A stretch of 64,000 nucleotides of DNA from Pseudobdellovibrionaceae bacterium (GTDB taxonomy: Bacteria > Bdellovibrionota > Bdellovibrionia > Bdellovibrionales > Bdellovibrionaceae): NCBI GenBank assembly GCA_039810425.1, contig JBDHWW010000006.1, forward strand, positions 1 to 64,000, in the 5' to 3' direction. The stretch's first letter is position 1. Every line of letters starts with the position of its first letter. Made by a program: the position numbers and the translations under genes. Below the pieces are notes generated by a model. It was given only the letters and a program-made list of their open reading frames with translations, made no database searches and was not told the DNA's origin. Below are positions 1 to 64,000 of this stretch, piece by piece.

Positions 1-34
1 CACGGCATCGGAAAATTCAAAAAATAAAATTTAA

Positions 35-367
35 CGGATCGGAGAGGATTGCTGCGGAGATTCCACGGATCCGGGTTTTATTGGACCAGATAATTTAATT
101 TTTGGCCAAGTCGACAATAAACAATCTTTTGATGGTTGGAGAGATGATAAGTTCAAAAGAAAAATTATTTTTAAAACATCGAGTTTAAAAATAATTGAAA
201 ATCATGTTTTGTCAGGAATGGCCATTGCCTATTTGCCAGATTATCTTTTTAAAAATCCAGAATTAGAGATTTTAAATGTAAATGGTTGTAATTTTATCTG
301 TACTCAGAAAATTTATTTATTGGCAAAAAAACCTAAAGAAAGAAGTTGGATGAGGGATTTATTCTAA
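35..367 (+). pseudogene. 5'-truncated remnant of a probable LysR-type regulator (C-terminal substrate-binding part)
   Basis: Frame 2 is open from 35 to TAA at 365-367 (FIGPDNLIFGQVDNKQSFDGWRDDKFKRKIIFKTSSLKIIENHVLSGMAIAYLPDY...), which resembles a LysR C-terminal domain (G.aia.LP). There is an in-frame stop at 32-34 and no usable start. Very AT-rich. Confidence 0.5.
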
Positions 368-411
368 GTCTATCCATTTGAAATCATTGAATTGCTGGTA
401 GTATATTGGGA

Positions 412-426
412 AAATTGGTTGCGGGG
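412..426 (+). repeat. att-site copy of the tRNA-Met 3' end (distal island boundary)
   Basis: AAATTGGTTGCGGGG is identical to 16171-16185, which covers the tRNA CCA end and acceptor strand. Confidence 0.8.
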
Positions 427-643
427 AACTGTTGCGCACCCGCAGGCTTCTTCCAAAGTATGAGTTAGCGCCGAAGGTGGCAACTCCATATGTATATATA
501 TCGCGTGGCGTCCAAGTTATTGGAATCAGAGGGTAAAATCAGATTTAAAAGTGAATCCTAAGTTGGCCATCGCTATAGCCTATTAAGAGCTTGTATATTG
601 TATTTGAATACACACTATTCAATATAAAATATTACTCAGAGTA

Positions 644-672
644 TTGACAAAAGGCCTGAATTGTGGTTTAAT
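644..672 (+). promoter_or_regulatory. sigma70-type promoter for the XRE-CBASS operon
   Basis: TTGACA (644-649), 17-bp spacer, TG-extended TTTAAT (667-672). An inverted repeat TTGAATA-N5-TATTCAA lies at 604-622 just upstream. Confidence 0.6.
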
Positions 673-801
673 AGAATCTGGTAGCGAAACCAGATTTCCC
701 ATCTTTGTAATTCACCCAAAATTTCGCCGAGCCACTGAACTGAGGCCCTTTGTCCTTTGGATAACTGCGAGCTTCTACGCGGCTTTGCTTTGAAAGGCTT
801 T

Positions 802-1155
802 ATGAAAAACGACACAGAATTTCCGAAGTACAAACTCGGAGAGCGCATCAAAGAACTCCGAGAAAAGAGGGGTCTGTCTCAAGAGGACTTGGCAAAAAAA
901 ACTGGATTAAGCCAGTCGACCGTTTCCCAAGTTGAGCGTGAAGAAAAAGACCCATCGCTTTCCACTCTTCAGAAAGTTTCCGAGGGCTTAGACGTTCATA
1001 TTGCGATGCTTTTTGCGAACGAGAATGTGCACGTCTTCGACTTACAGAAACTCAGGAGTAAGTACGACACCGTGGATAAGCTTTCACCGTATTTGTACAC
1101 GGCACTGGGCAAGATTGTTCGCTATGCGGCGGACATCGGATTTATCAAAGGATAG
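802..1155 (+). CDS. XRE-family HTH transcriptional regulator heading the CBASS operon
   Basis: LGERIKELREKRGLSQEDLAKKTGLSQSTVSQVEREEKDPSLSTLQKV is a classic HTH_3. ATG 802 preferred over 757. Ends 3 nt before the patatin start. Confidence 0.9.
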   Translation: MKNDTEFPKYKLGERIKELREKRGLSQEDLAKKTGLSQSTVSQVEREEKDPSLSTLQKVSEGLDVHIAMLFANENVHVFDLQKLRSKYDTVDKLSPYLYTALGKIVRYAADIGFIKG

Positions 1156-1158
1156 TAA

Positions 1159-2097
1159 ATGCAGAATGAAAATTTCAAAATTTTGAGCATCGACGGCGGC
1201 GGCATACGCGGGGTTTTCCCTGCACACATTCTCCAATGCGTCGAAAGTCGACTAGGAATTGATCCGACAACACATTTTAATATGCTCGCGGGCACCAGCA
1301 CCGGGGCAATCATTGCTGCCGCTCTTGCATGTAAGATCAAACCTGAAGTCATCGTAGCCCTGTATAAGGATAAGGGCGAACACATCTTTAAGAAAAAGTG
1401 CTCATGGTGGCCAAGCCTTGCGAAGCCAGGTTTTCATAGCCTCTACGACAGTGCCGGGTTGGCCGAGCTACTAAAAGAAATTTTCAAGGATACGAAGCTT
1501 GGCGACATTTCAATTCCTTTAATCTTGCCAGCGACAGACATTGGGCACGGTGGCGTTCACGTCTTCAAATCAAACTATTCGAGCAGCTTTACAAGGGACA
1601 ATCATGTTCTCGTCCGCGATGCCGTCCTTGCATCATGTAGTGCGCCGACATACTTCGATCCTGCGCGAGTGAATGAATACGCATTGGCAGATGGAGGCCT
1701 TTGGGCAAACAACCCTTCTCTAACGGCATTTATAGATGCCCAGCGCCGATTGAATATTGAGCGTAAAGACATAAAAATTCTGTCGCTCGGAACTGGTCAC
1801 TCTCGAACTTATTATTCCGTCAAGGTCGCACACCGGAAATGGGGCCTTCTCAACGGGTGGCGCGGGCGCGAGTTCATCGATTTTTTGATGTCGCTTCAGG
1901 GCCAATCAATCCACAACTATCTTGAACTGTCTCTAAGCAAGGACCAACTATGCCGTGTGAATTTTGAATCCGACTGTCCGTTACCACTAGATGATTGTTC
2001 TGCCATTGATGATTTAATTTCGCGAGCTGACAGGATGTTCACCCATGAGAGCGAAAAGTTGAAAACATTTTTAACAACCCATGAAGGGGGAATATGA
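1159..2097 (+). CDS. capV: patatin-like phospholipase, CBASS effector (CapV-like)
   Basis: DGGGIRG oxyanion motif, GTSTG nucleophile elbow and DGG catalytic Asp. Overlaps the CD-NTase start (ATGA). Confidence 0.88.
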   Translation: MQNENFKILSIDGGGIRGVFPAHILQCVESRLGIDPTTHFNMLAGTSTGAIIAAALACKIKPEVIVALYKDKGEHIFKKKCSWWPSLAKPGFHSLYDSAGLAELLKEIFKDTKLGDISIPLILPATDIGHGGVHVFKSNYSSSFTRDNHVLVRDAVLASCSAPTYFDPARVNEYALADGGLWANNPSLTAFIDAQRRLNIERKDIKILSLGTGHSRTYYSVKVAHRKWGLLNGWRGREFIDFLMSLQGQSIHNYLELSLSKDQLCRVNFESDCPLPLDDCSAIDDLISRADRMFTHESEKLKTFLTTHEGGI

Positions 2098-3290
2098 ATT
2101 CCAGAAACCGAAATATCGTTCTAGAGAAAATGCTTGAGCAACTAGAGTTGCCAATGACGGCCTATGAGAAAGCAAAAACTCGCTACGAAGACCTGGGAAA
2201 ATGGTTTTCGCGAGAAGAGTCTTTGATAAAGGACTTTGACCCGCACGTTTTCGTTCAAGGCTCGTTTAGATTGGGCACGGCAAATCGACCCGTCAACGAA
2301 GACGAACCATATGATCTTGATTTATCGTGCAAGCTAAAAGCCGGAATTTCGACAGCCACTCATACCCAGAAGGATTTGAAAGATCTTATCGGTAAAGAAT
2401 TGGAGGCATACCGACAACGTCGCGGTATCGAAAGCCCGCTGGTTCCAAAACACCGCTGTTGGCGTCTTGAATACCAAGATGAAATGAGTTTCCACATGGA
2501 TGTTGTCCCTGGAATTCCAGCGGAGACAAGAGGTCGATCGATCGCAAAATCAATGTTAAGCACGGGAGCTTCCGAGTATTTCGCTTCCGTTGCGACGCAA
2601 TCGACGATTTATATTACCGACGACCGTGATGAGTCTTTCGATGAACTCAGTGATGAATGGGGTATCAGCAACCCTGAAGGATACGCTAAATGGTTCGAGG
2701 ACGAAATTTATCGCACCCGCCGTTTTACACTTCTTGAAAAGGCCAAGGTTGACGAAGTTCCACTTTTCAAGCGCAAGACGCCGCTTCAAAGGGTTGTGCA
2801 ACTTCTGAAAAGGCATCGTGATCAGATGTTTAAAGATGATCCAAAGTCCATGCCTATTTCCATTGTAATTACGACTCTTGCGGCAATGGCTTACGAAGGA
2901 GAACAAGACCTCGAGACTGCGCTCACAAATATTTTGGCAAAGATGGGAAGCTTTGTTCGTCCGTCTGCCCCTAGAGTCCCGAATCCCGTTGATCCCAGTG
3001 AAGACTTCGCGGATCGATGGTCTATGCCCGAATGTCGTCACTTGAATCTCGAACAGAATTTTTGGGATTGGTTGGCGCAGGCAAAAACAGACTTTGAGGC
3101 CATTTGTAACTCTGAGAGAGTTGATTTTATCGGCGGCCAAGCCCGCAAGCGGTTTGCGCTAAACCTCAACGAAGCTGACTTGGCAAAGAGCCTTGGGATT
3201 GCACAGTCACCGGCAGCAACCCAGACTCCGAAGGTTCACGTTGTCAGCAGCGCTGCGCCTCCGTGGACAGCAGAATCAGATGAAACATGA
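2094..3290 (+). CDS. cGAS/DncV-like nucleotidyltransferase (CD-NTase), CBASS cyclase
   Basis: QGSFRLGT..RP...YDLDL (hGS..DxD), FHMDVVPG third Asp, SNPEGYAKWF, LQRVVQLLKRHRD, PISIVITTLAA, PNPVDPSEDFADRW. Confidence 0.93.
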   Translation: MNSRNRNIVLEKMLEQLELPMTAYEKAKTRYEDLGKWFSREESLIKDFDPHVFVQGSFRLGTANRPVNEDEPYDLDLSCKLKAGISTATHTQKDLKDLIGKELEAYRQRRGIESPLVPKHRCWRLEYQDEMSFHMDVVPGIPAETRGRSIAKSMLSTGASEYFASVATQSTIYITDDRDESFDELSDEWGISNPEGYAKWFEDEIYRTRRFTLLEKAKVDEVPLFKRKTPLQRVVQLLKRHRDQMFKDDPKSMPISIVITTLAAMAYEGEQDLETALTNILAKMGSFVRPSAPRVPNPVDPSEDFADRWSMPECRHLNLEQNFWDWLAQAKTDFEAICNSERVDFIGGQARKRFALNLNEADLAKSLGIAQSPAATQTPKVHVVSSAAPPWTAESDET

Positions 3291-3936
3291 ACTACCAGGT
3301 ACAAATGAATTCTTGCGCGACTATCCTGGAATGTCCCGCGCTCCGGCGGGACTAGGTGAGGTAGTTTTCAAAGGTGATTTTGATTTTACGGCCACGTACC
3401 GAGATGGGGTTGAGATCACTGAAAGTTATGCGCTGAAGATATCCGTGCCGCTCAGCTTTCCAAACGCCATTCCGAAAGTGTGGGAGCTAGGTGATAAAAT
3501 TCCAAATGATGGACGCCATCATTTAAACCCCAACAAGACACTTTGCTTGGGCGCTCCGATTCATGTCTTAAAGAAAGTGAAAGAAAGTCCTACAGTCGTT
3601 GGATTCGCAGAGAACTGTATTGTTCCCTTTCTCTATGCCGTTTCCAGAAAAATTAGGGATGGCAAAGACTTTGTTATGGGCGAACTAGAGCATGGCGAAC
3701 CGGGCGTCATTCAGGATTATGAACGCCTTTTTGGCATTACTGGACGCGATCAGGTGCTCAGAGTTCTTGAATCGCTAAGTTTGAAAAAGCGGATTGCAAA
3801 CAAGCGCCCCTGTCCCTGTAATTGTGGATTACGTCTTGGCAAGTGTTCCATCAGGCATACAGTGAACTACTACCGTAGACTTGCGCCCCGCTCATGGTTC
3901 CGCAAACACTTCCAAAAACCTGGCGCCGCGATGTAG
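3280..3936 (+). CDS. CBASS-associated E2 (UBC-fold)-like protein with C-terminal SEC-C-like Cys cluster
   Basis: ATG 3280 overlaps the CD-NTase end by 11 nt. Contains I.VP..FP..IPKV and HLNPNKTLCLG (E2 H-x-N...catalytic Cys), plus C-terminal CPCNCGLRLGKC. Confidence 0.75.
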   Translation: MKHELPGTNEFLRDYPGMSRAPAGLGEVVFKGDFDFTATYRDGVEITESYALKISVPLSFPNAIPKVWELGDKIPNDGRHHLNPNKTLCLGAPIHVLKKVKESPTVVGFAENCIVPFLYAVSRKIRDGKDFVMGELEHGEPGVIQDYERLFGITGRDQVLRVLESLSLKKRIANKRPCPCNCGLRLGKCSIRHTVNYYRRLAPRSWFRKHFQKPGAAM

Positions 3937-4029
3937 CTCTGGAAATCTTTAAAACACCCGGGCAGCCCCCGGTCCGTTCGCAGCATAAGGAGTTTCGTCA
4001 AACTGATAACATGATTGTTTGAGCGCCGG

Positions 4030-4242
4030 TTATGACTTCTGGCTTTCTGCCATGAATCGCCGAGTCTCGCTCAAGAAGAATTCTTTGCCCTCGTCATCGA
4101 GGTCATCCATGGTGACGACGCAGTCACCGACGATGTTGACCGTTTGGATGAAAGGCTCACCGTTTTCGACCGTCGCGTACACCTCACATTGAGTGTGCTC
4201 GTCGATGAAAGTGGTGAAACGGATTTCTTTTGGCTCGTCCAT
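4030..4242 (-). CDS. small acidic hypothetical protein
   Basis: 70-aa ORF, co-oriented and 53 nt downstream of the aspartic protease gene. Confidence 0.55.
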   Translation of the reverse strand: MDEPKEIRFTTFIDEHTQCEVYATVENGEPFIQTVNIVGDCVVTMDDLDDEGKEFFLSETRRFMAESQKS

Positions 4243-4295
4243 GGGCGAATCATCACCACGTTTGCCAGAAAATGCTCAGAAAATTTTGTTTCGCG

Positions 4296-4805
4296 CTACT
4301 TCGGAGCAACGAGGGTCAGCCGGCAAGAATCTCCGCGGATATGCAAATCGAACAGAGATAACAACTCGGCTCCGATAAGAGCTTTTTCTCCCATCGTTCC
4401 AGAAACGGCTACTGTCGTCTGTATTGGAATGCCATTGACGACAAGAAGGACATTGTGAGTGGGGGCTTCGACAACGGAGCCATCGGCGTTAGTGACTCCA
4501 AACATTTGCACTAGTGTTGATTCATTAAGACCGATCTGATCCGCCACAAACGCAGGAATGACGACGGCAAAGTGGCAGCCAGTGTCGATCACGAATTCAA
4601 CTCCGCGAATGTCATTGCCATTCGATAAGTTACGCAAATCCGCTGTCAGAGTGTAGGTCTTTGACGTTTGAATCGGACACTGAAGCGTACTCTTGGATTG
4701 ACCGATAACTTCGGCCACGATCTTCTTTTGTTGGGGCGCACTTACTTTTGGTGTTGCTTGGGCCAAGTAGTTCGCTCGCATCGCTTTCATCATTGCTTTG
4801 TACAT
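4296..4805 (-). CDS. retropepsin-like (clan AA) aspartic protease
   Basis: FVIDTGC catalytic motif, NADG flap, ALIGAELL (hhG..hL) C-terminal motif. GGAGG RBS precedes ATG 4805. Confidence 0.8.
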   Translation of the reverse strand: MYKAMMKAMRANYLAQATPKVSAPQQKKIVAEVIGQSKSTLQCPIQTSKTYTLTADLRNLSNGNDIRGVEFVIDTGCHFAVVIPAFVADQIGLNESTLVQMFGVTNADGSVVEAPTHNVLLVVNGIPIQTTVAVSGTMGEKALIGAELLSLFDLHIRGDSCRLTLVAPK

Positions 4806-5150
4806 AGAACCTCCAGGGTAAAGATTGGCGACACGAAACGAGTCGCATTCGGACATCGAAATTTATCGAGAATCCCAAAAGCTCAAAATTTTTATCCCTT
4901 TCGGATCAACTCTGGGCATTTTTAAAAATGGGCGTTCCAAAAACGCCCGGCTTCAAATTTGTAACGGAGGTGGATAACGGGATCTCGAACACGGCCAGGA
5001 TCGGCATCAAAACAGAGTGCCACAAAATCTGCGACTGGCGCGGATTCTAACGTCGTTTTGCCCTCTGGACCGAGCGAGATCCTGAACACTGTGAACGGCT
5101 TTTCGCCCGAGACTCCTCAAGACGCTGGAAATGCCTCAAGCTATAGTAGC

Positions 5151-5480
5151 ATGCACCACAAACTCCATTTGGTGCTTCGAGATCTTTTGAAAAAGAACGG
5201 CCAGTCGGCCCGAAAGGCTGCGAAGGCCTGCGGGGTTCCTCTGTCGACCTTCAACGGATACTTGAAGCCCGACAGACATCAAATTGATCCGAATCATCTG
5301 CTGGCGATGGCCCGGCACTTTAACGTCAGTCTTGATTATCTTTTGAGTGGCCGAGAGCCGTCTCAGCGAATTGAAGGCCTTCCAACGAAACGTCTGTTCA
5401 GCCGTTGGGTCAAGCTCACCATTGAAGAGATCGCTGACGAAGGAGATGACTTAGATTTCCTGAAAGGTGGAAAGAAATGA
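5151..5480 (+). CDS. XRE/phage-repressor-like HTH regulator
   Basis: LRDLLKKNGQSARKAAKACGVPLSTFNGYL...LLAMARHFNVSLDYLLSG. Overlaps the next gene (ATGA). Confidence 0.85.
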   Translation: MHHKLHLVLRDLLKKNGQSARKAAKACGVPLSTFNGYLKPDRHQIDPNHLLAMARHFNVSLDYLLSGREPSQRIEGLPTKRLFSRWVKLTIEEIADEGDDLDFLKGGKK

Positions 5481-6121
5481 AGCCATGTATGCTTCTGCTG
5501 ATATCACTTACGGTCTCGATTGGAACACTTTCCTACGCGGAGAATACGACCAAAGCGTCAAAAAACATTGGGTATTACGGAATTGATCTTGGTCTCGATA
5601 AGAACAAATTGCCGGATCAGCTATCAAAGTTGTCAATTCATTATCTCAACAAGACGGATCACCTCAAAATCCTCAATCAACAAAAGCTAGCTTCGGTTAT
5701 ATTTCAATATAAGGACGTCTGTGCGGATGATCCAAAAGATCTGGGCAAGGGATACGAGTTGGTCATCTGCACATTTACGTCAGAAAGATCCAAGGCGCAG
5801 AAGATCAAAGGAATGGCTCTTGTATTTGCAGGCGCTAAGCTCTTTCGGATTGAGGCGAGCCTTGAAGACAAATCGACCAAGGAAGTTGAGGGTTTACTGA
5901 AGGATGCCACTTCTCGGGAAAAGGAAAAACTGAACGCCATTGGGAAAAGCAACGCTCTCTTCTCATTTTTCCCATTCCTGTACTCACAAAAATCTGATCC
6001 AGCCACACAACAGATTTTCCAAAAGTCTCAACAAATTTTCTCATTAGTGAATGAAGGACCGGCGGCATACGTCGTCCTTCTTGAGCCAACAATTTTGTTT
6101 GAGCATCAAAATAGGAAATAA
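5477..6121 (+). CDS. exported hypothetical protein
   Basis: N-terminal signal peptide (MKPCMLLLISLTVSIGTLSYA); translationally coupled to the HTH gene. Confidence 0.7.
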   Translation: MKPCMLLLISLTVSIGTLSYAENTTKASKNIGYYGIDLGLDKNKLPDQLSKLSIHYLNKTDHLKILNQQKLASVIFQYKDVCADDPKDLGKGYELVICTFTSERSKAQKIKGMALVFAGAKLFRIEASLEDKSTKEVEGLLKDATSREKEKLNAIGKSNALFSFFPFLYSQKSDPATQQIFQKSQQIFSLVNEGPAAYVVLLEPTILFEHQNRK

Positions 6122-6140
6122 AATTAAAAAGGAGATTTTT

Positions 6141-6767
6141 ATGAAACCTGTTTTTCAAGCTCTGATGTTGTTGCCGCTTGTGTTCGCCGCCGGCTGCTCG
6201 ACAACTAATTCCAAAAAGATCGCCGAAATGCAAGGCAACGTCGGTGAAGAGCGAGTGCTATCCAGGATCGACGAACTCTCGTCGCGCCCAAGTTGGGTGA
6301 AGGAGTCCGAGCCTTTTCGCATCGAGGGCGGCAAGGTGCAATCAATGGGAATGACATCCATACCCGCAGATGACCGAGTCGAAGCGGCCTTTCGGATCGC
6401 CGAGAACAATGGCAAGGCTGCAATTGCCGGAGCGATCGAACAGCGCTTGGACTTTGTTTTCCAGAACGCAGAGGAAGGGACCGGAATGGGAAGTACCCAG
6501 GCTCGCTACATCGGTGCCGAAGCAAGCAAACTCACGACGAGCAGCCTTCGTCCAAGCAAACGGTACTGGGAGAAAATCGCAACGACTCAAGAAAATGGAC
6601 AAGTCACGGTCAAATACCGCGTGTTTGCGCTCGTCGAAATGCCCGAGAATGATTTCAAGACAGCTATCTTCGATGCCATTCGCAGAAGCCTGGGCAAGGC
6701 CGGCATCAGCGCAGAATTTGCCGAGAAGGTCGACAGTCATTGGGATCAATTCGTCAGTGGGAAGTAA
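6141..6767 (+). CDS. LPP20-like lipoprotein
   Basis: AGGAG RBS; lipobox FAAG|C; RPSWV then a G..A...A...A helix and YWEK...Y.VF.LV pattern typical of LPP20-like proteins. Confidence 0.7.
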   Translation: MKPVFQALMLLPLVFAAGCSTTNSKKIAEMQGNVGEERVLSRIDELSSRPSWVKESEPFRIEGGKVQSMGMTSIPADDRVEAAFRIAENNGKAAIAGAIEQRLDFVFQNAEEGTGMGSTQARYIGAEASKLTTSSLRPSKRYWEKIATTQENGQVTVKYRVFALVEMPENDFKTAIFDAIRRSLGKAGISAEFAEKVDSHWDQFVSGK

Positions 6768-7545
6768 GGCGCTGCCCGGATGGGTTTTCTGTTCAATCTT
6801 GTATACCGTTCTGCTGTCAACGACAGCCAGTGCAGAGTCACCCCGTTGGACTCGTGAGAACGGCATCAAGCAAAACGGCTCGGCGTTGACTGTTGTCTCG
6901 TCAGGCGTTGGCCCTTCGCTCGATCTGGCGAGGCGCGCGGCAATTGACCAAGCCAAAGCGACCGCCGCAGATCAGGTCAATGGCTCTGCCGATATTCGAA
7001 GCCTCAGCATCGAGACTGAAAAATCCGCAAGTTTTCATTCCGAGGTTTCAAGCATCAAGCGAGTAAACAATCTGGTTTGCAATCCAAAGGATGACTACTT
7101 CGAGGAGAAAAATGGATCCTTCACTGTATGGCTGAAATGTGAATTTGACCTCAGCAAATCTCGAGTCGTGACCATCACCGAAGGTGAAGGCCAGATACAA
7201 AAGCAGAATCAAACTAAGAACGATCAAGCTGGGGACAAAAGCATTGTCGCCGTAGACGGCAGCTTTTCTCAGAAAGCGCCCCTTATCGGGAAATCAACCA
7301 CTGGAGAAGACCGTCATCTTGTTCTTTCGGTCGTTCCAGCATGCGAATCCATCTTGGTTCGAGGCAAACAAAGTCGAACAATTCACTGCAAGGGAAATCC
7401 CGTCACCGTCTTGGTTTTTAAGTCCGACACCGAGATGATTGTCCGAGGACCTGCGGGCTTTGCACCAAAGCATTTGAAAGTGCATGAAAAGCGGACTGAC
7501 ACCTCGCCAACTGAAACTTTGGAGGTCTATCTTGAAAAGATGTAG
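6757..7545 (+). CDS. exported protein with LPP20-like N-terminal domain
   Basis: Probable GTG start at 6757 overlapping the upstream stop; signal peptide ending ASA|E; SPRW...GVGPSLDLARRAAIDQAKATAA. Confidence 0.6.
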   Translation: MGSKALPGWVFCSILYTVLLSTTASAESPRWTRENGIKQNGSALTVVSSGVGPSLDLARRAAIDQAKATAADQVNGSADIRSLSIETEKSASFHSEVSSIKRVNNLVCNPKDDYFEEKNGSFTVWLKCEFDLSKSRVVTITEGEGQIQKQNQTKNDQAGDKSIVAVDGSFSQKAPLIGKSTTGEDRHLVLSVVPACESILVRGKQSRTIHCKGNPVTVLVFKSDTEMIVRGPAGFAPKHLKVHEKRTDTSPTETLEVYLEKM

Positions 7546-8389
7546 ACTTTCATTTTTTTCGGCGTTGGTAGTCATCGTCTCGGGCTGTGCAACTGAGCCT
7601 GTTCGAGCGCCTTTGAAAGTTCAACGTATTTCTACGCCACACCTTATTTCTGAGTCGGCTTACTCACAAATTTCTTCAGTAGTTGAGTCTGGTGCTTGGA
7701 AACCCGAGCAAATGGGGACTATCCGCAATGGCCTCTGTGTCGGCGCTAGTCCGCGAATCTCGATTAAGCGCTCTTTCACCTACACTCCACCTTCAATAAA
7801 GGGTTTGCCGGTTGACGAAGCTCTTCGTTGGCGAATGACTCATCTGGATTGCGCCCGTAAATTTTTGAAGGATGATTTCTTCTACTACACAGGCCAGTCC
7901 TACGGTGGTGCGAGTCAACCAGAGGACTTGGAACAACCGCTAATGGCCGATCAGCTCGCCGATGTTGACCGCGAAGCCTACGATCGAAGGAACTTCGTGA
8001 ACGGTCCGCAACTTCTGCAAAAGACGTATGCAGCACGCTTCTTGAAGCCTTTGTTCTTTCGTGAAGGCGGATACGTGGACATGCAGCTTTTGTTTCAGCG
8101 ATACACATTCCGCATTCCTTATGACGTTATTGTCAAATTTGAAAAAACAGATTCCTCTCCGCGCATCAAGCTGCCTGCTGATAATCACTATTTCGGTTAC
8201 GACGGTGAGAAATTTGCCGCAAGCATGGCCTTGGATCATCAGGATTTTCTCTGGCGCTGGGTCGCCAAAAATTCAACGTCAATTGCCGAAGCTGCGACGG
8301 ACAATGGAGAAACAAAGTTTTCGGTAGAAATGAAACTGGATATTTTCTGCCGTTACTCAGTACCAGTCGATGAACTCAGAAGTCATTGA
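7532..8389 (+). CDS. hypothetical lipoprotein
   Basis: GGAGG (7521-7525) then TTG 7532 gives MKRCRLSFFSALVVIVSG|C, a lipobox. Confidence 0.7.
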   Translation: MKRCRLSFFSALVVIVSGCATEPVRAPLKVQRISTPHLISESAYSQISSVVESGAWKPEQMGTIRNGLCVGASPRISIKRSFTYTPPSIKGLPVDEALRWRMTHLDCARKFLKDDFFYYTGQSYGGASQPEDLEQPLMADQLADVDREAYDRRNFVNGPQLLQKTYAARFLKPLFFREGGYVDMQLLFQRYTFRIPYDVIVKFEKTDSSPRIKLPADNHYFGYDGEKFAASMALDHQDFLWRWVAKNSTSIAEAATDNGETKFSVEMKLDIFCRYSVPVDELRSH

Positions 8390-8407
8390 GCTTCGATCAG
8401 TCAAAGA

Positions 8408-9028
8408 CTAAACGACCTGTTTTTGTTCTCGGGCCTGTTGCTTGGCAAGCTTCCTTCGACGACGACCTTCCCACTTGCGATTTTCGTATTCCACTTTACG
8501 TGCTGATGCTCGCGATTGTTTATACAACTTCCGCATCATCCAAATAGATAACGGAATCGCTGCCATTGACAGATAGACGTGATTTTTTAGAAAGAGACTG
8601 TCTACGGTGGCGTAGGCTGCTGCGAGCATCGAAAAGATCCACGTCCATCGTCGCATCTCGGACTTGATGAAAGATTTGCGCGATTGCGGGTACGTCTTCA
8701 TCTGACGGAACGCCCACCTCATATATATAAACGGAGACGCAAGTAACACGACAATAAGAATCAGTGGAAGAAGCGCAACTGCTCCGTTGAAAGAATGAGG
8801 TTTCGAATAAAATTGTCCGCGCTCGAAGGTAGAAAATAGTCTGTGACCGGACTGCTTTGCTTTCAGAACCTGCACCCGCAGGCGCTCTTCTTCTTTTGAT
8901 TTTCCCGGGAAAGGATTGTGCGATTTTCTCACGAGCACTAATCGGAAATTTTGAAGTGCAACTTCATGCCGATCGGTGTTCCGAAAACGTCCGTTTTTGA
9001 GACAGCAGTTTTTGAAAACTAGCGCCAT
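8408..9028 (-). CDS. small membrane protein (true start probably well downstream of 9028, near 8790)
   Basis: Three hydrophobic segments and a basic tail in the last ~125 aa. The 5' part of the ORF overlaps the res-like site and is probably non-coding. Confidence 0.5.
   Translation of the reverse strand: MALVFKNCCLKNGRFRNTDRHEVALQNFRLVLVRKSHNPFPGKSKEEERLRVQVLKAKQSGHRLFSTFERGQFYSKPHSFNGAVALLPLILIVVLLASPFIYMRWAFRQMKTYPQSRKSFIKSEMRRWTWIFSMLAAAYATVDSLFLKNHVYLSMAAIPLSIWMMRKLYKQSRASARKVEYENRKWEGRRRRKLAKQQAREQKQVV
8977..9004. promoter_or_regulatory. res-type serine recombinase crossover/binding site
   Basis: 28-bp imperfect palindrome TGTTCCGAAAACG-TC-CGTTTTTGAGACA (13+2+13) immediately downstream of the resolvase gene. 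Confidence 0.6.
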
Positions 9029-9645
9029 TGAAATCGTTGGGGTTTTTGCGGCGAATTTTCAGGGGTTTTCGGAACGGCCTGGAGTGCTCGCGAAATGGCC
9101 CCACGGCTGACGCCAAGCTGCTTTTGAATCGCCGTGTAGCTCAAGCCCTGCTGTCGCAGGTCTTGAATCTTCGCGTCGTCCCTGGTTTTGGGTCGGCCCA
9201 GTGTCTTGCCCTGGCGGCGGGCGTGCTCCAGGCCTAACATGGTGCGCTCGATCAAAAGACTCTTTTCGAACTCAGCCAATGAGCCGAGAATTTGTGCCAG
9301 TAATCGTCCGGCGGGTGTCGTGTAATCAATGTTATCTTTGGTAGCGACAAACTGAACGCTTAGGGCCTGCCATTCTTCAAGTGTTGTCACTAGATGTTTG
9401 AGGCTGCGAAATAGGCGGTCCATCTTTACCACGACCACCACATCTATTTTTCGCTCTCGCACTAGTTTTAGAAGTTCCTTTAAGCCTGGCCGAGCATCTG
9501 TACCGCCGCTGAAGCCGTGATCAACGATTTCGTGTGCAATAGTCCAGCCTCGTGCTTCACAGTATCGGCGTAACTCATGGACTTGAACTTCAGGGTTCTG
9601 GTTGTGGTGGGATGTAGAAACTCGGGAATATGTTGCGACTTTCAT
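9019..9645 (-). CDS. serine recombinase (resolvase/invertase family) with C-terminal HTH
   Basis: YSRVST catalytic Ser, SG...RPGL, KMDRLFRS, LAEFEKSLLIERT..GL..AR..G..LGRP, HTH GLSYTAIQKQLGVSRGAISR. Confidence 0.95.
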   Translation of the reverse strand: MKVATYSRVSTSHHNQNPEVQVHELRRYCEARGWTIAHEIVDHGFSGGTDARPGLKELLKLVRERKIDVVVVVKMDRLFRSLKHLVTTLEEWQALSVQFVATKDNIDYTTPAGRLLAQILGSLAEFEKSLLIERTMLGLEHARRQGKTLGRPKTRDDAKIQDLRQQGLSYTAIQKQLGVSRGAISRALQAVPKTPENSPQKPQRFQWR

Positions 9646-9741
9646 CTAGGACCTCCGTTCCAATAATTATCGCCAGTTTTGGAACGAAATGCCCAAAGAA
9701 TTGGCCTGCACAGATGAGAGTACAAGAAGTAAAGTAATTTC

Positions 9742-10902
9742 ATGAGGATGACCGCTGCCCAAAAAATTTTGAACAAGCTAGAGCGCTCCAACAGAAGATG
9801 TCGACCGCTGGAGTTGGTGCCCGGAGAAAAGAACGCGGCATTTCTTGAGGTCTTCGCATCAACAATCAGTAGCCAAGAGCTGAAAGATTCGCTGGGCATT
9901 AAAAGGCAGACTCTTTCAGTAGCTATCGACCAACTCCATACTGCTAAAAAAATTTTGGTCTATAGGTTCTACGGTCAGGACCAGACATACATTTCTAATA
10001 ACGACTACCAAGAGAGACAGGGTGAATTTGCCCGGCATCCAGATATTCGAGTCGCATTGCCAGCGGAGCCAGAGGAAGAATTCGTAGGTGAACGACTTCT
10101 TGAGCTTGCATTCGGAAAATTGGTCGCGTCGGATGAAACTAAAAAACACATCTCTATAGGTGTGTCAGAAAAGACGGCAGAAGGTGGGGCCTTCCGCATT
10201 CATTTCAATACGGGTTTTCAATTGATGAACTTGTGTGTCCGGCGCTCCATCTTCGACATCAGCGGAGGGAATCCTGTTACAGTTTTCCTGTCTTACACGG
10301 CACCCTTGCATCTTCGTGATTATGACGTCGGAATTTCGCAGCAACAAATAAAGTTGTTTAGTTCCGGAAGCATGTGTTTGTGCCTTCCGCAACCGTCTCT
10401 TGGAGTGGCCAGCCCTTTTATTTTTTGGCCTGACAATGATGATGAGAAATCCTTGGACCTCGCAAAATTTGGTTTATATACCATCACGCTATATCCTGAC
10501 GGAAACTCCTTCGCAGTTACGCAGATTGCAGGGCCCTGGTGCCCCCAAGCGGTCAACTTAAACAACAAAGATGTAGAAGCTTTTCTTGATGTTGATCGAT
10601 GGACCATGAGCGATGAGATTTGGCCAATATCAAGTGAACGACTGCCATACTCTCCGCCACCAGCCGTTGAAGCAATGCCGGAATATAAACTTCCGGACGA
10701 ACTTGCGCCTCCGATGTTTTCTTTAGCTCCTTGGGCTGAACTTTCTCGTCTTCGCCATGAAGGAGTTGGGATCAATGTCGATGTTGTTGATCTCGACGAT
10801 TTTACAACTCTGTTCAGAGAATATCTAAGCAAACGGACATGGCGAATGAAAATGCCGGCACTGTTGACACTTCGTCAAACCAGTTTGTTGATAACAGCCT
10901 GA
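9742..10902 (+). CDS. hypothetical protein with possible N-terminal winged HTH
   Basis: 386-aa ORF; ISSQELKDSLGIKRQTLSVAIDQLHTAKKI resembles a wHTH; the rest is unrecognised. Confidence 0.65.
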   Translation: MRMTAAQKILNKLERSNRRCRPLELVPGEKNAAFLEVFASTISSQELKDSLGIKRQTLSVAIDQLHTAKKILVYRFYGQDQTYISNNDYQERQGEFARHPDIRVALPAEPEEEFVGERLLELAFGKLVASDETKKHISIGVSEKTAEGGAFRIHFNTGFQLMNLCVRRSIFDISGGNPVTVFLSYTAPLHLRDYDVGISQQQIKLFSSGSMCLCLPQPSLGVASPFIFWPDNDDEKSLDLAKFGLYTITLYPDGNSFAVTQIAGPWCPQAVNLNNKDVEAFLDVDRWTMSDEIWPISSERLPYSPPPAVEAMPEYKLPDELAPPMFSLAPWAELSRLRHEGVGINVDVVDLDDFTTLFREYLSKRTWRMKMPALLTLRQTSLLITA

Positions 10903-11010
10903 TCCACTTTGATACAGATCAATTTGTTCTAAGCGTCCAGCTCTTTTTGACGCCGAATTTTTATCCTGAATTCAGGTAACGCAATCACGCGTTCCTGAAC
11001 AGGAGTTGAT

Positions 11011-11340
11011 ATGAAGAAATATAAAAGAGGCGACATTTTATGTGGCGGACTTAAAGGGACAAGTTGGTTCCTTGTGACTGATGTGAGCTACGGTAAATCA
11101 AACTATGAAGACGAGACTGGGTATCTGTCTCTAGCCCCTTTGTTCGAGCGATATAAAGAAAATGAAAAAGAAATACCATTCATATTTGTTGAGTCACCTT
11201 CTGCTGGTGATCGACTTCAGAATATACCTAGAGAAATCGTCTCTATAAAAGTTCGACAAGAAATCCAATTCATCGAAAAGGCTATCCGCAAACACGAATT
11301 TGAACATCTTAATGCGAAGCTTTCAGACTACGTAAAATAA
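11011..11340 (+). CDS. hypothetical protein
   Basis: AGGAG RBS, 109-aa ORF. Confidence 0.65.
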   Translation: MKKYKRGDILCGGLKGTSWFLVTDVSYGKSNYEDETGYLSLAPLFERYKENEKEIPFIFVESPSAGDRLQNIPREIVSIKVRQEIQFIEKAIRKHEFEHLNAKLSDYVK

Positions 11341-11393
11341 CCAACAATGGGGCTTTCCAAGCCCCATTTCCATAACTGAGAAAAGAGAATCCT

Positions 11394-12086
11394 ATGGCGC
11401 TGGATAAAAATGAAATATTTGTGAGCTGGAAGTCAGATTGTATGTCCCTTGGACCTGAGCGATTCAAATCTTCGATGGGTAGCCATCTTCTAAAAGATCT
11501 TTTTAATAGATGGTTAGTTGCAGTTGGCTCAACGGAAGGACTTGAGCAGTTTGAATTATCGGCTATTGCCGTTCTAAGTATCACTTCAACACGGTCCGAA
11601 CTAAAGCGGAAGTATGCTGGATGGGCCGATAGATTGAAGGCTGAATTTAGATCACTGCTGAACTCGATCGATTTTTCGGTGGTTTCAGATTCCGAAATAG
11701 ACAAAAAAGAATACGCGCAGGTTATGACGGGCCTTCCTTACTTTACCTATTCCGCGCTCATAAGTGCTTGGGTAAAGCATCACTATGAGCCCATTTTAAT
11801 GGAGAAGTATAAAGACTATCCGTATTTGAGAGAGCCTCGGCACATTGAATTCGAGTTGCAACAACTAATTCTGGAAGGTCATCGCTTTGGGAGTTCTGTC
11901 TTTGTTGCTTACGACGAAAATGTAGGATCTCACGGTACGTACGATCACATCTATTTGGAAGCCTGGTATAAAGAATATGAACTTAAATTGCCTGAATCGG
12001 AGATTGAACCACAGTGGTTTAAAATCTGCCGTGAAGCATATCCCAATATCTTTACCCCAGTAAGCAGCGGAGGTCGTCATGAGTAA
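11394..12086 (+). CDS. hypothetical protein
   Basis: 230-aa ORF overlapping the next gene by 8 nt. Confidence 0.65.
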   Translation: MALDKNEIFVSWKSDCMSLGPERFKSSMGSHLLKDLFNRWLVAVGSTEGLEQFELSAIAVLSITSTRSELKRKYAGWADRLKAEFRSLLNSIDFSVVSDSEIDKKEYAQVMTGLPYFTYSALISAWVKHHYEPILMEKYKDYPYLREPRHIEFELQQLILEGHRFGSSVFVAYDENVGSHGTYDHIYLEAWYKEYELKLPESEIEPQWFKICREAYPNIFTPVSSGGRHE

Positions 12087-12600
12087 GTTAGATCATGCAG
12101 TTAAAACTCTTCAGCAAAGTACCCCTATTCTAATGTATACCACACCAATTGATGACAGCACGACAAATGCGGCTTGGAAGTATCTGATTCAAGAATACCA
12201 AACGGTTCAGCAACCTCTAAGCCGGGTTCTTGTGAGTATATTGAATGCCATTGTAACTCAACAAAGAACTCACTACGCGATTACTCGAAGCATGACGAGG
12301 CAGGTTGTGCAAAGTGATCCGAACTGGAAAAACAACCAACCAGGATTTAGCAATGAAGAATGGCCGACTATTCTAAAGCTTCTCAGCATCACCCGTATCG
12401 CAGTGCTCGTTCATAAAGGTGAAGGTCGAAGGCCCAGTGTCTACAGTGTTGGAGAAGAATGGTTACATTTGATCACCTCGAACGGAAATGCGAGATGCCA
12501 AGAGGCGGATGCAGTCTCCTTCGTTCAAAAAAATGAAATTGCTACTCTGGACCACAAAACGGCCCACAAAGCGGACCTAAAAGAAAAAAGGGAAAAATAA
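12079..12600 (+). CDS. hypothetical protein, candidate replication initiator (wHTH-like, ends in iteron-like repeats)
   Basis: GGAGG RBS; helix plus KGEGRRPSVYSV wing-like segment; 12-bp tandem repeats at its 3' end. Confidence 0.55.
   Translation: MSKLDHAVKTLQQSTPILMYTTPIDDSTTNAAWKYLIQEYQTVQQPLSRVLVSILNAIVTQQRTHYAITRSMTRQVVQSDPNWKNNQPGFSNEEWPTILKLLSITRIAVLVHKGEGRRPSVYSVGEEWLHLITSNGNARCQEADAVSFVQKNEIATLDHKTAHKADLKEKREK
12549..12584 (+). repeat. three imperfect 12-bp tandem repeats (iteron-like)
   Basis: GGACCACAAAAC / GGCCCACAAAGC / GGACCTAAAAGA, followed by an A-rich purine-skewed tract. Confidence 0.5.
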
Positions 12601-12858
12601 GGTAAAAGTAAATAGTCAAAAGCTAGTAGCAAAAGCTAAGGCAAGGACAGCGAACTTGCCTTTCTTTTTTTCTGGGAAAAACCAACGGAACAAACATAAC
12701 CTCCTATTTCAAATTGAGACGGCATCGTCATAAGAGACCTTTCACGCAGGAAAGCAAATCTGGAATTTGTCGTTTAGCGTCCAACTCTTTTAGACGCTCC
12801 TCCAACAATAATGGATTCAAGCAAAGCAACAATGCCGAGCGAAACCCAGGAGGATCAG

Positions 12859-12966
12859 ATGGAAATCAAGCAGGTGAAAATCGAATCGGTTCAAGAGTTT
12901 TTGGCTCGTGGTGGTCAGGTGAAGGTTTTGCGTCCTTCGCGCCGTCGCAACAACACTTGGCGATAA
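12859..12966 (+). CDS. 35-aa microprotein with SutA-like EFLARGG motif (not in the ORF track)
   Basis: GGAGGA RBS 4 nt before ATG; MEIKQVKIESVQEFLARGGQVKVLRPSRRRNNTWR*. Alternative in-frame ATG at 12811. Confidence 0.65.
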   Translation: MEIKQVKIESVQEFLARGGQVKVLRPSRRRNNTWR

Positions 12967-13052
12967 TTTTTCTGAGCATTTTTGTTTGAAACTGGTGATT
13001 ATTCGCGGCGGTCTCGGTGGGCGGGATCGCTGCACAAAACAAGGAGCAATTC

Positions 13053-14342
13053 ATGCGATGGGAGAAGCGAAAGGACAGGTACGGTAAGTCGTATTACAGC
13101 TTCTGTCATTGGGACCCGGTTTCTCGCCGGAACCTGCGCCTGAAGCGCTCCGAGATTCCAACGAACATTGTCACTGATGCTCAGGCCGACGAGTTCTGTC
13201 GACTGCGCGAAGCAGAGGACGAAGCTGCGAAGTACCGCATCGAACGTAAGCTCGCGTGGAACAAGAAGTTCTATGACTTCGAGAAGCTGCTGGAGATTTT
13301 TGAGGTGGCGTCGAAAGTTCGTGCCCCCAACTCGTGGCAGGCTCCGGTGTACTACCTGAAGCAGTACGCGCTCGACTTCTTCCTCAATCACAAGCAGTGC
13401 AACAACCTGAACAACTGGCCGCTGTTTTTTGAGGAATTTCGTGAGTGGCTGATGACCGTTCGCACGGGCAATCGCACGAAGGGTGACGGCCTCGCATTCA
13501 GTAGCCGCAACAGCGTAATCGGCGCCGTGAATCTATTTCTCGACGTGATGGCACGAAAGGGCAAGTGCGAGCAGGCTCCGAAGTGTCGGAAGTTTCCGCG
13601 GCACCTCGTGAACCGGCGCACCGCTGAGGACGTGATCTCCAACGAGGAAGCTAAGATCATCCACCAACGCCTCCTTGACCTCGATACGACTGGCATCGCC
13701 GCAGACTTCTTCCTCGTGCTTATGCACAGCGGTCTTCGTCTTGGTGAAGGTTTAGGAATTTCTCTAGCCGACTTTTCACCGGGTGTTCCAGAGGTTGCCC
13801 TGGTAAAGGGAGCAATCCAACGGCACGGCCTTCAATGCTTCGGGTTCATTGCTCTCGAGTCGCAGGTTGCAAGTGCGATCCACCCACGTAGCCAAGGCGG
13901 CAGAGTTTCGCGCAAGCCGCTCAAGGGGCGCAAACGCATCGACGCCAAAGGAGGCCGGACAATCCCGATCCTCGACAAGCAGGCCTTCAACGCTCTTGCG
14001 CGGCGGTTCAACGAGCAGACGGACTTGCTCGAGCGAAACAAGTATGGAGCAGCTAAGGGAGACTACTTGTTATTCGAAGGTCTCGAGAAGAATCGATTTT
14101 CACGTTTACTTCGTGAAGCCTACGAAGGAACGACGTTCAAACACAAGTCGCCCCACTGCGCACGGCACACATTCGCGACGAACCTAGCCGGCATCACTCA
14201 CGCAGACACTGGATTCTGCCGTCTGGTTCTCGGTCACAAAGACGAAGACACGACGCTGGGGTACGTCCACCTGTTCGAACAGATCAACCGCCAGGCCCGC
14301 GCCAAAGTGTTGGTGAAGTCGAAGATCGCGCTAGTCGAATAA
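13053..14342 (+). CDS. int: tyrosine recombinase / integrase
   Basis: AAGGAG RBS; HSGLRLGE (R), PHCARHTFAT (HxxR), LGHKDEDTTLGYVH (H, catalytic Y). Confidence 0.92.
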   Translation: MRWEKRKDRYGKSYYSFCHWDPVSRRNLRLKRSEIPTNIVTDAQADEFCRLREAEDEAAKYRIERKLAWNKKFYDFEKLLEIFEVASKVRAPNSWQAPVYYLKQYALDFFLNHKQCNNLNNWPLFFEEFREWLMTVRTGNRTKGDGLAFSSRNSVIGAVNLFLDVMARKGKCEQAPKCRKFPRHLVNRRTAEDVISNEEAKIIHQRLLDLDTTGIAADFFLVLMHSGLRLGEGLGISLADFSPGVPEVALVKGAIQRHGLQCFGFIALESQVASAIHPRSQGGRVSRKPLKGRKRIDAKGGRTIPILDKQAFNALARRFNEQTDLLERNKYGAAKGDYLLFEGLEKNRFSRLLREAYEGTTFKHKSPHCARHTFATNLAGITHADTGFCRLVLGHKDEDTTLGYVHLFEQINRQARAKVLVKSKIALVE

Positions 14343-14564
14343 GGGTAACTAGCGTTACCTGCGGATGATCGCGACGCAATATCAGAATTTTGCCTTTACA
14401 GTGGGAAGTGCCTTTGGTACGTAGTGAAAGGCTTTGGAAATGCCTGCCAGTCGCGGCCATAGTGGCTACGGTGAAATTTCCTGATCGTCATGTCAGATGG
14501 GTTCTAACACTTTTCGGACATCTTAACGCGACTACTGAACGTGTCCAAAGAAAGGTGTATACCT

Positions 14565-15146
14565 ATGTCAGCCCCTACAAAAGAACAGCTCAAAGCTCGT
14601 TCAAAACATTTAGCAAAATTGCTCCAGGAAAAATACAACATCAAAGTCAGTCACGGACATTGCCTTGATGTGATTTCGCAATTGTTCGGTTCGAAAGACT
14701 GGAACACGATGAGTGCCAGCGCTCCCAGCGAACCTGCAAAGGAAGTCCAACTCGATGGTCGCCAGGCTTTGATTAGAGCGTTGAACGACGGATTTAACTT
14801 TTATGTCGAGCAACCGTATAAGATCGACAAGTATCATGTCGGTGGCTCAAATGCGAGCCACCACGTTGAGCAAGGAACGGCTGTCGCGACCCAATTCGAC
14901 ATCCGCGTTGATCACTATCAGCGAAGTATAGCTCTGACTTTGCCTTTGACTAAAGGCGAAGTGGCAAGTGATTCAGTCGTACTTAAAGCCAAGACTGAAT
15001 ATAATAATTTTTTCGAACAGAAATTATACATGCGTGATCGAAACTCAGAAGACATCAATCCGCTTCATCGGGATCTGCAGGATCAAGCTGAGAAGGACAT
15101 GCACAACGAGATGAAGAAGTATTATCCTAACGATGATCGAAGTTAG
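14565..15146 (+). CDS. protein with glyoxalase-superfamily (Glyoxalase_8-like) N-terminal helical domain
   Basis: LKARSKHLAKLL....IKVSHGHCLDVISQLFGSKDWNTMSA matches the K..A..L......sh..aLe.vA...G..dWN.l.A pattern. Confidence 0.7.
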   Translation: MSAPTKEQLKARSKHLAKLLQEKYNIKVSHGHCLDVISQLFGSKDWNTMSASAPSEPAKEVQLDGRQALIRALNDGFNFYVEQPYKIDKYHVGGSNASHHVEQGTAVATQFDIRVDHYQRSIALTLPLTKGEVASDSVVLKAKTEYNNFFEQKLYMRDRNSEDINPLHRDLQDQAEKDMHNEMKKYYPNDDRS

Positions 15147-15178
15147 TCAGTAGATGATCTGATTTTGCAATAGTTCGA

Positions 15179-15215
15179 GCCCCCCAAGGGTCAAGTTGTG
15201 TTGAACTTTGGGGGC
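15179..15215. terminator. bidirectional hairpin between convergent genes
   Basis: GCCCCCCAAGGGTCAA-gttgtg-TTGAACTTTGGGGGC. Confidence 0.55.
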
Positions 15216-15220
15216 AAGTT

Positions 15221-15640
15221 TCAGGGAATGAGATCAATATGGCTTGGTTGCGGTAGTGGCTTGGTCATATCTCTGCCTGATTCAGCACCGGGCCAAATCT
15301 TCTTGTAGGAATCGAGCCACATCTCAAGGTTTCTGATTTTTATTTCGTTGCGTGCTCGCTCAAGCATGGATCCAATTTGATCGACCGCAGCTTTGCGAAG
15401 TCGAAACAGCTCAAACTCGTTGTCAGTCGTGCGATTGCATTGGAGCAAAACGGAGATCAAGTCCAAAGCATGAATGGAAAATGAATTTCTATCGAGGGCA
15501 TACGGTCCAATCCAAGCGACCTGCGAACGATGTGCTCCTTCGAGTTTCTGTAGGGCAAATTCGACTTCGCGACGTTGGGACTCGCTCAGATCGAAATGCA
15601 GATTTGGAAAAAAGCGGCTTTCACCTTCGAGTCTCATCAT
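15221..15640 (-). CDS. hypothetical protein
   Basis: 139-aa ORF overlapping the upstream gene by 4 nt. Confidence 0.55.
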   Translation of the reverse strand: MMRLEGESRFFPNLHFDLSESQRREVEFALQKLEGAHRSQVAWIGPYALDRNSFSIHALDLISVLLQCNRTTDNEFELFRLRKAAVDQIGSMLERARNEIKIRNLEMWLDSYKKIWPGAESGRDMTKPLPQPSHIDLIP

Positions 15641-15954
15641 TCGACCGACACTCCTAACGGCAGAAGTACCTTCAATGAACCATAGAGCAAACCAATCGCC
15701 GGCGAAACTCTGTCTTGGAGTTCGGTTTCGTCAAGATCCTCAAGTTGATTGAGCAGATTCTGAACGATTGAAATGGTCATGACCTTTTTTCTTGTATCCG
15801 CCGACACATGAGCCACCGACTGGCCATTTGATGACTTCTCCAATGTGATCGAAACAAGATCGACCTTCGGTTGAAAAAGTACAATCACGTCAAAGCCGGG
15901 AAAGAAATTGGCAAGTCGTCGTTGGATATTTTCCGAATCGCTCATCGAGCCCAC
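15637..15954 (-). CDS. hypothetical protein
   Basis: ~102-105-aa ORF just inside the tRNA-proximal end of the island. Confidence 0.5.
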   Translation of the reverse strand: MGSMSDSENIQRRLANFFPGFDVIVLFQPKVDLVSITLEKSSNGQSVAHVSADTRKKVMTISIVQNLLNQLEDLDETELQDRVSPAIGLLYGSLKVLLPLGVSVE

Positions 15955-16169
15955 CCTGGGAAAAAGGCATGGGAAAGCCTCCTACTCACTGCCGGTGAGC
16001 GTGGATCGCTTTGTATTGCAAAATTTTGTCGAGATGATTCGTGCACCAATCGTGGCTCCTCAACCTTTGGGATTTTCCACGCACCAACGAACCCGGAGAT
16101 GGTCAGTTCAGAATTTGATTTTTCGATTTTATTATTGATTTCAGGTCTTTAATCAATTTCTCCAGGTGC

Positions 16170-16251
<82 letters not shown>

Positions 16252-16409
16252 ACAAGGGACTCTTTCAAATGAGGGACCACTATAGGTCCCCAAGTTGATG
16301 GCGTCAACCCCCAAACTTGGTTTATTTGTGGGATAAGTGTGCAAAAACTCCTCAAAAATTAAAATAATTGGTTCTAAGATGGAACTAATTCGCCGATTCG
16401 GGAGTTTTT

Positions 16410-17390
16410 ATGAAGAAAGCGCTCAAGATTACAGCAACTATTTTAGGAATCCTCACCATAGGTTTTGCAATTGTCGCCGTGTTAATTATCAAAAAACTTC
16501 CCTCACCTTGGGAAGTCAAACAAGCAATCTCTCCTAAAAAAGCTCAAAGTCCGGTGTTTGTTCAACAAGCGCCGGCAAAGGCCGGGGAGCCGTCTCCGTC
16601 ACTCAATCAGGCCAAGGAAGAAGTACCGAAAAATTACGAAGAAAAAGTCGATGAAGGCAAAGCGCGCATCTGGCAAGTTCTCAAAGAGGATTTTATGAGC
16701 GAGCAAACGCCGCTTTCGACGGTTTGCAACCACCTGAACAACGCTGAGAAAAGTCATTTCCTGCGTAAAGACGATAGTGGATCTGCTAACGAATTTATGA
16801 AAAGCCTTTCAGAAAATGATCAGAAGGATCCAGTTGCCGAATCCGCAGCCACCCTGTTTCGCTTTATTTTCCGCGTCGATGGCATGCGCGAACTTTTTGA
16901 TATGATCGAAAAAGCTGACGCCGAACATGACCAAGGACTTTTTAAAAAGGCCGAGTTCTATACGAAACTCGGCATTGCAGGACAAAATATCCGTTCCAAT
17001 AAAACCAACATTGATCGCATTTTGATGAAAAGTTATAACTTGTACACACTTTCACGTGCCGTCGGTCGCCATCCGGAGCTTGCGCGCGATCCTGCGACCC
17101 TGCGCTTCTGCGAGCAAATCGAAAAGAATATCAATCTTAAATTAGACTTTAATCCCGATGAGCAGGCTGGAGAGCTACAGAAATTTTTGGATTACGCCAA
17201 AGTCGATCCTAAAGAGGTCGGCTATGACCCGAACTATCGATCCAACGTGGACTTCAACTTTAAAAACAACAGCTTGCAGTTGACTCAGACGTGGATCGAA
17301 AAGCTCTTTGCGAAAGACATCGGGCGGGCGAAGCGGGAAGTGAATAAAGGAGGCCCCGCGACAGCCCCTGATTCGACGTCAAATGACTAG
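16410..17390 (+). CDS. membrane-anchored hypothetical protein
   Basis: GGGAG RBS, N-terminal TM helix, 326 aa. Confidence 0.75.
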   Translation: MKKALKITATILGILTIGFAIVAVLIIKKLPSPWEVKQAISPKKAQSPVFVQQAPAKAGEPSPSLNQAKEEVPKNYEEKVDEGKARIWQVLKEDFMSEQTPLSTVCNHLNNAEKSHFLRKDDSGSANEFMKSLSENDQKDPVAESAATLFRFIFRVDGMRELFDMIEKADAEHDQGLFKKAEFYTKLGIAGQNIRSNKTNIDRILMKSYNLYTLSRAVGRHPELARDPATLRFCEQIEKNINLKLDFNPDEQAGELQKFLDYAKVDPKEVGYDPNYRSNVDFNFKNNSLQLTQTWIEKLFAKDIGRAKREVNKGGPATAPDSTSND

Positions 17391-17421
17391 ACATCTTAAT
17401 TTCTCCAAGCCCCGGGATCAC

Positions 17422-18462
17422 TTATCTTTGGGAGTATGTTTGTGATTCACCTTTAGCGTTGATCTCAACAACCTTGTTCTTAGAAACCCGAATGACAGGA
17501 AGCTCTTCGCGCGCAACACCCTGTGCATTCATCTTTTCCACCTCAAAAGGCACGAGCTGTTTTACGCCTTTCTTGTCGGGATGAAGCTCATACTGATGCG
17601 CACAGTTCTTAGAGCAAGTATCTTGTTTGAATTTAATCTGCGAACACTCTTCGCAGATCAGCTCTTCGCTGTCGCAACGGGCGCAAGTAATTTTAATTTC
17701 GCTCGGCTGACCACAGTGTGGGCATAGACCGTATTTTGTACTCGGTTGCAGATTCTGATCCAAAGCCACGCGGTGGTCAAAGACAAAGCATTCGCCTTGA
17801 AACTGGTCGTTCGGTTGTTCTTTGATATAGTTTAAAATTCCACCTTCCAACTGGTAAACATTGTCATAGCCCTGTTTTTGCAATTCAAGAATGCCTTTTT
17901 CGCAACGGATTCCGCCAGTGCAGAAAATCAACATCTTCTTATCTTTAGGAATGCCCTGCGCTTCAATGTACTGAGGAAACTCCGTGAACTTTTCAATGTT
18001 AGGATTCAAAGCTCCTTGGAAAGTTCCGATTTTGTACTCATACCAATTACGGGTATCGATCATGACAAAGTCAGACTCCTCTTTTAAAACTTTGTTCCAC
18101 TCTTCAGGAGTGAGATGGTGGTTTTTACCTTCCGGCGGCATCATTTCAGGAATGCCAGTTGTCACAATCTCTTCTCGGATTTTAACTTTGAAACGGCGGA
18201 AGGGGGCTTTCTCGGAGGCCGAATCTTTAAAAAAAAGCTCAGGACTTTTGAAGTACTCACGAATAAACTGCTTCCAAGATTCAAAGCTCCCTGCCGTGCC
18301 GGCGGCGCACGTTGAGTTAAACCCTTCGTGACCAAGGATTACAAGACCTTTAATGTGGAGCTCTTCGGCCTTGGCCTCGAGATCTTTTTGGATTTGTTCG
18401 GGGTTTTCTAAAGCGAGGAATTTGTAAAACGCAGCGACGAAATAGCTTTGAGCTTCTGACAT
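17422..18462 (-). CDS. trhO: rhodanese-domain tRNA uridine(34) hydroxylase (TrhO/YceA, UPF0176)
   Basis: FYKF, EGFN, F.R.KVK.R.EIV, DTRNWYE..IG.F.GA, FCTGGIRCEK, LEGGIL.Y, CFVFD.RV. Confidence 0.88.
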   Translation of the reverse strand: MSEAQSYFVAAFYKFLALENPEQIQKDLEAKAEELHIKGLVILGHEGFNSTCAAGTAGSFESWKQFIREYFKSPELFFKDSASEKAPFRRFKVKIREEIVTTGIPEMMPPEGKNHHLTPEEWNKVLKEESDFVMIDTRNWYEYKIGTFQGALNPNIEKFTEFPQYIEAQGIPKDKKMLIFCTGGIRCEKGILELQKQGYDNVYQLEGGILNYIKEQPNDQFQGECFVFDHRVALDQNLQPSTKYGLCPHCGQPSEIKITCARCDSEELICEECSQIKFKQDTCSKNCAHQYELHPDKKGVKQLVPFEVEKMNAQGVAREELPVIRVSKNKVVEINAKGESQTYSQR

Positions 18463-18569
18463 GGTATGGATACCTCAATGGTCCTGCCTGGGCTCCAAAC
18501 CCAGAGGAGTTGAAAGTTGTGAGGCTTTTATAGGCGAGGTCCCGGCCCGGCGTCAACCCGTCATTCCTT

Positions 18570-18815
18570 TTGCCTGTACATTTTCCAGCCAACCTTAAAC
18601 AAGATAACGAGATTCAGATCCTCGTTGAGACCGTCACGCTTTTGCAGCTCCACCAGTCCCGCGAGCACGATATTAGCAAGATAATTCAGCTCCAGGAGGC
18701 GTTGAGCATGAGCCGCGGGAGCCTTTTCAAAAATTTCCAAAGAGTCGTCATCTTCATTTCGACGGGCCTCGTCGGCGATTTCATCTTTCCGAAAACTCGC
18801 GGTCTTCCTCTTTAA
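18570..18815 (+). CDS. possible small hypothetical protein
   Basis: 81-aa ORF filling an intergenic gap; start uncertain. Confidence 0.3.
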   Translation: MPVHFPANLKQDNEIQILVETVTLLQLHQSREHDISKIIQLQEALSMSRGSLFKNFQRVVIFISTGLVGDFIFPKTRGLPL

Positions 18816-18840
18816 AAAAACTCCAGCTTACTTAGAAAAC

Positions 18841-19329
18841 TTAGCGCTTTTCACCGCGATGGCCGGAGTCTTTGTGCGCCGGATGTTTCCGCACCCTTGG
18901 CGTGTGCTGGTGCAGAGCCAGCTCCTGGTCTGTTTTCATTTCCACTTCCTCAATCCCTCCTGGGGTGTTGCGAAAGGCCGCTCCCAGCTCACTGCGAGGA
19001 CTGTCCTCGTAACCCTGATTTTGTAATCCGCGGATTGAAGCATCCATGGCGTCGGCAGCACGGTCCATTTGTTCTTTCACATCGATTTGGCCTTCAAGGA
19101 AATCATTGGGTTCGTCATCTTCGAGCATGTCCAAAGATTCAGATTTAGCACCCATGTTTTCATCATCAGCCGAACTCAGTTTCTCGGTGAGATCCTGGTC
19201 GGCTAAGATGTCGGCTTCATCGCTCTCATCCTCGGAAGCGCCACCCGCGACGGGGGCTGTAAAGCCGGGGGCCGTGACACGTCCACCTTCTTGCTCGGGT
19301 GCCAGTTTTAAGAATAGAAGGGACAACAT
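18841..19329 (-). CDS. acidic hypothetical protein
   Basis: GAGGAGG RBS before ATG 19329; low-complexity D/E-rich sequence. Confidence 0.6.
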   Translation of the reverse strand: MLSLLFLKLAPEQEGGRVTAPGFTAPVAGGASEDESDEADILADQDLTEKLSSADDENMGAKSESLDMLEDDEPNDFLEGQIDVKEQMDRAADAMDASIRGLQNQGYEDSPRSELGAAFRNTPGGIEEVEMKTDQELALHQHTPRVRKHPAHKDSGHRGEKR

Positions 19330-19531
19330 AAAACCTCCTCGGGAATAGAAGATCACTCCTCATTAACCCGCCAACGAGAAGAGGAGGCTAGATGTATTTC
19401 ATCATATGAGGCCTAAGGTTTTATGCACCACAACAATCAGACGAAATGCCTCTCTCCAGGGTAATTCGCTTGTCCCAGTAATTCCGATCATTTATAACGA
19501 TTTTTTCGCTTCAGAATTTGTAAGGATAAAA

Positions 19532-21136
19532 ATGCTCGCAACTGCCGTTGTTCAAAAAGAAATCCAAAGACGTCGCACTTTTGCGATCATCTCGCATCCC
19601 GATGCCGGAAAGACCACCCTGACTGAAAAACTTCTCTATCATGGTGGCGTAATTCATGAAACGGGCGAGGTCAAAGGCAAGCAGGGCTCTAAGGCCGTGA
19701 CGTCCGACTGGATGGAGCTTGAACGGCAAAAAGGGATTTCGATCACGTCGTCGGTGATGACGTTTGACTACAATCAGCTGCGCGTAAACCTTCTCGATAC
19801 CCCAGGGCATAAAGACTTCTCCGAAGATACCTACCGCGTTTTGATGGCCGTAGAGTCGGCCTGCATGCTGATTGACGTTGCAAAGGGAGTCGAAGAGCGT
19901 ACCAAAAAACTTTACGAAGTTTGCCGTCTTCGCCACATTCCTATTTTTACTTTTGTGAATAAACTCGACCGCGAGGGTAAGGATCCTCTCACGCTCATTG
20001 ACGAGGTTGAAAAAACCCTCAACATGCAATGCTATCCCGTGACTTGGCCTCTCGGGATCGGTCAGCGCTTTCGTGGTATTTACAATCGTTTGACGAAAGA
20101 AATCTGGGTCTACGATCAGCGCCGCGAAGAAGTGGAAGACTACAAAATCATTCCCTTTGAGCCAGGCAAAGACGATGCGATCCTGTATGACTACCTCGAC
20201 AAAGAATCCGCAGACCAAGTGATCGGGGAGTTGGAACTTATTGAAGGAGCCCTTCCGCCGTTTGATGTCCAGGCTTTTCTCAGCGGAGAAATTTCGCCGG
20301 TGACGTTTGGTTCGGCAAAACAGAACTTCGGGGTGGATACATTCCTTAATTTCTTTACGCAGTATGCGCCGGGCCCACAGCCGCGCAAAACCAAAGACGA
20401 CAAAGTGATGGACCCGTGTGATGCGAACTTCACAGGCTTCGTCTTTAAAATCCAAGCCAATATGGATCGCCGTCACCGGGACCGCATTGCCTTTATCCGT
20501 ATTTGCTCGGGTAAATTTGATCGCGGCATGAAGGTTCAGCACTCGCGGCTTGAGCGCGAACTGCGCTTGTCCTATGCCAGCCAATTTGTTGCGGCTGATA
20601 AAGAAACCATCGAAGACGCCTACGCCGGCGATATCGTCGGCGTCGGTGATACCGGCAACTTCGCCATCGGCGACTGTGTTTCAGCCAGTGGCAAGGTGCG
20701 CTTTGAAGATATTCCTAAATTCGCCCCAGAGCTTTTCGGTAAGCTCAGTGTGCGCGATGCCTTGAAGCGCCAGAAAATGCAAGAGGCCTTGAAGCATTTG
20801 TCAGAAGAGGGCGCCATTCAGCTCTTCTACGATCCAGTGTTTGGTCCGCAGGACCCCATCGTGGGAGCGGTGGGCGAGCTGCAATTTGAAGTTTTGCTCC
20901 ATCGCTTGCAGGACGAATACAACCTTGAAGTGAAATTGAACCGCCTGCCTTTCACGGTGGCCCGTTGGCCGCGGGTGGATGGAAAGTCCGTGGATCAACT
21001 CAATGGTGGGTTTACAATCTATCGCGATATGATTGAGCAACCTGTGATTTTACTGAATCAAGAGTGGGATCTTAACTGGGCCCAACGTGAAAACCCTAAA
21101 GTCGAATTTGCCACCTCCATCAGCCGAGCTCGTTAG
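19532..21136 (+). CDS. prfC: peptide chain release factor 3
   Basis: RRTFAIISHPDAGKTTLTEK, SDWM..E...GISITSS, DTPGH.DFSEDTYR, NKLD, GAVGELQFEV. Confidence 0.97.
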   Translation: MLATAVVQKEIQRRRTFAIISHPDAGKTTLTEKLLYHGGVIHETGEVKGKQGSKAVTSDWMELERQKGISITSSVMTFDYNQLRVNLLDTPGHKDFSEDTYRVLMAVESACMLIDVAKGVEERTKKLYEVCRLRHIPIFTFVNKLDREGKDPLTLIDEVEKTLNMQCYPVTWPLGIGQRFRGIYNRLTKEIWVYDQRREEVEDYKIIPFEPGKDDAILYDYLDKESADQVIGELELIEGALPPFDVQAFLSGEISPVTFGSAKQNFGVDTFLNFFTQYAPGPQPRKTKDDKVMDPCDANFTGFVFKIQANMDRRHRDRIAFIRICSGKFDRGMKVQHSRLERELRLSYASQFVAADKETIEDAYAGDIVGVGDTGNFAIGDCVSASGKVRFEDIPKFAPELFGKLSVRDALKRQKMQEALKHLSEEGAIQLFYDPVFGPQDPIVGAVGELQFEVLLHRLQDEYNLEVKLNRLPFTVARWPRVDGKSVDQLNGGFTIYRDMIEQPVILLNQEWDLNWAQRENPKVEFATSISRAR

Positions 21137-21138
21137 CT

Positions 21139-22077
21139 ATGCCAAACCCCCTGGAAATACAACATCTCAAGAAATTCTACGGAGCCGGCAGTTTCGCAGT
21201 GGAGGCCGTGCGCGACGTCAGTTTCGAAGTTCGTCCCGCGGAAATTTTTGGACTGCTCGGTCCGAACGGCGCTGGCAAGACAACGATTATCTCGATTGTC
21301 ACGACACTTGAAAAACCGACTTCAGGATCCGCCAAAGTCTTTGGCGAAGATGTTGGTGTAAATCCGATGTTCACCAAGCGCCAAATCGGTGTGGTACATC
21401 AAGAAGTGATCAATTCAGGATATTTCGACGTTGAAGAGATTCTCGAGTTCCAATCGGGATATTACGGTTTTCGAAAAAACACTGAGCGCATTCACTTCTT
21501 ACTTCACAAATTAAATCTTTTTGAACACCGCCATAAAAAAGTAAAACAACTTTCCGGCGGCATGAAGCGCCGGCTGATGATCGCAAAGGCGCTGGTGCAT
21601 AATCCAAAGCTATTGCTTTTGGATGAGCCGACGGCTGGCGTGGATATCAGCCTGCGCGAAACGCTGTGGGATTTTGTTCGCGAACTTAAAAAAGAAGGCA
21701 TGAGCATTTTGCTGACGACCCACTATCTGGAAGAAGCGGAAATGCTCTGTGATCGCGTGGGCATTATCAACCGCGGTAAAGTCGAAACCATGGGGCCAAC
21801 AAAAGGAATCATCAAAGACTTCACTCAGCGTGAAATGATCCTCACCCTCAATCGCGGCATCACCGTGCCAAAAGAAATGCTTCTCGAGAAGAAGGAAAAC
21901 ACGTATCGGATTTTAGTGCCGTCCGATTCTAACATTGGCAAAGTGCTCACGGACCTGCATGTGGAAAGCTCCATGATTGGCGATATTGAAATCATAGAAG
22001 GCAGTCTTGAACAGGCGTTTCTACGCGTTCTTAAGACGCCAGAAAAAAGTGTTAAGACAAAGGATATTCATTTATGA
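21139..22077 (+). CDS. ABC transporter ATP-binding protein (YadG-like)
   Basis: GPNGAGKT, LSGGMKRR, LLLDEPT. Confidence 0.92.
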   Translation: MPNPLEIQHLKKFYGAGSFAVEAVRDVSFEVRPAEIFGLLGPNGAGKTTIISIVTTLEKPTSGSAKVFGEDVGVNPMFTKRQIGVVHQEVINSGYFDVEEILEFQSGYYGFRKNTERIHFLLHKLNLFEHRHKKVKQLSGGMKRRLMIAKALVHNPKLLLLDEPTAGVDISLRETLWDFVRELKKEGMSILLTTHYLEEAEMLCDRVGIINRGKVETMGPTKGIIKDFTQREMILTLNRGITVPKEMLLEKKENTYRILVPSDSNIGKVLTDLHVESSMIGDIEIIEGSLEQAFLRVLKTPEKSVKTKDIHL

Positions 22078-22853
22078 TGACCACAGGTTTTATCACTCTT
22101 TTTATGCGCGAAATTAAGCGTTTCATGAAAGTTGTCGTGCAAACGGTCGTGACTCCTTTTGTGAGTTCCTTCTTATACCTCCTAGTGTTTGGCGTGTCTT
22201 TGGGATCTCAGATGCGGGTTCATGGTGGTGTTCCCTACTTGGCTTTTCTGATTCCGGGACTCATGATGATGGGGCTGATGAATAATGCTTTTCAAAACTC
22301 GGCGTCGTCGATCGTTTCATCGAAGTTCTCCGGGGATCTTGAGGACATTCGCGTAGCTCCGATCACCAACCAGCAAATCATCTGGGCGCTCAGTCTCGGC
22401 GGCGTTGTTCGTGGAGGCCTTGTGGCGTTTGTGACGTATTTGGTGGGGGCGGTGTTTTACTACCTCGAGCAGCGCGAGGTGCTCGCGATCCTTCATCCCG
22501 TGGCTTTGATTTATTTCGTCATCATGGGTGGTTTGATTTTTGGAATGATTGGGATCGCCGTGGCTTTCTGGGCAAGCAACTTTGACCAATTAAGTGCATT
22601 CAGTGCGTTTGTGCTTTTACCATTGACCTATTTGGGGGGCGTCTTTATTTCTGTTGAAAGCCTTCATCCATTTTGGCAAATGGTCGCTAAACTCAATCCG
22701 CTCTTATACCTTATTAACGGCCTTCGTTACGGCGTTCTCGGGGTGAGCGACGTGGACGTCGCCCTGGCGGTGATATTGAGTCTTATTGGCTTTGTGGTGT
22801 TTTATGGGGTTTCTTTATTGGCGCTTCGTAAAGGCTCCTTCCAAAGATGGTAA
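22074..22853 (+). CDS. ABC-2 type permease (YadH-like)
   Basis: Multi-TM; YLAFLIPGLMMM, PLTYLGGVF, NPLLYLINGLRYG. Confidence 0.9.
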   Translation: MMTTGFITLFMREIKRFMKVVVQTVVTPFVSSFLYLLVFGVSLGSQMRVHGGVPYLAFLIPGLMMMGLMNNAFQNSASSIVSSKFSGDLEDIRVAPITNQQIIWALSLGGVVRGGLVAFVTYLVGAVFYYLEQREVLAILHPVALIYFVIMGGLIFGMIGIAVAFWASNFDQLSAFSAFVLLPLTYLGGVFISVESLHPFWQMVAKLNPLLYLINGLRYGVLGVSDVDVALAVILSLIGFVVFYGVSLLALRKGSFQRW

Positions 22854-22943
22854 TAGGCTTGCCGCAGCAGGCGGGGCTTATGGATTCTTTGCTTGTGATT
22901 TTGAAATTTGATGAATAGGGATGAGTCCTGACTAGAGGGAAAA

Positions 22944-24278
22944 ATGTTCGAGAATCTATCAGATAAAATTATGGCGAGCCTGAAAAAGGTCCGCGGCCAA
23001 AATAAGATCTCCGAGAGCAACATCGAAGAGGCGATCAAAGAAATCCGCCTGAGTTTGCTTGAGGCCGACGTGAACTTCAAAGTGGTAAAGGCTTTCATTG
23101 ATAAAGTGAAAATCCAAGCCCTCGGTCACGAGGTCCTCACGAATGTGAATCCTGGACAGCAATTTGTTAAAATCGTTCACGACGAACTTGTCAATGTCCT
23201 TGGCGGCGGCGCCGTGGATGTGAACGTCCGGGAAAATCCCAGTGTGATTTTTCTCGTCGGTCTTCAAGGGGCCGGTAAAACAACAACCTCCGCGAAGTTA
23301 AGTCTCTATATCCGCCAGAAGCTTGGTAAAAAACCGGGACTTGTGCCCGCGGACATCTATCGCCCAGCGGCGATTGAGCAATTGCAGACGCTGGCAAAGG
23401 CGAACAACATTCCATGCTTTCCAACTCAAGCGGGACAAAAACCGGAAGAAATTCTTGAGCAGGCGAAAAAATGGGCCCGCGAGAATATGGTCGATGTGGT
23501 GATTGTGGATACGGCGGGCCGTTTGCAAATCGACGATCAATTAATGACAGAGTTGCAGAACTTAAAAAACATCTGGACTCCACAAGAGGTTTTGCTCGTT
23601 GCTGATGCGATGTTGGGGCAACAGTCTGTCAATGTGGCTGAGGGTTTCCATCAGCGCCTGGGGCTGACAGGCCTTGTTCTTACGAAAGTGGACGGGGATG
23701 CGCGTGGCGGGGCGGCGCTCAGTATCCGTGAAGTGACTGGTATACCGATTAAATTTCTTGGCGTGGGTGAAAAAGTCGCAGCGCTTGAGGTGTTCCATCC
23801 AGACCGTCTTGCGTCTCGAATTTTGGATATGGGTGACGTTTTGTCCCTAGTTGAAAAAGCTCAAGAGGTGATTGATGAAAAATCGGCGCGTGAAAGCGCT
23901 CGTAAAATGGCCAAGAATGAATTTGATCTCGAAGATTTCTTAAGTCAGATTCAACAGTTGAAAAAACTTGGTGGGATGGAGAGTCTGCTGAAATTTTTAC
24001 CGGGCATGGGCGAGCTCTCAAAGCAGCTCAAGAATATGACTCCGCCGGATCAAGAGATCAAAAAACTTGAGGCGATCATTCGTTCGATGACCCCTCAAGA
24101 ACGAAAAAACCACAAGATATTAAATGCTTCGCGTCGCCAACGCATTGCAAGTGGTAGCGGAACCCAGGTTCAAGATGTCAATAAGCTGATTAAGCAGTTT
24201 GAAGACGCAAAGAAAATGATGAGCGGGATCATGAAAATGGGAATGGGTCGAGGCGGAGGAATGAAGTTCCCATTTTAA
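22944..24278 (+). CDS. ffh: signal recognition particle protein
   Basis: LLEADV, GLQGAGKTT, DTAGR, TKVDGDARGGAALS, Met-rich M domain. Confidence 0.98.
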   Translation: MFENLSDKIMASLKKVRGQNKISESNIEEAIKEIRLSLLEADVNFKVVKAFIDKVKIQALGHEVLTNVNPGQQFVKIVHDELVNVLGGGAVDVNVRENPSVIFLVGLQGAGKTTTSAKLSLYIRQKLGKKPGLVPADIYRPAAIEQLQTLAKANNIPCFPTQAGQKPEEILEQAKKWARENMVDVVIVDTAGRLQIDDQLMTELQNLKNIWTPQEVLLVADAMLGQQSVNVAEGFHQRLGLTGLVLTKVDGDARGGAALSIREVTGIPIKFLGVGEKVAALEVFHPDRLASRILDMGDVLSLVEKAQEVIDEKSARESARKMAKNEFDLEDFLSQIQQLKKLGGMESLLKFLPGMGELSKQLKNMTPPDQEIKKLEAIIRSMTPQERKNHKILNASRRQRIASGSGTQVQDVNKLIKQFEDAKKMMSGIMKMGMGRGGGMKFPF

Positions 24279-24389
24279 CGCTTGATCTCTTTTTACAAAA
24301 AAGGTAGACCAGTCGTCTTGTTAATTGTTTTTTTTATAAATGTTTGCTAAATATTTAGCTGTTTAAAAAAAGTTGATAAAGAGGATTCC

Positions 24390-24641
24390 ATGGCAGTTGT
24401 TATTCGTTTGGCTCGTACAGGTGCAAAACACACCCCTAAATACCGTATCACAGTGGCTGATTCTCGCCGCTATGTGACTGGTAAGCACCTCGAAGTTATC
24501 GGTACTTACATCCCAACACCACAAGGTGCTGATCAAAAAGTCAAAATTGACATGGATAAATACAATGAGTGGGTTAAAAAAGGTGCTCAGCCTTCTGACC
24601 GCGTAAAGCACGTGGTTAAGCTTGCTCAAACTGCAAAATAA
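24390..24641 (+). CDS. rpsP: 30S ribosomal protein S16
   Basis: MAVVIRLARTGAKHTPKYRITVADSR...GAQPSDRV; located after ffh. Confidence 0.97.
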   Translation: MAVVIRLARTGAKHTPKYRITVADSRRYVTGKHLEVIGTYIPTPQGADQKVKIDMDKYNEWVKKGAQPSDRVKHVVKLAQTAK

Positions 24642-24711
24642 TTAAAAAAATAACCAGGTCCTATTACGGGGCCTTGGAATGTTATTGCGGACACATGATG
24701 TGGAGGAACTC

Positions 24712-24951
24712 ATGGAAAATCTTAAAGACCTCGTTGAATTTATGGCGAAATCTTTGGTTGATAAACCAGAGCACGTAGAAGTAGACGAGATCCCTGGACA
24801 ACAAACAACTTTATTGGCTTTGAAAGTTGATAAAGAAGATCTAGGTAAAGTTATCGGTAAGCAAGGTAAGACCGCAGCGGCAATGAGAACGATCATTCGC
24901 GCAGCGGGCACTAAGCTGAACAAACGTTACCACCTTGATATCGTCGAGTAG
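24712..24951 (+). CDS. khpA: KH-domain RNA-binding protein
   Basis: DLGKVIGKQGKTAAAMRTI; between rpsP and rimM; GGAGG RBS. Confidence 0.92.
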   Translation: MENLKDLVEFMAKSLVDKPEHVEVDEIPGQQTTLLALKVDKEDLGKVIGKQGKTAAAMRTIIRAAGTKLNKRYHLDIVE

Positions 24952-24985
24952 CATCAACTAGTTTCTGCAACAAAGTTTCAAAGTT

Positions 24986-25012
24986 AAAAAAGGGGCTTAA
25001 GGCCCCTTTTTT
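24986..25012 (+). terminator. rho-independent terminator
   Basis: AAAAAAGGGGCTTAAGGCCCCTTTTTT. Confidence 0.85.
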
Positions 25013-25110
25013 ATTTTAAAAAGATTTCGAAAATTGTGTTCACTGATTGCGAGCACACCGTCGACGTGGCAGGCTGCGTACCGTACGTTCACTAAATATT
25101 GGATTCGTTT

Positions 25111-25632
25111 ATGGAAATGAAGTTAGTTGGAAAAGTGAAGGACGCACACGGACTTAAAGGTGAACTTTATGTCCTTGTCTTCTCCGGCGAAGTATCTTGG
25201 GCAAAAAAACTGAAGACCTTTGAGTTGCGCTCGCCAAAAACCGGTGAAACCATGGCTTTTGATGTCGAGAAAATGAAGCCTTTCAAGCAGGGGCTTATTC
25301 TGAAGCCGGCAACGATGGCTGACAGAAATGCAGCTGAAGCCGTGAAGGGCTATGAGTTCTACATCCCCGCTGATGTTTTCATTTCAAAGCCGGGCGAGAC
25401 TATTTTTCTGAATGAGATTGTGGGTTTTGTGGTGAAAAATGTGGCCCAGGAAGCCATCGGCCCGATCAAGGGTTTCTCTTCAAACGGGGCCCAGGATTTA
25501 CTCTTAGTTGAAACGGCGAAGGGCCAAGCTGAGATTCCATTTGTTGAAGCTTTCATTAAAAAAATCGACTTCAAGCACAAAACCGTGGTGATGGATTTGC
25601 CTGAAGGTCTTTTAGATCTCGAGAACCTCTAA
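25111..25632 (+). CDS. rimM: 16S rRNA processing protein RimM
   Basis: [33 protein letters not shown].....V..DLPEGL. Confidence 0.93.
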
Positions 25633-26426
25633 TGGCTTTTCGGTTTCAGGTCATCACAGTCTTTCCGGAAATGATTGCCGCTGCGATGTCAGTGGGAGTT
25701 TTTTCACAGGCAGTGAAAACCTCCCTATTGTCTCTCTCCTGCATAAATCCACGTGATTTTACGACGGACCCTCACCGCACTGTGGATGATCGTCCCTTTG
25801 GTGGTGGGGATGGCATGATTATGCTGCCGGAGCCTCTAGAAAAGTCTATTGCAGCGGCCAAGGCCGGGCAGCCGGAGGCAAAGGTCTTCTATCTATCGCC
25901 TCAAGGAAAGCCGCTCACGCACGAAAAAGCCCAAGAGCTTTCACAAAACCCAGGATTGATTTTAATATGCGGTCGCTATGGCGGTATCGATCAACGCGTG
26001 ATTAATAAATTTGTCGATGAAGAAATCTCAACCGGTGATTACGTCATCTCCGGTGGGGAGCTTGCCGCTTGCGTTCTGATGGATGCAGTTTCTCGTTTTG
26101 TGCCGGGCGTGCTTGGCCACAAAGATTCCGTAGACAAAGATAGCTTCGCGGAAGGTCTCTTAGAGCACCCCAACTTTACCCGTCCGCGTGAATATCACGG
26201 GCAGGGGGTGCCTGAAGTCCTTGTTGGCGGCAATCATAAGAAAATCAATGAGTGGAAAGAGTTGGTTTCCTTCCTGGTGACCTTGCAAAAACGCCCGGAC
26301 CTGATTCGCAAAGCCGAAGACCAAAAGCAGCTCACGGCGGCCTATCGCCTTTGGAACTCTATGACTATCGAAGAGCGTAAGCTTTTAGGGCTTCATAAGC
26401 TGAGCGAGGGAGATTTTCATGGCTGA
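25632..26426 (+). CDS. trmD: tRNA (guanine37-N1)-methyltransferase
   Basis: [44 protein letters not shown]. Confidence 0.96.
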
Positions 26427-27000
26427 GAAACCGTATGTGCCGAGACTGGCCATCGGCCTTGTTCACTATCCAATTGAAGATAAAGAAAAGAAAATTGTTG
26501 CGACGAATATCACAAATTTCGATATTCATGACATCGCGCGTGCTGCACGTATGTACCAGGTGGAAAATTACTATCTGATCCACCCGATGCAGGAGCAACT
26601 GATGTTTGTTGAGCGCGTGTTGGATCACTGGAGAACGGGGCAGGGGGCGAAGTTCAACCCCTCGCGCCGCCGTGCTTTAGAACGCGTAAAAACTGCCGAG
26701 AGCTTCGAAAAAGCCTTTCTCGACTGGGGGGTTCCTGAGGCCCTCACCGTGGCCACGCATGCCCGCCCGATAGAAGGGGTCGAGACTTTGAGTTTCCGAG
26801 GCCTTCGCGAACGGATGCATGACGAAAAAAAGCCGTGTTTTCTGCTATTTGGTACGGGTTATGGGCTTACTGAGGAGTTCATGAAGGGCTGCTCGGCGAT
26901 CCTCGAGCCGATCAAAGGGACTCCGCCGGATGATTTTCGACACCTTTCAGTTCGATCGGCGGTAAGTATCTGTCTTGACCGCATCATGGGGGCATGGTAA
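26419..27000 (+). CDS. SPOUT RNA methyltransferase (TM1570-like, trmD-associated)
   Basis: [34 protein letters not shown]. Confidence 0.85.
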
Positions 27001-27035
27001 CACCTCCCTTTACTTTTATATCCATGGGGAAAAAA

Positions 27036-27449
27036 ATGGCTAAAGCTGCAAAGAAAACAACGACTAAAGAAGTTAAAGAAACGAACTTGGTTCGCCGTGT
27101 CACTCAACGTGCTGCTAATAAAAACATCAACACGTTCAAGTCTGGCGACACAGTGAACGTTTATGTAAAAGTAAAAGAAGGCGAAAAAGAGCGCGTTCAG
27201 CTCTACAAAGGCATCGTTACTAAAATTCAAGGTAACGGCGTTGCTAAGTCTTTCACTGTTCGCAAAATTTCTGCGGGCGTTGGTGTTGAGAGAACTTTCC
27301 CGTTTGTAAGCCCGGCACTTGATCGTGTTGAAACCGTGGCTCACGGTAAAATACGCCGCTCTAAACTTTACTACCTCCGTGACCTTGATGGTAAGGCGGC
27401 TAAGATCACTTCTGAGATTGCAACTAAAGAGTCTGTTGCTGCTGAGTAA
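27036..27449 (+). CDS. rplS: 50S ribosomal protein L19
   Basis: [47 protein letters not shown]. Confidence 0.97.
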
Positions 27450-27452
27450 TTA

Positions 27453-28076
27453 ATGAAATCATTCGAGCCAATTGATTGGCGAAGCTTCTGCACGGACGAC
27501 TCCGACTTTAGAATCATCGGAGTCGATGAGGTCGGCAGAGGTTGTTTGGCGGGCCCGGTTTACGCGTCCGCCGTTTCTTTTAATTCAGATCATCTCTCCG
27601 ATCTTGTCACGGATTCGAAACTCTTGTCCGAAAAACGACGGACGGACCTCTCTATTGAAATTCAAAAGCATCACCACGTCGGTATCGGCTTTGCAACCGT
27701 TGAGGAAATTGATGATCTCAATATTCTTCAGGCCTCGTTATTAGCAATGAAGCGCGCCGTGGAGGCTCTTGGTTTTGTAAAAGGGCATCTCTTGATTGAT
27801 GGCAATCAGAAGATCCCGAACATGGTTAAGGCGTTTCAGCAAACAACCGTCGTGAAAGGCGATCTGCGCGTGGCACCGATCTCGGCCGCTTCCATCGTCG
27901 CGAAAGTGACGCGTGATGAGCTGATGAAGAACTTGGGTACTGAATTCCCACACTATGGATTTGAAGCGCACAAGGGCTATTCGACAGCCGTTCATAAGAA
28001 ATCAATTGCCGAGCACGGGCCCTGTAAGTGGCACCGTAGATCGTTCTCAGGCGTTAAAGAGCACCTCTCTTTGTAA
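27453..28076 (+). CDS. rnhB: ribonuclease HII
   Basis: [40 protein letters not shown]. Confidence 0.96.
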
Positions 28077-28398
28077 GGCGCACGCGCAAGGTCTTCGGGC
28101 TGAAGAGCGCGTGATTCAGTTCCTTCAACGCAAAAATTTAAAAATATTGAAGACACGCTGGCGCACAACTTATGCGGAAATTGATATTCTGGCGGAAAGC
28201 GCCCGCAAAGAGCTTTGGATTTTTGAAGTCAAAAGCCTCAGTCATTTTGACTTTCTTGACGTGCGGGTTTCACGCCGGCAAAAGGAGCGGCTGAAAAGGG
28301 CCTTCATGTTTGTCCAAGGAAAGACCCGTCGGCCCGTGCGTATCGCGCTCGCCTTTGTCGATAAAGCCGGTGAAGTTTTAATAATCGAAAATTTCTAG
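27955..28398 (+). CDS. yraN: YraN family nuclease-fold protein (start uncertain, probably near the rnhB stop)
   Basis: G..AE..V..FL, EIDI, IFEVK; usual position after rnhB. Confidence 0.7.
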
Positions 28399-30941
28399 AA
28401 GCCGTACTTGTCGAGTTCTTCCGGAGGAAGGGCTGGCTTCGGTGTTCCATCGAAGTTAAAGGCGAAGTCGATGTAGAGTTTGGTATTGCCATCGGTGGGT
28501 AAATACTGCGTGAAGTTGATCATCCAGCAGTCGCCTGGAGGTTTTAACTGGGCAACATACGCCCAAGAGGTGATTTTCTTTTCGTCGGCAGTGTTGGCCC
28601 AGTTCGCGTTGTAAACCACTTTGCCCATCAGGTTTAAATAACCTGACTGGAAGCCAGCGCCGAAAGTATAGTTTTCTACCCGGGACTTTTCGAGATCGAC
28701 GACTTGTCCCGGTTGTGGGCGCTGATAAGTTTTAACCCACTGAATCTGGAAGAACTGGCCGAATTCATTTGTCAGGCGCACGCGTGAGTTCATGTTCGTG
28801 ACTGAGAGGTCCTGCAGGTAGTTGATGGTGGTGTAGGTCTGAAACTGCTTAAAACGCATGTCTAAAATAGCATTCAGATCAGACCACGGCGTTCGCGTCG
28901 GATTTCGCAGGTTGGCTTGGTGAGTGTCGTAAGACTGATAGATTTTAAGATTGGCGAGCTGTAAATACTGAGGTGAATCGCCAACCCAAGTTTTCTGCAC
29001 AAGCTTATTCGTTAGTGCAAAGGTGACAAGGCCGCGATCATAGACACGGTCATTGTAATCAAACTGCACGCCGTGAGTACCATTCACATCATTGTCTGAG
29101 AGATAATCGGTGTAATAGTAAGTCGGATCAGGGTCGCTGTCGGTTCCAAAGAATGGATGGCTTGGGTGGTAGAGCCACGGAATGGCAGTCGCTACGACTT
29201 CAGGGACAATTTCATGTTTATACTTATCAGCTTTCGGTGCTTCGCCCGTTGTAAAGACACGATTGATAGAAGTTTTTATTCCCAATGTGGCGCGAATATA
29301 ACGGCGCACGTTGCTGCGGTCATCACCGGCACTAAACTGATAGTCCGTTTCGCGGTAAGAGAGGGAAGGCAAAACATCCAAGTAGTCCCCAAATAACATC
29401 GGACGACTGATAGTGCCGGTTAAATCCCAGCGCTGGCCTGTCCGCAAAAGATCTGTTGCCGGGTCAAAGGCGCCGTCTTGAATCGCCGAGCAGCCGGTTT
29501 TGGTCGCAGGATTGTAGTCCGTAGGCAAATCACACGTGTTCGTGAGATAGCGCACGCCGTTTTTTACGGTCATGCTGTCAAAGCCCTGATCCGCCCGGGC
29601 GAAGTTTGTGTAGTCCACGTTATAGGAATACAAAAACTGCGAGTTCGCGATTTTCTGCTGCGTTTGTGCGAGGCGGATTTCAGGTATGCGATGAACTGCG
29701 TTGCCATTGGATGCGAGGGCATCTGACTGTAGCATATTCACATAATATGAGGAATCGACACTGATGTGATTTGCAAAAGTATTCTTCGTGAGCGAAAGAC
29801 GGTTGTCCATTGCGGGATTGCCGAAAGTCACCGTTTTCTGATCCGGAAAATTTTTTCCCGGAGTGCCAAAGTCTCCGGTCTCTTCCGGGAAATCCTTTGG
29901 GTATTGAAGATCACTGGCGAGGTTGATTTGGGCGCGATGGATGTATCCGCCGGGCATATCGTAATAGTGCTCGTATTTTGTAAACCACCGAGCAATGTCT
30001 TTGCCTTTGGTTCCTTCAGATTCAAAGTTTAGAACCCGTGGATCATTTTTGAAAACGCGGTCCACCAGTCCCGCGACGTTGAGCTGGCCATAAGAATTTT
30101 CATTCAGCATGTAGCGATACTCACCTGCGGCTTGGAGCCCGCGCTTTTCGTAGTTGGTGAGGATGAGAGTCGCATCGCTACTGCGTGACAGTGCCCAGAA
30201 ATAACTTTCTGAGAAGGCAAAGCCGCCGGCATCATCTTTTAAGAAACGGGGAGTGAGCAGGCCTGATTGGCGGTCACTTTTTAGCGGTACGATCAAGTAG
30301 GGAAGCCACATGACGGGGACTGAGTAGATTTTTAGAATCGAGTTTTTAATGTACGCATAGCCGCCGAGCTCCGCGCGGATGTTGCTGCCAGAAAAACCCC
30401 AAGTCGGGGGACAGTTTGTGCAAGTGGTATAGTCGGCGTTTGAAACATAATACTCGTCATCGTTGGTTTTTTGCAAAATGGAGCCTGAGAAAACCACGGG
30501 GCCTGATTGTACGAAGCCATCGTAAACGACGCCGGTGTTGTTTTCATAGTCGAGTGTGGCGGCAATCCCACCCACCGTGGCTTTTGTTGAAGCAATTTCA
30601 ACATGTCCGTTGAGCTGTGCTTGGCGTGTGCGGAAATTCACCTTGGCCTTGTCGGCCTTGATGTGTTGGTTTTGGAAAACGATTTGGACATTGCCTTCGA
30701 GCTCCAATGTTTCGTTTTCACTGTCACGAAACATGCTGTCAGCATCGAAAAGCACGCCCTGAACTTTTGCGGAGGCTCGTGCATGTACGACGCCCGGGAC
30801 AAGAAGCCCCAAGAGCAAAAGAAGCCCAAAATACCATTTTGCCGTCGTCGCTGTTCGCACTTTGTTGTCTGCCAAATCCGTTTTAGCTAGCTGTTTACAT
30901 TTCAGGACGGGGCCTTGCGCGCATGCAAGCCCTAAGTCCAA
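28395..30941 (-). CDS. lptD: LPS assembly protein LptD (start probably some codons downstream of 30941)
   Basis: OstA-like N-domain, YTTC..CPP.W, PV.WLPY...P...RQSGLL.P, C-terminal barrel with DCW. Confidence 0.88.
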   Translation of the reverse strand: MDLGLACAQGPVLKCKQLAKTDLADNKVRTATTAKWYFGLLLLLGLLVPGVVHARASAKVQGVLFDADSMFRDSENETLELEGNVQIVFQNQHIKADKAKVNFRTRQAQLNGHVEIASTKATVGGIAATLDYENNTGVVYDGFVQSGPVVFSGSILQKTNDDEYYVSNADYTTCTNCPPTWGFSGSNIRAELGGYAYIKNSILKIYSVPVMWLPYLIVPLKSDRQSGLLTPRFLKDDAGGFAFSESYFWALSRSSDATLILTNYEKRGLQAAGEYRYMLNENSYGQLNVAGLVDRVFKNDPRVLNFESEGTKGKDIARWFTKYEHYYDMPGGYIHRAQINLASDLQYPKDFPEETGDFGTPGKNFPDQKTVTFGNPAMDNRLSLTKNTFANHISVDSSYYVNMLQSDALASNGNAVHRIPEIRLAQTQQKIANSQFLYSYNVDYTNFARADQGFDSMTVKNGVRYLTNTCDLPTDYNPATKTGCSAIQDGAFDPATDLLRTGQRWDLTGTISRPMLFGDYLDVLPSLSYRETDYQFSAGDDRSNVRRYIRATLGIKTSINRVFTTGEAPKADKYKHEIVPEVVATAIPWLYHPSHPFFGTDSDPDPTYYYTDYLSDNDVNGTHGVQFDYNDRVYDRGLVTFALTNKLVQKTWVGDSPQYLQLANLKIYQSYDTHQANLRNPTRTPWSDLNAILDMRFKQFQTYTTINYLQDLSVTNMNSRVRLTNEFGQFFQIQWVKTYQRPQPGQVVDLEKSRVENYTFGAGFQSGYLNLMGKVVYNANWANTADEKKITSWAYVAQLKPPGDCWMINFTQYLPTDGNTKLYIDFAFNFDGTPKPALPPEELDKYGF

Positions 30942-31057
30942 GCCAAATGATAGGGGGCAAAAGAACGCTTGTCGAGGTTATTTCTAGTCTATCGCCCTCT
31001 ATAATAAGTGAGAAAATGCGCCGAAAAATAAGCACATTGCTCTCGAAGGGATCTTTC

Positions 31058-31411
31058 ATGGAAGCGAAGTTCTATCAAGAAGGCGACGTGACCGTCGTTG
31101 CACTCAGTGGTCGTTTGAATATTGAAAAAACACCCGCATTTAAGACAGCCTGTTTACGAAGTCTCAGAGGAAAAAAAGTTGTTTTCTGCATGAAGGATTT
31201 GAGTTTCGTCGGCTCGACTGGAATTCAAAGTTTTTTTCAGGTCATTCGCGAATTCAATCAGAGTAAGCATTTCACGGCGAAGGTTTCAGATTTGAAACCG
31301 GACTTTCATCGCCTGCTGTCATTTGGTGGGGCGAGTGATTTGGATATCTGTGAAAATATGGCAGGAGCTCTACTGAGTTTTCAAGCCCCCGCGACTCTGA
31401 CAATTGCTTAA
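31058..31411 (+). CDS. STAS-domain protein / anti-sigma factor antagonist
   Basis: VVALSGRL, LSFVGSTGI (phospho-Ser motif). Confidence 0.8.
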   Translation: MEAKFYQEGDVTVVALSGRLNIEKTPAFKTACLRSLRGKKVVFCMKDLSFVGSTGIQSFFQVIREFNQSKHFTAKVSDLKPDFHRLLSFGGASDLDICENMAGALLSFQAPATLTIA

Positions 31412-32571
31412 GAATTGTTCTGCTGAGACCTCAGCTCATTCACTTTCTGGCTCAAATCAACGTTCAGTCTCTCAAGAGACTGAATTGCTGTTTTGAGCTT
31501 TTCCGTCTCTTCAACTTTTGCATTCCACATATAGCGCAGGCTGTCCAATTGCTCAGTCAGGTCCTGCTTGTCTTTTTGCAAAGACTTGATTTGTGTTTCG
31601 TTGCCAAGCGCTAATTCTTGCAGATCGCCGTGCTCAATTTCTAGGCGCTTATTGCTGCGATGGAGATCATTAGACTTGTCTTGTAGGCGGAACACTTCTT
31701 GCTCAAGGCGGGCTTTGATTTCTTCTTTTGAACGAAGAATTTCAACGACTTGATTTTCAAGCTCGTCTTGCTTTTCCAGGGCTTTGTTCAGTTTGATGGC
31801 CTTAACTTCAAGCTCCTGATTCATGAGTTCTAAGTTTTGAAGTTCATTTTTCTGGCTTTCAATTTGACCTTCATAGAAATGCACCAGTTCTTGGGATTTT
31901 TTTTCGTGGATCTCGATTTGCTGGCGAGAAACCTTTGTCACCTCCATGATCTGAAAGCGCAAATCACTCAATTGAGCTTCCTGGCGGGCATGCTCTTGGG
32001 AGAGGGAGAGGTTTTTCTTTTCCAGATCGCAAGAGTATTCCTTCAACTGGTGAATGTAGGGCTTCACCTGAGTTTTAATGCGGTCGTGATACTTATGATA
32101 GCGGTCGCATTCAGCTGAAAGCTTTTCCGCGCGGGCATGAAGCGCAAGAGCTTTCTCGGTTTGCACTTCCTTTTGCTTTTCGGCCTGTTGAAGTTTTTGC
32201 TTCCACATGTTGTCTTTTTCTTTATAGATCAAGACTTGGTCGGCAACCGCGGTTTGTGACAGGCGCGCGCGCTGAGATTCGTCGCTCAGCTTTTGATTTT
32301 CATTTTCAAGCAAGGCCAGGCGGCGCAGGGCCACTTTCAGGCGAGTCGCAAGATCTTCATTTTGTGAGATCAGGCTTTCAACGCTGGAGGATTTGAGGAT
32401 TTCCTTTGGCAGATGCGCGTAGTTAAAAGTCGCCGGCATTTCGTCGGGTAGTGGAATGTTTTCCACGTCCCGCTGAACAGCTCGTTGGGGGGTGCCTGGT
32501 TTTGAATTTGCGACTTCTTCCTCGAAGCCTAAATTCTGAATTTTGACATTTTGAAAAGACTCAAAGTCCAT
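31408..32571 (-). CDS. long coiled-coil protein
   Basis: Heptad-rich E/K/Q/L composition; GGAG RBS. Confidence 0.75.
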   Translation of the reverse strand: MDFESFQNVKIQNLGFEEEVANSKPGTPQRAVQRDVENIPLPDEMPATFNYAHLPKEILKSSSVESLISQNEDLATRLKVALRRLALLENENQKLSDESQRARLSQTAVADQVLIYKEKDNMWKQKLQQAEKQKEVQTEKALALHARAEKLSAECDRYHKYHDRIKTQVKPYIHQLKEYSCDLEKKNLSLSQEHARQEAQLSDLRFQIMEVTKVSRQQIEIHEKKSQELVHFYEGQIESQKNELQNLELMNQELEVKAIKLNKALEKQDELENQVVEILRSKEEIKARLEQEVFRLQDKSNDLHRSNKRLEIEHGDLQELALGNETQIKSLQKDKQDLTEQLDSLRYMWNAKVEETEKLKTAIQSLERLNVDLSQKVNELRSQQNNS

Positions 32572-32741
32572 AGAAACTCCTCCATGAGATCCAGGCGGTC
32601 CTTAGTTTAGTTTCTCAAAATCGCGAAGAAACTGTCAAAACTTTAGGCTGGTCGCGGCCTTGAACTGGACTCAAATCCAGCAATTCTCAGGACCTTAGGT
32701 GGGGCGTTTAAGGTCTTGAAAAACTTGCCGAAAAGCAAGAC

Positions 32742-33311
32742 ATGGCAATCGTACTGCACGAAGATAAGCAAAAAGAAGAAGCAAAGCTGTTTAGTGATAC
32801 GGGAATTGGCAGTACCGACTTGGGTGAGCCAGATTCGCTTCGCTATCGCGTGCTGACGATGGTTCTAGATGAGCGCTATGATGGAGCCATTGAGGAGCTT
32901 AAAGAATTCGTGGACCAACCGTCGGATTACCCCGACTTTCGTAGCCGCATTCAGAGATTCGTAAATCATAGCATGGACTTGATCTATGCTATTAAAGCAA
33001 AACGCAGCTTTCCTGGAATCTCTTCTTTAACCCGCGCAAAACAACAAGAGCTTCGTGAAAAGTTCAAAGAACACTTAAGAGAGTTACAGTATTCACTTAA
33101 AAAGATTGAAAAAAATCAAACTGATCTTCGCGTGGCGGATGCGCGATCCACCATCTATGTCGTGCGCGCTACTTGGTATGCGGTTATTTCAGTCGCCGCT
33201 TTGGGTTTCTTTTTGGAAATCTCAAATGGGCTTGCGAAAACAAGCTTTGTCGTTATCGACGATGTCGTCACGAAAGCAACCGAGTGGTTGCTTCATTTTG
33301 TAAATCTTTAA
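32742..33311 (+). CDS. hypothetical membrane-anchored protein
   Basis: 189-aa ORF with a C-terminal TM segment; sigma28-like promoter at 32708-32734. Confidence 0.7.
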   Translation: MAIVLHEDKQKEEAKLFSDTGIGSTDLGEPDSLRYRVLTMVLDERYDGAIEELKEFVDQPSDYPDFRSRIQRFVNHSMDLIYAIKAKRSFPGISSLTRAKQQELREKFKEHLRELQYSLKKIEKNQTDLRVADARSTIYVVRATWYAVISVAALGFFLEISNGLAKTSFVVIDDVVTKATEWLLHFVNL

Positions 33312-33327
33312 AGACCTTGTTTAAGTA

Positions 33328-34524
33328 CTACTTTTGAATAGTTCTGTAAGTATTTTCAAGAACGGCTGGAAGTTGTCCGCCCGGTAGGTTTTTGCCATTG
33401 AGGAACACGGAAGGTGTTCCGGCGATTTGGGCTTTCTCGCCCTCGGAAGCCATCTTTTTTACAGCCTCATGAACCTCCTCTGAGTTCATGCAAGTTCTCA
33501 CTTGCTCGCAGTCGGCACCTGTTGTTTTGCAGAGGTCCTCAGTCACGTCTGCCATCGGCCTTGAAAAAATACTTTCTTGGTTATCGAAGATATAGTGATG
33601 AGCATCCCAGCCCTTTTTGTTGAGCTTTTCAAGGCAAAGGGTCGCATAAGCGAGCTCACAACGTTTGCCATCGCCTTTATGCTGAACGGCCGTGTTGCAG
33701 ACGCCATCGAGTGGAAAATTCTTAAACACCAACTTCACGTCTGGATGTGTTTTGGTGAAGTTATGTAAAGCCGGATATGCCGCTTTACAGTGGGAGCACA
33801 AGAAGTCTGCGAACTCGACGATAGTCACTTTCGCATTGTCGTTGCCGACTTGGAAGGTGAGGCCGTTTTGGTCAAAGGTTTGCTCCGGCGCGCTTTGCCA
33901 TGTGGTCAGGCTGGAATCACTGACACGTTTAATCTCTTGGTAGCCGTAGCTATTCAACGTCATGTCGCTAAAAATCAAAGATAGAGCTGGGACGGCGATG
34001 GCAAGACCCAGTACCCATTTTTCACTGGTGAACAGATCTCGCACATCACCCGGTAGTCGACCCATATCCGGACGGTAGGCGATGAGCAGGGTAATCCAGG
34101 TTAAAACTGAAAGCGCGTAAGTCACCATGCAGAATGGACAGCCGACGCGAATAACAAAGAATGAAATCCCACCCATGACAACCGAAACTAAGAGAATAAA
34201 GCTGGCGATGTAGAAAGTGTAGCGTTCTGTGCGGTCTGAGTCGGCGGTGAGTTTGTAACGGCTCAAAAGGATGAAGATGAGCAGGAGGCCGTTTGTGAGG
34301 GCCCCGAGCATCGCCATCGGGATTCCGAAAAGTTCCGCGAAAGGGCTTGAGGCGGCGGCATCACAATTGAATTTTTCATTCACGTTGCAGACGCTGTCGG
34401 CGCTCGCTGTGCCAAGCTTGAGGTCAATGTGGTGCTTATTTAAGTAAAAATGAACCCCGATTGCTATAACTGTGAAGATAAGCGCTAGAAGAATCAGGAT
34501 CTTTTTTTGAGCTGTATTTTTCAT
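33328..34524 (-). CDS. VKOR-DsbA/thioredoxin fusion (disulfide bond formation)
   Basis: VKOR C-x7-C loop and CPFC; DsbA-like EFADFLCSHC and GTP cis-Pro motif. Confidence 0.88.
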   Translation of the reverse strand: MKNTAQKKILILLALIFTVIAIGVHFYLNKHHIDLKLGTASADSVCNVNEKFNCDAAASSPFAELFGIPMAMLGALTNGLLLIFILLSRYKLTADSDRTERYTFYIASFILLVSVVMGGISFFVIRVGCPFCMVTYALSVLTWITLLIAYRPDMGRLPGDVRDLFTSEKWVLGLAIAVPALSLIFSDMTLNSYGYQEIKRVSDSSLTTWQSAPEQTFDQNGLTFQVGNDNAKVTIVEFADFLCSHCKAAYPALHNFTKTHPDVKLVFKNFPLDGVCNTAVQHKGDGKRCELAYATLCLEKLNKKGWDAHHYIFDNQESIFSRPMADVTEDLCKTTGADCEQVRTCMNSEEVHEAVKKMASEGEKAQIAGTPSVFLNGKNLPGGQLPAVLENTYRTIQK

Positions 34525-34603
34525 GTTTTCGATTAGACCCCACAATCCTGCTTGAAATCAATGGCTTTTATGCAAAAATAAACGCACGCGTTGGAGAGTC
34601 ATT

Positions 34604-36247
34604 TTGACAAGGACGTCAGTGGGTTTGCGAAAAGTGGATTTGCAGGAATGGATACGCATCCGCAAGGAGCTCTATCGTCAAATGGAGGCGCAGGTTCAAA
34701 TTCGCCTCGGTGGCGAGGACAAAGAACTCGCCCGCTACCGCAAAGACTACAACAAGGAATTTAACCGCCGGTGGCGGCGTTCGACTCGGGACGATTTGTA
34801 TCGCAGGTTGCAACTTTCCCGATTGGTGCTCATGGGCGATTTCCATGCTCTTTCCCAATCGCAAAAAACCCATTGGCGTGTACTCAAGAATTTTTTAACA
34901 TCGAGGCCGATCGTTCTCTGCATGGAATGTTTTGAAGCGGAGGATCAGCCGTTGATTGACAAGTACATGTCCGGGAAAATGTCGGAACGGGAGTTCTTGA
35001 AGGCCGTCGAGTGGGCGAAGAAATGGGGTTTTCCGTGGGACCATTACCGTTCTATGATTCGCTGGGCGCAGGCGAAGAAGATTCCGGTGTACGGTCTGAA
35101 TCGTGGTGTGAAAAAGCGGACGGCGGCGAGCCTGAAATCCCGCGATGTTTTTGCGGCGCAAAAGCTTCACGCCATTTTGAAAAAACATCCGGAAGCCATT
35201 GTGTTTGCGATCTATGGTGATTTGCATTTGGCGAAAGATCACTTGCCGAAAGAGGTTTTGAAGCTGGAAGGCCCGGCATTTAAAGGGAAAATCTTTCGTT
35301 TGTTCCAAAACGCAGAGAAAATTTATTTCCAGATTCTTGAAAAAGAACTTGAAAGTAGTGTCGATGTCGTCGAGCTTTCTCGCGAGACCTTTTGCCTGCT
35401 CAATGTTCCACCGTGGGTGAAGTGGCAGAATTATCTGATGTATCTCGAGCATACCTATGATCCGGGGCTTGGAGATGAAGAAGAGAGTGTTGATTACACC
35501 GATCATGTCGGCAATTACGTGAAAATTATTTCCGAGGAGCTTGGCGGGAGAATTTCGTGCGATGATCTATCGGTCTATACGGCCCAGGATCGTCAGTTCT
35601 GGGACCGGTTGCGGGAGAGGTACGGACCGCGCGACCTTAAATGGATTGAGACTCTGATTGAGGATGGGAATTCATTTTACCTTCCGGAGTTGGGGGCTGG
35701 CTACCTGGCGCGACCGACGGTGAATCACGCAGCCACTCTGGCCGCGAAATACGTTCATGCAAAGGTCAGTCATACCAGTGAAAGTTTTTTTGAAATGCCA
35801 AAGGATTTTTTAAGACTCGTTTGGATTGAGGGCCTTGCTTACTTTGGTTCTAAAATTATAAACCATAAGCGCAAAACGGATACGGTGATGGATCTGCGAA
35901 CGGCTGTTGCTTCCCGAGGCGCCACAGGGGTTGAAAAAGAGCCCCTGATGTTAGCGCTTTCGCAAAAGATGCATGAACTAATGGCGATTTCAGGCAGGCC
36001 TCAGGTGCGGAGTGTGATTCGGCCGAAGAAAAAACGCAGCTATCAAGTGGCCGCGAGCCTCTTGGGCGGCATGATCGGGGAGCGACTTTATGGTGCTTAT
36101 CGAAAGGGGATAGTTTCGAAGCAAACGGTCCTGGTGTTTTTGAAAAAAGCGATAAAACAAGAAAACTTTAATATGGCCTACTATGAGATGATGGAAATTG
36201 TGGAGTCCTTGCCGGCCCCGTTTCGCAGCAAAAAGGAGAAGATGTGA
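34604..36247 (+). CDS. ChaN-like (Tiki/haem-uptake superfamily) domain protein
   Basis: LVLMGDFH...Q, LCMECF...DQ..ID.Y..G...E.EFL....W...WGFPW.HY, GDLH. Confidence 0.7.
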   Translation: MTRTSVGLRKVDLQEWIRIRKELYRQMEAQVQIRLGGEDKELARYRKDYNKEFNRRWRRSTRDDLYRRLQLSRLVLMGDFHALSQSQKTHWRVLKNFLTSRPIVLCMECFEAEDQPLIDKYMSGKMSEREFLKAVEWAKKWGFPWDHYRSMIRWAQAKKIPVYGLNRGVKKRTAASLKSRDVFAAQKLHAILKKHPEAIVFAIYGDLHLAKDHLPKEVLKLEGPAFKGKIFRLFQNAEKIYFQILEKELESSVDVVELSRETFCLLNVPPWVKWQNYLMYLEHTYDPGLGDEEESVDYTDHVGNYVKIISEELGGRISCDDLSVYTAQDRQFWDRLRERYGPRDLKWIETLIEDGNSFYLPELGAGYLARPTVNHAATLAAKYVHAKVSHTSESFFEMPKDFLRLVWIEGLAYFGSKIINHKRKTDTVMDLRTAVASRGATGVEKEPLMLALSQKMHELMAISGRPQVRSVIRPKKKRSYQVAASLLGGMIGERLYGAYRKGIVSKQTVLVFLKKAIKQENFNMAYYEMMEIVESLPAPFRSKKEKM

Positions 36248-36666
36248 GTTCCTGGTATTACAATAAAAATCTCAAGCCACAAGGTCCGTTCGATTTTGAG
36301 GAGATGAAGAAGAAAGTTATGCGCGGGGAAATCGGCCCCGGAGATTTGATTTGCAAAGACCGGGAAATGCAATGGCGGATGGCGGTCGAATGGCGGGATT
36401 TTCCGCGGGAGCTTTTTCCGGCGTTTCAAAAAAACTATTTCAAATCGACGAATCCTGACGAAAAAGAATGGATTCTCTTGCTGTTTAATCAGGAAAATCC
36501 TGAGGGGGTTCAGCAGGGGCCCTATTCAATTGTTCAGGTGAATGGGATGCTGCGGGCGGGAGCCGTGAGTCTCGAAGATTACGTTTGGCGCAGCGGTCTT
36601 TCAGGTTGGGTGCATATCAAAGACCGCGCCGAGTTTGCGCGGACCGCTACTTCACTTGATCTTTAA
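36244..36666 (+). CDS. tandem GYF_2 (DUF4339) domain protein
   Basis: WYY....PQGPF and QQGPYS.....VWRSGLSGW. Confidence 0.75.
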   Translation: MSSWYYNKNLKPQGPFDFEEMKKKVMRGEIGPGDLICKDREMQWRMAVEWRDFPRELFPAFQKNYFKSTNPDEKEWILLLFNQENPEGVQQGPYSIVQVNGMLRAGAVSLEDYVWRSGLSGWVHIKDRAEFARTATSLDL

Positions 36667-36919
36667 ATTCTTTGCCGGGCTTAAAGCGCGGGATTCGGCC
36701 GCCGGGAATTTGCACAGACGCGCCTGTCTTGGGATTGCGTCCAGAACGGGCTTTGTGGGTCGTGCGTGAAAAGCTGCCAAAGCCAACGAGTTTTACCTCG
36801 TCACCTTTTGAAACCGTTTTTTGGATCACTTCCAGGGTGGCATCGAGAATCTGCTCCGATTGCTGTTTGGTGGTGTGGGTCAGTTCCGCGACTTTTTCTA
36901 CGAGTTGTGCCTTGTTCAT
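36647..36919 (-). CDS. hup: HU family DNA-binding protein
   Basis: MNKAQLV, GFGSF, R.GRNPKTG, P.FKPGK. Confidence 0.93.
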   Translation of the reverse strand: MNKAQLVEKVAELTHTTKQQSEQILDATLEVIQKTVSKGDEVKLVGFGSFSRTTHKARSGRNPKTGASVQIPGGRIPRFKPGKEFKDQVK

Positions 36920-37002
36920 AGGGGGCTATAGATACTCAAAATACTGATTTATGTCACCGGATTTACATTGGAATTGACGCAGAATTTTGGTAGTTTTTTG
37001 GC

Positions 37003-38715
37003 ATGATTCAAATCGCTAAAACCCAGATCGCAAATCTTTTAAGCCCCGTGACGCAACTTCCAGTGGAGGACCTGCAAAAAACACTTGAAAAGCCGAAACA
37101 GTTTGAACATGGACATATTGCTTTTCCGGTATTTGCACTGGCGAAAACACGGCGCGTGGCTCCTCCGCAAATCGCCGGTGATTTGGCCGCGAAAGTCCAA
37201 GAAGAGATTCAGGCCGGGAACGCTCCTTTTTTGGAAAAGGTCCAGGCGGTCGGCGGCTTTCTTAATTTTACCTTTAAAAATTCTTATTTGCAGGAAGTGC
37301 TTTTTACCAGTCTTTTGCGGGATCGCGTTGGCTATTCCGGCAATGGAAAAAATAAAACCGTGGTGATCGACTATGCTTCGCCGAATGTGGCAAGGCCAAT
37401 GCACGTCGGTCATTTGCGTGCTGCGATGGTCGGTCAAGCGATCCGCAACCTCGCGGAGTCTCAAGGTTACAAAGTCATCGGCGTGAACCACCTCGGCGAC
37501 TGGGGAAGCCAGTTCGGAAAGCTCGCCTGGGCTTATCAAAAATGGGGCAAGGAGTACAGTTTCGCAAAGCCGATGGACGACTTGGTGAAGATGTACGTGC
37601 GTTTCCATGAAGAGGCAGCGAAAAACCCAGAGCTAGAAGTTGAAGCGGCGGCGGCATTCAAGCGCCTTGAAAACGGCGATACGGAGCTTAAAAAAATCTG
37701 GCAAATGATCGTGGACTTTTCGCTCAAAGATTACGATCGTCTTTTAAATGGCATGCTGAAGGTGAAACACGACGCGGTCTTGGGTGAGTCGTTCTACACC
37801 GACAAGATGGATAACGTGGTGAATCTTCTGAAACAAAAAGGTCTTTTGCAAGAGAGCGAAGGCGCGCAGGTTGTTTTCTTTGACGAAAAAGAAAACATGC
37901 CTCCGTGTATTATCAAAAAGAGTGACGGGGCCTCTATTTACGCAACTCGAGATTTGGCGACGGCAATCTATCGCCATGATGTACAGAAAGCCGATGAACT
38001 GCTCTACGTCGTAGGTCAGGATCAGACCTTGCATTTCCGCCAAGTTTTTAAAGTCCTTGAGATGATGGGTTTTGAATGGGCGCAAACGTGCCACCATATT
38101 TCTTTCGGTCTCTATCGGTTTAAAGAAGGCAAGATGTCGACGCGCGCAGGCCGCGTGGTGCATTTTGAAGACGTCGTCATCCAGGCGGTTGAGCTCGTGC
38201 AAAAGATGATTGAAGAAAAAAACCCGGCTCTTGAAAACAAAGAAACGGTGGCAAAGCAAGTCGCCCTAGGGGCGGTGATTTTTAACGATTTGGTCAATGA
38301 TCGCATGAAAAACGTCGAGTTCGATTGGGACCGAATTTTAAGCGTTGAGGGTGACAGTGGACCCTATGTGCAATACACGGTGGTTCGTTGTAAGAGTATC
38401 TTGCGTAAGTACGGAAAAACAGCGCCGCAAGCGGCAAGCATGGATCTTACCCATGAGGAAGAACGCGAACTTGTTTTCCGGCTTCTGCAATTTGAGGATA
38501 TTTTGACCGGCGCTTATAAACAGTACCGCCCAAATATTCTTGCTCAGTACTTGCTGGAGGTCTGTGGCACCTTTAGCCACTTCTATCACAAGTGCAGGAT
38601 CATTGGCGAGGCGCCGGAGGTGGAATCTTCACGCATCGCTTTGGTTGCGGCGACGGAGAAAGTCCTGGTTCAAGGTTTGAAAGTCTTAAACATCGAAGCC
38701 CCTGAGGCGATGTAG
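37003..38715 (+). CDS. argS: arginyl-tRNA synthetase
   Basis: DYASPNVARPMHVGHLR (HIGH-type), NHLGDWG, YATRDLA, KMSTR, GDSGPYVQY. Confidence 0.97.
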   Translation: MIQIAKTQIANLLSPVTQLPVEDLQKTLEKPKQFEHGHIAFPVFALAKTRRVAPPQIAGDLAAKVQEEIQAGNAPFLEKVQAVGGFLNFTFKNSYLQEVLFTSLLRDRVGYSGNGKNKTVVIDYASPNVARPMHVGHLRAAMVGQAIRNLAESQGYKVIGVNHLGDWGSQFGKLAWAYQKWGKEYSFAKPMDDLVKMYVRFHEEAAKNPELEVEAAAAFKRLENGDTELKKIWQMIVDFSLKDYDRLLNGMLKVKHDAVLGESFYTDKMDNVVNLLKQKGLLQESEGAQVVFFDEKENMPPCIIKKSDGASIYATRDLATAIYRHDVQKADELLYVVGQDQTLHFRQVFKVLEMMGFEWAQTCHHISFGLYRFKEGKMSTRAGRVVHFEDVVIQAVELVQKMIEEKNPALENKETVAKQVALGAVIFNDLVNDRMKNVEFDWDRILSVEGDSGPYVQYTVVRCKSILRKYGKTAPQAASMDLTHEEERELVFRLLQFEDILTGAYKQYRPNILAQYLLEVCGTFSHFYHKCRIIGEAPEVESSRIALVAATEKVLVQGLKVLNIEAPEAM

Positions 38716-39419
38716 TGAAGTTTTTAGCCCTTTTTCTGACGTGTATAATTTGTGCGGGCCCAGCCTTTGCTGAAACTGTGACCGGTGAGGGTTTTGAACA
38801 GAAGACGGACTTTGGAAAAAAGTTATTTGATCTCGATATCAGAATCGACACATCCGATGGCCTGACGAAAACGACGGCCACTTATAAAGATCTTAAAGGT
38901 CAGCCGACCGTTGAAGAAAGAGGCGTTGTTAAAGGCGATGAATTGATTTCATTTGACGTAGATCAAATGCAAATCAAAGAAAAAGGCCGTATTGAAGTTC
39001 AGGGCGACAAGGTTTTTTTTACCTATGAAAAAGGCGGTAAGAAGAAGACTGCGGACGAAAAGCTCAAGAAGCCGCTTTTAACTCCGGCGAACTTTAATCT
39101 TTACGTTTCAAGTCACTGGGCTGATTTTTCCAGCGGCAAAGAAGTCGAAGTGCGCTTTGCTATTTGGTACCGTCTTGAGACGGTGGGGTTTAAAATCTTT
39201 AAAGTCGGTGAAACGCTGAAAGGTTCCCAAAAGCTGATTCAACTCCGTATGAAGCCAAGCAGCTTTGTCATTGCTGCGTTGGTGGATCCATTGAATCTTT
39301 GGTACACCGAAGACGGGCAGAAACTTATAGATCTTTCAGGGCGTGTTTCGACAATGCTGCCTAATGGGACAGGTTTTAAAGATCTCGACGCCGATGTTCG
39401 CTATACGCACCACAATTAA
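38715..39419 (+). CDS. exported hypothetical protein
   Basis: Signal peptide ending AFA; overlaps the argS stop. Confidence 0.7.
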   Translation: MKFLALFLTCIICAGPAFAETVTGEGFEQKTDFGKKLFDLDIRIDTSDGLTKTTATYKDLKGQPTVEERGVVKGDELISFDVDQMQIKEKGRIEVQGDKVFFTYEKGGKKKTADEKLKKPLLTPANFNLYVSSHWADFSSGKEVEVRFAIWYRLETVGFKIFKVGETLKGSQKLIQLRMKPSSFVIAALVDPLNLWYTEDGQKLIDLSGRVSTMLPNGTGFKDLDADVRYTHHN

Positions 39420-39566
39420 ACAGAGCTTGGTGCTCTCCGCCTGAGACCCTATTGTTGCAGATTGGGACTTTGTCTCGTGTCTCAACTCTCGTAGATGTCA
39501 TAGACGCGGTCAAAGATATCGACAGATGCATGGAACTTAACCATGTGAAAACACGTTCTGCAGGGA

Positions 39567-39582
39567 TGGACCCATGTTTGCA
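39567..39582 (+). promoter_or_regulatory. sigma54-type (-24/-12) promoter
   Basis: TGGACCCATGTTTGCA = GG-N10-GC, ending 25 nt before ATG 39608. Confidence 0.5.
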
Positions 39583-39607
39583 TTGATGTTCAAGCATGGG
39601 GGAAGTC

Positions 39608-40585
39608 ATGTTTAAGAAATTGTCTTTATTGTTCGTTGGCGCTTGTTTGATCGTTATGTTTCAAAACTGTGCGCAAAACGTAGCTTTTAAACCAGATGAC
39701 GCCTTAAGCATGGGTTCCAGCAGTGGGAATCCCAGCGCGGTGAGTCCGGAGACAACTTTTAGTGACAACGATGCTTCTCAATCCGGCCCGCCCGCGGTTT
39801 CTGAGAAAGAAAATAACGAAACATTTAAAGTGATGTTTAACAGCGAAGCAGCTCCGCTGGATATGATCTGGGTGATAGACAACTCGGGCTCTATGAGTGC
39901 CGAGGCGGCGCTCGTTCGTAGGAATTTCGATGTATTCCTGACGACTCTGAATAAAAGTACAAACTTTCGCTTGTTGCTGGTCAGTCAGCCGGGCAATTCA
40001 GGCACACTCGTTTCTATTCCCAGCAGCTTTGATCCTGCAACTCATAAGCAGATCAATCAGCGTGTGGAATCAAATAACGGACCTCAACTGCTGTTGAACC
40101 AATTAAAGATGCTCCCGGCTGGGTTCTTGCGTGAGGACTCTAAAAAGATTGTGGTATTTGTCACAGATGACAATTCCTCCCTTGGGTCCGCGTCATTCAT
40201 GAGTTCTTTGTTGGCCCAACAGAAATGGTCGGCAAAAGACGTGAGTGTTTCGTCGTTCATCGGTCTGGACAAGGCAAGCAGTCCATGTATGGACAGTGTT
40301 GGTGCGGTCTATAAGGAGCTTGCAACATCGACGGGCGGCCGTAACTACAATATTTGTCTGCAAGACTGGAGCGGGCATTTTAATGATTTGATGAATTCGT
40401 CCGTGTCTAAGGCGATTCGTCGCTTTACATTGGGCGTGGATGCCGTGAAATCCATCTCCGTAGTGAAGGTCAACGGCCTGGTTTTGGATAAGAGTGCTTA
40501 CTCGGTTTTGGGCAAGGTCGTGACTCTGGACGATGGAGTGAATTTACCTGAGAACTCGATGGTGGCAGTCGAATATAAATACTAA
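39608..40585 (+). CDS. VWA-domain lipoprotein
   Basis: FQN|C lipobox-like; MIWVIDNSGSM (DxSxS MIDAS), VFVTDD, LA..TGG. Confidence 0.85.
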   Translation: MFKKLSLLFVGACLIVMFQNCAQNVAFKPDDALSMGSSSGNPSAVSPETTFSDNDASQSGPPAVSEKENNETFKVMFNSEAAPLDMIWVIDNSGSMSAEAALVRRNFDVFLTTLNKSTNFRLLLVSQPGNSGTLVSIPSSFDPATHKQINQRVESNNGPQLLLNQLKMLPAGFLREDSKKIVVFVTDDNSSLGSASFMSSLLAQQKWSAKDVSVSSFIGLDKASSPCMDSVGAVYKELATSTGGRNYNICLQDWSGHFNDLMNSSVSKAIRRFTLGVDAVKSISVVKVNGLVLDKSAYSVLGKVVTLDDGVNLPENSMVAVEYKY

Positions 40586-40653
40586 AGCGGTCATTTATAG
40601 CCAAACCCAGTTTGGTGAACCTCGCACGCCAAACCATGGTCTGGTTTTTTAGG

Positions 40654-40680
40654 GAGACAGTCTCAACTTGAGACTGTCTC
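40654..40680. repeat. perfect 27-bp palindrome
   Basis: GAGACAGTCTCAA-C-TTGAGACTGTCTC. Confidence 0.85.
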
Positions 40681-40705
40681 AATTTTTTCTAAGGATTGCC
40701 GATAA
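40679..40705 (+). promoter_or_regulatory. sigma28 (FliA)-type promoter
   Basis: TCAA-N15-GCCGATAA, 7 nt upstream of ATG 40713. Confidence 0.65.
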
Positions 40706-40712
40706 GCACCCT

Positions 40713-41405
40713 ATGAAAAGAATCTCAAATTCTTTATTTGTCATAGTTTGTTTAAGTATCACGGTCGGCCTGTTATGGGGTTACAACGAGTTTACAAACT
40801 ACTTCAATCAAGGCAAAGAATATCAAGTTCAAGTGCATCAGTTGCGTCAGCAAGTTGAGAGAGAAGAATTTAAGAATGCCCTTTTGCAAAACCAGCTCAC
40901 AGACTTTAAACAGAGTGTTGCTGCCGTATTACCGCCAAATTCTGAAATTAAAAACGACATTGCCGGCTATGAAATGAAGAACTTCGCAAGCGCGCTGCGT
41001 GTGCCTGCGAGCGAAGCTCAGATCGATCTTTCCGGTCTCGTTTTCGAAAAGGGCAAAAAGTTTTTTAAAGAACAAAAGTACGAAAAGGCCATCAAAGAGT
41101 TCCGCAAAGTCTTGGATGAATATCCGCTGTCTCGCTACAAGGTGGAAAGTCATTTCTTTATTACGGAAGGTTACTTTTTACAAAAAGATTATAAGAACAG
41201 CTTAGACCTGATTGACCAGATGTTGCAGCAGTATCCGGATAACGACCTCACGGGCTTTGTAATGCTTCGCATGGGGCAAATCAGCGAGCTGAATAACCGC
41301 CTGGAAGAGGCTTCAGAAGTTTATAAAACTGTTCAGACACACTTTAAAAATGATCAATTGCGCGCCCAAGCCCGCAAGTTGTTTGAAGGTGTTCAGGTCG
41401 AGTAA
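40713..41405 (+). CDS. membrane-anchored coiled-coil + TPR protein (CpoB/YbgF-like architecture)
   Basis: N-terminal TM, coiled coil, TPR repeats (YEKAIKEF..V...YP.S; Y..S...I.....YP). Confidence 0.75.
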   Translation: MKRISNSLFVIVCLSITVGLLWGYNEFTNYFNQGKEYQVQVHQLRQQVEREEFKNALLQNQLTDFKQSVAAVLPPNSEIKNDIAGYEMKNFASALRVPASEAQIDLSGLVFEKGKKFFKEQKYEKAIKEFRKVLDEYPLSRYKVESHFFITEGYFLQKDYKNSLDLIDQMLQQYPDNDLTGFVMLRMGQISELNNRLEEASEVYKTVQTHFKNDQLRAQARKLFEGVQVE

Positions 41406-42151
41406 TGAAAAAAATCGCGCAGGTTTTACTTTTTGTTGCCGCTTTTCAAATGGAAGTGCGTGTGCGCGCTTCCGAGGCGACAATGACTTATCCTGAAAAT
41501 TGCCTCGGCAGAACAGTGCCTTGCTCTTTCAAAGTGACGGAAGATAAATGGTCCTTTGAAGCGGGAAATGTGAAGCTCAATGCCGCGAACGACACTATTC
41601 TGACGGCCGAGGATGTCAAATCCAAAGAATGGAAACTGGTTTCCGGAACCCTTTGGGTACAAAACGGGCCCTCTGTAAAAATCAAAACAGTTTCTGCACA
41701 GGCTGAAGGCAGCAGCGGTCAGTACTGGGTTTTTGTGCAAAAAGACGGGCGTGTGGTCTTTCGCAACATTGCCTCAAAGCTTATTGTGACTTTTAAGGAT
41801 CAGACGAAGCTTGAAATCCCGCGTGGTTTTGAAATTTGGGTCGGCAATGTGAACTCCCAAGCAAAAACTGAGCATGGCATGATTGAGCCAATCAATCTCA
41901 GGGAACATTTGAAGGTTTGGTATGGGCTCTATCCCGGAAAGCGCGCGCAGTTTGTTTCTGAAGTTCAGGATTTGAAAGATCAGTGGTCAGACCTTGTCGA
42001 GCAGAGCGGTGATATCTACAAAAAAGTGGCTGAACGCGAACTGGCGGCGTTGGATGATAAGAAGCGCGCACAGCTTGAAATTCAGCGTAAAAAAGAAGAA
42101 GAACGCCTGCGCATTCGTGCCGAATTCCATCGGCGTGTTTTTGATCAATAA
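41405..42151 (+). CDS. exported hypothetical protein (FecR-like beta region, coiled tail)
   Basis: Signal-like N-terminus; L..GTLWV; coupled to the upstream gene. Confidence 0.6.
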   Translation: MKKIAQVLLFVAAFQMEVRVRASEATMTYPENCLGRTVPCSFKVTEDKWSFEAGNVKLNAANDTILTAEDVKSKEWKLVSGTLWVQNGPSVKIKTVSAQAEGSSGQYWVFVQKDGRVVFRNIASKLIVTFKDQTKLEIPRGFEIWVGNVNSQAKTEHGMIEPINLREHLKVWYGLYPGKRAQFVSEVQDLKDQWSDLVEQSGDIYKKVAERELAALDDKKRAQLEIQRKKEEERLRIRAEFHRRVFDQ

Positions 42152-42277
42152 ATCCCGACCTTTTGCGAGTTACCAAAGTCCTGTTTTCCCCTAAAAAAAC
42201 ACCCTAAGTCCTCTCGAAAACCGCTCTGTGATAGTCTAAAAGCAGGATTTTGTAGATATTTTCAGAGGAGGACAAGC

Positions 42278-43954
42278 ATGTCCAGCATCGGCTCTTCAGA
42301 ACGTAAGCGTCAGGATGATCGCGTTCGTCAAACCCGTGAGGATTACGAAACTCGCGAAACCGAGAACCAAAAACGCCAAAAAGCGGAAATGGAGAGCCTG
42401 AATCAAAAGCATTACGCGGAAATCAACCGTTTGAACGAAGAGTTTGGTAAAGAGATGGAAGCGTTAAAGAATCACTATCGCGAAAACCTGAGCGAGCGTG
42501 ACCAGGAAAATATGCGTAAAGTGGACGAGGTTCGCAACATATACAAAGGGCAACTTCGTAAGAAAAGCGAAGAGAATGAATCCGATCGCCGCCAGATGCG
42601 CAACGCTTCTGAAGGCGCTTTGAGTAAGCAAAAATCAGTTTCAAAAATGCAACAGGATAACCTCATCGAGCGTCACCGCGATGAGATGACGGAGCAAAGT
42701 GGCAAGTTTGAAGAAATGAGCCACCGCAATCGGGAGGAGATGAAAGAAACTCTGAATCAGCATGATCAAAAGCTTAAGGGGGCCCACGAGAAAGAAATGA
42801 ATGCGACCGTCGCAGACCGTGACTTGCAATTGTCAAACAAGGACCGCGATAACAAAGAAATGCGGAAAGCTTTTGAGGGGAAACTCAATGCTGAGCGCCG
42901 TCAGCGTGAGGCTGAGGTCTCGCGCTGGAATCAGAAGTATCGGGACACCGTCGAAAACAACAACGAACAGAACGCCGACAATATGAAAACTCAAGGCATG
43001 GTATTGCGGGGCGAGCTCAGTGAACTCAACCGCAAGTACAATGATGCCATTGATAAGAAGTACCAGCAACTCGATGATTCCAATCAAGAGCTGCGCGATT
43101 CCGTAAATGACCGGCTCAACGGTCAGGTGCGGTCCAAGCAGAGCCAGGTGGATCGTTTGAGCAGCAAGCTCAATCATGAAATGATCAATAACGAGCGTTT
43201 GAGAAATATCGAGCGTCGTGATCTTGAAAACAGATTTTCCGAGCAGACCAAGATTCTCGAGAACCAAAAAGAAGGGGCTCTGGAAAACATGAAAGACGTT
43301 AATAAAAAGCGCATCGGTCAAATGGTAGATCAGACCAATAAGACTTTGCGTGAATCTAATCGCGAGCATCGCGGCGAAATGGATATGCTCACGCAAAGAA
43401 ATCGCCAGGACCGCGAATTTCTTATGCAGCAGCACAAAGACAGTGTGAACCTGGTCACTGACAATGCCGAGGAGCGCGTAAAGAAAATCACGAAAGTGGC
43501 AAGAGACAATCAAGAGGCCTATAGCAACTATTTCGACAACTCTCTGGACCAGATGAAGGATAATTTTGCCGACCGAATCGAGGGCCAACGGGACAAAAAC
43601 ACCGATGATATGGTCCGATTAAATAAAGCGATGGGCGATCGTTTCCGTGGTATGGAGAGAGGGTATAACCAGAAAGTGGATACTCTGACCGCGAACTATG
43701 AGAATAAAATCAATCAGATGAAAGAAAATCATGAGAAAGAACTCAAACGCATTGAGAATTACTATGCCCAGCGTTTAGACAATAAAAATAAAGAACAAAA
43801 GCAGACGATGAGTTCATTGGAGATGAAATATGAAGCAAAGCTGGCGCAAAACAACGATGCTCACCAGGATCAACTCGATAGAATGAATAGACGTCATCAG
43901 GAAGATATGCAAAACTTGTCCACGAGAATGAGTAACTACAGCAAGAAGGCATAA
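42278..43954 (+). CDS. highly charged long coiled-coil protein
   Basis: GAGGAGG RBS; 558 aa rich in E/K/R/N/Q. Confidence 0.8.
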   Translation: MSSIGSSERKRQDDRVRQTREDYETRETENQKRQKAEMESLNQKHYAEINRLNEEFGKEMEALKNHYRENLSERDQENMRKVDEVRNIYKGQLRKKSEENESDRRQMRNASEGALSKQKSVSKMQQDNLIERHRDEMTEQSGKFEEMSHRNREEMKETLNQHDQKLKGAHEKEMNATVADRDLQLSNKDRDNKEMRKAFEGKLNAERRQREAEVSRWNQKYRDTVENNNEQNADNMKTQGMVLRGELSELNRKYNDAIDKKYQQLDDSNQELRDSVNDRLNGQVRSKQSQVDRLSSKLNHEMINNERLRNIERRDLENRFSEQTKILENQKEGALENMKDVNKKRIGQMVDQTNKTLRESNREHRGEMDMLTQRNRQDREFLMQQHKDSVNLVTDNAEERVKKITKVARDNQEAYSNYFDNSLDQMKDNFADRIEGQRDKNTDDMVRLNKAMGDRFRGMERGYNQKVDTLTANYENKINQMKENHEKELKRIENYYAQRLDNKNKEQKQTMSSLEMKYEAKLAQNNDAHQDQLDRMNRRHQEDMQNLSTRMSNYSKKA

Positions 43955-43959
43955 GTTTC

Positions 43960-45447
43960 ATGTTAGCAGATCGCAGAGCTAAGATCGTTGCAACCATCGG
44001 CCCATCCACTCGCGATGAGGCTTCTCTTGAAAAAGCAATCAAAGCCGGGCTTAATGTGGCCCGGCTTAATTTCAGCCATGGCAGCCATGAGGATCACCTC
44101 AAAGTGATTCACACGGTTCGCAAACTTTCCCGCGAACTCCGGGCGCCGGTGACAATCCTGCAAGACTTGCAGGGTCCTAAAATCCGCGTGGGGAAATTTG
44201 AAAAGGGCGCTATTCCGCTAAAAAAAGGCGACAAGCTCGTTGTCACTACAGACAATGTTTTGGGGCGTGAAGGTCTTATCCCGAGTGATTTTAAAGAACT
44301 TCCTCAGTCTGTGCAGGCGGGCACCAAAATCCTTTTGGATGATGGCTTGCTGGAACTGATGGTTTTGCAAGTTCGTGGCAATGAAGTGGATGTCGAAGTG
44401 GTCTTTGGTGGTGTTTTGAAAGACCGTAAAGGGATGAATCTTCCGGGAGCGAATCTCCCGGTCGACTGCATGACGGCAAAGGATTTGGAAGATCTCGAAT
44501 TTGGTCTTGCGAATGGCGTTGACTATGTCGCTCTGAGTTTCGTTCGTCATCCACGGGATATTCGCAAGCTGCGTGAAATTATTGAAAGCAAGAAGTCGCC
44601 GGCAAGAATTTGCGCCAAGATTGAAATGGTAGAAGCTCTCGATAATCTCGAAGAGATTGCTCGCCTCAGTGACGCGATCATGGTGGCGCGCGGGGACTTG
44701 GCTGTTGAAGTTGGCCAAACGCTGTTGCCTGGTATTCAAAAGAAAATCATCACTCTTTGTAATCAACTCAGAAAACCTGTTATTACAGCGACTCAAATGT
44801 TGGATAGTATGGTTGAAAATCCTCGTCCGACGAGAGCAGAAATCACGGATGTCGCGAATGCCGTGCTGGATGGGTCGGATGCTCTGATGCTTTCGGCGGA
44901 GTCGGCAAGCGGTAGACATCCGTTCCTGGCGATCCGGACTATGCATGACATTATTGTTGAGGTGGAGCGTACGGAAGAGAAGTACTATAAGATCTCACTT
45001 GAAAACGAATTCCTAAGTCCTCCGGCGGCGATTGCCGCGAGTGCGAGCTTGTCAGCGCTAAAGCTGAATGCGCAAGCGATTGTATGTCTTACGACGACCG
45101 GGAAGACGGCAAATATTATTGCCAGCTATCGCCCCAAGGCGCGCATTATCGCAGTCACAGACCGTATGGATGTGTTGAATACCCTGGAACTGACTTGGGG
45201 CATTCAAACGCTGACTCTGAAGCCTTACAAGACAATGGAAGATATCCTTGATCAGGTGGACAGCCTCCTTGTGAGGAATGGCTTGGCCAAGACCGGAGAT
45301 CGCGTGATCTTTACTCTCGGTCAGCCGATTTCAGACGCCGCAAAGACGAATGCTCTCTTCTTGCATATTGTGGGTGCTGAAAATCAAGTGCGCGCGAAGG
45401 ATGATGAGCTGCCACTCCGTTGCCAGGCGGATCCAAATATTCAGTAA
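43960..45447 (+). CDS. pyk: pyruvate kinase
   Basis: KIVATIGP, ARLNFSHG, DLQGPKIR, AKIE, MVARGDL, ATQMLDSM..NPRPTRAE. Confidence 0.98.
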   Translation: MLADRRAKIVATIGPSTRDEASLEKAIKAGLNVARLNFSHGSHEDHLKVIHTVRKLSRELRAPVTILQDLQGPKIRVGKFEKGAIPLKKGDKLVVTTDNVLGREGLIPSDFKELPQSVQAGTKILLDDGLLELMVLQVRGNEVDVEVVFGGVLKDRKGMNLPGANLPVDCMTAKDLEDLEFGLANGVDYVALSFVRHPRDIRKLREIIESKKSPARICAKIEMVEALDNLEEIARLSDAIMVARGDLAVEVGQTLLPGIQKKIITLCNQLRKPVITATQMLDSMVENPRPTRAEITDVANAVLDGSDALMLSAESASGRHPFLAIRTMHDIIVEVERTEEKYYKISLENEFLSPPAAIAASASLSALKLNAQAIVCLTTTGKTANIIASYRPKARIIAVTDRMDVLNTLELTWGIQTLTLKPYKTMEDILDQVDSLLVRNGLAKTGDRVIFTLGQPISDAAKTNALFLHIVGAENQVRAKDDELPLRCQADPNIQ

Positions 45448-45452
45448 AAAAC

Positions 45453-46433
45453 CTAGCGAAGATGTTTTTTCAGGTTATTAATCAGGCCCCAGTTCTTGAC
45501 TATTTTTGAAACTTCAGCCGGATTCACGTTAATAAAAATGCCGGACTCTTCCATGATTTTTTCTGAAACAAGTTTCTTCTCGATAGCGGGATTAAGTTCT
45601 TCAACGCGGATCAGGCGGCCAAGGTCTTTCATCGAATCATTCTGGATGTCGTTCACATTCACTTTGTGAAAACCTTTCGCGTCCGGTTGAACTTTCTCGG
45701 CAAAGTGAAGGATACCATCCATGATTTTGCACTCTTCATCCCTCAGGGAAATCTTTTCTTTGTCAGAGCTAAAGAGCCACTCCGTGTACCAGTCAACGAA
45801 CTCAAACAGGTAGTCTGGTTGAAGATTGATCATCTTCTGGCGGCCTTCACCGAGATCTTCAATCGTCATGTAGCCCAGTGTTTTCAAAGCGGCTGTCATG
45901 CTATTCATCTTGTTCGTTGCTTCTTGGAAAACTTGAATCGTATAACGGCGTAAAACGCCTGCGGGAACGGAAACGCCGCCCTCTTCAGGTTTGCCGTATT
46001 TGTGACCCACAAGATTAATCAGGGACAAAAGTTTTGTCACCGTGTGAGGTGGGAAACGATCTTCTTCTTGGCCCGCGGGGTTCTCGAGCATTTTGATTTT
46101 CTTATTTGCTTCGCGCAGATTTTCGTTCATGGTTCGCATGATCGCCTTGACCCAAACAGGCAGGGAATCCATTTGTGAGTTGAGGCCCTCGTAAGGAAGA
46201 GAAATAACTTCGGAATCTTTCATCGCTTTGACATTCGCACTGCGCGGCTTTTTGTCAAAGATCGCCATTTCGCCGACCATGGAGCCTGGACCGATTTCCG
46301 CAAGAATAACCTCGGAAGTTCCTTTGGTTTTGGTGACGGCTAACATCCCGGACTTAACAATGTACATTGCATCCGGCGCATCTCCTTCGCGGAATAAGTA
46401 GGTATCTTTTGCGACTTTTTTGCCGTCAGCCAC
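45453..46433 (-). CDS. cyclic-nucleotide-binding (Crp/Fnr-like) domain protein
   Basis: LFREGD...MYIVKSG, GEMAIFDKKPRSANV. Confidence 0.88.
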   Translation of the reverse strand: MADGKKVAKDTYLFREGDAPDAMYIVKSGMLAVTKTKGTSEVILAEIGPGSMVGEMAIFDKKPRSANVKAMKDSEVISLPYEGLNSQMDSLPVWVKAIMRTMNENLREANKKIKMLENPAGQEEDRFPPHTVTKLLSLINLVGHKYGKPEEGGVSVPAGVLRRYTIQVFQEATNKMNSMTAALKTLGYMTIEDLGEGRQKMINLQPDYLFEFVDWYTEWLFSSDKEKISLRDEECKIMDGILHFAEKVQPDAKGFHKVNVNDIQNDSMKDLGRLIRVEELNPAIEKKLVSEKIMEESGIFINVNPAEVSKIVKNWGLINNLKKHLR

Positions 46434-46613
46434 GATCTTCCCCTCGCTAAAACTCTTTCCATAAGTATGACTTTAATCGATTCACCCGGCAAATAGACCT
46501 CGACCATAGGCTCGTGATTCGAGGAGGTGTTTCGTGTGCGTGTGTTTAATTTCGCAATATTTCGTCATAGGCCGCGTAACAACGTTCACTATGTTGGATG
46601 GTGGAGGTTCTCT

Positions 46614-46844
46614 ATGAAAACAGTTATGGCTATTTTGTTATTGCCGATCGTGGCTCTTTGGAGTTTTGTTGCTGGGGCTGAACAGCGTCCGGATAGGTCC
46701 ACGGCAATGGGGGTGGCGATTGTTGCTGACCATGCAGGTCAGTGCCCTTATGGCTATAAGGAGGTGCCGACTTATAAGTGGGATAAATCGGCACATCGCT
46801 GGGTGTATGTGGGTTACACTTGCTATCCCTCGGGTGGGTACTAG
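46614..46844 (+). CDS. small exported protein with two Cys
   Basis: GGAGG RBS; signal peptide; CPYGY...YTC. Confidence 0.6.
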   Translation: MKTVMAILLLPIVALWSFVAGAEQRPDRSTAMGVAIVADHAGQCPYGYKEVPTYKWDKSAHRWVYVGYTCYPSGGY

Positions 46845-46863
46845 ACGTCGGTATTTTTTTGCT

Positions 46864-47085
46864 TCATAGGCCCTCGAGAGCCGAAGCTATTCGCCTTTGT
46901 AATAGCGAATCTCGGTTGATGATGCGTTCTTTGAAGCTGCGGCCCACGGGATTAATAAAAAAGTTAAAGGCAGTGAGGGTTGTAGCTGTCTCGTAGATTT
47001 CGGTGCACTCCTTGGCCGTTGGCGTGTTGCAAATTGTGGAGCTCGCCAACGCGAAGGCGTCGCTGGCGGTATTGACTGGTTGCAT
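46864..47085 (-). CDS. possible small hypothetical protein
   Basis: 73-aa ORF following scoB in the same direction. Confidence 0.3.
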   Translation of the reverse strand: MQPVNTASDAFALASSTICNTPTAKECTEIYETATTLTAFNFFINPVGRSFKERIINRDSLLQRRIASALEGL

Positions 47086-47107
47086 CCGAAAAAGGTACGG
47101 CGTACCC

Positions 47108-47764
47108 TCAGAACTTCATGGGTTTGCAGTCGGGGGCGATGGTCATCTTGCCTTCGGTGGCGGCAAGGACTTTCTCGGGAGTTAAATCTGGAGCGTACTC
47201 GCGTAAAACGAAGCCGTTCGGAGTGACGTCGATCACGCCGAAATCAGAAACGATTTTCTTAATGCAGTTTACACCCGTTAAAGGCAGCGTGCACTTCGTG
47301 CGAAGTTTGGAGTTACCTTCTTTGTCGGTGTGTTGCATAGCCACGATCACGTTTTTTGCGCCTGCAACGAGATCCATCGCGCCGCCCATGCCTTTGATCA
47401 TTTTGCCTGGAACCATCCAGTTGGCGATACTGCCAGTCTCGTCGACTTCCATGGCGCCAAGAACGGTTAAGTTCACGTGGCCACCGCGGATCATAGCAAA
47501 GCTGTCCGCCGAGCTAAAATAACTCGCACCAGGGGCTGCTGTGACGGTTTGTTTTCCGGCGTTGATAAGATCTGGATCGATTTCACTTTCAAGTGGGAAC
47601 GGACCCATACCAAGAAGGCCGTTTTCACTCTGTAACATAACGGATTTTGTTGGCGGAATAAAGTTCGCCACCAATGTCGGGATGCCGATGCCGAGATTTA
47701 CGGTGTAACCATCTTCCACTTCTTGAGCGATACGCTGAGCGATTTGATCACGATTTAATGGCAT
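47108..47764 (-). CDS. scoB: 3-oxoacid CoA-transferase subunit B
   Basis: VNLGIGIPT, SENG (catalytic Glu), MIRGGH, KGMGGAMDLV. Confidence 0.93.
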   Translation of the reverse strand: MPLNRDQIAQRIAQEVEDGYTVNLGIGIPTLVANFIPPTKSVMLQSENGLLGMGPFPLESEIDPDLINAGKQTVTAAPGASYFSSADSFAMIRGGHVNLTVLGAMEVDETGSIANWMVPGKMIKGMGGAMDLVAGAKNVIVAMQHTDKEGNSKLRTKCTLPLTGVNCIKKIVSDFGVIDVTPNGFVLREYAPDLTPEKVLAATEGKMTIAPDCKPMKF

Positions 47765-47768
47765 GATA

Positions 47769-48470
47769 TTATCCCTTTCTCACGGTCTTTTGTTCGATGC
47801 GTTTTTCGTAGCCTTTTCCTTGGAAAATGCGCTGAACGAAAACACCCGGCGTGTGAATTTGATCTGGATCCAATTCGCCCACCTCAACAAGCTCTTCAAC
47901 TTCTGCGACAGTGATTTTGCCCGCAGTTGCAGCCATCGGATTAAAGTTGCGAGCGGTTTTGCGGAAGATCAAATTACCGAACTTGTCGCCTTTCCAAGCT
48001 TTCACAAGAGCAAAGTCACCCACGATACCGCGTTCAAGCACGTAGTCACGGCCGTCGAAGTTTTTAATTTCTTTGCCTTCAGCGACCAAAGTGCCCACGC
48101 CGGTTGGTGTGTAGAATCCGGCGATGCCGGCGCCGCCCGCGCGGATGCGCTCAGCCAGTGTGCCTTGCGGGCAGAATTCCAACTCAAGCTCGCCCTTCAT
48201 AAATTGTTTTTCAAACGTCGCGTTTTCACCCACGTAAGAAGAAATCATTTTTTTGATCTGATGAGTGTGCAAAAGGATGCCCAGGCCAAAATCATCTACA
48301 CCCGCGTTGTTAGAAACGCAGGTCAGGCCTTTCACGCCAAGCTCTTTAAGCGCCTGGATGCTATTTTCTGGAATACCACAAAGACCAAAACCCCCAACGA
48401 CGAGGGTCATGTTGTCTTTGATGCCTTCAAGGGCTGACTTGGCGTCAGCGTAGACTTTGCTCTTAGACAT
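47769..48470 (-). CDS. scoA: 3-oxoacid CoA-transferase subunit A
   Basis: [38 protein letters not shown]. Confidence 0.93.
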
Positions 48471-48475
48471 GATGA

Positions 48476-49651
48476 CTATACTTTCTCTACGATGACAGCG
48501 ACTGCTTCGCCGCCACCGATGCACAAGGTAGCTAGACCGTAACGTTTGTTTTTAGAGTGAAGTGCATGCACCAAAGTAGTCATGATACGGGCACCGCTGG
48601 CGCCGATCGGGTGGCCGATGGCGACCGCGCCGCCATAGACGTTCACTTTTTCAGCGGGGATTTCAAGTTCTTTCATCGCCACTTGTGTCACCACAGCAAA
48701 GGCTTCGTTGATCTCCCAAAGATCAATCTCGGCCATTTTCAAGTGGGCGTTTTGCAATGCTTTTTTGATCGCACCAACAGGCGCGGTTGTGAAGTACTTG
48801 GGGTCTTGGGCGAACGTCGCTTGGGCAACAATTTTCGCCAGCGGTTTTGCGCCACGAGCTTTCGCCGTGCTTTCAGTCATCAAGACCAAAGCGGCAGCGC
48901 CATCGTTGATTTTAGAAGCATTGGCCGCCGTGATCGTGCCATCTTTTTCAAATGCCGGGCGAAGGCCAGGGATTTTATCGAAGTTCGTGTTGAACGGCTC
49001 TTCATCTTTATCGACAGTCACAGCACCTTTTTTAGATTCGATGGTCACTGGAGCAATTTCATTTTTGAAAATGCCGGCGTTGATCGCAGCTTGAGCTTTT
49101 TTGTAAGAGTCGATAGCAAACGCATCTTGTTGTTCGCGTGTGAAATGATTTTCTTTCACGCAGATTTCAGCCGCACTTCCCATGTGGAAGTTGTTGTAGG
49201 GATCCCAAAGACCATCTTTGATCATAGAGTCAACCATCGTCGCAGGCCCCATGCGGTAACCAGAACGTGAATTTTCAAGCAAGTGTGGCGCCATAGACAT
49301 GTTTTCTTGGCCACCAGCAACGGCGATTTTGGTGTGACCCAATTGCAAAGAGTCCGCAGCCAGCATTATCGCTTTCAGGCCTGAACCACAAACTTTATTG
49401 ATCGTCATGCACGGAGTGGAGTTTTTAAGACCCGCAAATAAAGCCGCTTGACGAGCCGGAGCCTGGCCAACCCCCGCAGTGAGAACTTCACCCATGATGC
49501 ACTCATCGATTTCGTCCGGAGAAACTTTAGCGCGGTTCAATGCTTCCTTGATGGCGATGGCGCCCAATTTTGGGGCAGGCAACGTGCTCAAAGCTCCTTG
49601 AAAAGAGGCTACTGGTGTACGCACGGCGCTAACAATCACAACGTTTTCCAT
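48476..49651 (-). CDS. atoB: acetyl-CoA C-acetyltransferase (thiolase)
   Basis: [26 protein letters not shown]. Confidence 0.95.
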
Positions 49652-49755
49652 AAATTCTCCTTTATTTGAAAGAAACTGTAGCTAGAACCCGACCAATCTT
49701 TTATATTTTCGAGAGAGAGTCAAATAGACGCTCATAGATTAAACGGAGTGACACA

Positions 49756-50799
49756 ATGAAGTGTAACGACACGCAATTCAATCAGCCTGTAAAACGGAAT
49801 TTCTCTGCCCTGGTTTTAGCTGTTTTAATATCAGCACTTGTTTTTGTTCCAAGCAAACAAGCCGAGGCGGCTTTGGCCTTTGAAGTCGCTCCCCAGGATG
49901 TCGATCGCATCGTCGTTGTTGGTTTAGAGGCGCACGTGCAGTTAAATGCGCAACCGAATGCTCCGAAACTGCGCGTGTCAGGGATCGACGATACGAGTGA
50001 TCCGGGCAATTTTGCCCTCGAGAAGAAAGACCGCGTTCTGTTTATTAAGATGCAGGAATATGCTGATAAAAAAGAATGGAAAGAGGCTCTCAGCCGCGCA
50101 CCAAAGCGCAAGACTTTGGAGTTTGTCGGTGCCTCTATTCCAGTTGAAATTCAGTTGCGTGAAGGCCAGGTGAGCAGCCAAAAGTGGAGCAAAGAACTTA
50201 AAGTATCCCTTGTAAAGGGCCGCGTGACCGCCATGGGTGGCTCGGCGTCCTTAAGTATCCAACTGCAAAACGGCGATGCGACGATCCAGGATCAGAGCTC
50301 GAAGGTGGCGGCGGATGTTTACAAAGGCAATTTGATGGTTCGAAACCTGCAAGGGGATCTTGAGGGCAGTGTTTACGCGGGCACGATGACGGTTGAAAAA
50401 TCGAAAGGTGTTTTGACTCTGAACACAACCCGGTCCACGGCTAAAATCCTTCATAGCTCAGGTACTTTGCAGTTCGAAAACGTCCAAGGAAGCATTGTTG
50501 CCCAGCAGTTTGCCGGCCGCGTGGATGGTCAAACGGGAGAGGGCCCTGTGAGCCTCGGAATTCTTCCTGACACAGATGTCCATGTGAAGGCGGCCTCTGG
50601 TCGTGTTTCGGTACAGACTGTGGCGGGCAGCGGAGCGATGCTAAATCTGCTTACCACGGACGGGGAGATCACGGTCCCTGGCGAAATTAAGGTCAATCGT
50701 TCGGCGACGGAAAAGACCGTGCGCGGCCGCCTCAAGGGTGGGGAACAAAAAGGCAGTATTGTGGTCCGTTCCCAAGAGGGAAATATTGTTGTTAAATAA
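49756..50799 (+). CDS. exported beta-repeat (DUF4097/adhesin-like) protein
   Basis: Signal peptide; repeated short beta units with G.V motifs. Confidence 0.65.
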   Translation: MKCNDTQFNQPVKRNFSALVLAVLISALVFVPSKQAEAALAFEVAPQDVDRIVVVGLEAHVQLNAQPNAPKLRVSGIDDTSDPGNFALEKKDRVLFIKMQEYADKKEWKEALSRAPKRKTLEFVGASIPVEIQLREGQVSSQKWSKELKVSLVKGRVTAMGGSASLSIQLQNGDATIQDQSSKVAADVYKGNLMVRNLQGDLEGSVYAGTMTVEKSKGVLTLNTTRSTAKILHSSGTLQFENVQGSIVAQQFAGRVDGQTGEGPVSLGILPDTDVHVKAASGRVSVQTVAGSGAMLNLLTTDGEITVPGEIKVNRSATEKTVRGRLKGGEQKGSIVVRSQEGNIVVK

Positions 50800-50840
50800 T
50801 CAGTTGACAGGGCCTTTGTAATCATTCAAGGCTCTTTTCT

Positions 50841-51791
50841 ATGGCAAAGACAAAAAAGAAACCAGTTCCTGCAAAGAGTGCTCCTAAAAAAACAGCGGCG
50901 GCAAAAAGCGTCGCAAAACCAGCAGCTAAACATACTGCGGCAAAAAAACCGGTAGCGAAAGCGGCGGCTAAATCTGCCAAAAACGATGCGAAGCATAAAA
51001 AACCTATTGCTGGTAAGGTGGCGAAAGCTTCGGAAAAGTCGGCTGCTAAAAAAGCTGTTTCAGCGCCGCCCGCGAAGACCAAGGCGGGTGCTTCGGTTCC
51101 TGCAAAGAAGGCCGCAGCAGCGGCTTCCGCAAAACCTGAAAAAAAGGCCCCGGAAAAAGAAACTAAAAAGGCCTCGCCGGAACCAGCCACGGCAAAAGCG
51201 GCAGCGCCGAAAAAGGGTGTGGCTCCGAAAAAAGCAGGGAAGCCTAAGAAAGAGGACGCAGATACAGACGATGATTTCGTCAGCGATGATGATTTTGCCG
51301 GTGCCGATGAAATTGGCGAGTACGAAGAGGAATTAAAAGCTGTTGAAGAATTGGATGAAGAATCCGTTGACGACGAAGCTTGGGCCACGGAGAGCAAAGA
51401 CAAGGGTGATGAAGAAATCATTCTCACGGATGCGGAAGGTCGTCGCTATTGCCGTTCGCGCGATTGCGACCAAATAGGAATTGTGGATGGCTACTGCCGT
51501 TACCACTACTTGCTGTTCTGGAAGAAAATCCAAGTTCGTAAGAAAATTTTAGCCGATGGAAAGCTCGAGAGATACGTTGAGGAGCTCACTGCGAGATATC
51601 CGAATAAGTTCCTTGAGATGATCCGTCGCGACCTTCGTACGGAGAAAGACTTTCTGGCGGCCATTCAAGAGCTCGAAATCGATGAGAGTGCGGGTGAGAA
51701 TGAGTTCGAAGAGGATACTAACGCCTACATCGAAGAAGTTCGCGGTATGGGCGAAGGTGGCTCAACGGGTGTTGACGAGGAAGAGTTCTAA
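50841..51791 (+). CDS. protein with histone-H1-like K/A/P N-terminus, acidic linker and C3H Zn-finger-like domain
   Basis: AKK-rich first ~135 aa; D/E tract; YCRSRDC...GYCRYH. Confidence 0.75.
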   Translation: MAKTKKKPVPAKSAPKKTAAAKSVAKPAAKHTAAKKPVAKAAAKSAKNDAKHKKPIAGKVAKASEKSAAKKAVSAPPAKTKAGASVPAKKAAAAASAKPEKKAPEKETKKASPEPATAKAAAPKKGVAPKKAGKPKKEDADTDDDFVSDDDFAGADEIGEYEEELKAVEELDEESVDDEAWATESKDKGDEEIILTDAEGRRYCRSRDCDQIGIVDGYCRYHYLLFWKKIQVRKKILADGKLERYVEELTARYPNKFLEMIRRDLRTEKDFLAAIQELEIDESAGENEFEEDTNAYIEEVRGMGEGGSTGVDEEEF

Positions 51792-51872
51792 AGAACCCTT
51801 CCTTGGAATATGGAGCCAGTTCCATAGTGATAAGTTAAATGATGAGCCAAATAACGAGTCAAAAGTGAATGG

Positions 51873-51905
51873 AATGGGACCCAAAAGGTCCCATTTTTCT
51901 TTTTT
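51873..51905 (+). terminator. rho-independent terminator
   Basis: AATGGGACC-caaaa-GGTCCCATT followed by a T-tract. Confidence 0.75.
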
Positions 51906-51955
51906 GCTTCCGCAGGTCCACACTTCCTCTTACAATTTTATGAGAGGATGTTTTT

Positions 51956-53197
51956 ATGATCACGTTTTTTGGCGCCCCTCTCTTAGTCTTGAGCCTTTGC
52001 ACGTCTTCGGTTTTTGGAGCAGATAAGGACCTCTCTTGGTCGGAGTTCGTCACCCGGGCCAAAGAAAACAATGAAGAGTTGTTGTCCGCGCAGAGGGATC
52101 TGCAATCGTCTGAGTATTCTGTGAAGGGGTCTTACTACAATTACCTGCCACAAGTGAGTGCTTCTGCTTCGGCAAGCCGAGGCGGCACGGAGGATGATTA
52201 CGGTGTTACGCTGACTGCGACGCAAAACGTCTTCTCGGGATTTTCTGACGCCGGCAAAGTGGCTCAGAATAAAGCGAACTATGACCTCGCCAGAACGTCG
52301 CTGCAATCCACGCAAGCAAAGGTGAGCTACGACCTTAAATCGGCGGTTGCGGACCTTGTCTATGCACAAAACTACGTGAAGCTCGCAAAAGGGATCATAG
52401 ATCGCCGGGAGCTGAATCTCAAAATGGTCCAGCTTCGTTTTGATGGGGGCCGAGAAAATAAAGGCTCGTTGCTCTTGTCAAAAGCGTACTTGGAAGATGC
52501 CCGCTTGGATTATCTCCAAGCGACACAGGAACTTTCCGTCGCTCAATCGCGGATTGCCAAGACTCTTGGCGAAGAGGATGTGAATAGCTACATCCTGAAC
52601 GGCAAAGTGCCGGTGACGATACCGTCAGAGACGAAGCCTGATTTCCAAAAACTTGTTTTAGACACTCCGGTGTATAAAGCCGCGACGGCCCAAGAGGATG
52701 TCTCAAAAGCCAGTGTGACTCAGTCAGAGTCCGGCTTTTATCCTTCTTTGAACTTGTCGGCGACGACTGGCAAGTCGGGTCCGAGCTGGTTTCCGGATCA
52801 AGAGAGTTGGTCGGTGGGTGCTTCGCTCAGTATGCCGATCTTTAACGGCGGTCGAGATTATTTTTCAACCCGTCGTTCGCTGGAGTCTTTAAAGGCCAGC
52901 ACGTTGACAAAAAGTAGCACGCTGAAAGATCAACTGGTGAAATTGAAAGACACTTACGTGTCCTATGTTCAGGCCGTGCAAAAGCTCAAAGTCGATGGAG
53001 CCTACGTCGAGGCGGCGGAAGCACGCGAGAAAATTTCGCGCCAGAAGTATAACAACGGCCTTTCGACTTTTGATGACTGGGACTTGATCGAGAGCGATCT
53101 GATTAAGCGTCAGAAGAGTTTTTTACAGAGTGAGCGCGATCGCGTTGTTTCTGAAGCTGCGTGGGAGCAAGTTCAGGGTAAAGGAGTTTTGCAATGA
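51956..53197 (+). CDS. TolC family outer membrane efflux protein
   Basis: Two OEP repeats (YLPQVS; FYPSLNL..S.PIFNGG); in an operon with MFP and ABC genes. Confidence 0.88.
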   Translation: MITFFGAPLLVLSLCTSSVFGADKDLSWSEFVTRAKENNEELLSAQRDLQSSEYSVKGSYYNYLPQVSASASASRGGTEDDYGVTLTATQNVFSGFSDAGKVAQNKANYDLARTSLQSTQAKVSYDLKSAVADLVYAQNYVKLAKGIIDRRELNLKMVQLRFDGGRENKGSLLLSKAYLEDARLDYLQATQELSVAQSRIAKTLGEEDVNSYILNGKVPVTIPSETKPDFQKLVLDTPVYKAATAQEDVSKASVTQSESGFYPSLNLSATTGKSGPSWFPDQESWSVGASLSMPIFNGGRDYFSTRRSLESLKASTLTKSSTLKDQLVKLKDTYVSYVQAVQKLKVDGAYVEAAEAREKISRQKYNNGLSTFDDWDLIESDLIKRQKSFLQSERDRVVSEAAWEQVQGKGVLQ

Positions 53198-54192
53198 GCG
53201 CTGTGACCAATTCGCAAAAGAAATCAAAACAAAATCTCCTGTGGGGAATTTTGATTCTGGTCCTCGTTGGCACTGGCTGGGGCTATTACGTTTACAACAA
53301 AAAGAAGAGCGAAGTCGTGAGTTACAAGTATTTGCCGGTGAAGCGGGGCAATTTAGAGGTCACGATTCTTGCGACGGGAACCGTTCAACCTGAAAACCGA
53401 CTTGAAATAAAAGCACCGGTCGCCGGCCGCATGGACAATATCTATATTCGCGAAGGCGAAAAGGTTCGTAAGGGCCAGGTTATTGCTTCGATGAGCTCAA
53501 CAGAGCGTGCGGCGATGTTGGATGCCGCCCGTGCCAAAGGGGCCGAAGAATACAAATCTTGGGCTGAGCTCTATCTGCCGACACCGATCATGGCGCCGAT
53601 CTCCGGAACCATTATCCTCCGAAACGTCGAGCCTGGCCAGACATTCACGACAACGGATGCCATTTTCACGATGTCCGACCGTCTGACGGTGAAAGCGCAG
53701 GTCGATGAAACGGATATTTCAAAAGTGAAATTGAAACAAGAAGCGCAAATCGTCCTTGATGCCTATCCTGATAAGAAAATCAAAGCGCAGGCCGATCAGA
53801 TTGCGTTTGACTCAAAAACTGTGAATAGTGTCACGACCTATATCGTTGATGTGCTGCCGTCTGAGACTCCGGAGTATATGCGAAGCGGGATGACGGCCAA
53901 CGTGACTTTCTATGTGGAGTCCAAGCAGAACATCCTGTTGGTATCAAACGAGGCGCTCAAAGTCGAGCGCGGGCAAACAGTGGTAGTGGTGAAGGGGCCC
54001 GAGGGGCAACCGCAAACCCGCGATGTACAACTCGGCACATCCGATGGAAGGCTTAGCGAAGTGCTGGAGGGCCTTGAGGAAGGTGATGTTGCGATGGTTC
54101 CTGAGGTGAAACTCAGCCGCGAGAAAAAAGGCACCAATCCATTTTCTCCGATGGGCGGGGCCCGGCCTCCGGGATCCCGCGGAGGCCGATAG
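53194..54192 (+). CDS. macA: MacA-like periplasmic adaptor (membrane fusion protein)
   Basis: TM anchor; ATGTVQP, V..G..V.KGQ, APISG, VDETDI, GMTANV. Confidence 0.85.
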   Translation: MSAVTNSQKKSKQNLLWGILILVLVGTGWGYYVYNKKKSEVVSYKYLPVKRGNLEVTILATGTVQPENRLEIKAPVAGRMDNIYIREGEKVRKGQVIASMSSTERAAMLDAARAKGAEEYKSWAELYLPTPIMAPISGTIILRNVEPGQTFTTTDAIFTMSDRLTVKAQVDETDISKVKLKQEAQIVLDAYPDKKIKAQADQIAFDSKTVNSVTTYIVDVLPSETPEYMRSGMTANVTFYVESKQNILLVSNEALKVERGQTVVVVKGPEGQPQTRDVQLGTSDGRLSEVLEGLEEGDVAMVPEVKLSREKKGTNPFSPMGGARPPGSRGGR

Positions 54193-54201
54193 GAAGGTCG
54201 C

Positions 54202-56151
54202 ATGATTGAAATCCGCAACGTCACTAAATCTTATCAGATGGGTGAGACCCGTGTGGATGCCTTAAAAGGTGTCAGCCTGACTATTGAAGACGGTGACTTT
54301 GTGGCGATCATGGGACCGTCGGGTTCCGGGAAGTCGACTTTGATGCATATTCTGGGGCTTTTAGATGTGCCAAGCCAAGGCGGCTACAAGCTGCACGGCC
54401 GCGAAGTTTCAAACCTTTCGGAAGATGAGTTGGCGATTCTTCGCCGGGATGAAATTGGTTTTATCTTTCAGCAGTTTAATTTGCTGCCAAGAATGGCGGC
54501 CTGGCAAAATGTTTCACTGCCTTTGCTATACTCCGAGAAGAGTCTTAACTTTGAAAAAGCCCAGGTCTTGCTTGAAAAAGTAGGATTGGGCACACGGAGT
54601 GATCACAAACCCAACGAGCTTTCCGGCGGCCAGCAACAGCGCGTCGCTATCGCGAGATCGCTGGTTAATTCCCCCAAAATCATTTTTGCCGATGAACCGA
54701 CGGGGAATCTCGATTCTAAGAGTGAAAAAGAGATCATGGAGGTTCTAAAAAAGCTGAACGCGCAGGGAATCACCGTGGTCGTCGTGACTCATGAAGAAGA
54801 AATCGGTGAGCAAGCAAAACGCCTTATTCGCATGCGCGATGGCGTGGTGCAATCGGATGAGCGTAGAGAACCGCTCCCGCAGGGGGGAGTAAAGCATGAG
54901 TCGCAACAAATTCTTTCCGCCCGTCTTCGCTTGGGCGAAATTATTGAGCACTTTCATCAAGGTTATAAGACATTGGCGGCTAACAAAATCCGCTCAGGTT
55001 TGTCCATGCTGGGGATTTTAATCGGTGTCGCTGCGGTGGTGACGATGCTGGCTCTGGGGCACGGCGCTCAGCAGGCGATTGAAAACCAGTTGGCTTCGAT
55101 GGGATCGAATTTATTGATTCTCCGTGCAGGGAATGTGCGCGTTGCGGGTGTCGCGCAGGAGTCGGGCGTGCGGATCCGCATCACCACCGATGATGTCGCC
55201 GCACTTAAAAACGAAGTCTCGGGTGTCAAAGATGTGGTGCCGACGGTGCAGGGCCGCGGTCAGGTGACGTACTTGAATAAAAACTGGAACACCACGCTGA
55301 TGGGGGTTTCAAACTCCTTTGAACATGTGCGTTCATCGACGCCCGTAGTGGGTCGATTCTTTTCGGAAGCTGAAAATCAAAGACGAGCCCTTGTCGCCTT
55401 GATCGGGCAAACCGTGGCGCGGGAACTTTTTGGTGAAAAGTCTCCGGTTGGCGAGACGGTTAAAATTAATAAAATCAATTTCAATATCATCGGCTTGCTG
55501 CCGGAAAAGGGCGCGGCGGGTCCGCAGGATCAAGATGACCGCATTGTGATTCCGGTACAGACGGCAATGTACCGCGTGTTTGGCCGGGACTATGTTGATT
55601 CTGTGGATATTGAAGTGACGGGGGCAGATCGATTGGACGAAGCCCAGGATTCGATTAAAGAAGTTTTGAATAAACGCCATCGCGTGCCGATTTCAGCTCA
55701 AGACGATGCCTTTCAGATTTTCAATATGGCGGATCTTCAGGCGGCCTTGTCCGCAAGTAGCAAAACCATGGCGATGTTGCTGTCGTCGATTGCGGCGATT
55801 TCGCTCCTTGTGGGGGGAATCGGGATTATGAATATTATGTTGGTGTCCGTGACCGAGCGGACACGGGAAATCGGTCTGCGCAAGGCAATTGGCGGGCGCA
55901 AGATTGATATTCTCATGCAATTCTTGGCGGAATCAGTGGTGGTGAGCGCGATAGGGGGCAGCGTCGGGATTCTGCTTGCGTGGGGGGTGACCGTGGTGCT
56001 CACGCAAACGATCGGTTGGACGATGAGCATCTCTCTGGATTCCATCCTGCTATCCTTCTTTTTCTCTGCGTTTATTGGCATTGTTTTCGGTCTGTATCCA
56101 GCAAAGAAAGCCTCGGAGTTGCATCCTATCGAAGCACTTCGCTATGAATAG
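54202..56151 (+). CDS. macB: MacB-type ABC transporter (ATPase-permease fusion)
   Basis: GPSGSGKST, LSGGQQQR, DEPTGNLD, GGIGIMNIMLVSVTERTREIG. Confidence 0.93.
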   Translation: MIEIRNVTKSYQMGETRVDALKGVSLTIEDGDFVAIMGPSGSGKSTLMHILGLLDVPSQGGYKLHGREVSNLSEDELAILRRDEIGFIFQQFNLLPRMAAWQNVSLPLLYSEKSLNFEKAQVLLEKVGLGTRSDHKPNELSGGQQQRVAIARSLVNSPKIIFADEPTGNLDSKSEKEIMEVLKKLNAQGITVVVVTHEEEIGEQAKRLIRMRDGVVQSDERREPLPQGGVKHESQQILSARLRLGEIIEHFHQGYKTLAANKIRSGLSMLGILIGVAAVVTMLALGHGAQQAIENQLASMGSNLLILRAGNVRVAGVAQESGVRIRITTDDVAALKNEVSGVKDVVPTVQGRGQVTYLNKNWNTTLMGVSNSFEHVRSSTPVVGRFFSEAENQRRALVALIGQTVARELFGEKSPVGETVKINKINFNIIGLLPEKGAAGPQDQDDRIVIPVQTAMYRVFGRDYVDSVDIEVTGADRLDEAQDSIKEVLNKRHRVPISAQDDAFQIFNMADLQAALSASSKTMAMLLSSIAAISLLVGGIGIMNIMLVSVTERTREIGLRKAIGGRKIDILMQFLAESVVVSAIGGSVGILLAWGVTVVLTQTIGWTMSISLDSILLSFFFSAFIGIVFGLYPAKKASELHPIEALRYE

Positions 56152-56334
56152 CCTGGGTCTCGTTCTGAGACGATCCACGAACAGTACATATTGGCACGAC
56201 TGTTAGCGATAAACGGCACTGTCTCACTCTGGGCCGTGCCAGCTGTCACCTATTCGTTACGACCGTGCCAAGGGCGGCGTAGTTCTTGTAATAACTCAAA
56301 GTATAGAGATTTTAAAATTAACAAAGAGGTTAAT

Positions 56335-56847
56335 ATGAAGAACAAAATATTCACACTTATGCTGATCGTATGCTCTTCGTTATTCTTAGTGAACTGCGCG
56401 AAAAACAATGGCAGTAATGCCAACAATAATAACGGAGTCACGGCTTATGGGACTTGCAGCACAGCTGGCTATGTCTATACATCCCAAGGTTGTTTGCCGC
56501 AGGGTTCATGTCCGGTAAATTATGGCTATATTAATGGTCAATGTCTTCCGGCAACGGCAACAAATGGTGCCTACGGCGGCTCTTGCCAAGCGGGCTACGT
56601 AATGACTCAATACGGTTGCGGTCAGCAAACAACAATGTGCGGTGCTAACTATATGTCTTACGGCTACGTCAACGGTCAGTGTTACCCAGTTACTTACTCA
56701 GGCACGACGGGACAAACTTGCCAAGCGGGCTACGTAGGAACAGTGATGGGTTGCTTGCCACAGGGTTCTTGCCAAGTTGGTTATGGCTACTACTACGGTT
56801 CATACAACGGTCAAGTGGGCGGTTGGTGTTACCAACGTACTTACTAA
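56335..56847 (+). CDS. Cys/Gly/Tyr-rich repeat lipoprotein
   Basis: GAGG RBS; LVN|C lipobox; three repeats C..GYV....GC..Q..C...YGY.NGQC. Confidence 0.8.
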   Translation: MKNKIFTLMLIVCSSLFLVNCAKNNGSNANNNNGVTAYGTCSTAGYVYTSQGCLPQGSCPVNYGYINGQCLPATATNGAYGGSCQAGYVMTQYGCGQQTTMCGANYMSYGYVNGQCYPVTYSGTTGQTCQAGYVGTVMGCLPQGSCQVGYGYYYGSYNGQVGGWCYQRTY

Positions 56848-56906
56848 GATAAGTACGAGCGGTTGCACGAAGGGCCACGGGATGTGGCTGATTTAGAGGA
56901 AATTAA

Positions 56907-56942
56907 AAAGGCCCAGCTTCATCAGCTGGGCCTTTCGTTTTT
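56907..56942. terminator. bidirectional rho-independent terminator
   Basis: AAAGGCCCAGCT-tcatc-AGCTGGGCCTTT between convergent genes. Confidence 0.8.
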
Positions 56943-57216
56943 ATTGAACGCCCTGGGATTGCGGAGGTCGGGGAGGACGGTGACCGAAATCATGGGGAGG
57001 GGTGAGCCCTTTAGATTTCAAGCACGCATCCATTTTGCTTTTCATCGTCTCGTCAGGCCTTTGTGGTTTCTGGCCTGCTTCGGGTTTGGGTAAACCGACT
57101 TGATCGGCACACTCCTTAAATATCTTGCGTCGTTCTTCTTGGTTTTTTTCTGCATGCACGGTTAAAGCCGAGGCTTGCACCAACACGAGCAGAATCAAAG
57201 ACATTTTGAGTTTCAT
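56941..57216 (-). CDS. small exported protein with two Cys
   Basis: AAGGAG RBS; signal peptide ending VHA; C...VG......RP......M.AC. Confidence 0.65.
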   Translation of the reverse strand: MKLKMSLILLVLVQASALTVHAEKNQEERRKIFKECADQVGLPKPEAGQKPQRPDETMKSKMDACLKSKGLTPPHDFGHRPPRPPQSQGVQ

Positions 57217-57524
57217 GGAATTCTCCTTAGTAAGGTTGTTTGGGTGATACTTCCTTATTGTAGGAAAACTCTATGGAACTATGATGGACACCGTCCCACA
57301 TTAGGACGTGCCATGGTTTTAGTGGGTTGTTTCCACAAAGACCACGGCGGGTGTGACTGACAAAACAACCAGAAAACTTTTGGCTAAAAAGTGCATGCAT
57401 CCTCCATTTTGGCTATAAAACGAAATTCTTTGGGAGATTGCAAACGGGGTCAATTCGCTTTCGGTGCCGGGAGTTGGAAGATTTAGTCGCAGGGGTTGCC
57501 AGGGATGGTTTTTTTCCGCCAGGC

Positions 57525-57893
57525 CTATCCCAGCGATGCCGGGTAAGAGCATTCCGTCGCAGGGGTTTCAGCCACCGTCACGCGATTCAGAGTCGGAAGC
57601 ACGGCGCGGGCCTGATCATAAAGCCATTTCGCCAAGTACTCGGAAGTTGGATTTTCAAGGCCGGGAACTTCATTGAGCACGCGATGGTCAATCCTATCCA
57701 AAATCGGTTTCATACGCTCCTGGATCTCGTTATAATCAATCACCCAACCGACCACGGGATCAAGGCTTCCCACGAGAGTCAGAATGATCTTAAAGCTGTG
57801 CCCGTGCATTCGAGAGCAAGGGTGAGATTTTTCAAGCTTTGGTAAAAAGCGCGCGGATTCGATTTGAAAGTGCTGTTTGAGTTCGAATTTCAT
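57525..57893 (-). CDS. queD: 6-carboxytetrahydropterin synthase QueD (PTPS-I-like)
   Basis: CSRMHGHSF (CxxxHGH), GWVID, DHRVLNEVPGLENPTSE, V.ET. Confidence 0.85.
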   Translation of the reverse strand: MKFELKQHFQIESARFLPKLEKSHPCSRMHGHSFKIILTLVGSLDPVVGWVIDYNEIQERMKPILDRIDHRVLNEVPGLENPTSEYLAKWLYDQARAVLPTLNRVTVAETPATECSYPASLG

Positions 57894-57910
57894 GCTATAG
57901 AGATCATACT

Positions 57911-58399
57911 ATGACTGAAACCAGCTTACAATTGGCAAAGCAAAATTTTAAATTTTCAAGCGCTCACTTCTTGATCTTTGATGACCACTCCGCAGAACGC
58001 TTGCACGGCCACAATTACCAGGTCCGAGTTGAAATCGGTATTCCAGATCAGGATGCAATGAAGGCAACAGGCTTTTTCGTCGATTTCAATGTGTTTAAGA
58101 AGTACATTAAGTCCACCCTCGATCGCTGGGATGAGAGGGTGATATTGCCCAAAAACCATAAGGATATGAAGTTCCACACCCGAGGAACCAGTCTCGAAGT
58201 GACCTTCCGTGACCGTTTTTACATCTTTCCAGCAAGCGAAGTCGTGTTATTGCCTGTGGCGAATACGAGCGTGGAACAGCTGTCCCATTTGCTTGCAGAG
58301 GATTTCATGCGTGAATTTAAAGCCCACAAGGTGAGCTTCGTTAGTGTCTACGTGGAAGAGACAACGGGGCAGGGGGCAACCACGAAGGTGACTGCGTAA
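57911..58399 (+). CDS. PTPS-family paralog with Glu motif (PTPS-III-like)
   Basis: FSSAHF, ERLHGHNY (ExxHGH), NTSVE.L, V.E..GQ.A. Confidence 0.75.
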   Translation: MTETSLQLAKQNFKFSSAHFLIFDDHSAERLHGHNYQVRVEIGIPDQDAMKATGFFVDFNVFKKYIKSTLDRWDERVILPKNHKDMKFHTRGTSLEVTFRDRFYIFPASEVVLLPVANTSVEQLSHLLAEDFMREFKAHKVSFVSVYVEETTGQGATTKVTA

Positions 58400-59417
58400 T
58401 CTCCCAAGGATTGAGTTCACGCACGGCACGGTAGTTCCAAAAGCAAATCGTGCCGCCGGTTTCAAGCATCCAGGCGTTGAGTCTTTCCTCAACGATCTGC
58501 GGAGTTCCGTTGCAGCTGATATGGGCAAAGTCGGCGTAGTTCTGTGCTTCCGCCACTTGCCACGACCACGGCGTCTTATGAAGCGAAGAAAGATCGCGGT
58601 TTAAACCCGATGTCGTTTTTTCAATTCTTGCCACCAGCAGCCGGGCGGAGTTTGGATCATGGATTTGATCCAGCGTCTGTTGAATCATGAGCGGAGTCTC
58701 CATCGGCACGACAAAGGTTTCAGTTGTATCCGGATAGAGCGAGGCAAAGAGGAAATATCTCTTTTGGGCAATCTGGTTGAGCTGTAGAGTTTCGTCCTGC
58801 AGCGGGATTTCCTGAGACAGATCGCTTAAGACTTTTCCAGCCCAACGACCCTTCCCGTGAATCGTGACGGTGCGAGTGCCGTAGGGTAGATTCAGCAACT
58901 GCGTCTGGTTTTTAAACTCCGCCGACAGCGTGAGTAGCTGTGTTCCCAGGGGACCCCAGGCATTTTCATAGGTGACCTCCAGAGTGTTATCCTGTTGCGA
59001 GAGGTTCGTGAAGTTCAGGTTTAAGAGCGTGTCTTCTTTACCGACAACGAGACTCTTCCAAGGCGAGGTTTGCTTTTCAAGAGCCCATTCGAGTGTGCTG
59101 TCTTTGCAACGGGCTGAAAAGTTCAGACCGGAAACCTGCGTCTTCATGGCGAGGGCTGTTTCACGGGCGTGAAAGTAGTCGGACAGGGGCAGGCTCAGCT
59201 TGCCGCGGGCTTTGATTTCGCCATAGGCCTCGTCAAAGGGGGTCTTTCCGAGGTGCTGGAACCAAAACGATTGAACCTCAGAGGTGGTGTTTTCTACCTG
59301 TAGGTAAGTGTTTTCCGCCGCACAGAGTAGAGGAGAATAGTAATTCTCGGCATGGGAAACAGAGCTGAAAAAGGCACCTAAAAGGAGGCAGTGGCCGAAC
59401 CAAAGAAGTGGTTTCAT
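58341..59417 (-). CDS. exported protein with BP74-like C-terminal domain
   Basis: Signal peptide; PWSW...ADF.HISC.G.P..VE...W....ICFW....REL. Confidence 0.6.
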   Translation of the reverse strand: MKPLLWFGHCLLLGAFFSSVSHAENYYSPLLCAAENTYLQVENTTSEVQSFWFQHLGKTPFDEAYGEIKARGKLSLPLSDYFHARETALAMKTQVSGLNFSARCKDSTLEWALEKQTSPWKSLVVGKEDTLLNLNFTNLSQQDNTLEVTYENAWGPLGTQLLTLSAEFKNQTQLLNLPYGTRTVTIHGKGRWAGKVLSDLSQEIPLQDETLQLNQIAQKRYFLFASLYPDTTETFVVPMETPLMIQQTLDQIHDPNSARLLVARIEKTTSGLNRDLSSLHKTPWSWQVAEAQNYADFAHISCNGTPQIVEERLNAWMLETGGTICFWNYRAVRELNPWEITQSPSWLPPAPLSLPRRH

Positions 59418-59593
59418 GCCTTTCAGATCGGTTTTTGGTCGCGAAACTGAAACTTTAGCCGAGTGTCAGAAAAGAACTGGCTTAAGGCCTTGCTCTTGAG
59501 GGAATCCTTGCACCCATTCTCAGTAGGTTTTCAAGTAGCCGTTCCTTCCCAAAATGCCTTATCAAGTCGCAGTCCAGGGGCTAACACAGATAA

Positions 59594-59833
59594 ATGATGA
59601 CTCTTCTCAATTACGCCGAAAAACACCCTCTCGCAGAAAACCTGGAAGTCCTTGGGATTCGGGGAGAGCCCGCCATTTGTGAGCGTCTCCAGGAAATGGG
59701 GCTTCATAAGGGGCTTAAAATTCAACTTCTGGGCCGTGCGCCGCTCAAGGGCCCGCTTCTTATTCAGTTCGGCACAAGTTTCATCGCTCTACGCGCAGAG
59801 GAGGCCGCATGTACTTTGATTCAGGCTCAGTAA
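59594..59833 (+). CDS. feoA: ferrous iron transport protein A
   Basis: RLQEMGL..G......RAPL.GP.......IALR.EEA; upstream of feoB. Confidence 0.9.
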   Translation: MMTLLNYAEKHPLAENLEVLGIRGEPAICERLQEMGLHKGLKIQLLGRAPLKGPLLIQFGTSFIALRAEEAACTLIQAQ

Positions 59834-61731
59834 AGGCGCTATCCGTGGCCCTGGTTGGGGCCCCGAACTCTGGCAAGACGACGCTATACAACTGGCTCAC
59901 GGGTTCGAATTTTAAAACCGTGAACTATCCCGGCGCGACGGTTGAGTACTCTCTGGGGCGCTTGGCTCCGCATTTGCGTGTTGTTGAAGATGAAAAACTT
60001 CTCGTGATGGATACGCCGGGTACTTACAGCCTCCATCCCAAAAGCGCAGATGAAGAAGTGACGCTGAAAGCGATTTACAAAAATCCTGAGCTCGGCCGTG
60101 TTGACTACCTCGTCGTAGTGGTCGATGGAACTCAGTTGTCGCGCCATCTTCAACTGGTTCAGCAAGTGAAAGAGACAGGATTCCCGTTTGTCGTGGCGTT
60201 TACGATGGCGGACCTGATGCGTAGGCAGGGGATTCGACCTTCGCTGGAGCTTCTTGAAAAAGAATTCGGCTGCAAAGTCGTTCCTTTTGAAGGACTTCTG
60301 GGCGGCGGCTTAAAAGATCTTGTGACCGCGTTACGCGCGCTGAAGCCCTCGGCAAAAGTTCAAGATCCCGTGGTTTGGGACTTTGAGCAAAAAGAACAGA
60401 AAATACGTGAGTGTGAAGCGCTCGCGGGCCGCGTTCTGCATGAGAATGATAAAGCCGCGAAGGAAAAAATCCAGGGTCTTGCCAAAAACACACGCCGCTT
60501 GGATCAGGTCTTGTTGCATCCGGTATTGGGTTTGTTTTTGTTTGTAGTCATTATGGGTGCGCTCTTTACCAGTATTTTTTGGGTGGCAGCGCCTTTGATG
60601 GATCTCGTGGACGGCGCCTTTAGCGCACTTGGAAACTTCGTGCACGCGTTTGATGATAAAGCCTTGTGGACCGACTTTCTGGCAAATGGCGTGATTGCAA
60701 GTTTTGGCGCGGTCTTAGTTTTCGTGCCGCAAATTTTCATTCTGTTCTTGGGTATCAGTATTTTAGAAAGCACGGGCTATTTGGCGCGGGCGGCGACGTT
60801 GATTGACCGCCCGTTTTCAATGCTGGGAATGAGCGGACGTTCCTTTGTTCCGATCTTGTCAGGTTTTGCCTGCGCGGTGCCGGCGATGATTGCGACGAGA
60901 AATATTTCCTCGACGCGCGATCGCTGGATCACAAACTTCATCGTGCCTTTGATGACGTGTTCAGCGCGCTTGCCGGTGTATGCACTTTTTTTAGCCTTCC
61001 TGTTCAAGGATCAGCCGGCGTGGAAGGCCGGAGTCGCCATGGCGATTCTCTATTTTGCGGCGGCGCTGGTCGGTGCCTTTGCGGCAGGCATGATCAATAG
61101 GTTCTTGCCGCAGGGACAGAGTGCTTTTTTTATGATGGAATTGCCGTTGTACCGTCGCCCGCGCGTGAGGGTCCTTCTTCGCCAGGCGTTGACTCGGACT
61201 TTGTCTTACGTTAAGCGCGCGGGACCGCCGATCTTTATTTTTGCGGCGATCATGTGGGCGGCAACGACCTTCCCGCACTACAATATGGAAGATGCTCAAC
61301 AAAAACTGGAACAGAGCTATGCTGGACACGTTGGTCACCTGATCGAGCCGATTGTGCATCCTATGGGCGTTGACTGGCGCGTCGGCGTTGGCTTGATTTC
61401 CGCGTTTGCGGCCCGTGAAGTGTTTGTTTCCTCTTTGGCAGTGACCTTTAACATCACCGACGACAATGCGGATTCGGCCCAGCAAAGCTTGCTCACGCAG
61501 ATGCAGACGGCGGTGAATTCGCAAGGGGAAAAAGTCTTTACTATTGCCAGCGTCGTGGGGCTTTTGATTTTCTTCATGATTGCGCTTCAGTGCATGTCGA
61601 CCTTTGCTGTTTCCGCACGTGAGATGGGGTCGTTTAAGTTTGCGCTGACGCAACTTTTGGCATTTAATATTATTGCCTATGCACTGGCCGTCGCCGCCTA
61701 TCAAGGTTTGAAAGCCATGGGACTTGGATAA
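59809..61731 (+). CDS. feoB: ferrous iron transport protein B
   Basis: GAPNSGKT, NYPGATVE, DTPGTYSL, LESTGYLAR, GFACAVP, CSARLP, MELP.Y. Confidence 0.96.
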   Translation: MYFDSGSVKALSVALVGAPNSGKTTLYNWLTGSNFKTVNYPGATVEYSLGRLAPHLRVVEDEKLLVMDTPGTYSLHPKSADEEVTLKAIYKNPELGRVDYLVVVVDGTQLSRHLQLVQQVKETGFPFVVAFTMADLMRRQGIRPSLELLEKEFGCKVVPFEGLLGGGLKDLVTALRALKPSAKVQDPVVWDFEQKEQKIRECEALAGRVLHENDKAAKEKIQGLAKNTRRLDQVLLHPVLGLFLFVVIMGALFTSIFWVAAPLMDLVDGAFSALGNFVHAFDDKALWTDFLANGVIASFGAVLVFVPQIFILFLGISILESTGYLARAATLIDRPFSMLGMSGRSFVPILSGFACAVPAMIATRNISSTRDRWITNFIVPLMTCSARLPVYALFLAFLFKDQPAWKAGVAMAILYFAAALVGAFAAGMINRFLPQGQSAFFMMELPLYRRPRVRVLLRQALTRTLSYVKRAGPPIFIFAAIMWAATTFPHYNMEDAQQKLEQSYAGHVGHLIEPIVHPMGVDWRVGVGLISAFAAREVFVSSLAVTFNITDDNADSAQQSLLTQMQTAVNSQGEKVFTIASVVGLLIFFMIALQCMSTFAVSAREMGSFKFALTQLLAFNIIAYALAVAAYQGLKAMGLG

Positions 61732-61760
61732 ACTCTGAATGGGTATGAAAGCGCTTTTTG

Positions 61761-63602
61761 CTAACGTCCACGTTTGAGGTAGAAGTACTTGCGATACCAA
61801 GCAGAGGTCTTTTTGCGTAACTGGCCAGGGCCATCTTCGGGGAAGATGTTGATACGGAAAATCGCAAACGGATTTTCTTCATGATGAAGGCCACCGGTAT
61901 CCGTGTTGACGGCAAAGTCATAGCCGGCCTCTTCCGCAAGTTCAGCGGCCCGCGGGTTTGTGATGCCATAGGTGAAAGCAAAAGCGCCGACATTGCCAAA
62001 ATCTTGCTCCAATGTCTTTTTCGACCCTTCCAACTCGGCTCTGGCCTCGGTCTCGTTCATCTCGGTGATCTTGCGGTGACGAAAGCCATGGGAGCCGATT
62101 TCATAACTAAAGTCTAATAGCCGCTTTTTTTGCTCCAGGCTCATGAGTGGCTGCATCGGCTCTTTGCCGTCATTGTCCCACGAGTTTGCTTCAAGCGTAT
62201 GATCTGCCAGCAGAAAGATCACGGCCTTCATGCCGAACTCTTTTAAAAGGGGGGCGGCGTTGGTCAGATTGTCAACGTAACCATCGTCAAAGGTTAAAAT
62301 CAGCGGTTTCTTTGGAAACTGTTGAAAGTCCTTTTTGCCAGAGCGGAACTCTTCGAGGTCCTTAAAGTTCAGGGTCGTGAACCCCCGCTCTTTGAAGAAT
62401 TGCAAATGGGTCTTGAATGCGGCCTTGGTTACAAAAATGCGGTGCTGGGTTTGCAGGTCCTCCTCAGGTACTTTGTGATACATGAGGATGGGGATGTGCT
62501 GAGAATAGTTTTTCAGGAAGTAAGCCGATTTGTACGTGTTAAAGATCTTGTGGCAAACACGCTCTTGGTCGTAATTGCGAACCGCCACGTTGCGGACGCC
62601 AAGGCGTTCGGCGGAGGTGAGGGCTTCAGGATTTTTTAAAAACTGAATCACGTCCGCCGTGAGTTTTGTAAAATCAATCGGCATCGTTGCTTTGCCGTCT
62701 GCGCCGATATCGCCAAAATTACTCGCCATTGCGCGATCAAGAGTCTGCAGGTCCACAATTCCCCCGGCATTGTATTCGCCGATGGCATAAGTGGGAATTC
62801 CGCGCATGAGCGAGCTGATCGCAACACGCCCCGCGCCCATGACGAGCTGAAATTTACTGAGTTCCTCATCGAGATTGTCGAGGTGGGTATGCACATGCAG
62901 GCGCTTTGGATATTTCTCTTGAAGCGCGAACACTCGTTGTATCGTCTCGTCCCCTAAAAGCTGCGGATTGCCGCCAATGACCTCAATTTGAAGATCCGGA
63001 AAGGCCTTTAGAATTTCAGGCACGCTGTGCTTGATGAATTCGCGGGCGCGTTCGCCCTTAGGCCCCGTGAAGCGACCCACCCAGGCCAGGCGCGGTTGGG
63101 CCGCAAGTGTTTCGACGAAAGGAAGTTTTTCAGTCTCAACAGGGTTGCGGATCAAACGCATTTTTCTTTCGCTCATTCTGAGCATGGTTGAAAGCTTGGT
63201 CGTGAGGTTCTCGCAGATGCAGATGCTTTTTTCGCCATAGATATCGAGCAGTTTTTTAGATAGAGAAACGGGCTGACGGCCGTGAATTGTCGAAACGACG
63301 GCAATGTTCGTTCCACGAGTCGCCCAGTACGCAAGGCGAGCCGCCGCGCGCGAGTGACAGTGGATGACTTGGATCTGTTTTTCTTTTAAAAATTTACGCA
63401 GTAAAAAAGTACTGTGAAGACGAGTGCGGGTTTTATTGCTGTGAACCGCCATCGGCGTGTAGGGTTGGCGGGTTTTTACGTGAATGCGATCCGAGATGAT
63501 GTGCACGTCGTGGCCATGATCCGTTAGCCAATTGGCTAGGGTGATGGCGTAGGCTTCCGCCCCGGTCGGTTGCATCTGTGAGAGCAAGTGAAGAATGCGC
63601 AT
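61761..63602 (-). CDS. GT4-family glycosyltransferase fused to NodB-type polysaccharide deacetylase
   Basis: N-terminal TGAE, IHCHSR, TIHG, VGR; C-terminal ILMYHKV, LTFDDGY, EIGSHGFRH. Confidence 0.85.
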   Translation of the reverse strand: MRILHLLSQMQPTGAEAYAITLANWLTDHGHDVHIISDRIHVKTRQPYTPMAVHSNKTRTRLHSTFLLRKFLKEKQIQVIHCHSRAAARLAYWATRGTNIAVVSTIHGRQPVSLSKKLLDIYGEKSICICENLTTKLSTMLRMSERKMRLIRNPVETEKLPFVETLAAQPRLAWVGRFTGPKGERAREFIKHSVPEILKAFPDLQIEVIGGNPQLLGDETIQRVFALQEKYPKRLHVHTHLDNLDEELSKFQLVMGAGRVAISSLMRGIPTYAIGEYNAGGIVDLQTLDRAMASNFGDIGADGKATMPIDFTKLTADVIQFLKNPEALTSAERLGVRNVAVRNYDQERVCHKIFNTYKSAYFLKNYSQHIPILMYHKVPEEDLQTQHRIFVTKAAFKTHLQFFKERGFTTLNFKDLEEFRSGKKDFQQFPKKPLILTFDDGYVDNLTNAAPLLKEFGMKAVIFLLADHTLEANSWDNDGKEPMQPLMSLEQKKRLLDFSYEIGSHGFRHRKITEMNETEARAELEGSKKTLEQDFGNVGAFAFTYGITNPRAAELAEEAGYDFAVNTDTGGLHHEENPFAIFRINIFPEDGPGQLRKKTSAWYRKYFYLKRGR

Positions 63603-63703
63603 ATGTCTGGCCGTACCTTAACATAGAATTCGGTAGGAAAGCATCTAGATCCTTTTAAAAACCGGCAAATGATCTATGCTGGAATCTGAAGGAGGACTTG
63701 CCA

Positions 63704-64000
63704 ATGACCAAATCCGGGCTTTTACTAGGGGCGCTATTGATCGGTTTCAATGCCCTTGCCACGCAAAAAGGGTCTGATTTCAAAGAGGTCGGCCTCGAAG
63801 ACGAAGTTGTTTCTGAAAAGAGTGATAAATCCTCTTCGACGGAGGTGGCAAAGCCACCACAGCTTGGCGAAAACGAGGAGTTGGTCTCAGGGACGGTTCG
63901 CGTCGTTCGTAAACTGGAAATGACCGAGGTCTTTTTTAAAGACTTGAAAGACTCTTATTTTATTCCAAGCGGCGGTCAATACAGTTCTATTTTTAAAGCC
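63704..64000 (+). CDS. exported hypothetical protein (partial, runs off the window)
   Basis: AAGGAGG RBS; MTKSGLLLGALLIGFNALA signal; frame open to the window end. Confidence 0.65.
   Translation, partial: MTKSGLLLGALLIGFNALATQKGSDFKEVGLEDEVVSEKSDKSSSTEVAKPPQLGENEELVSGTVRVVRKLEMTEVFFKDLKDSYFIPSGGQYSSIFKA

Follow-up and report, generated by a model that had tools for sequence, protein, structure and literature searches.

A stand-alone E2 with a SEC-C-like module and its partner cyclase with a Pro-Trp tail in a four-gene E2-only CBASS operon

The operon described here belongs to type II-short (E2-only) CBASS, which is an already known kind of system. New with respect to the literature searched is a separate class of long E2 proteins that carry a basic SEC-C-like knuckle and whose partner cyclases end in a [K/R]PW motif; neither a cyclase tail of the Pro-Trp type nor a CBASS E2 with SEC-C was described in any paper that this search yielded. 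Because the type of the cyclase tail strictly matches the type of the partner gene, the tail is, judging from the sequences compared, very probably the substrate of the E2. By analogy with the E2 of Serratia marcescens, the lone E2 of this four-gene E2-only CBASS on balance probably recognizes the Pro-Trp tail, likely cuts beyond it and holds the cyclase covalently, which would prime its activity.

The operon is located in the window, a stretch of 64,000 nucleotides analysed here (contig JBDHWW010000006.1 of the Pseudobdellovibrionaceae assembly GCA_039810425.1), and consists of the following genes:

757..1155, forward strand: XRE-type HTH regulator gene; the ORF opens at TTG 757, and ATG 802 is the likelier start
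1159..2097, forward strand: patatin-like phospholipase effector, CapV-like, 312 aa (Pfam, NCBIfam, PADLOC)
2094..3290, forward strand: clade-G CD-NTase, 398 aa (PADLOC, PDB)
3280..3936, forward strand: stand-alone long-class E2, 218 aa (PADLOC E2, AF2 fold)

The last three had been proposed in an initial sequence-only reading as overlapping patatin, CD-NTase and E2 genes spanning positions 1159-3936; all three were confirmed at these positions and recognized by PADLOC as CBASS components (5e-94, 6e-117 and 3e-79, respectively). The patatin and CD-NTase genes overlap by 4 nt, and the stop of the CD-NTase gene and the ATG of the E2 gene by 11 nt, while the HTH gene, located on the same strand 4 nt upstream of the lipase gene, makes this a four-gene unit. 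On the 3' side of the E2 gene only opposite-strand, unrelated genes are found, namely a 70-aa ORF and a clan-AA aspartic protease (4296-4856, reverse strand), and neither an E1 nor a JAB gene adjoins the E2, as the same reading had stated. Prok-JAB had zero matches across the whole genome (99.88% complete), and the sole strong ThiF match in the genome is on another contig, C42, and not near the operon. The aspartic protease and the 70-aa ORF were considered as stand-ins for Cap3 and rejected, with homologues in 0 of 79 related loci. A promoter and terminator scan of the locus gave counts no higher than those in shuffled controls.

The HTH protein, which would repress the operon, matches Pfam HTH_3 (1.2e-19) and the PADLOC models HTH_VI (1.3e-18) and capH (2.2e-13); in the related Bdellovibrionota loci L001 and L006-L008, similar HTH genes are found upstream, divergent. 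The capH match recalls the CapH/CapP pair, but the window contains no gene for the CapP metallopeptidase. Such a pair was rejected, no CapP being present among the window ORFs, although with 756 nt of contig ahead of the HTH gene a capP further upstream is conceivable; among the related loci capP is present in only one, L052. The effector is a patatin (Pfam Patatin, 9.9e-34; PADLOC Effector/Phospholipase, 5.4e-94) that passes the NCBIfam model of CBASS cGAMP-activated phospholipases (CBASS_lipase; 9.2e-71, 238.7 bits against a cut-off of 200) and contains the motifs GGGIRG (residues 13-18), GTSTG (45-49, with the nucleophile Ser47) and DGG (178-180). As in other CBASS effectors, its gene adjoins that of the cyclase, and activation by a nucleotide is predicted. 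The GGGxRG, GxSxG and DGG motifs, together with the CBASS_lipase match, liken it to CapV of the Vibrio cholerae DncV operon. The activating ligand of CapV is 3'3'-cGAMP, whereas the lipase of the window would respond to 3'2'-cGAMP.

This expectation derives from the relatives of the cyclase. The CD-NTase matches the PADLOC cyclase model PDLC00780 (5.7e-117) and, in the PDB, VcCdnG (9WOO, 1.9e-116, residues 3-392) and SmCdnG (8HSB, 5.3e-26), and it contains the catalytic motif G56-S57, D74-x-D76 and D136, the columns of which are invariant in 48 aligned sequences. VcCdnG of Vibrio cholerae 365-96 (9WOO; PMC12804361) is the closest solved cyclase and belongs to the same subfamily, and its tail is of the same type, ...SSDPKPWF.. 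aligning with ...SSAAPPWT of the window cyclase. Its effector is the HNH-SAVED protein Cap5 and not a patatin as in the window. The passages of the article consulted (J Biol Chem 2025, PMC12804361) are silent on an E2 and on the tail, with "Cap2" occurring 0 times and "ubiquitin" only in reference to a ULP1 tag. 3'2'-cGAMP is the product of both VcCdnG (PMC12804361) and SmCdnG. Upon infection, the clade-G cyclase of the window would by extension synthesize 3'2'-cGAMP; this would activate the patatin lipase, leading to membrane degradation and death of the infected cell.

The cyclase ends in ...SSAAPPWTAESDET, where the following feature is found:

3258..3287, forward strand: cyclase tail, P389-P390-W391 (nt 3258-3266) plus the 7-residue TAESDET (nt 3267-3287); family [K/R]PW motif

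In the alignment of 48 cyclases, conservation of P390 and W391 reaches at least 90%. In the AF2 model of the cyclase alone (mean pLDDT 88.5), helices at residues 343-354 and 360-366 are followed by low-confidence coil at residues 367-398, which is predicted to be flexible. A scan that started from the E2 covered 79 genome loci, 77 of which have an E2 ORF and 71 an adjacent cyclase; 69 of these 71 cyclases carry [P/S/Q]W near the end. The tail motif is likewise present in 120 of 120 database homologues and, in a scan of 80 metagenome loci that started from the cyclase, in all 60 complete cyclases, that is, those whose C-terminus was reached by the model. Within the tail, the conserved stretch reads [A/P][K/R]PW and is rich in proline. 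The commonest length after the Trp is two residues (26 of 69 genome loci and 64 of 120 database homologues), and no tail with fewer than two residues after the aromatic residue was found among the long-E2-class tails examined. Residue +1 after the Trp varies, being R in 37, E in 28, G in 21 and K in 18 of 156 distinct tails, with S and C also found. The conserved C-terminal Gly of the Serratia E2-CBASS is therefore absent from this family, in which [K/R]PW is kept and G occupies +1 in only those 21 tails. The acidic, non-Gly tail described in the sequence-only reading thus holds as regards the lack of Gly, whereas acidic residues after the Trp are restricted to the nearest relatives, with EW, KW, RSEK and others elsewhere. 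At the level of sequence, the non-Gly tail is a conserved motif of the whole cyclase subfamily, [K/R]PW plus at least two residues, and not a peculiarity of one gene.

The tail follows the partner. Among the motif-bearing metagenome cyclases, 51 have at least 700 nt of downstream sequence, and the long E2 is present in all 51, while it is found beside none of 17 related cyclases that lack the motif. Fourteen of the latter kind end in GFA or RLG (...KPAGFA or ...GGGRLG): 12 are beside a Cap2-like ORF, one is beside a JAB-like ORF only, and one has no downstream room; these Cap2/Cap3-side cyclases are 43-48% identical to the CD-NTase. The FYG/FYA-ending cyclases (...KFYG, ...KFYA) are beside a short Sm-type E2 in 3 of 3 cases. 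The sequences being related, part of this pairing may reflect shared ancestry, and an exploratory covariation analysis of tail positions against E2 columns (67 pairs), confounded by the same relatedness, produced no interpretable signal. Shared gene descent could even account for the whole correlation if the E2 acted on a different target, for example the lipase or a phage or host protein. The effectors beside related cyclase-E2 pairs vary freely between patatin, nuclease-SAVED and 2TM-SAVED proteins, and these swaps make the cyclase-E2 pair the evolutionary unit whatever the E2 does. The same free swapping, however, argues against the effector as the substrate, and among similarly diverged cyclases a change of partner type is matched exactly by a change of tail type. 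Moreover, in both systems that have been studied, Cap2 (10.1101/2022.03.31.486616) and SmE2 (10.1101/2022.05.25.493364), it is the C-terminus of the cyclase that serves as substrate. A non-cyclase target is therefore considered highly improbable.

The E2 matches the PADLOC E2 model PDLC00859 (3.1e-79, residues 6-213) and also the E1-E2 model PDLC00833 (7.6e-22); it has zero matches in Pfam and NCBIfam, and a sequence search of the PDB gave only an irrelevant match to uS15 (E 0.11), with SmE2 not matched. Its homologues begin at the same Met. The long-E2 class at 50% identity comprises 2,297 representatives at E <= 1e-3 and 390 at E <= 1e-30; nearly all of the best 150 representatives are 180-300 aa long, and no fused cyclase-E2 forms were found either among these 150 or, as weak evidence, in the size range of 383-2000 aa. 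The AF2 model of the E2 alone (mean pLDDT 94.4), a check proposed in the sequence-only reading, has a UBC/UEV fold, with Z of 8.6-9.9: the matches are to TSG101 UEV (Z 9.9), UFC1 (Z 8.7) and SmE2 (8YJY_B, Z 8.6), gaps of about one unit that are read as ties, and the search covers mainly residues 1-134. The alignment with SmE2 8YJY_B includes 129 residues, across residues 3-216 of the E2 model. Two features form the candidate catalytic centre:

3520..3546, forward strand: E2 active site H81-L-N83-P-N-K-T-L-C89 (followed by L-G, to nt 3552); HPN-like, 8 residues before the catalytic Cys
3691..3693, forward strand: H138, second invariant His (E-L-x-H-G); may correspond to the second catalytic His in SmE2

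The H-x-N...C site described in the sequence-only reading is present, and its HPN-type motif precedes the catalytic Cys by 8 residues, a spacing of about 8 being typical of canonical UBC domains. In the family profile, the same stretch is aligned with the H...C site of UBE2W (E about 0.01). Across 45 E2 homologues, H81, C89, H138 and K175 show no variation, and N83 is kept in most; H81 and H138 are the only two invariant His residues of the family. Two His residues are conserved specifically in the E2s of E2-CBASS, H87 and H152 in SmE2 (Yan et al., 10.1101/2022.05.25.493364), and H138 can be inferred to be a candidate equivalent of H152.

The fold also bears on a different function, in which the E2 would be a UEV-like docking, inhibitory or sensor subunit that holds the Pro-Trp tail by non-covalent contacts, with the Cys acting elsewhere or not at all. 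UEV domains have no catalytic Cys. The top structure matches (Z 9.5-9.9) are TSG101 UEV domains, several of them solved in complex with PTAP-type peptides; proline also abounds in the conserved tail segment, and a tail without Gly is a poor fit to the known thioester chemistry. The ties between UEV, UFC1 and SmE2 nevertheless deprive the ranking of weight, and the invariance of H81, C89 and H138 across 45 diverged homologues argues for catalysis, which makes purely non-covalent binding distinctly unlikely.

Beyond the fold, the E2 carries a C-terminal module:

3796..3846, forward strand: A173-N-K175, then C178-P-C180-N-C182-G-L-R-L-G-K-C189 (cluster at nt 3811-3846); SEC-C-like

Residues 165-218 include 14 K/R and zero D/E; the 45 homologues all share C178, C180 and C189, and at least 90% of them share C182. 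The likeness to the SEC-C domain of SecA (PF02810) lies in C-P-C followed after eight residues by Cys, in a K/R-rich context. The putative zinc knuckle of the subfamily differs from SEC-C in having no final His/Cys beside the last Cys, and an extra Cys, C182, takes the place of the Ser of C-P-C-G-S-G. The E2 has no match to the Pfam SEC-C model PF02810 even at E 10, and the family profile weakly matches SecA zinc peptides (1OZB_I, E 0.22; 1TM6, E 0.66; range 0.22-0.94). More distant long E2s have the canonical CPCGxxxxxxxCH, and two plasmid homologues are labelled in RefSeq as "SEC-C metal-binding domain-containing protein". The SEC-C-like Cys cluster of the sequence-only reading is supported by its C-x-C-x8-C spacing, by the weak SecA profile matches and by the canonical form of distant relatives, while the role of sensor or target-recognition module attributed to it is pure speculation. 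A literature match for SEC-C (PMC11381338) was rejected as concerning an unrelated lactococcal protein.

The mechanism of E2-only CBASS, a group of 616 among about 5,000 CBASS operons (Yan et al. preprint, 10.1101/2022.05.25.493364), has been described for Serratia (PDB 8HSB, 8YJY, 9KKB; Yan et al., 10.1101/2022.05.25.493364; Xiao et al., mLife 2026, PMC12948482). Both that operon and the one in the window have no E1 or JAB and place the E2 gene directly after a clade-G cyclase gene; both E2s have the UBC fold, with the active site H-L-Y-P...L-C-L-F in SmE2 and H-L-N-P...L-C-L-G in the window. The differences are considerable: SmE2 has 162 aa and no zinc knuckle, whereas the window E2 has 218 aa and the basic SEC-C-like module; the two match different PADLOC E2 models and share no phmmer similarity; and the spacing from His to Cys is 14 in SmE2 and 8 in the window E2. 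SmCdnG ends in Y-G-E, with an essential Gly, and the window cyclase in P-P-W-TAESDET, with no conserved Gly. The Serratia effector is a 2TM-SAVED protein (preprint 10.1101/2025.03.04.641389) instead of a patatin; that preprint, on a CBASS exonuclease, was set aside as having no bearing on the tail. In canonical type II CBASS the cyclase C-terminus is likewise the substrate of a ubiquitin-like transferase (Ledvina et al., 10.1101/2022.03.31.486616), but the window E2 lacks an adenylating E1 domain, no gene for a JAB peptidase lies beside it, and its HPN-like motif is absent from the E2 domain of Cap2 (Ledvina et al., 10.1101/2022.03.31.486616).

The sequence-only reading proposed an E2 that may trim the tail and need no E1 to conjugate the cyclase. 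This is not a new idea, as both activities are already published for SmE2 (Yan et al. preprint, 10.1101/2022.05.25.493364); for the window it is a plausible analogy. Following SmE2, Cys89 together with His81 and His138 would attack the peptide bond at or just after Trp391, the cut tail would give a thioester, and the cyclase would be passed to a lysine, either the invariant Lys175 or a lysine of another cyclase molecule. Neither ATP nor an E1 would be needed, because the cleaved peptide bond would supply the energy, and the basic SEC-C-like zinc knuckle could serve as a binding module. The presence of at least two residues after the Trp in every tail fits such cutting. Against it counts the AF2 model of the cyclase alone, which has low-confidence coil in place of the E2-docking motif of SmCdnG, a C-terminal helix with a three-stranded beta-sheet; such a sheet could, however, arise only once the partners bind. 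A bulky Trp391 or Thr392 at the scissile position also departs from the only studied precedent, since the attachment residue in the Y405-G406-E407 end of SmCdnG is Gly406, and G406V and G406L abolish the link (Yan et al., 10.1101/2022.05.25.493364). With residue +1 variable, neither candidate cleavage site appears, from sequence, to resemble a classical Ubl C-terminus.

The same covalent mechanism could operate with Thr392, the residue after the Trp, as the attachment residue and Trp391 as a docking anchor only, copying Tyr405-Gly406-Glu407. SmCdnG indeed offers the order of an aromatic residue, an attachment residue and one leaving residue, the commonest length of two residues after the Trp reproduces this Y-G-E geometry, and cyclases beside short Sm-type E2s end in ...KFYG or ...KFYA. 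Attachment at Thr392 is nonetheless unlikely: position +1 varies widely, with bulky or charged residues predominating, yet G406V and G406L were enough to kill the Serratia link, and natural tails ending at +1, like FYG/FYA, would be expected, with none among the tails examined. Cutting at the Trp391 carbonyl leads to a bolder generalization of the covalent reading, which is offered as a tentative and rather doubtful one. The long SEC-C-bearing E2 class would perform E1-free and ATP-free transpeptidation from the Trp391 carbonyl to Cys89 and on to a lysine, the first ubiquitin-like conjugation without a C-terminal Gly/Ala, with the knuckle sensing the trigger, for example membrane or else nucleic acid or an acidic protein of the phage.

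The mechanism of E2-only CBASS has so far rested on one model, Serratia SmE2, with its conserved C-terminal glycine. The second, large E2 class has partner cyclases, including the biochemically studied VcCdnG, that carry the Pro-Trp motif and never depend on that glycine. Should the long E2 conjugate these cyclases all the same, the chemistry of ubiquitin-like transfer is wider than has been assumed; otherwise, regulation within E2-only CBASS follows at least two different logics. The tails suggest a three-way rule for CD-NTase priming, in which GFA/RLG denotes Cap2/Cap3, FYG/FYA the short E2 and [K/R]PW-xx the long E2.

The biology of the window is otherwise ordinary: an abortive-infection system, acquired by horizontal transfer, that sits on a mobile island in a genome resembling that of Bdellovibrio. 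A predatory host, as suggested in the sequence-only reading, is plausible, the nearest loci being in Bdellovibrionota MAGs. The host adds little interest to the system, since the operon is located on a mobile island and the system is sporadic in Bdellovibrionota, with 12 of 401 genomes carrying it and 0 of 2 in the same genus.

Four tightly packed genes occupy positions 757-3936 (+) of the window, with overlaps of 4 nt between the lipase and cyclase genes and of 11 nt between the cyclase and E2 genes:

757-1155, +, XRE-type HTH gene (probable ATG at 802)
1159-2097, +, patatin-like phospholipase gene
2094-3290, +, CD-NTase gene
3280-3936, +, ORF of 218 aa (E2)

At the sequence level, the family searches for these genes gave unambiguous assignments, and each of the genes is recognized by existing defence-system models. 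The lipase scores 238.7 bits against the cut-off of 200 of the NCBIfam equivalog model for the CBASS cGAMP-activated phospholipase, matches the PADLOC phospholipase effector model (5.4e-94) and contains the GGGIRG, GTSTG and DGG motifs; the cyclase matches the PADLOC cyclase PDLC00780 (5.7e-117) and retains the catalytic GS, DxD and D. The 218-aa protein, for which Pfam and NCBIfam searches gave no match, is matched over nearly its full length by the PADLOC E2 model PDLC00859 (3.1e-79) and also by six more PADLOC CBASS E2 or E1-E2 models. The CBASS assignment made in the sequence-only reading is thus borne out by the effector, cyclase and E2 models, and the sequence details quoted there all proved correct when checked in the window; the interpretation given with them is supported in part. 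The operon is an E2-only CBASS, a known kind of system, for which the name “type II (short)” reportedly comes from Millman et al. 2020.

The AF2 model of the E2, built on 45 homologues, has a mean pLDDT of 94.4 and a pTM of 0.89. All top Foldseek matches of this model are UBC or UEV domains, with marginal E-values (UFC1, 2.5e-3, probability 1.0), and VIA-align, in which Z differences below 1 count as ties, gives Z scores of 9.9 for the TSG101 UEV, 8.7 for UFC1 and 8.6 for 8YJY_B (the E2 in the Serratia CdnG-E2 complex structure), with 129 residues aligned across model residues 3-216. The UBC fold, on which the sequence-only reading had staked its interpretation, therefore stands. In the E2-family profile, H81...C89 lines up with the active-site H...C of E2s such as UBE2W (E ~0.01), and H81, C89, G91, H138, K175, C178, C180, C189 and R199 are invariant among the 45 homologues (34-72% identity). 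The main rival to a covalent mechanism is that the E2 reads a proline-rich cyclase tail non-covalently, in the manner of a UEV: the best structural matches are TSG101 UEV structures (3OBS, 3OBU, 4EJE), several in complex with proline-rich peptides of the PTAP type, but the invariant Cys and His speak against such a role.

Neither an E1 nor a JAB gene adjoins the E2, as had been noted from the sequence; the genes that follow are convergent:

4030-4242, -, acidic ORF of 70 aa, located after the aspartic protease gene
4296-4856, -, clan-AA (retropepsin-like) aspartic protease gene (Pfam gag-asp_proteas, 1.9e-6; NCBIfam TIGR03698, 2.9e-10, below cut-off)

No homologue of the protease or of the 70-aa ORF was found in 79 related loci, so both are probably unrelated to CBASS. 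Genome-wide (3.54 Mb, 99.88% complete), Prok-JAB has no match, and ThiF has a single strong one, on contig C42.

A lone E2 of this kind has been characterized in Serratia marcescens. According to passages of Yan et al. (10.1101/2022.05.25.493364) and Xiao et al. (mLife 2026, PMC12948482), it cuts off the residue after cyclase G406 and links G406 to C101 by a thioester and subsequently to K159 by an isopeptide bond, H87 and H152 being needed, and the resulting poly-cGASylation switches on 3'2'-cGAMP synthesis; in the same passages, the C-terminal glycine of E2-associated CD-NTases is described as highly conserved, and the latter source places E2-associated cyclases mostly in clade G. The tail trimming and E1-free conjugation proposed from the sequence are therefore a published mechanism and not novel as an idea. 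The nearest solved cyclase, 9WOO (E 1.9e-116), is VcCdnG from V. cholerae 365-96, a Cap5-activating clade G enzyme with 3'2'-cGAMP as its product (PMC12804361); passages of that paper on VcCdnG mention neither an E2 nor the tail.

What sets the window operon apart is its membership of a large subclass that combines a long E2, bearing a SEC-C-like knuckle, with a cyclase tail of the form [K/R]PW-xx. This subclass, of which we found no description in the literature searched, lacks the conserved glycine, the sole mechanistic hallmark published for E2-CBASS. The window cyclase ends in ...A-P-P-W391-TAESDET, and its best 120 database homologues have PW (115), PH (3) or SW (2) followed by 2-9 variable residues, with no conserved Gly in their tails, in agreement with the non-Gly end noticed earlier. 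The acidic extension remarked on at the same time is present in the window cyclase but recurs only in its four nearest relatives and is not a family-wide trait. The 156 distinct tails follow the consensus [P/S/A]-[A/P]-[K/R]-P-W, with P in 149 and W in 153, and the position after W is variable (R37, E28, G21, K18, S11, C10 and others). The conserved part of the tail, [A/P][K/R]PW, is proline-rich like the TSG101 ligands, although this may be a coincidence.

The relation between tail and partner was followed in two scans. The E2-based profile search of genome contigs yielded 79 loci, with an E2 ORF in 77 and, in 71, a cyclase that ends where the E2 begins; [P/S/Q]W is found near the cyclase end in 69 of these 71, the exceptions being L019, in which the cyclase is truncated, and L054, which ends in ...PSHAKIIR. 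The cyclase-based profile search of metagenome contigs, of which the best 80 loci were retained, contains 60 complete cyclases that the profile reaches to the C-terminus. All 60 carry the motif, and the 51 of them with at least 700 nt downstream all have a long E2. Cap2, JAB or short-E2 matches were absent from the motif-bearing loci. One of the other 20 loci runs off the contig end and in 19 the profile alignment stops short of the C-terminus; of these 19, L154 is cut by the contig end, L169 has PW-ALGRI and a long E2, and the 17 others have tails of different types and are not accompanied by a long E2:

Tail ...KPAGFA and variants, 12 loci: Cap2-like ORF in 11; only 60 nt downstream in L131
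Tail ...GGGRLG, 2 loci: Cap2-like and JAB-like ORFs in L127; JAB-like ORF only in L145
Tail ...HKFYG or ...HKFYA, 3 loci: ORF of 150-159 aa in 3/3

Pfam confirms ThiF and Prok-JAB in the three loci tested (L123, L127, L149), and the 150-159-aa ORF matches the Serratia E2, SmE2, in PDB (8HSB_B, 3.1e-6) and the short-E2 PADLOC models PDLC00862 and PDLC00876. Distant long-E2 classes of the phylum adjoin the tails DPW-SC, RPH-AKV, KPY-GKGN and KPW-CRW. No tail of the long-E2 type, the PW-SSWG of L058 included, has fewer than two residues beyond the aromatic one. Tails of the Cap2 and short-E2 types can stop exactly at G or A. Because the sequences are related, these counts do not represent independent events, but the best available support for the tail as the target of the E2 is its switching with the partner among similarly diverged cyclases.

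Two further observations concern the non-PW relatives. The Cap2/Cap3-type cyclases of L131, L135 and L143 end in ...KPAGFA-YRF(RI/RV) rather than in ...KPAGFA, which is probably a natural extension for Cap3 trimming. The short E2s at L141:4212-4661 and L157:4187-4663 match positions 416-542 of the 542-position PADLOC “Cyclase” model PDLC00816, which was therefore built from short-class cyclase-E2 fusions.

The window E2 has 218 residues, compared with 162 in SmE2, and its additional C-terminal part (residues 165-218) includes 14 K/R, lacks D/E and contains R-I-A-N-K175-x-x-C-P-C-x-C-G-x-R-L-G-x-C, in which the C180-x8-C189 spacing is that of the SecA zinc knuckle. The Pfam SEC-C model does not match the window E2 and the E2-family profile matches SecA zinc peptides weakly (1OZB_I, E 0.22); distant long E2s of the same phylum carry canonical SEC-C motifs, e.g. 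CPCGRGKALRECH and CYCGSGRKIKRCH, and in RefSeq two plasmid homologues are named “SEC-C metal-binding domain-containing protein” and the others “hypothetical protein”. The long-E2 family comprises 2,297 cluster representatives (50% identity) at E <= 1e-3 and 390 at E <= 1e-30; the best 150 are nearly all stand-alone proteins of ~180-300 aa, and no cyclase-E2 fusion was found for the long class.

Starting from the observed parts, their intact motifs, the fold of the E2 and the pairing of tail with partner, we propose that the cyclase makes 3'2'-cGAMP, like VcCdnG and SmCdnG, the Serratia cyclase, and that this nucleotide would be sensed by the lipase, which would then kill the cell. With the PW tail docked on the E2, Cys89, together with His81 and His138, would remove the extension, leaving an acylated E2 that may pass the cyclase to a lysine. 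As an E1-free enzyme has no ATP step, peptide-bond breakage is a plausible energy source, which would agree with the minimum of two residues found beyond W. W391 would be preferred over T392 as the acyl residue because it is conserved. T392 is the positional analogue of Serratia G406, and the finding, given in a passage of 10.1101/2022.05.25.493364, that G406V and G406L abolished the linkage counts against any covalent model; so, as a prediction, would the AF2 model of the cyclase alone, which is low-confidence coil past residue 366 with no docking sheet.

The operon, 757 nt from the contig end, is part of a mobile island. In the first 14 kb of the window it is accompanied by a recombinase, an integrase and several ORFs without a Pfam family (within 5058-14342), after which come a tRNA gene and housekeeping genes:

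5058-5480, second HTH gene
9019-9645, -, serine recombinase/resolvase
13017-14342, +, tyrosine integrase
16175-16251, -, tRNA-Met gene
17422-18462, rhodanese-family gene (housekeeping)
19406-21136, RF3 gene (housekeeping)

The long-E2 profile finds 12 of 401 genomes of the phylum at E <= 1e-10 and 5 strongly (< 1e-80), the window genome being counted in both, and neither of two same-genus genomes. The window cyclase clusters with cyclases of Halobacteriovoraceae, Bacteriovoracaceae and Oligoflexia MAGs, all patatin-linked, and effectors beside the cyclase-E2 pair are swapped even among close relatives: a patatin is directly upstream in 12 of 71 loci, and, among the proteins listed, at least 39 loci have a nuclease-SAVED effector and a few have 2TM-SAVED. 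Given this sporadic spread, the mobile island and the effector swapping, the apparently predatory host, which had been thought to lend interest to the phospholipase, adds little.

Several features of related loci were also observed. Many long-E2 CBASS operons encode, immediately before the effector, a conserved ~77-aa protein matching PADLOC candidate family PDC-S16 (E 1e-30 to 1e-37); the window lacks this protein and has the HTH gene at the corresponding position:

L002:3616-3849, L010:1214-1447, L013:2807-3049, L018:3374-3607, L019:2875-3108
L020:3599-3832, L021:3594-3830, L022:3593-3835, L038:1477-1695

In L003, L004, L005, L009, L010, L012, L015, L034 and L037 the whole operon is flanked by genes of type I restriction-modification systems: an hsdS-like specificity subunit is encoded upstream and/or an HsdR-like enzyme of ~1,070 aa (991 aa in L037) adjoins the operon. 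This arrangement points to a slot for repeated insertion or to a cassette of a defence island. Two CBASS systems are stacked in L003 (1129-3610) and L004 (1117-3622), where a second module, a patatin and a 517-567-aa cyclase (PADLOC PDLC00770), immediately precedes the nuclease-SAVED/PW-cyclase/E2 operon. The nearest Bdellovibrionota loci (L001:3344-3688; L006-L008:3308-3652, -) encode a 114-aa HTH protein related to the window HTH (E 2e-8 to 1e-7) upstream of the patatin gene and in divergent orientation, whereas the window HTH gene is co-directional.
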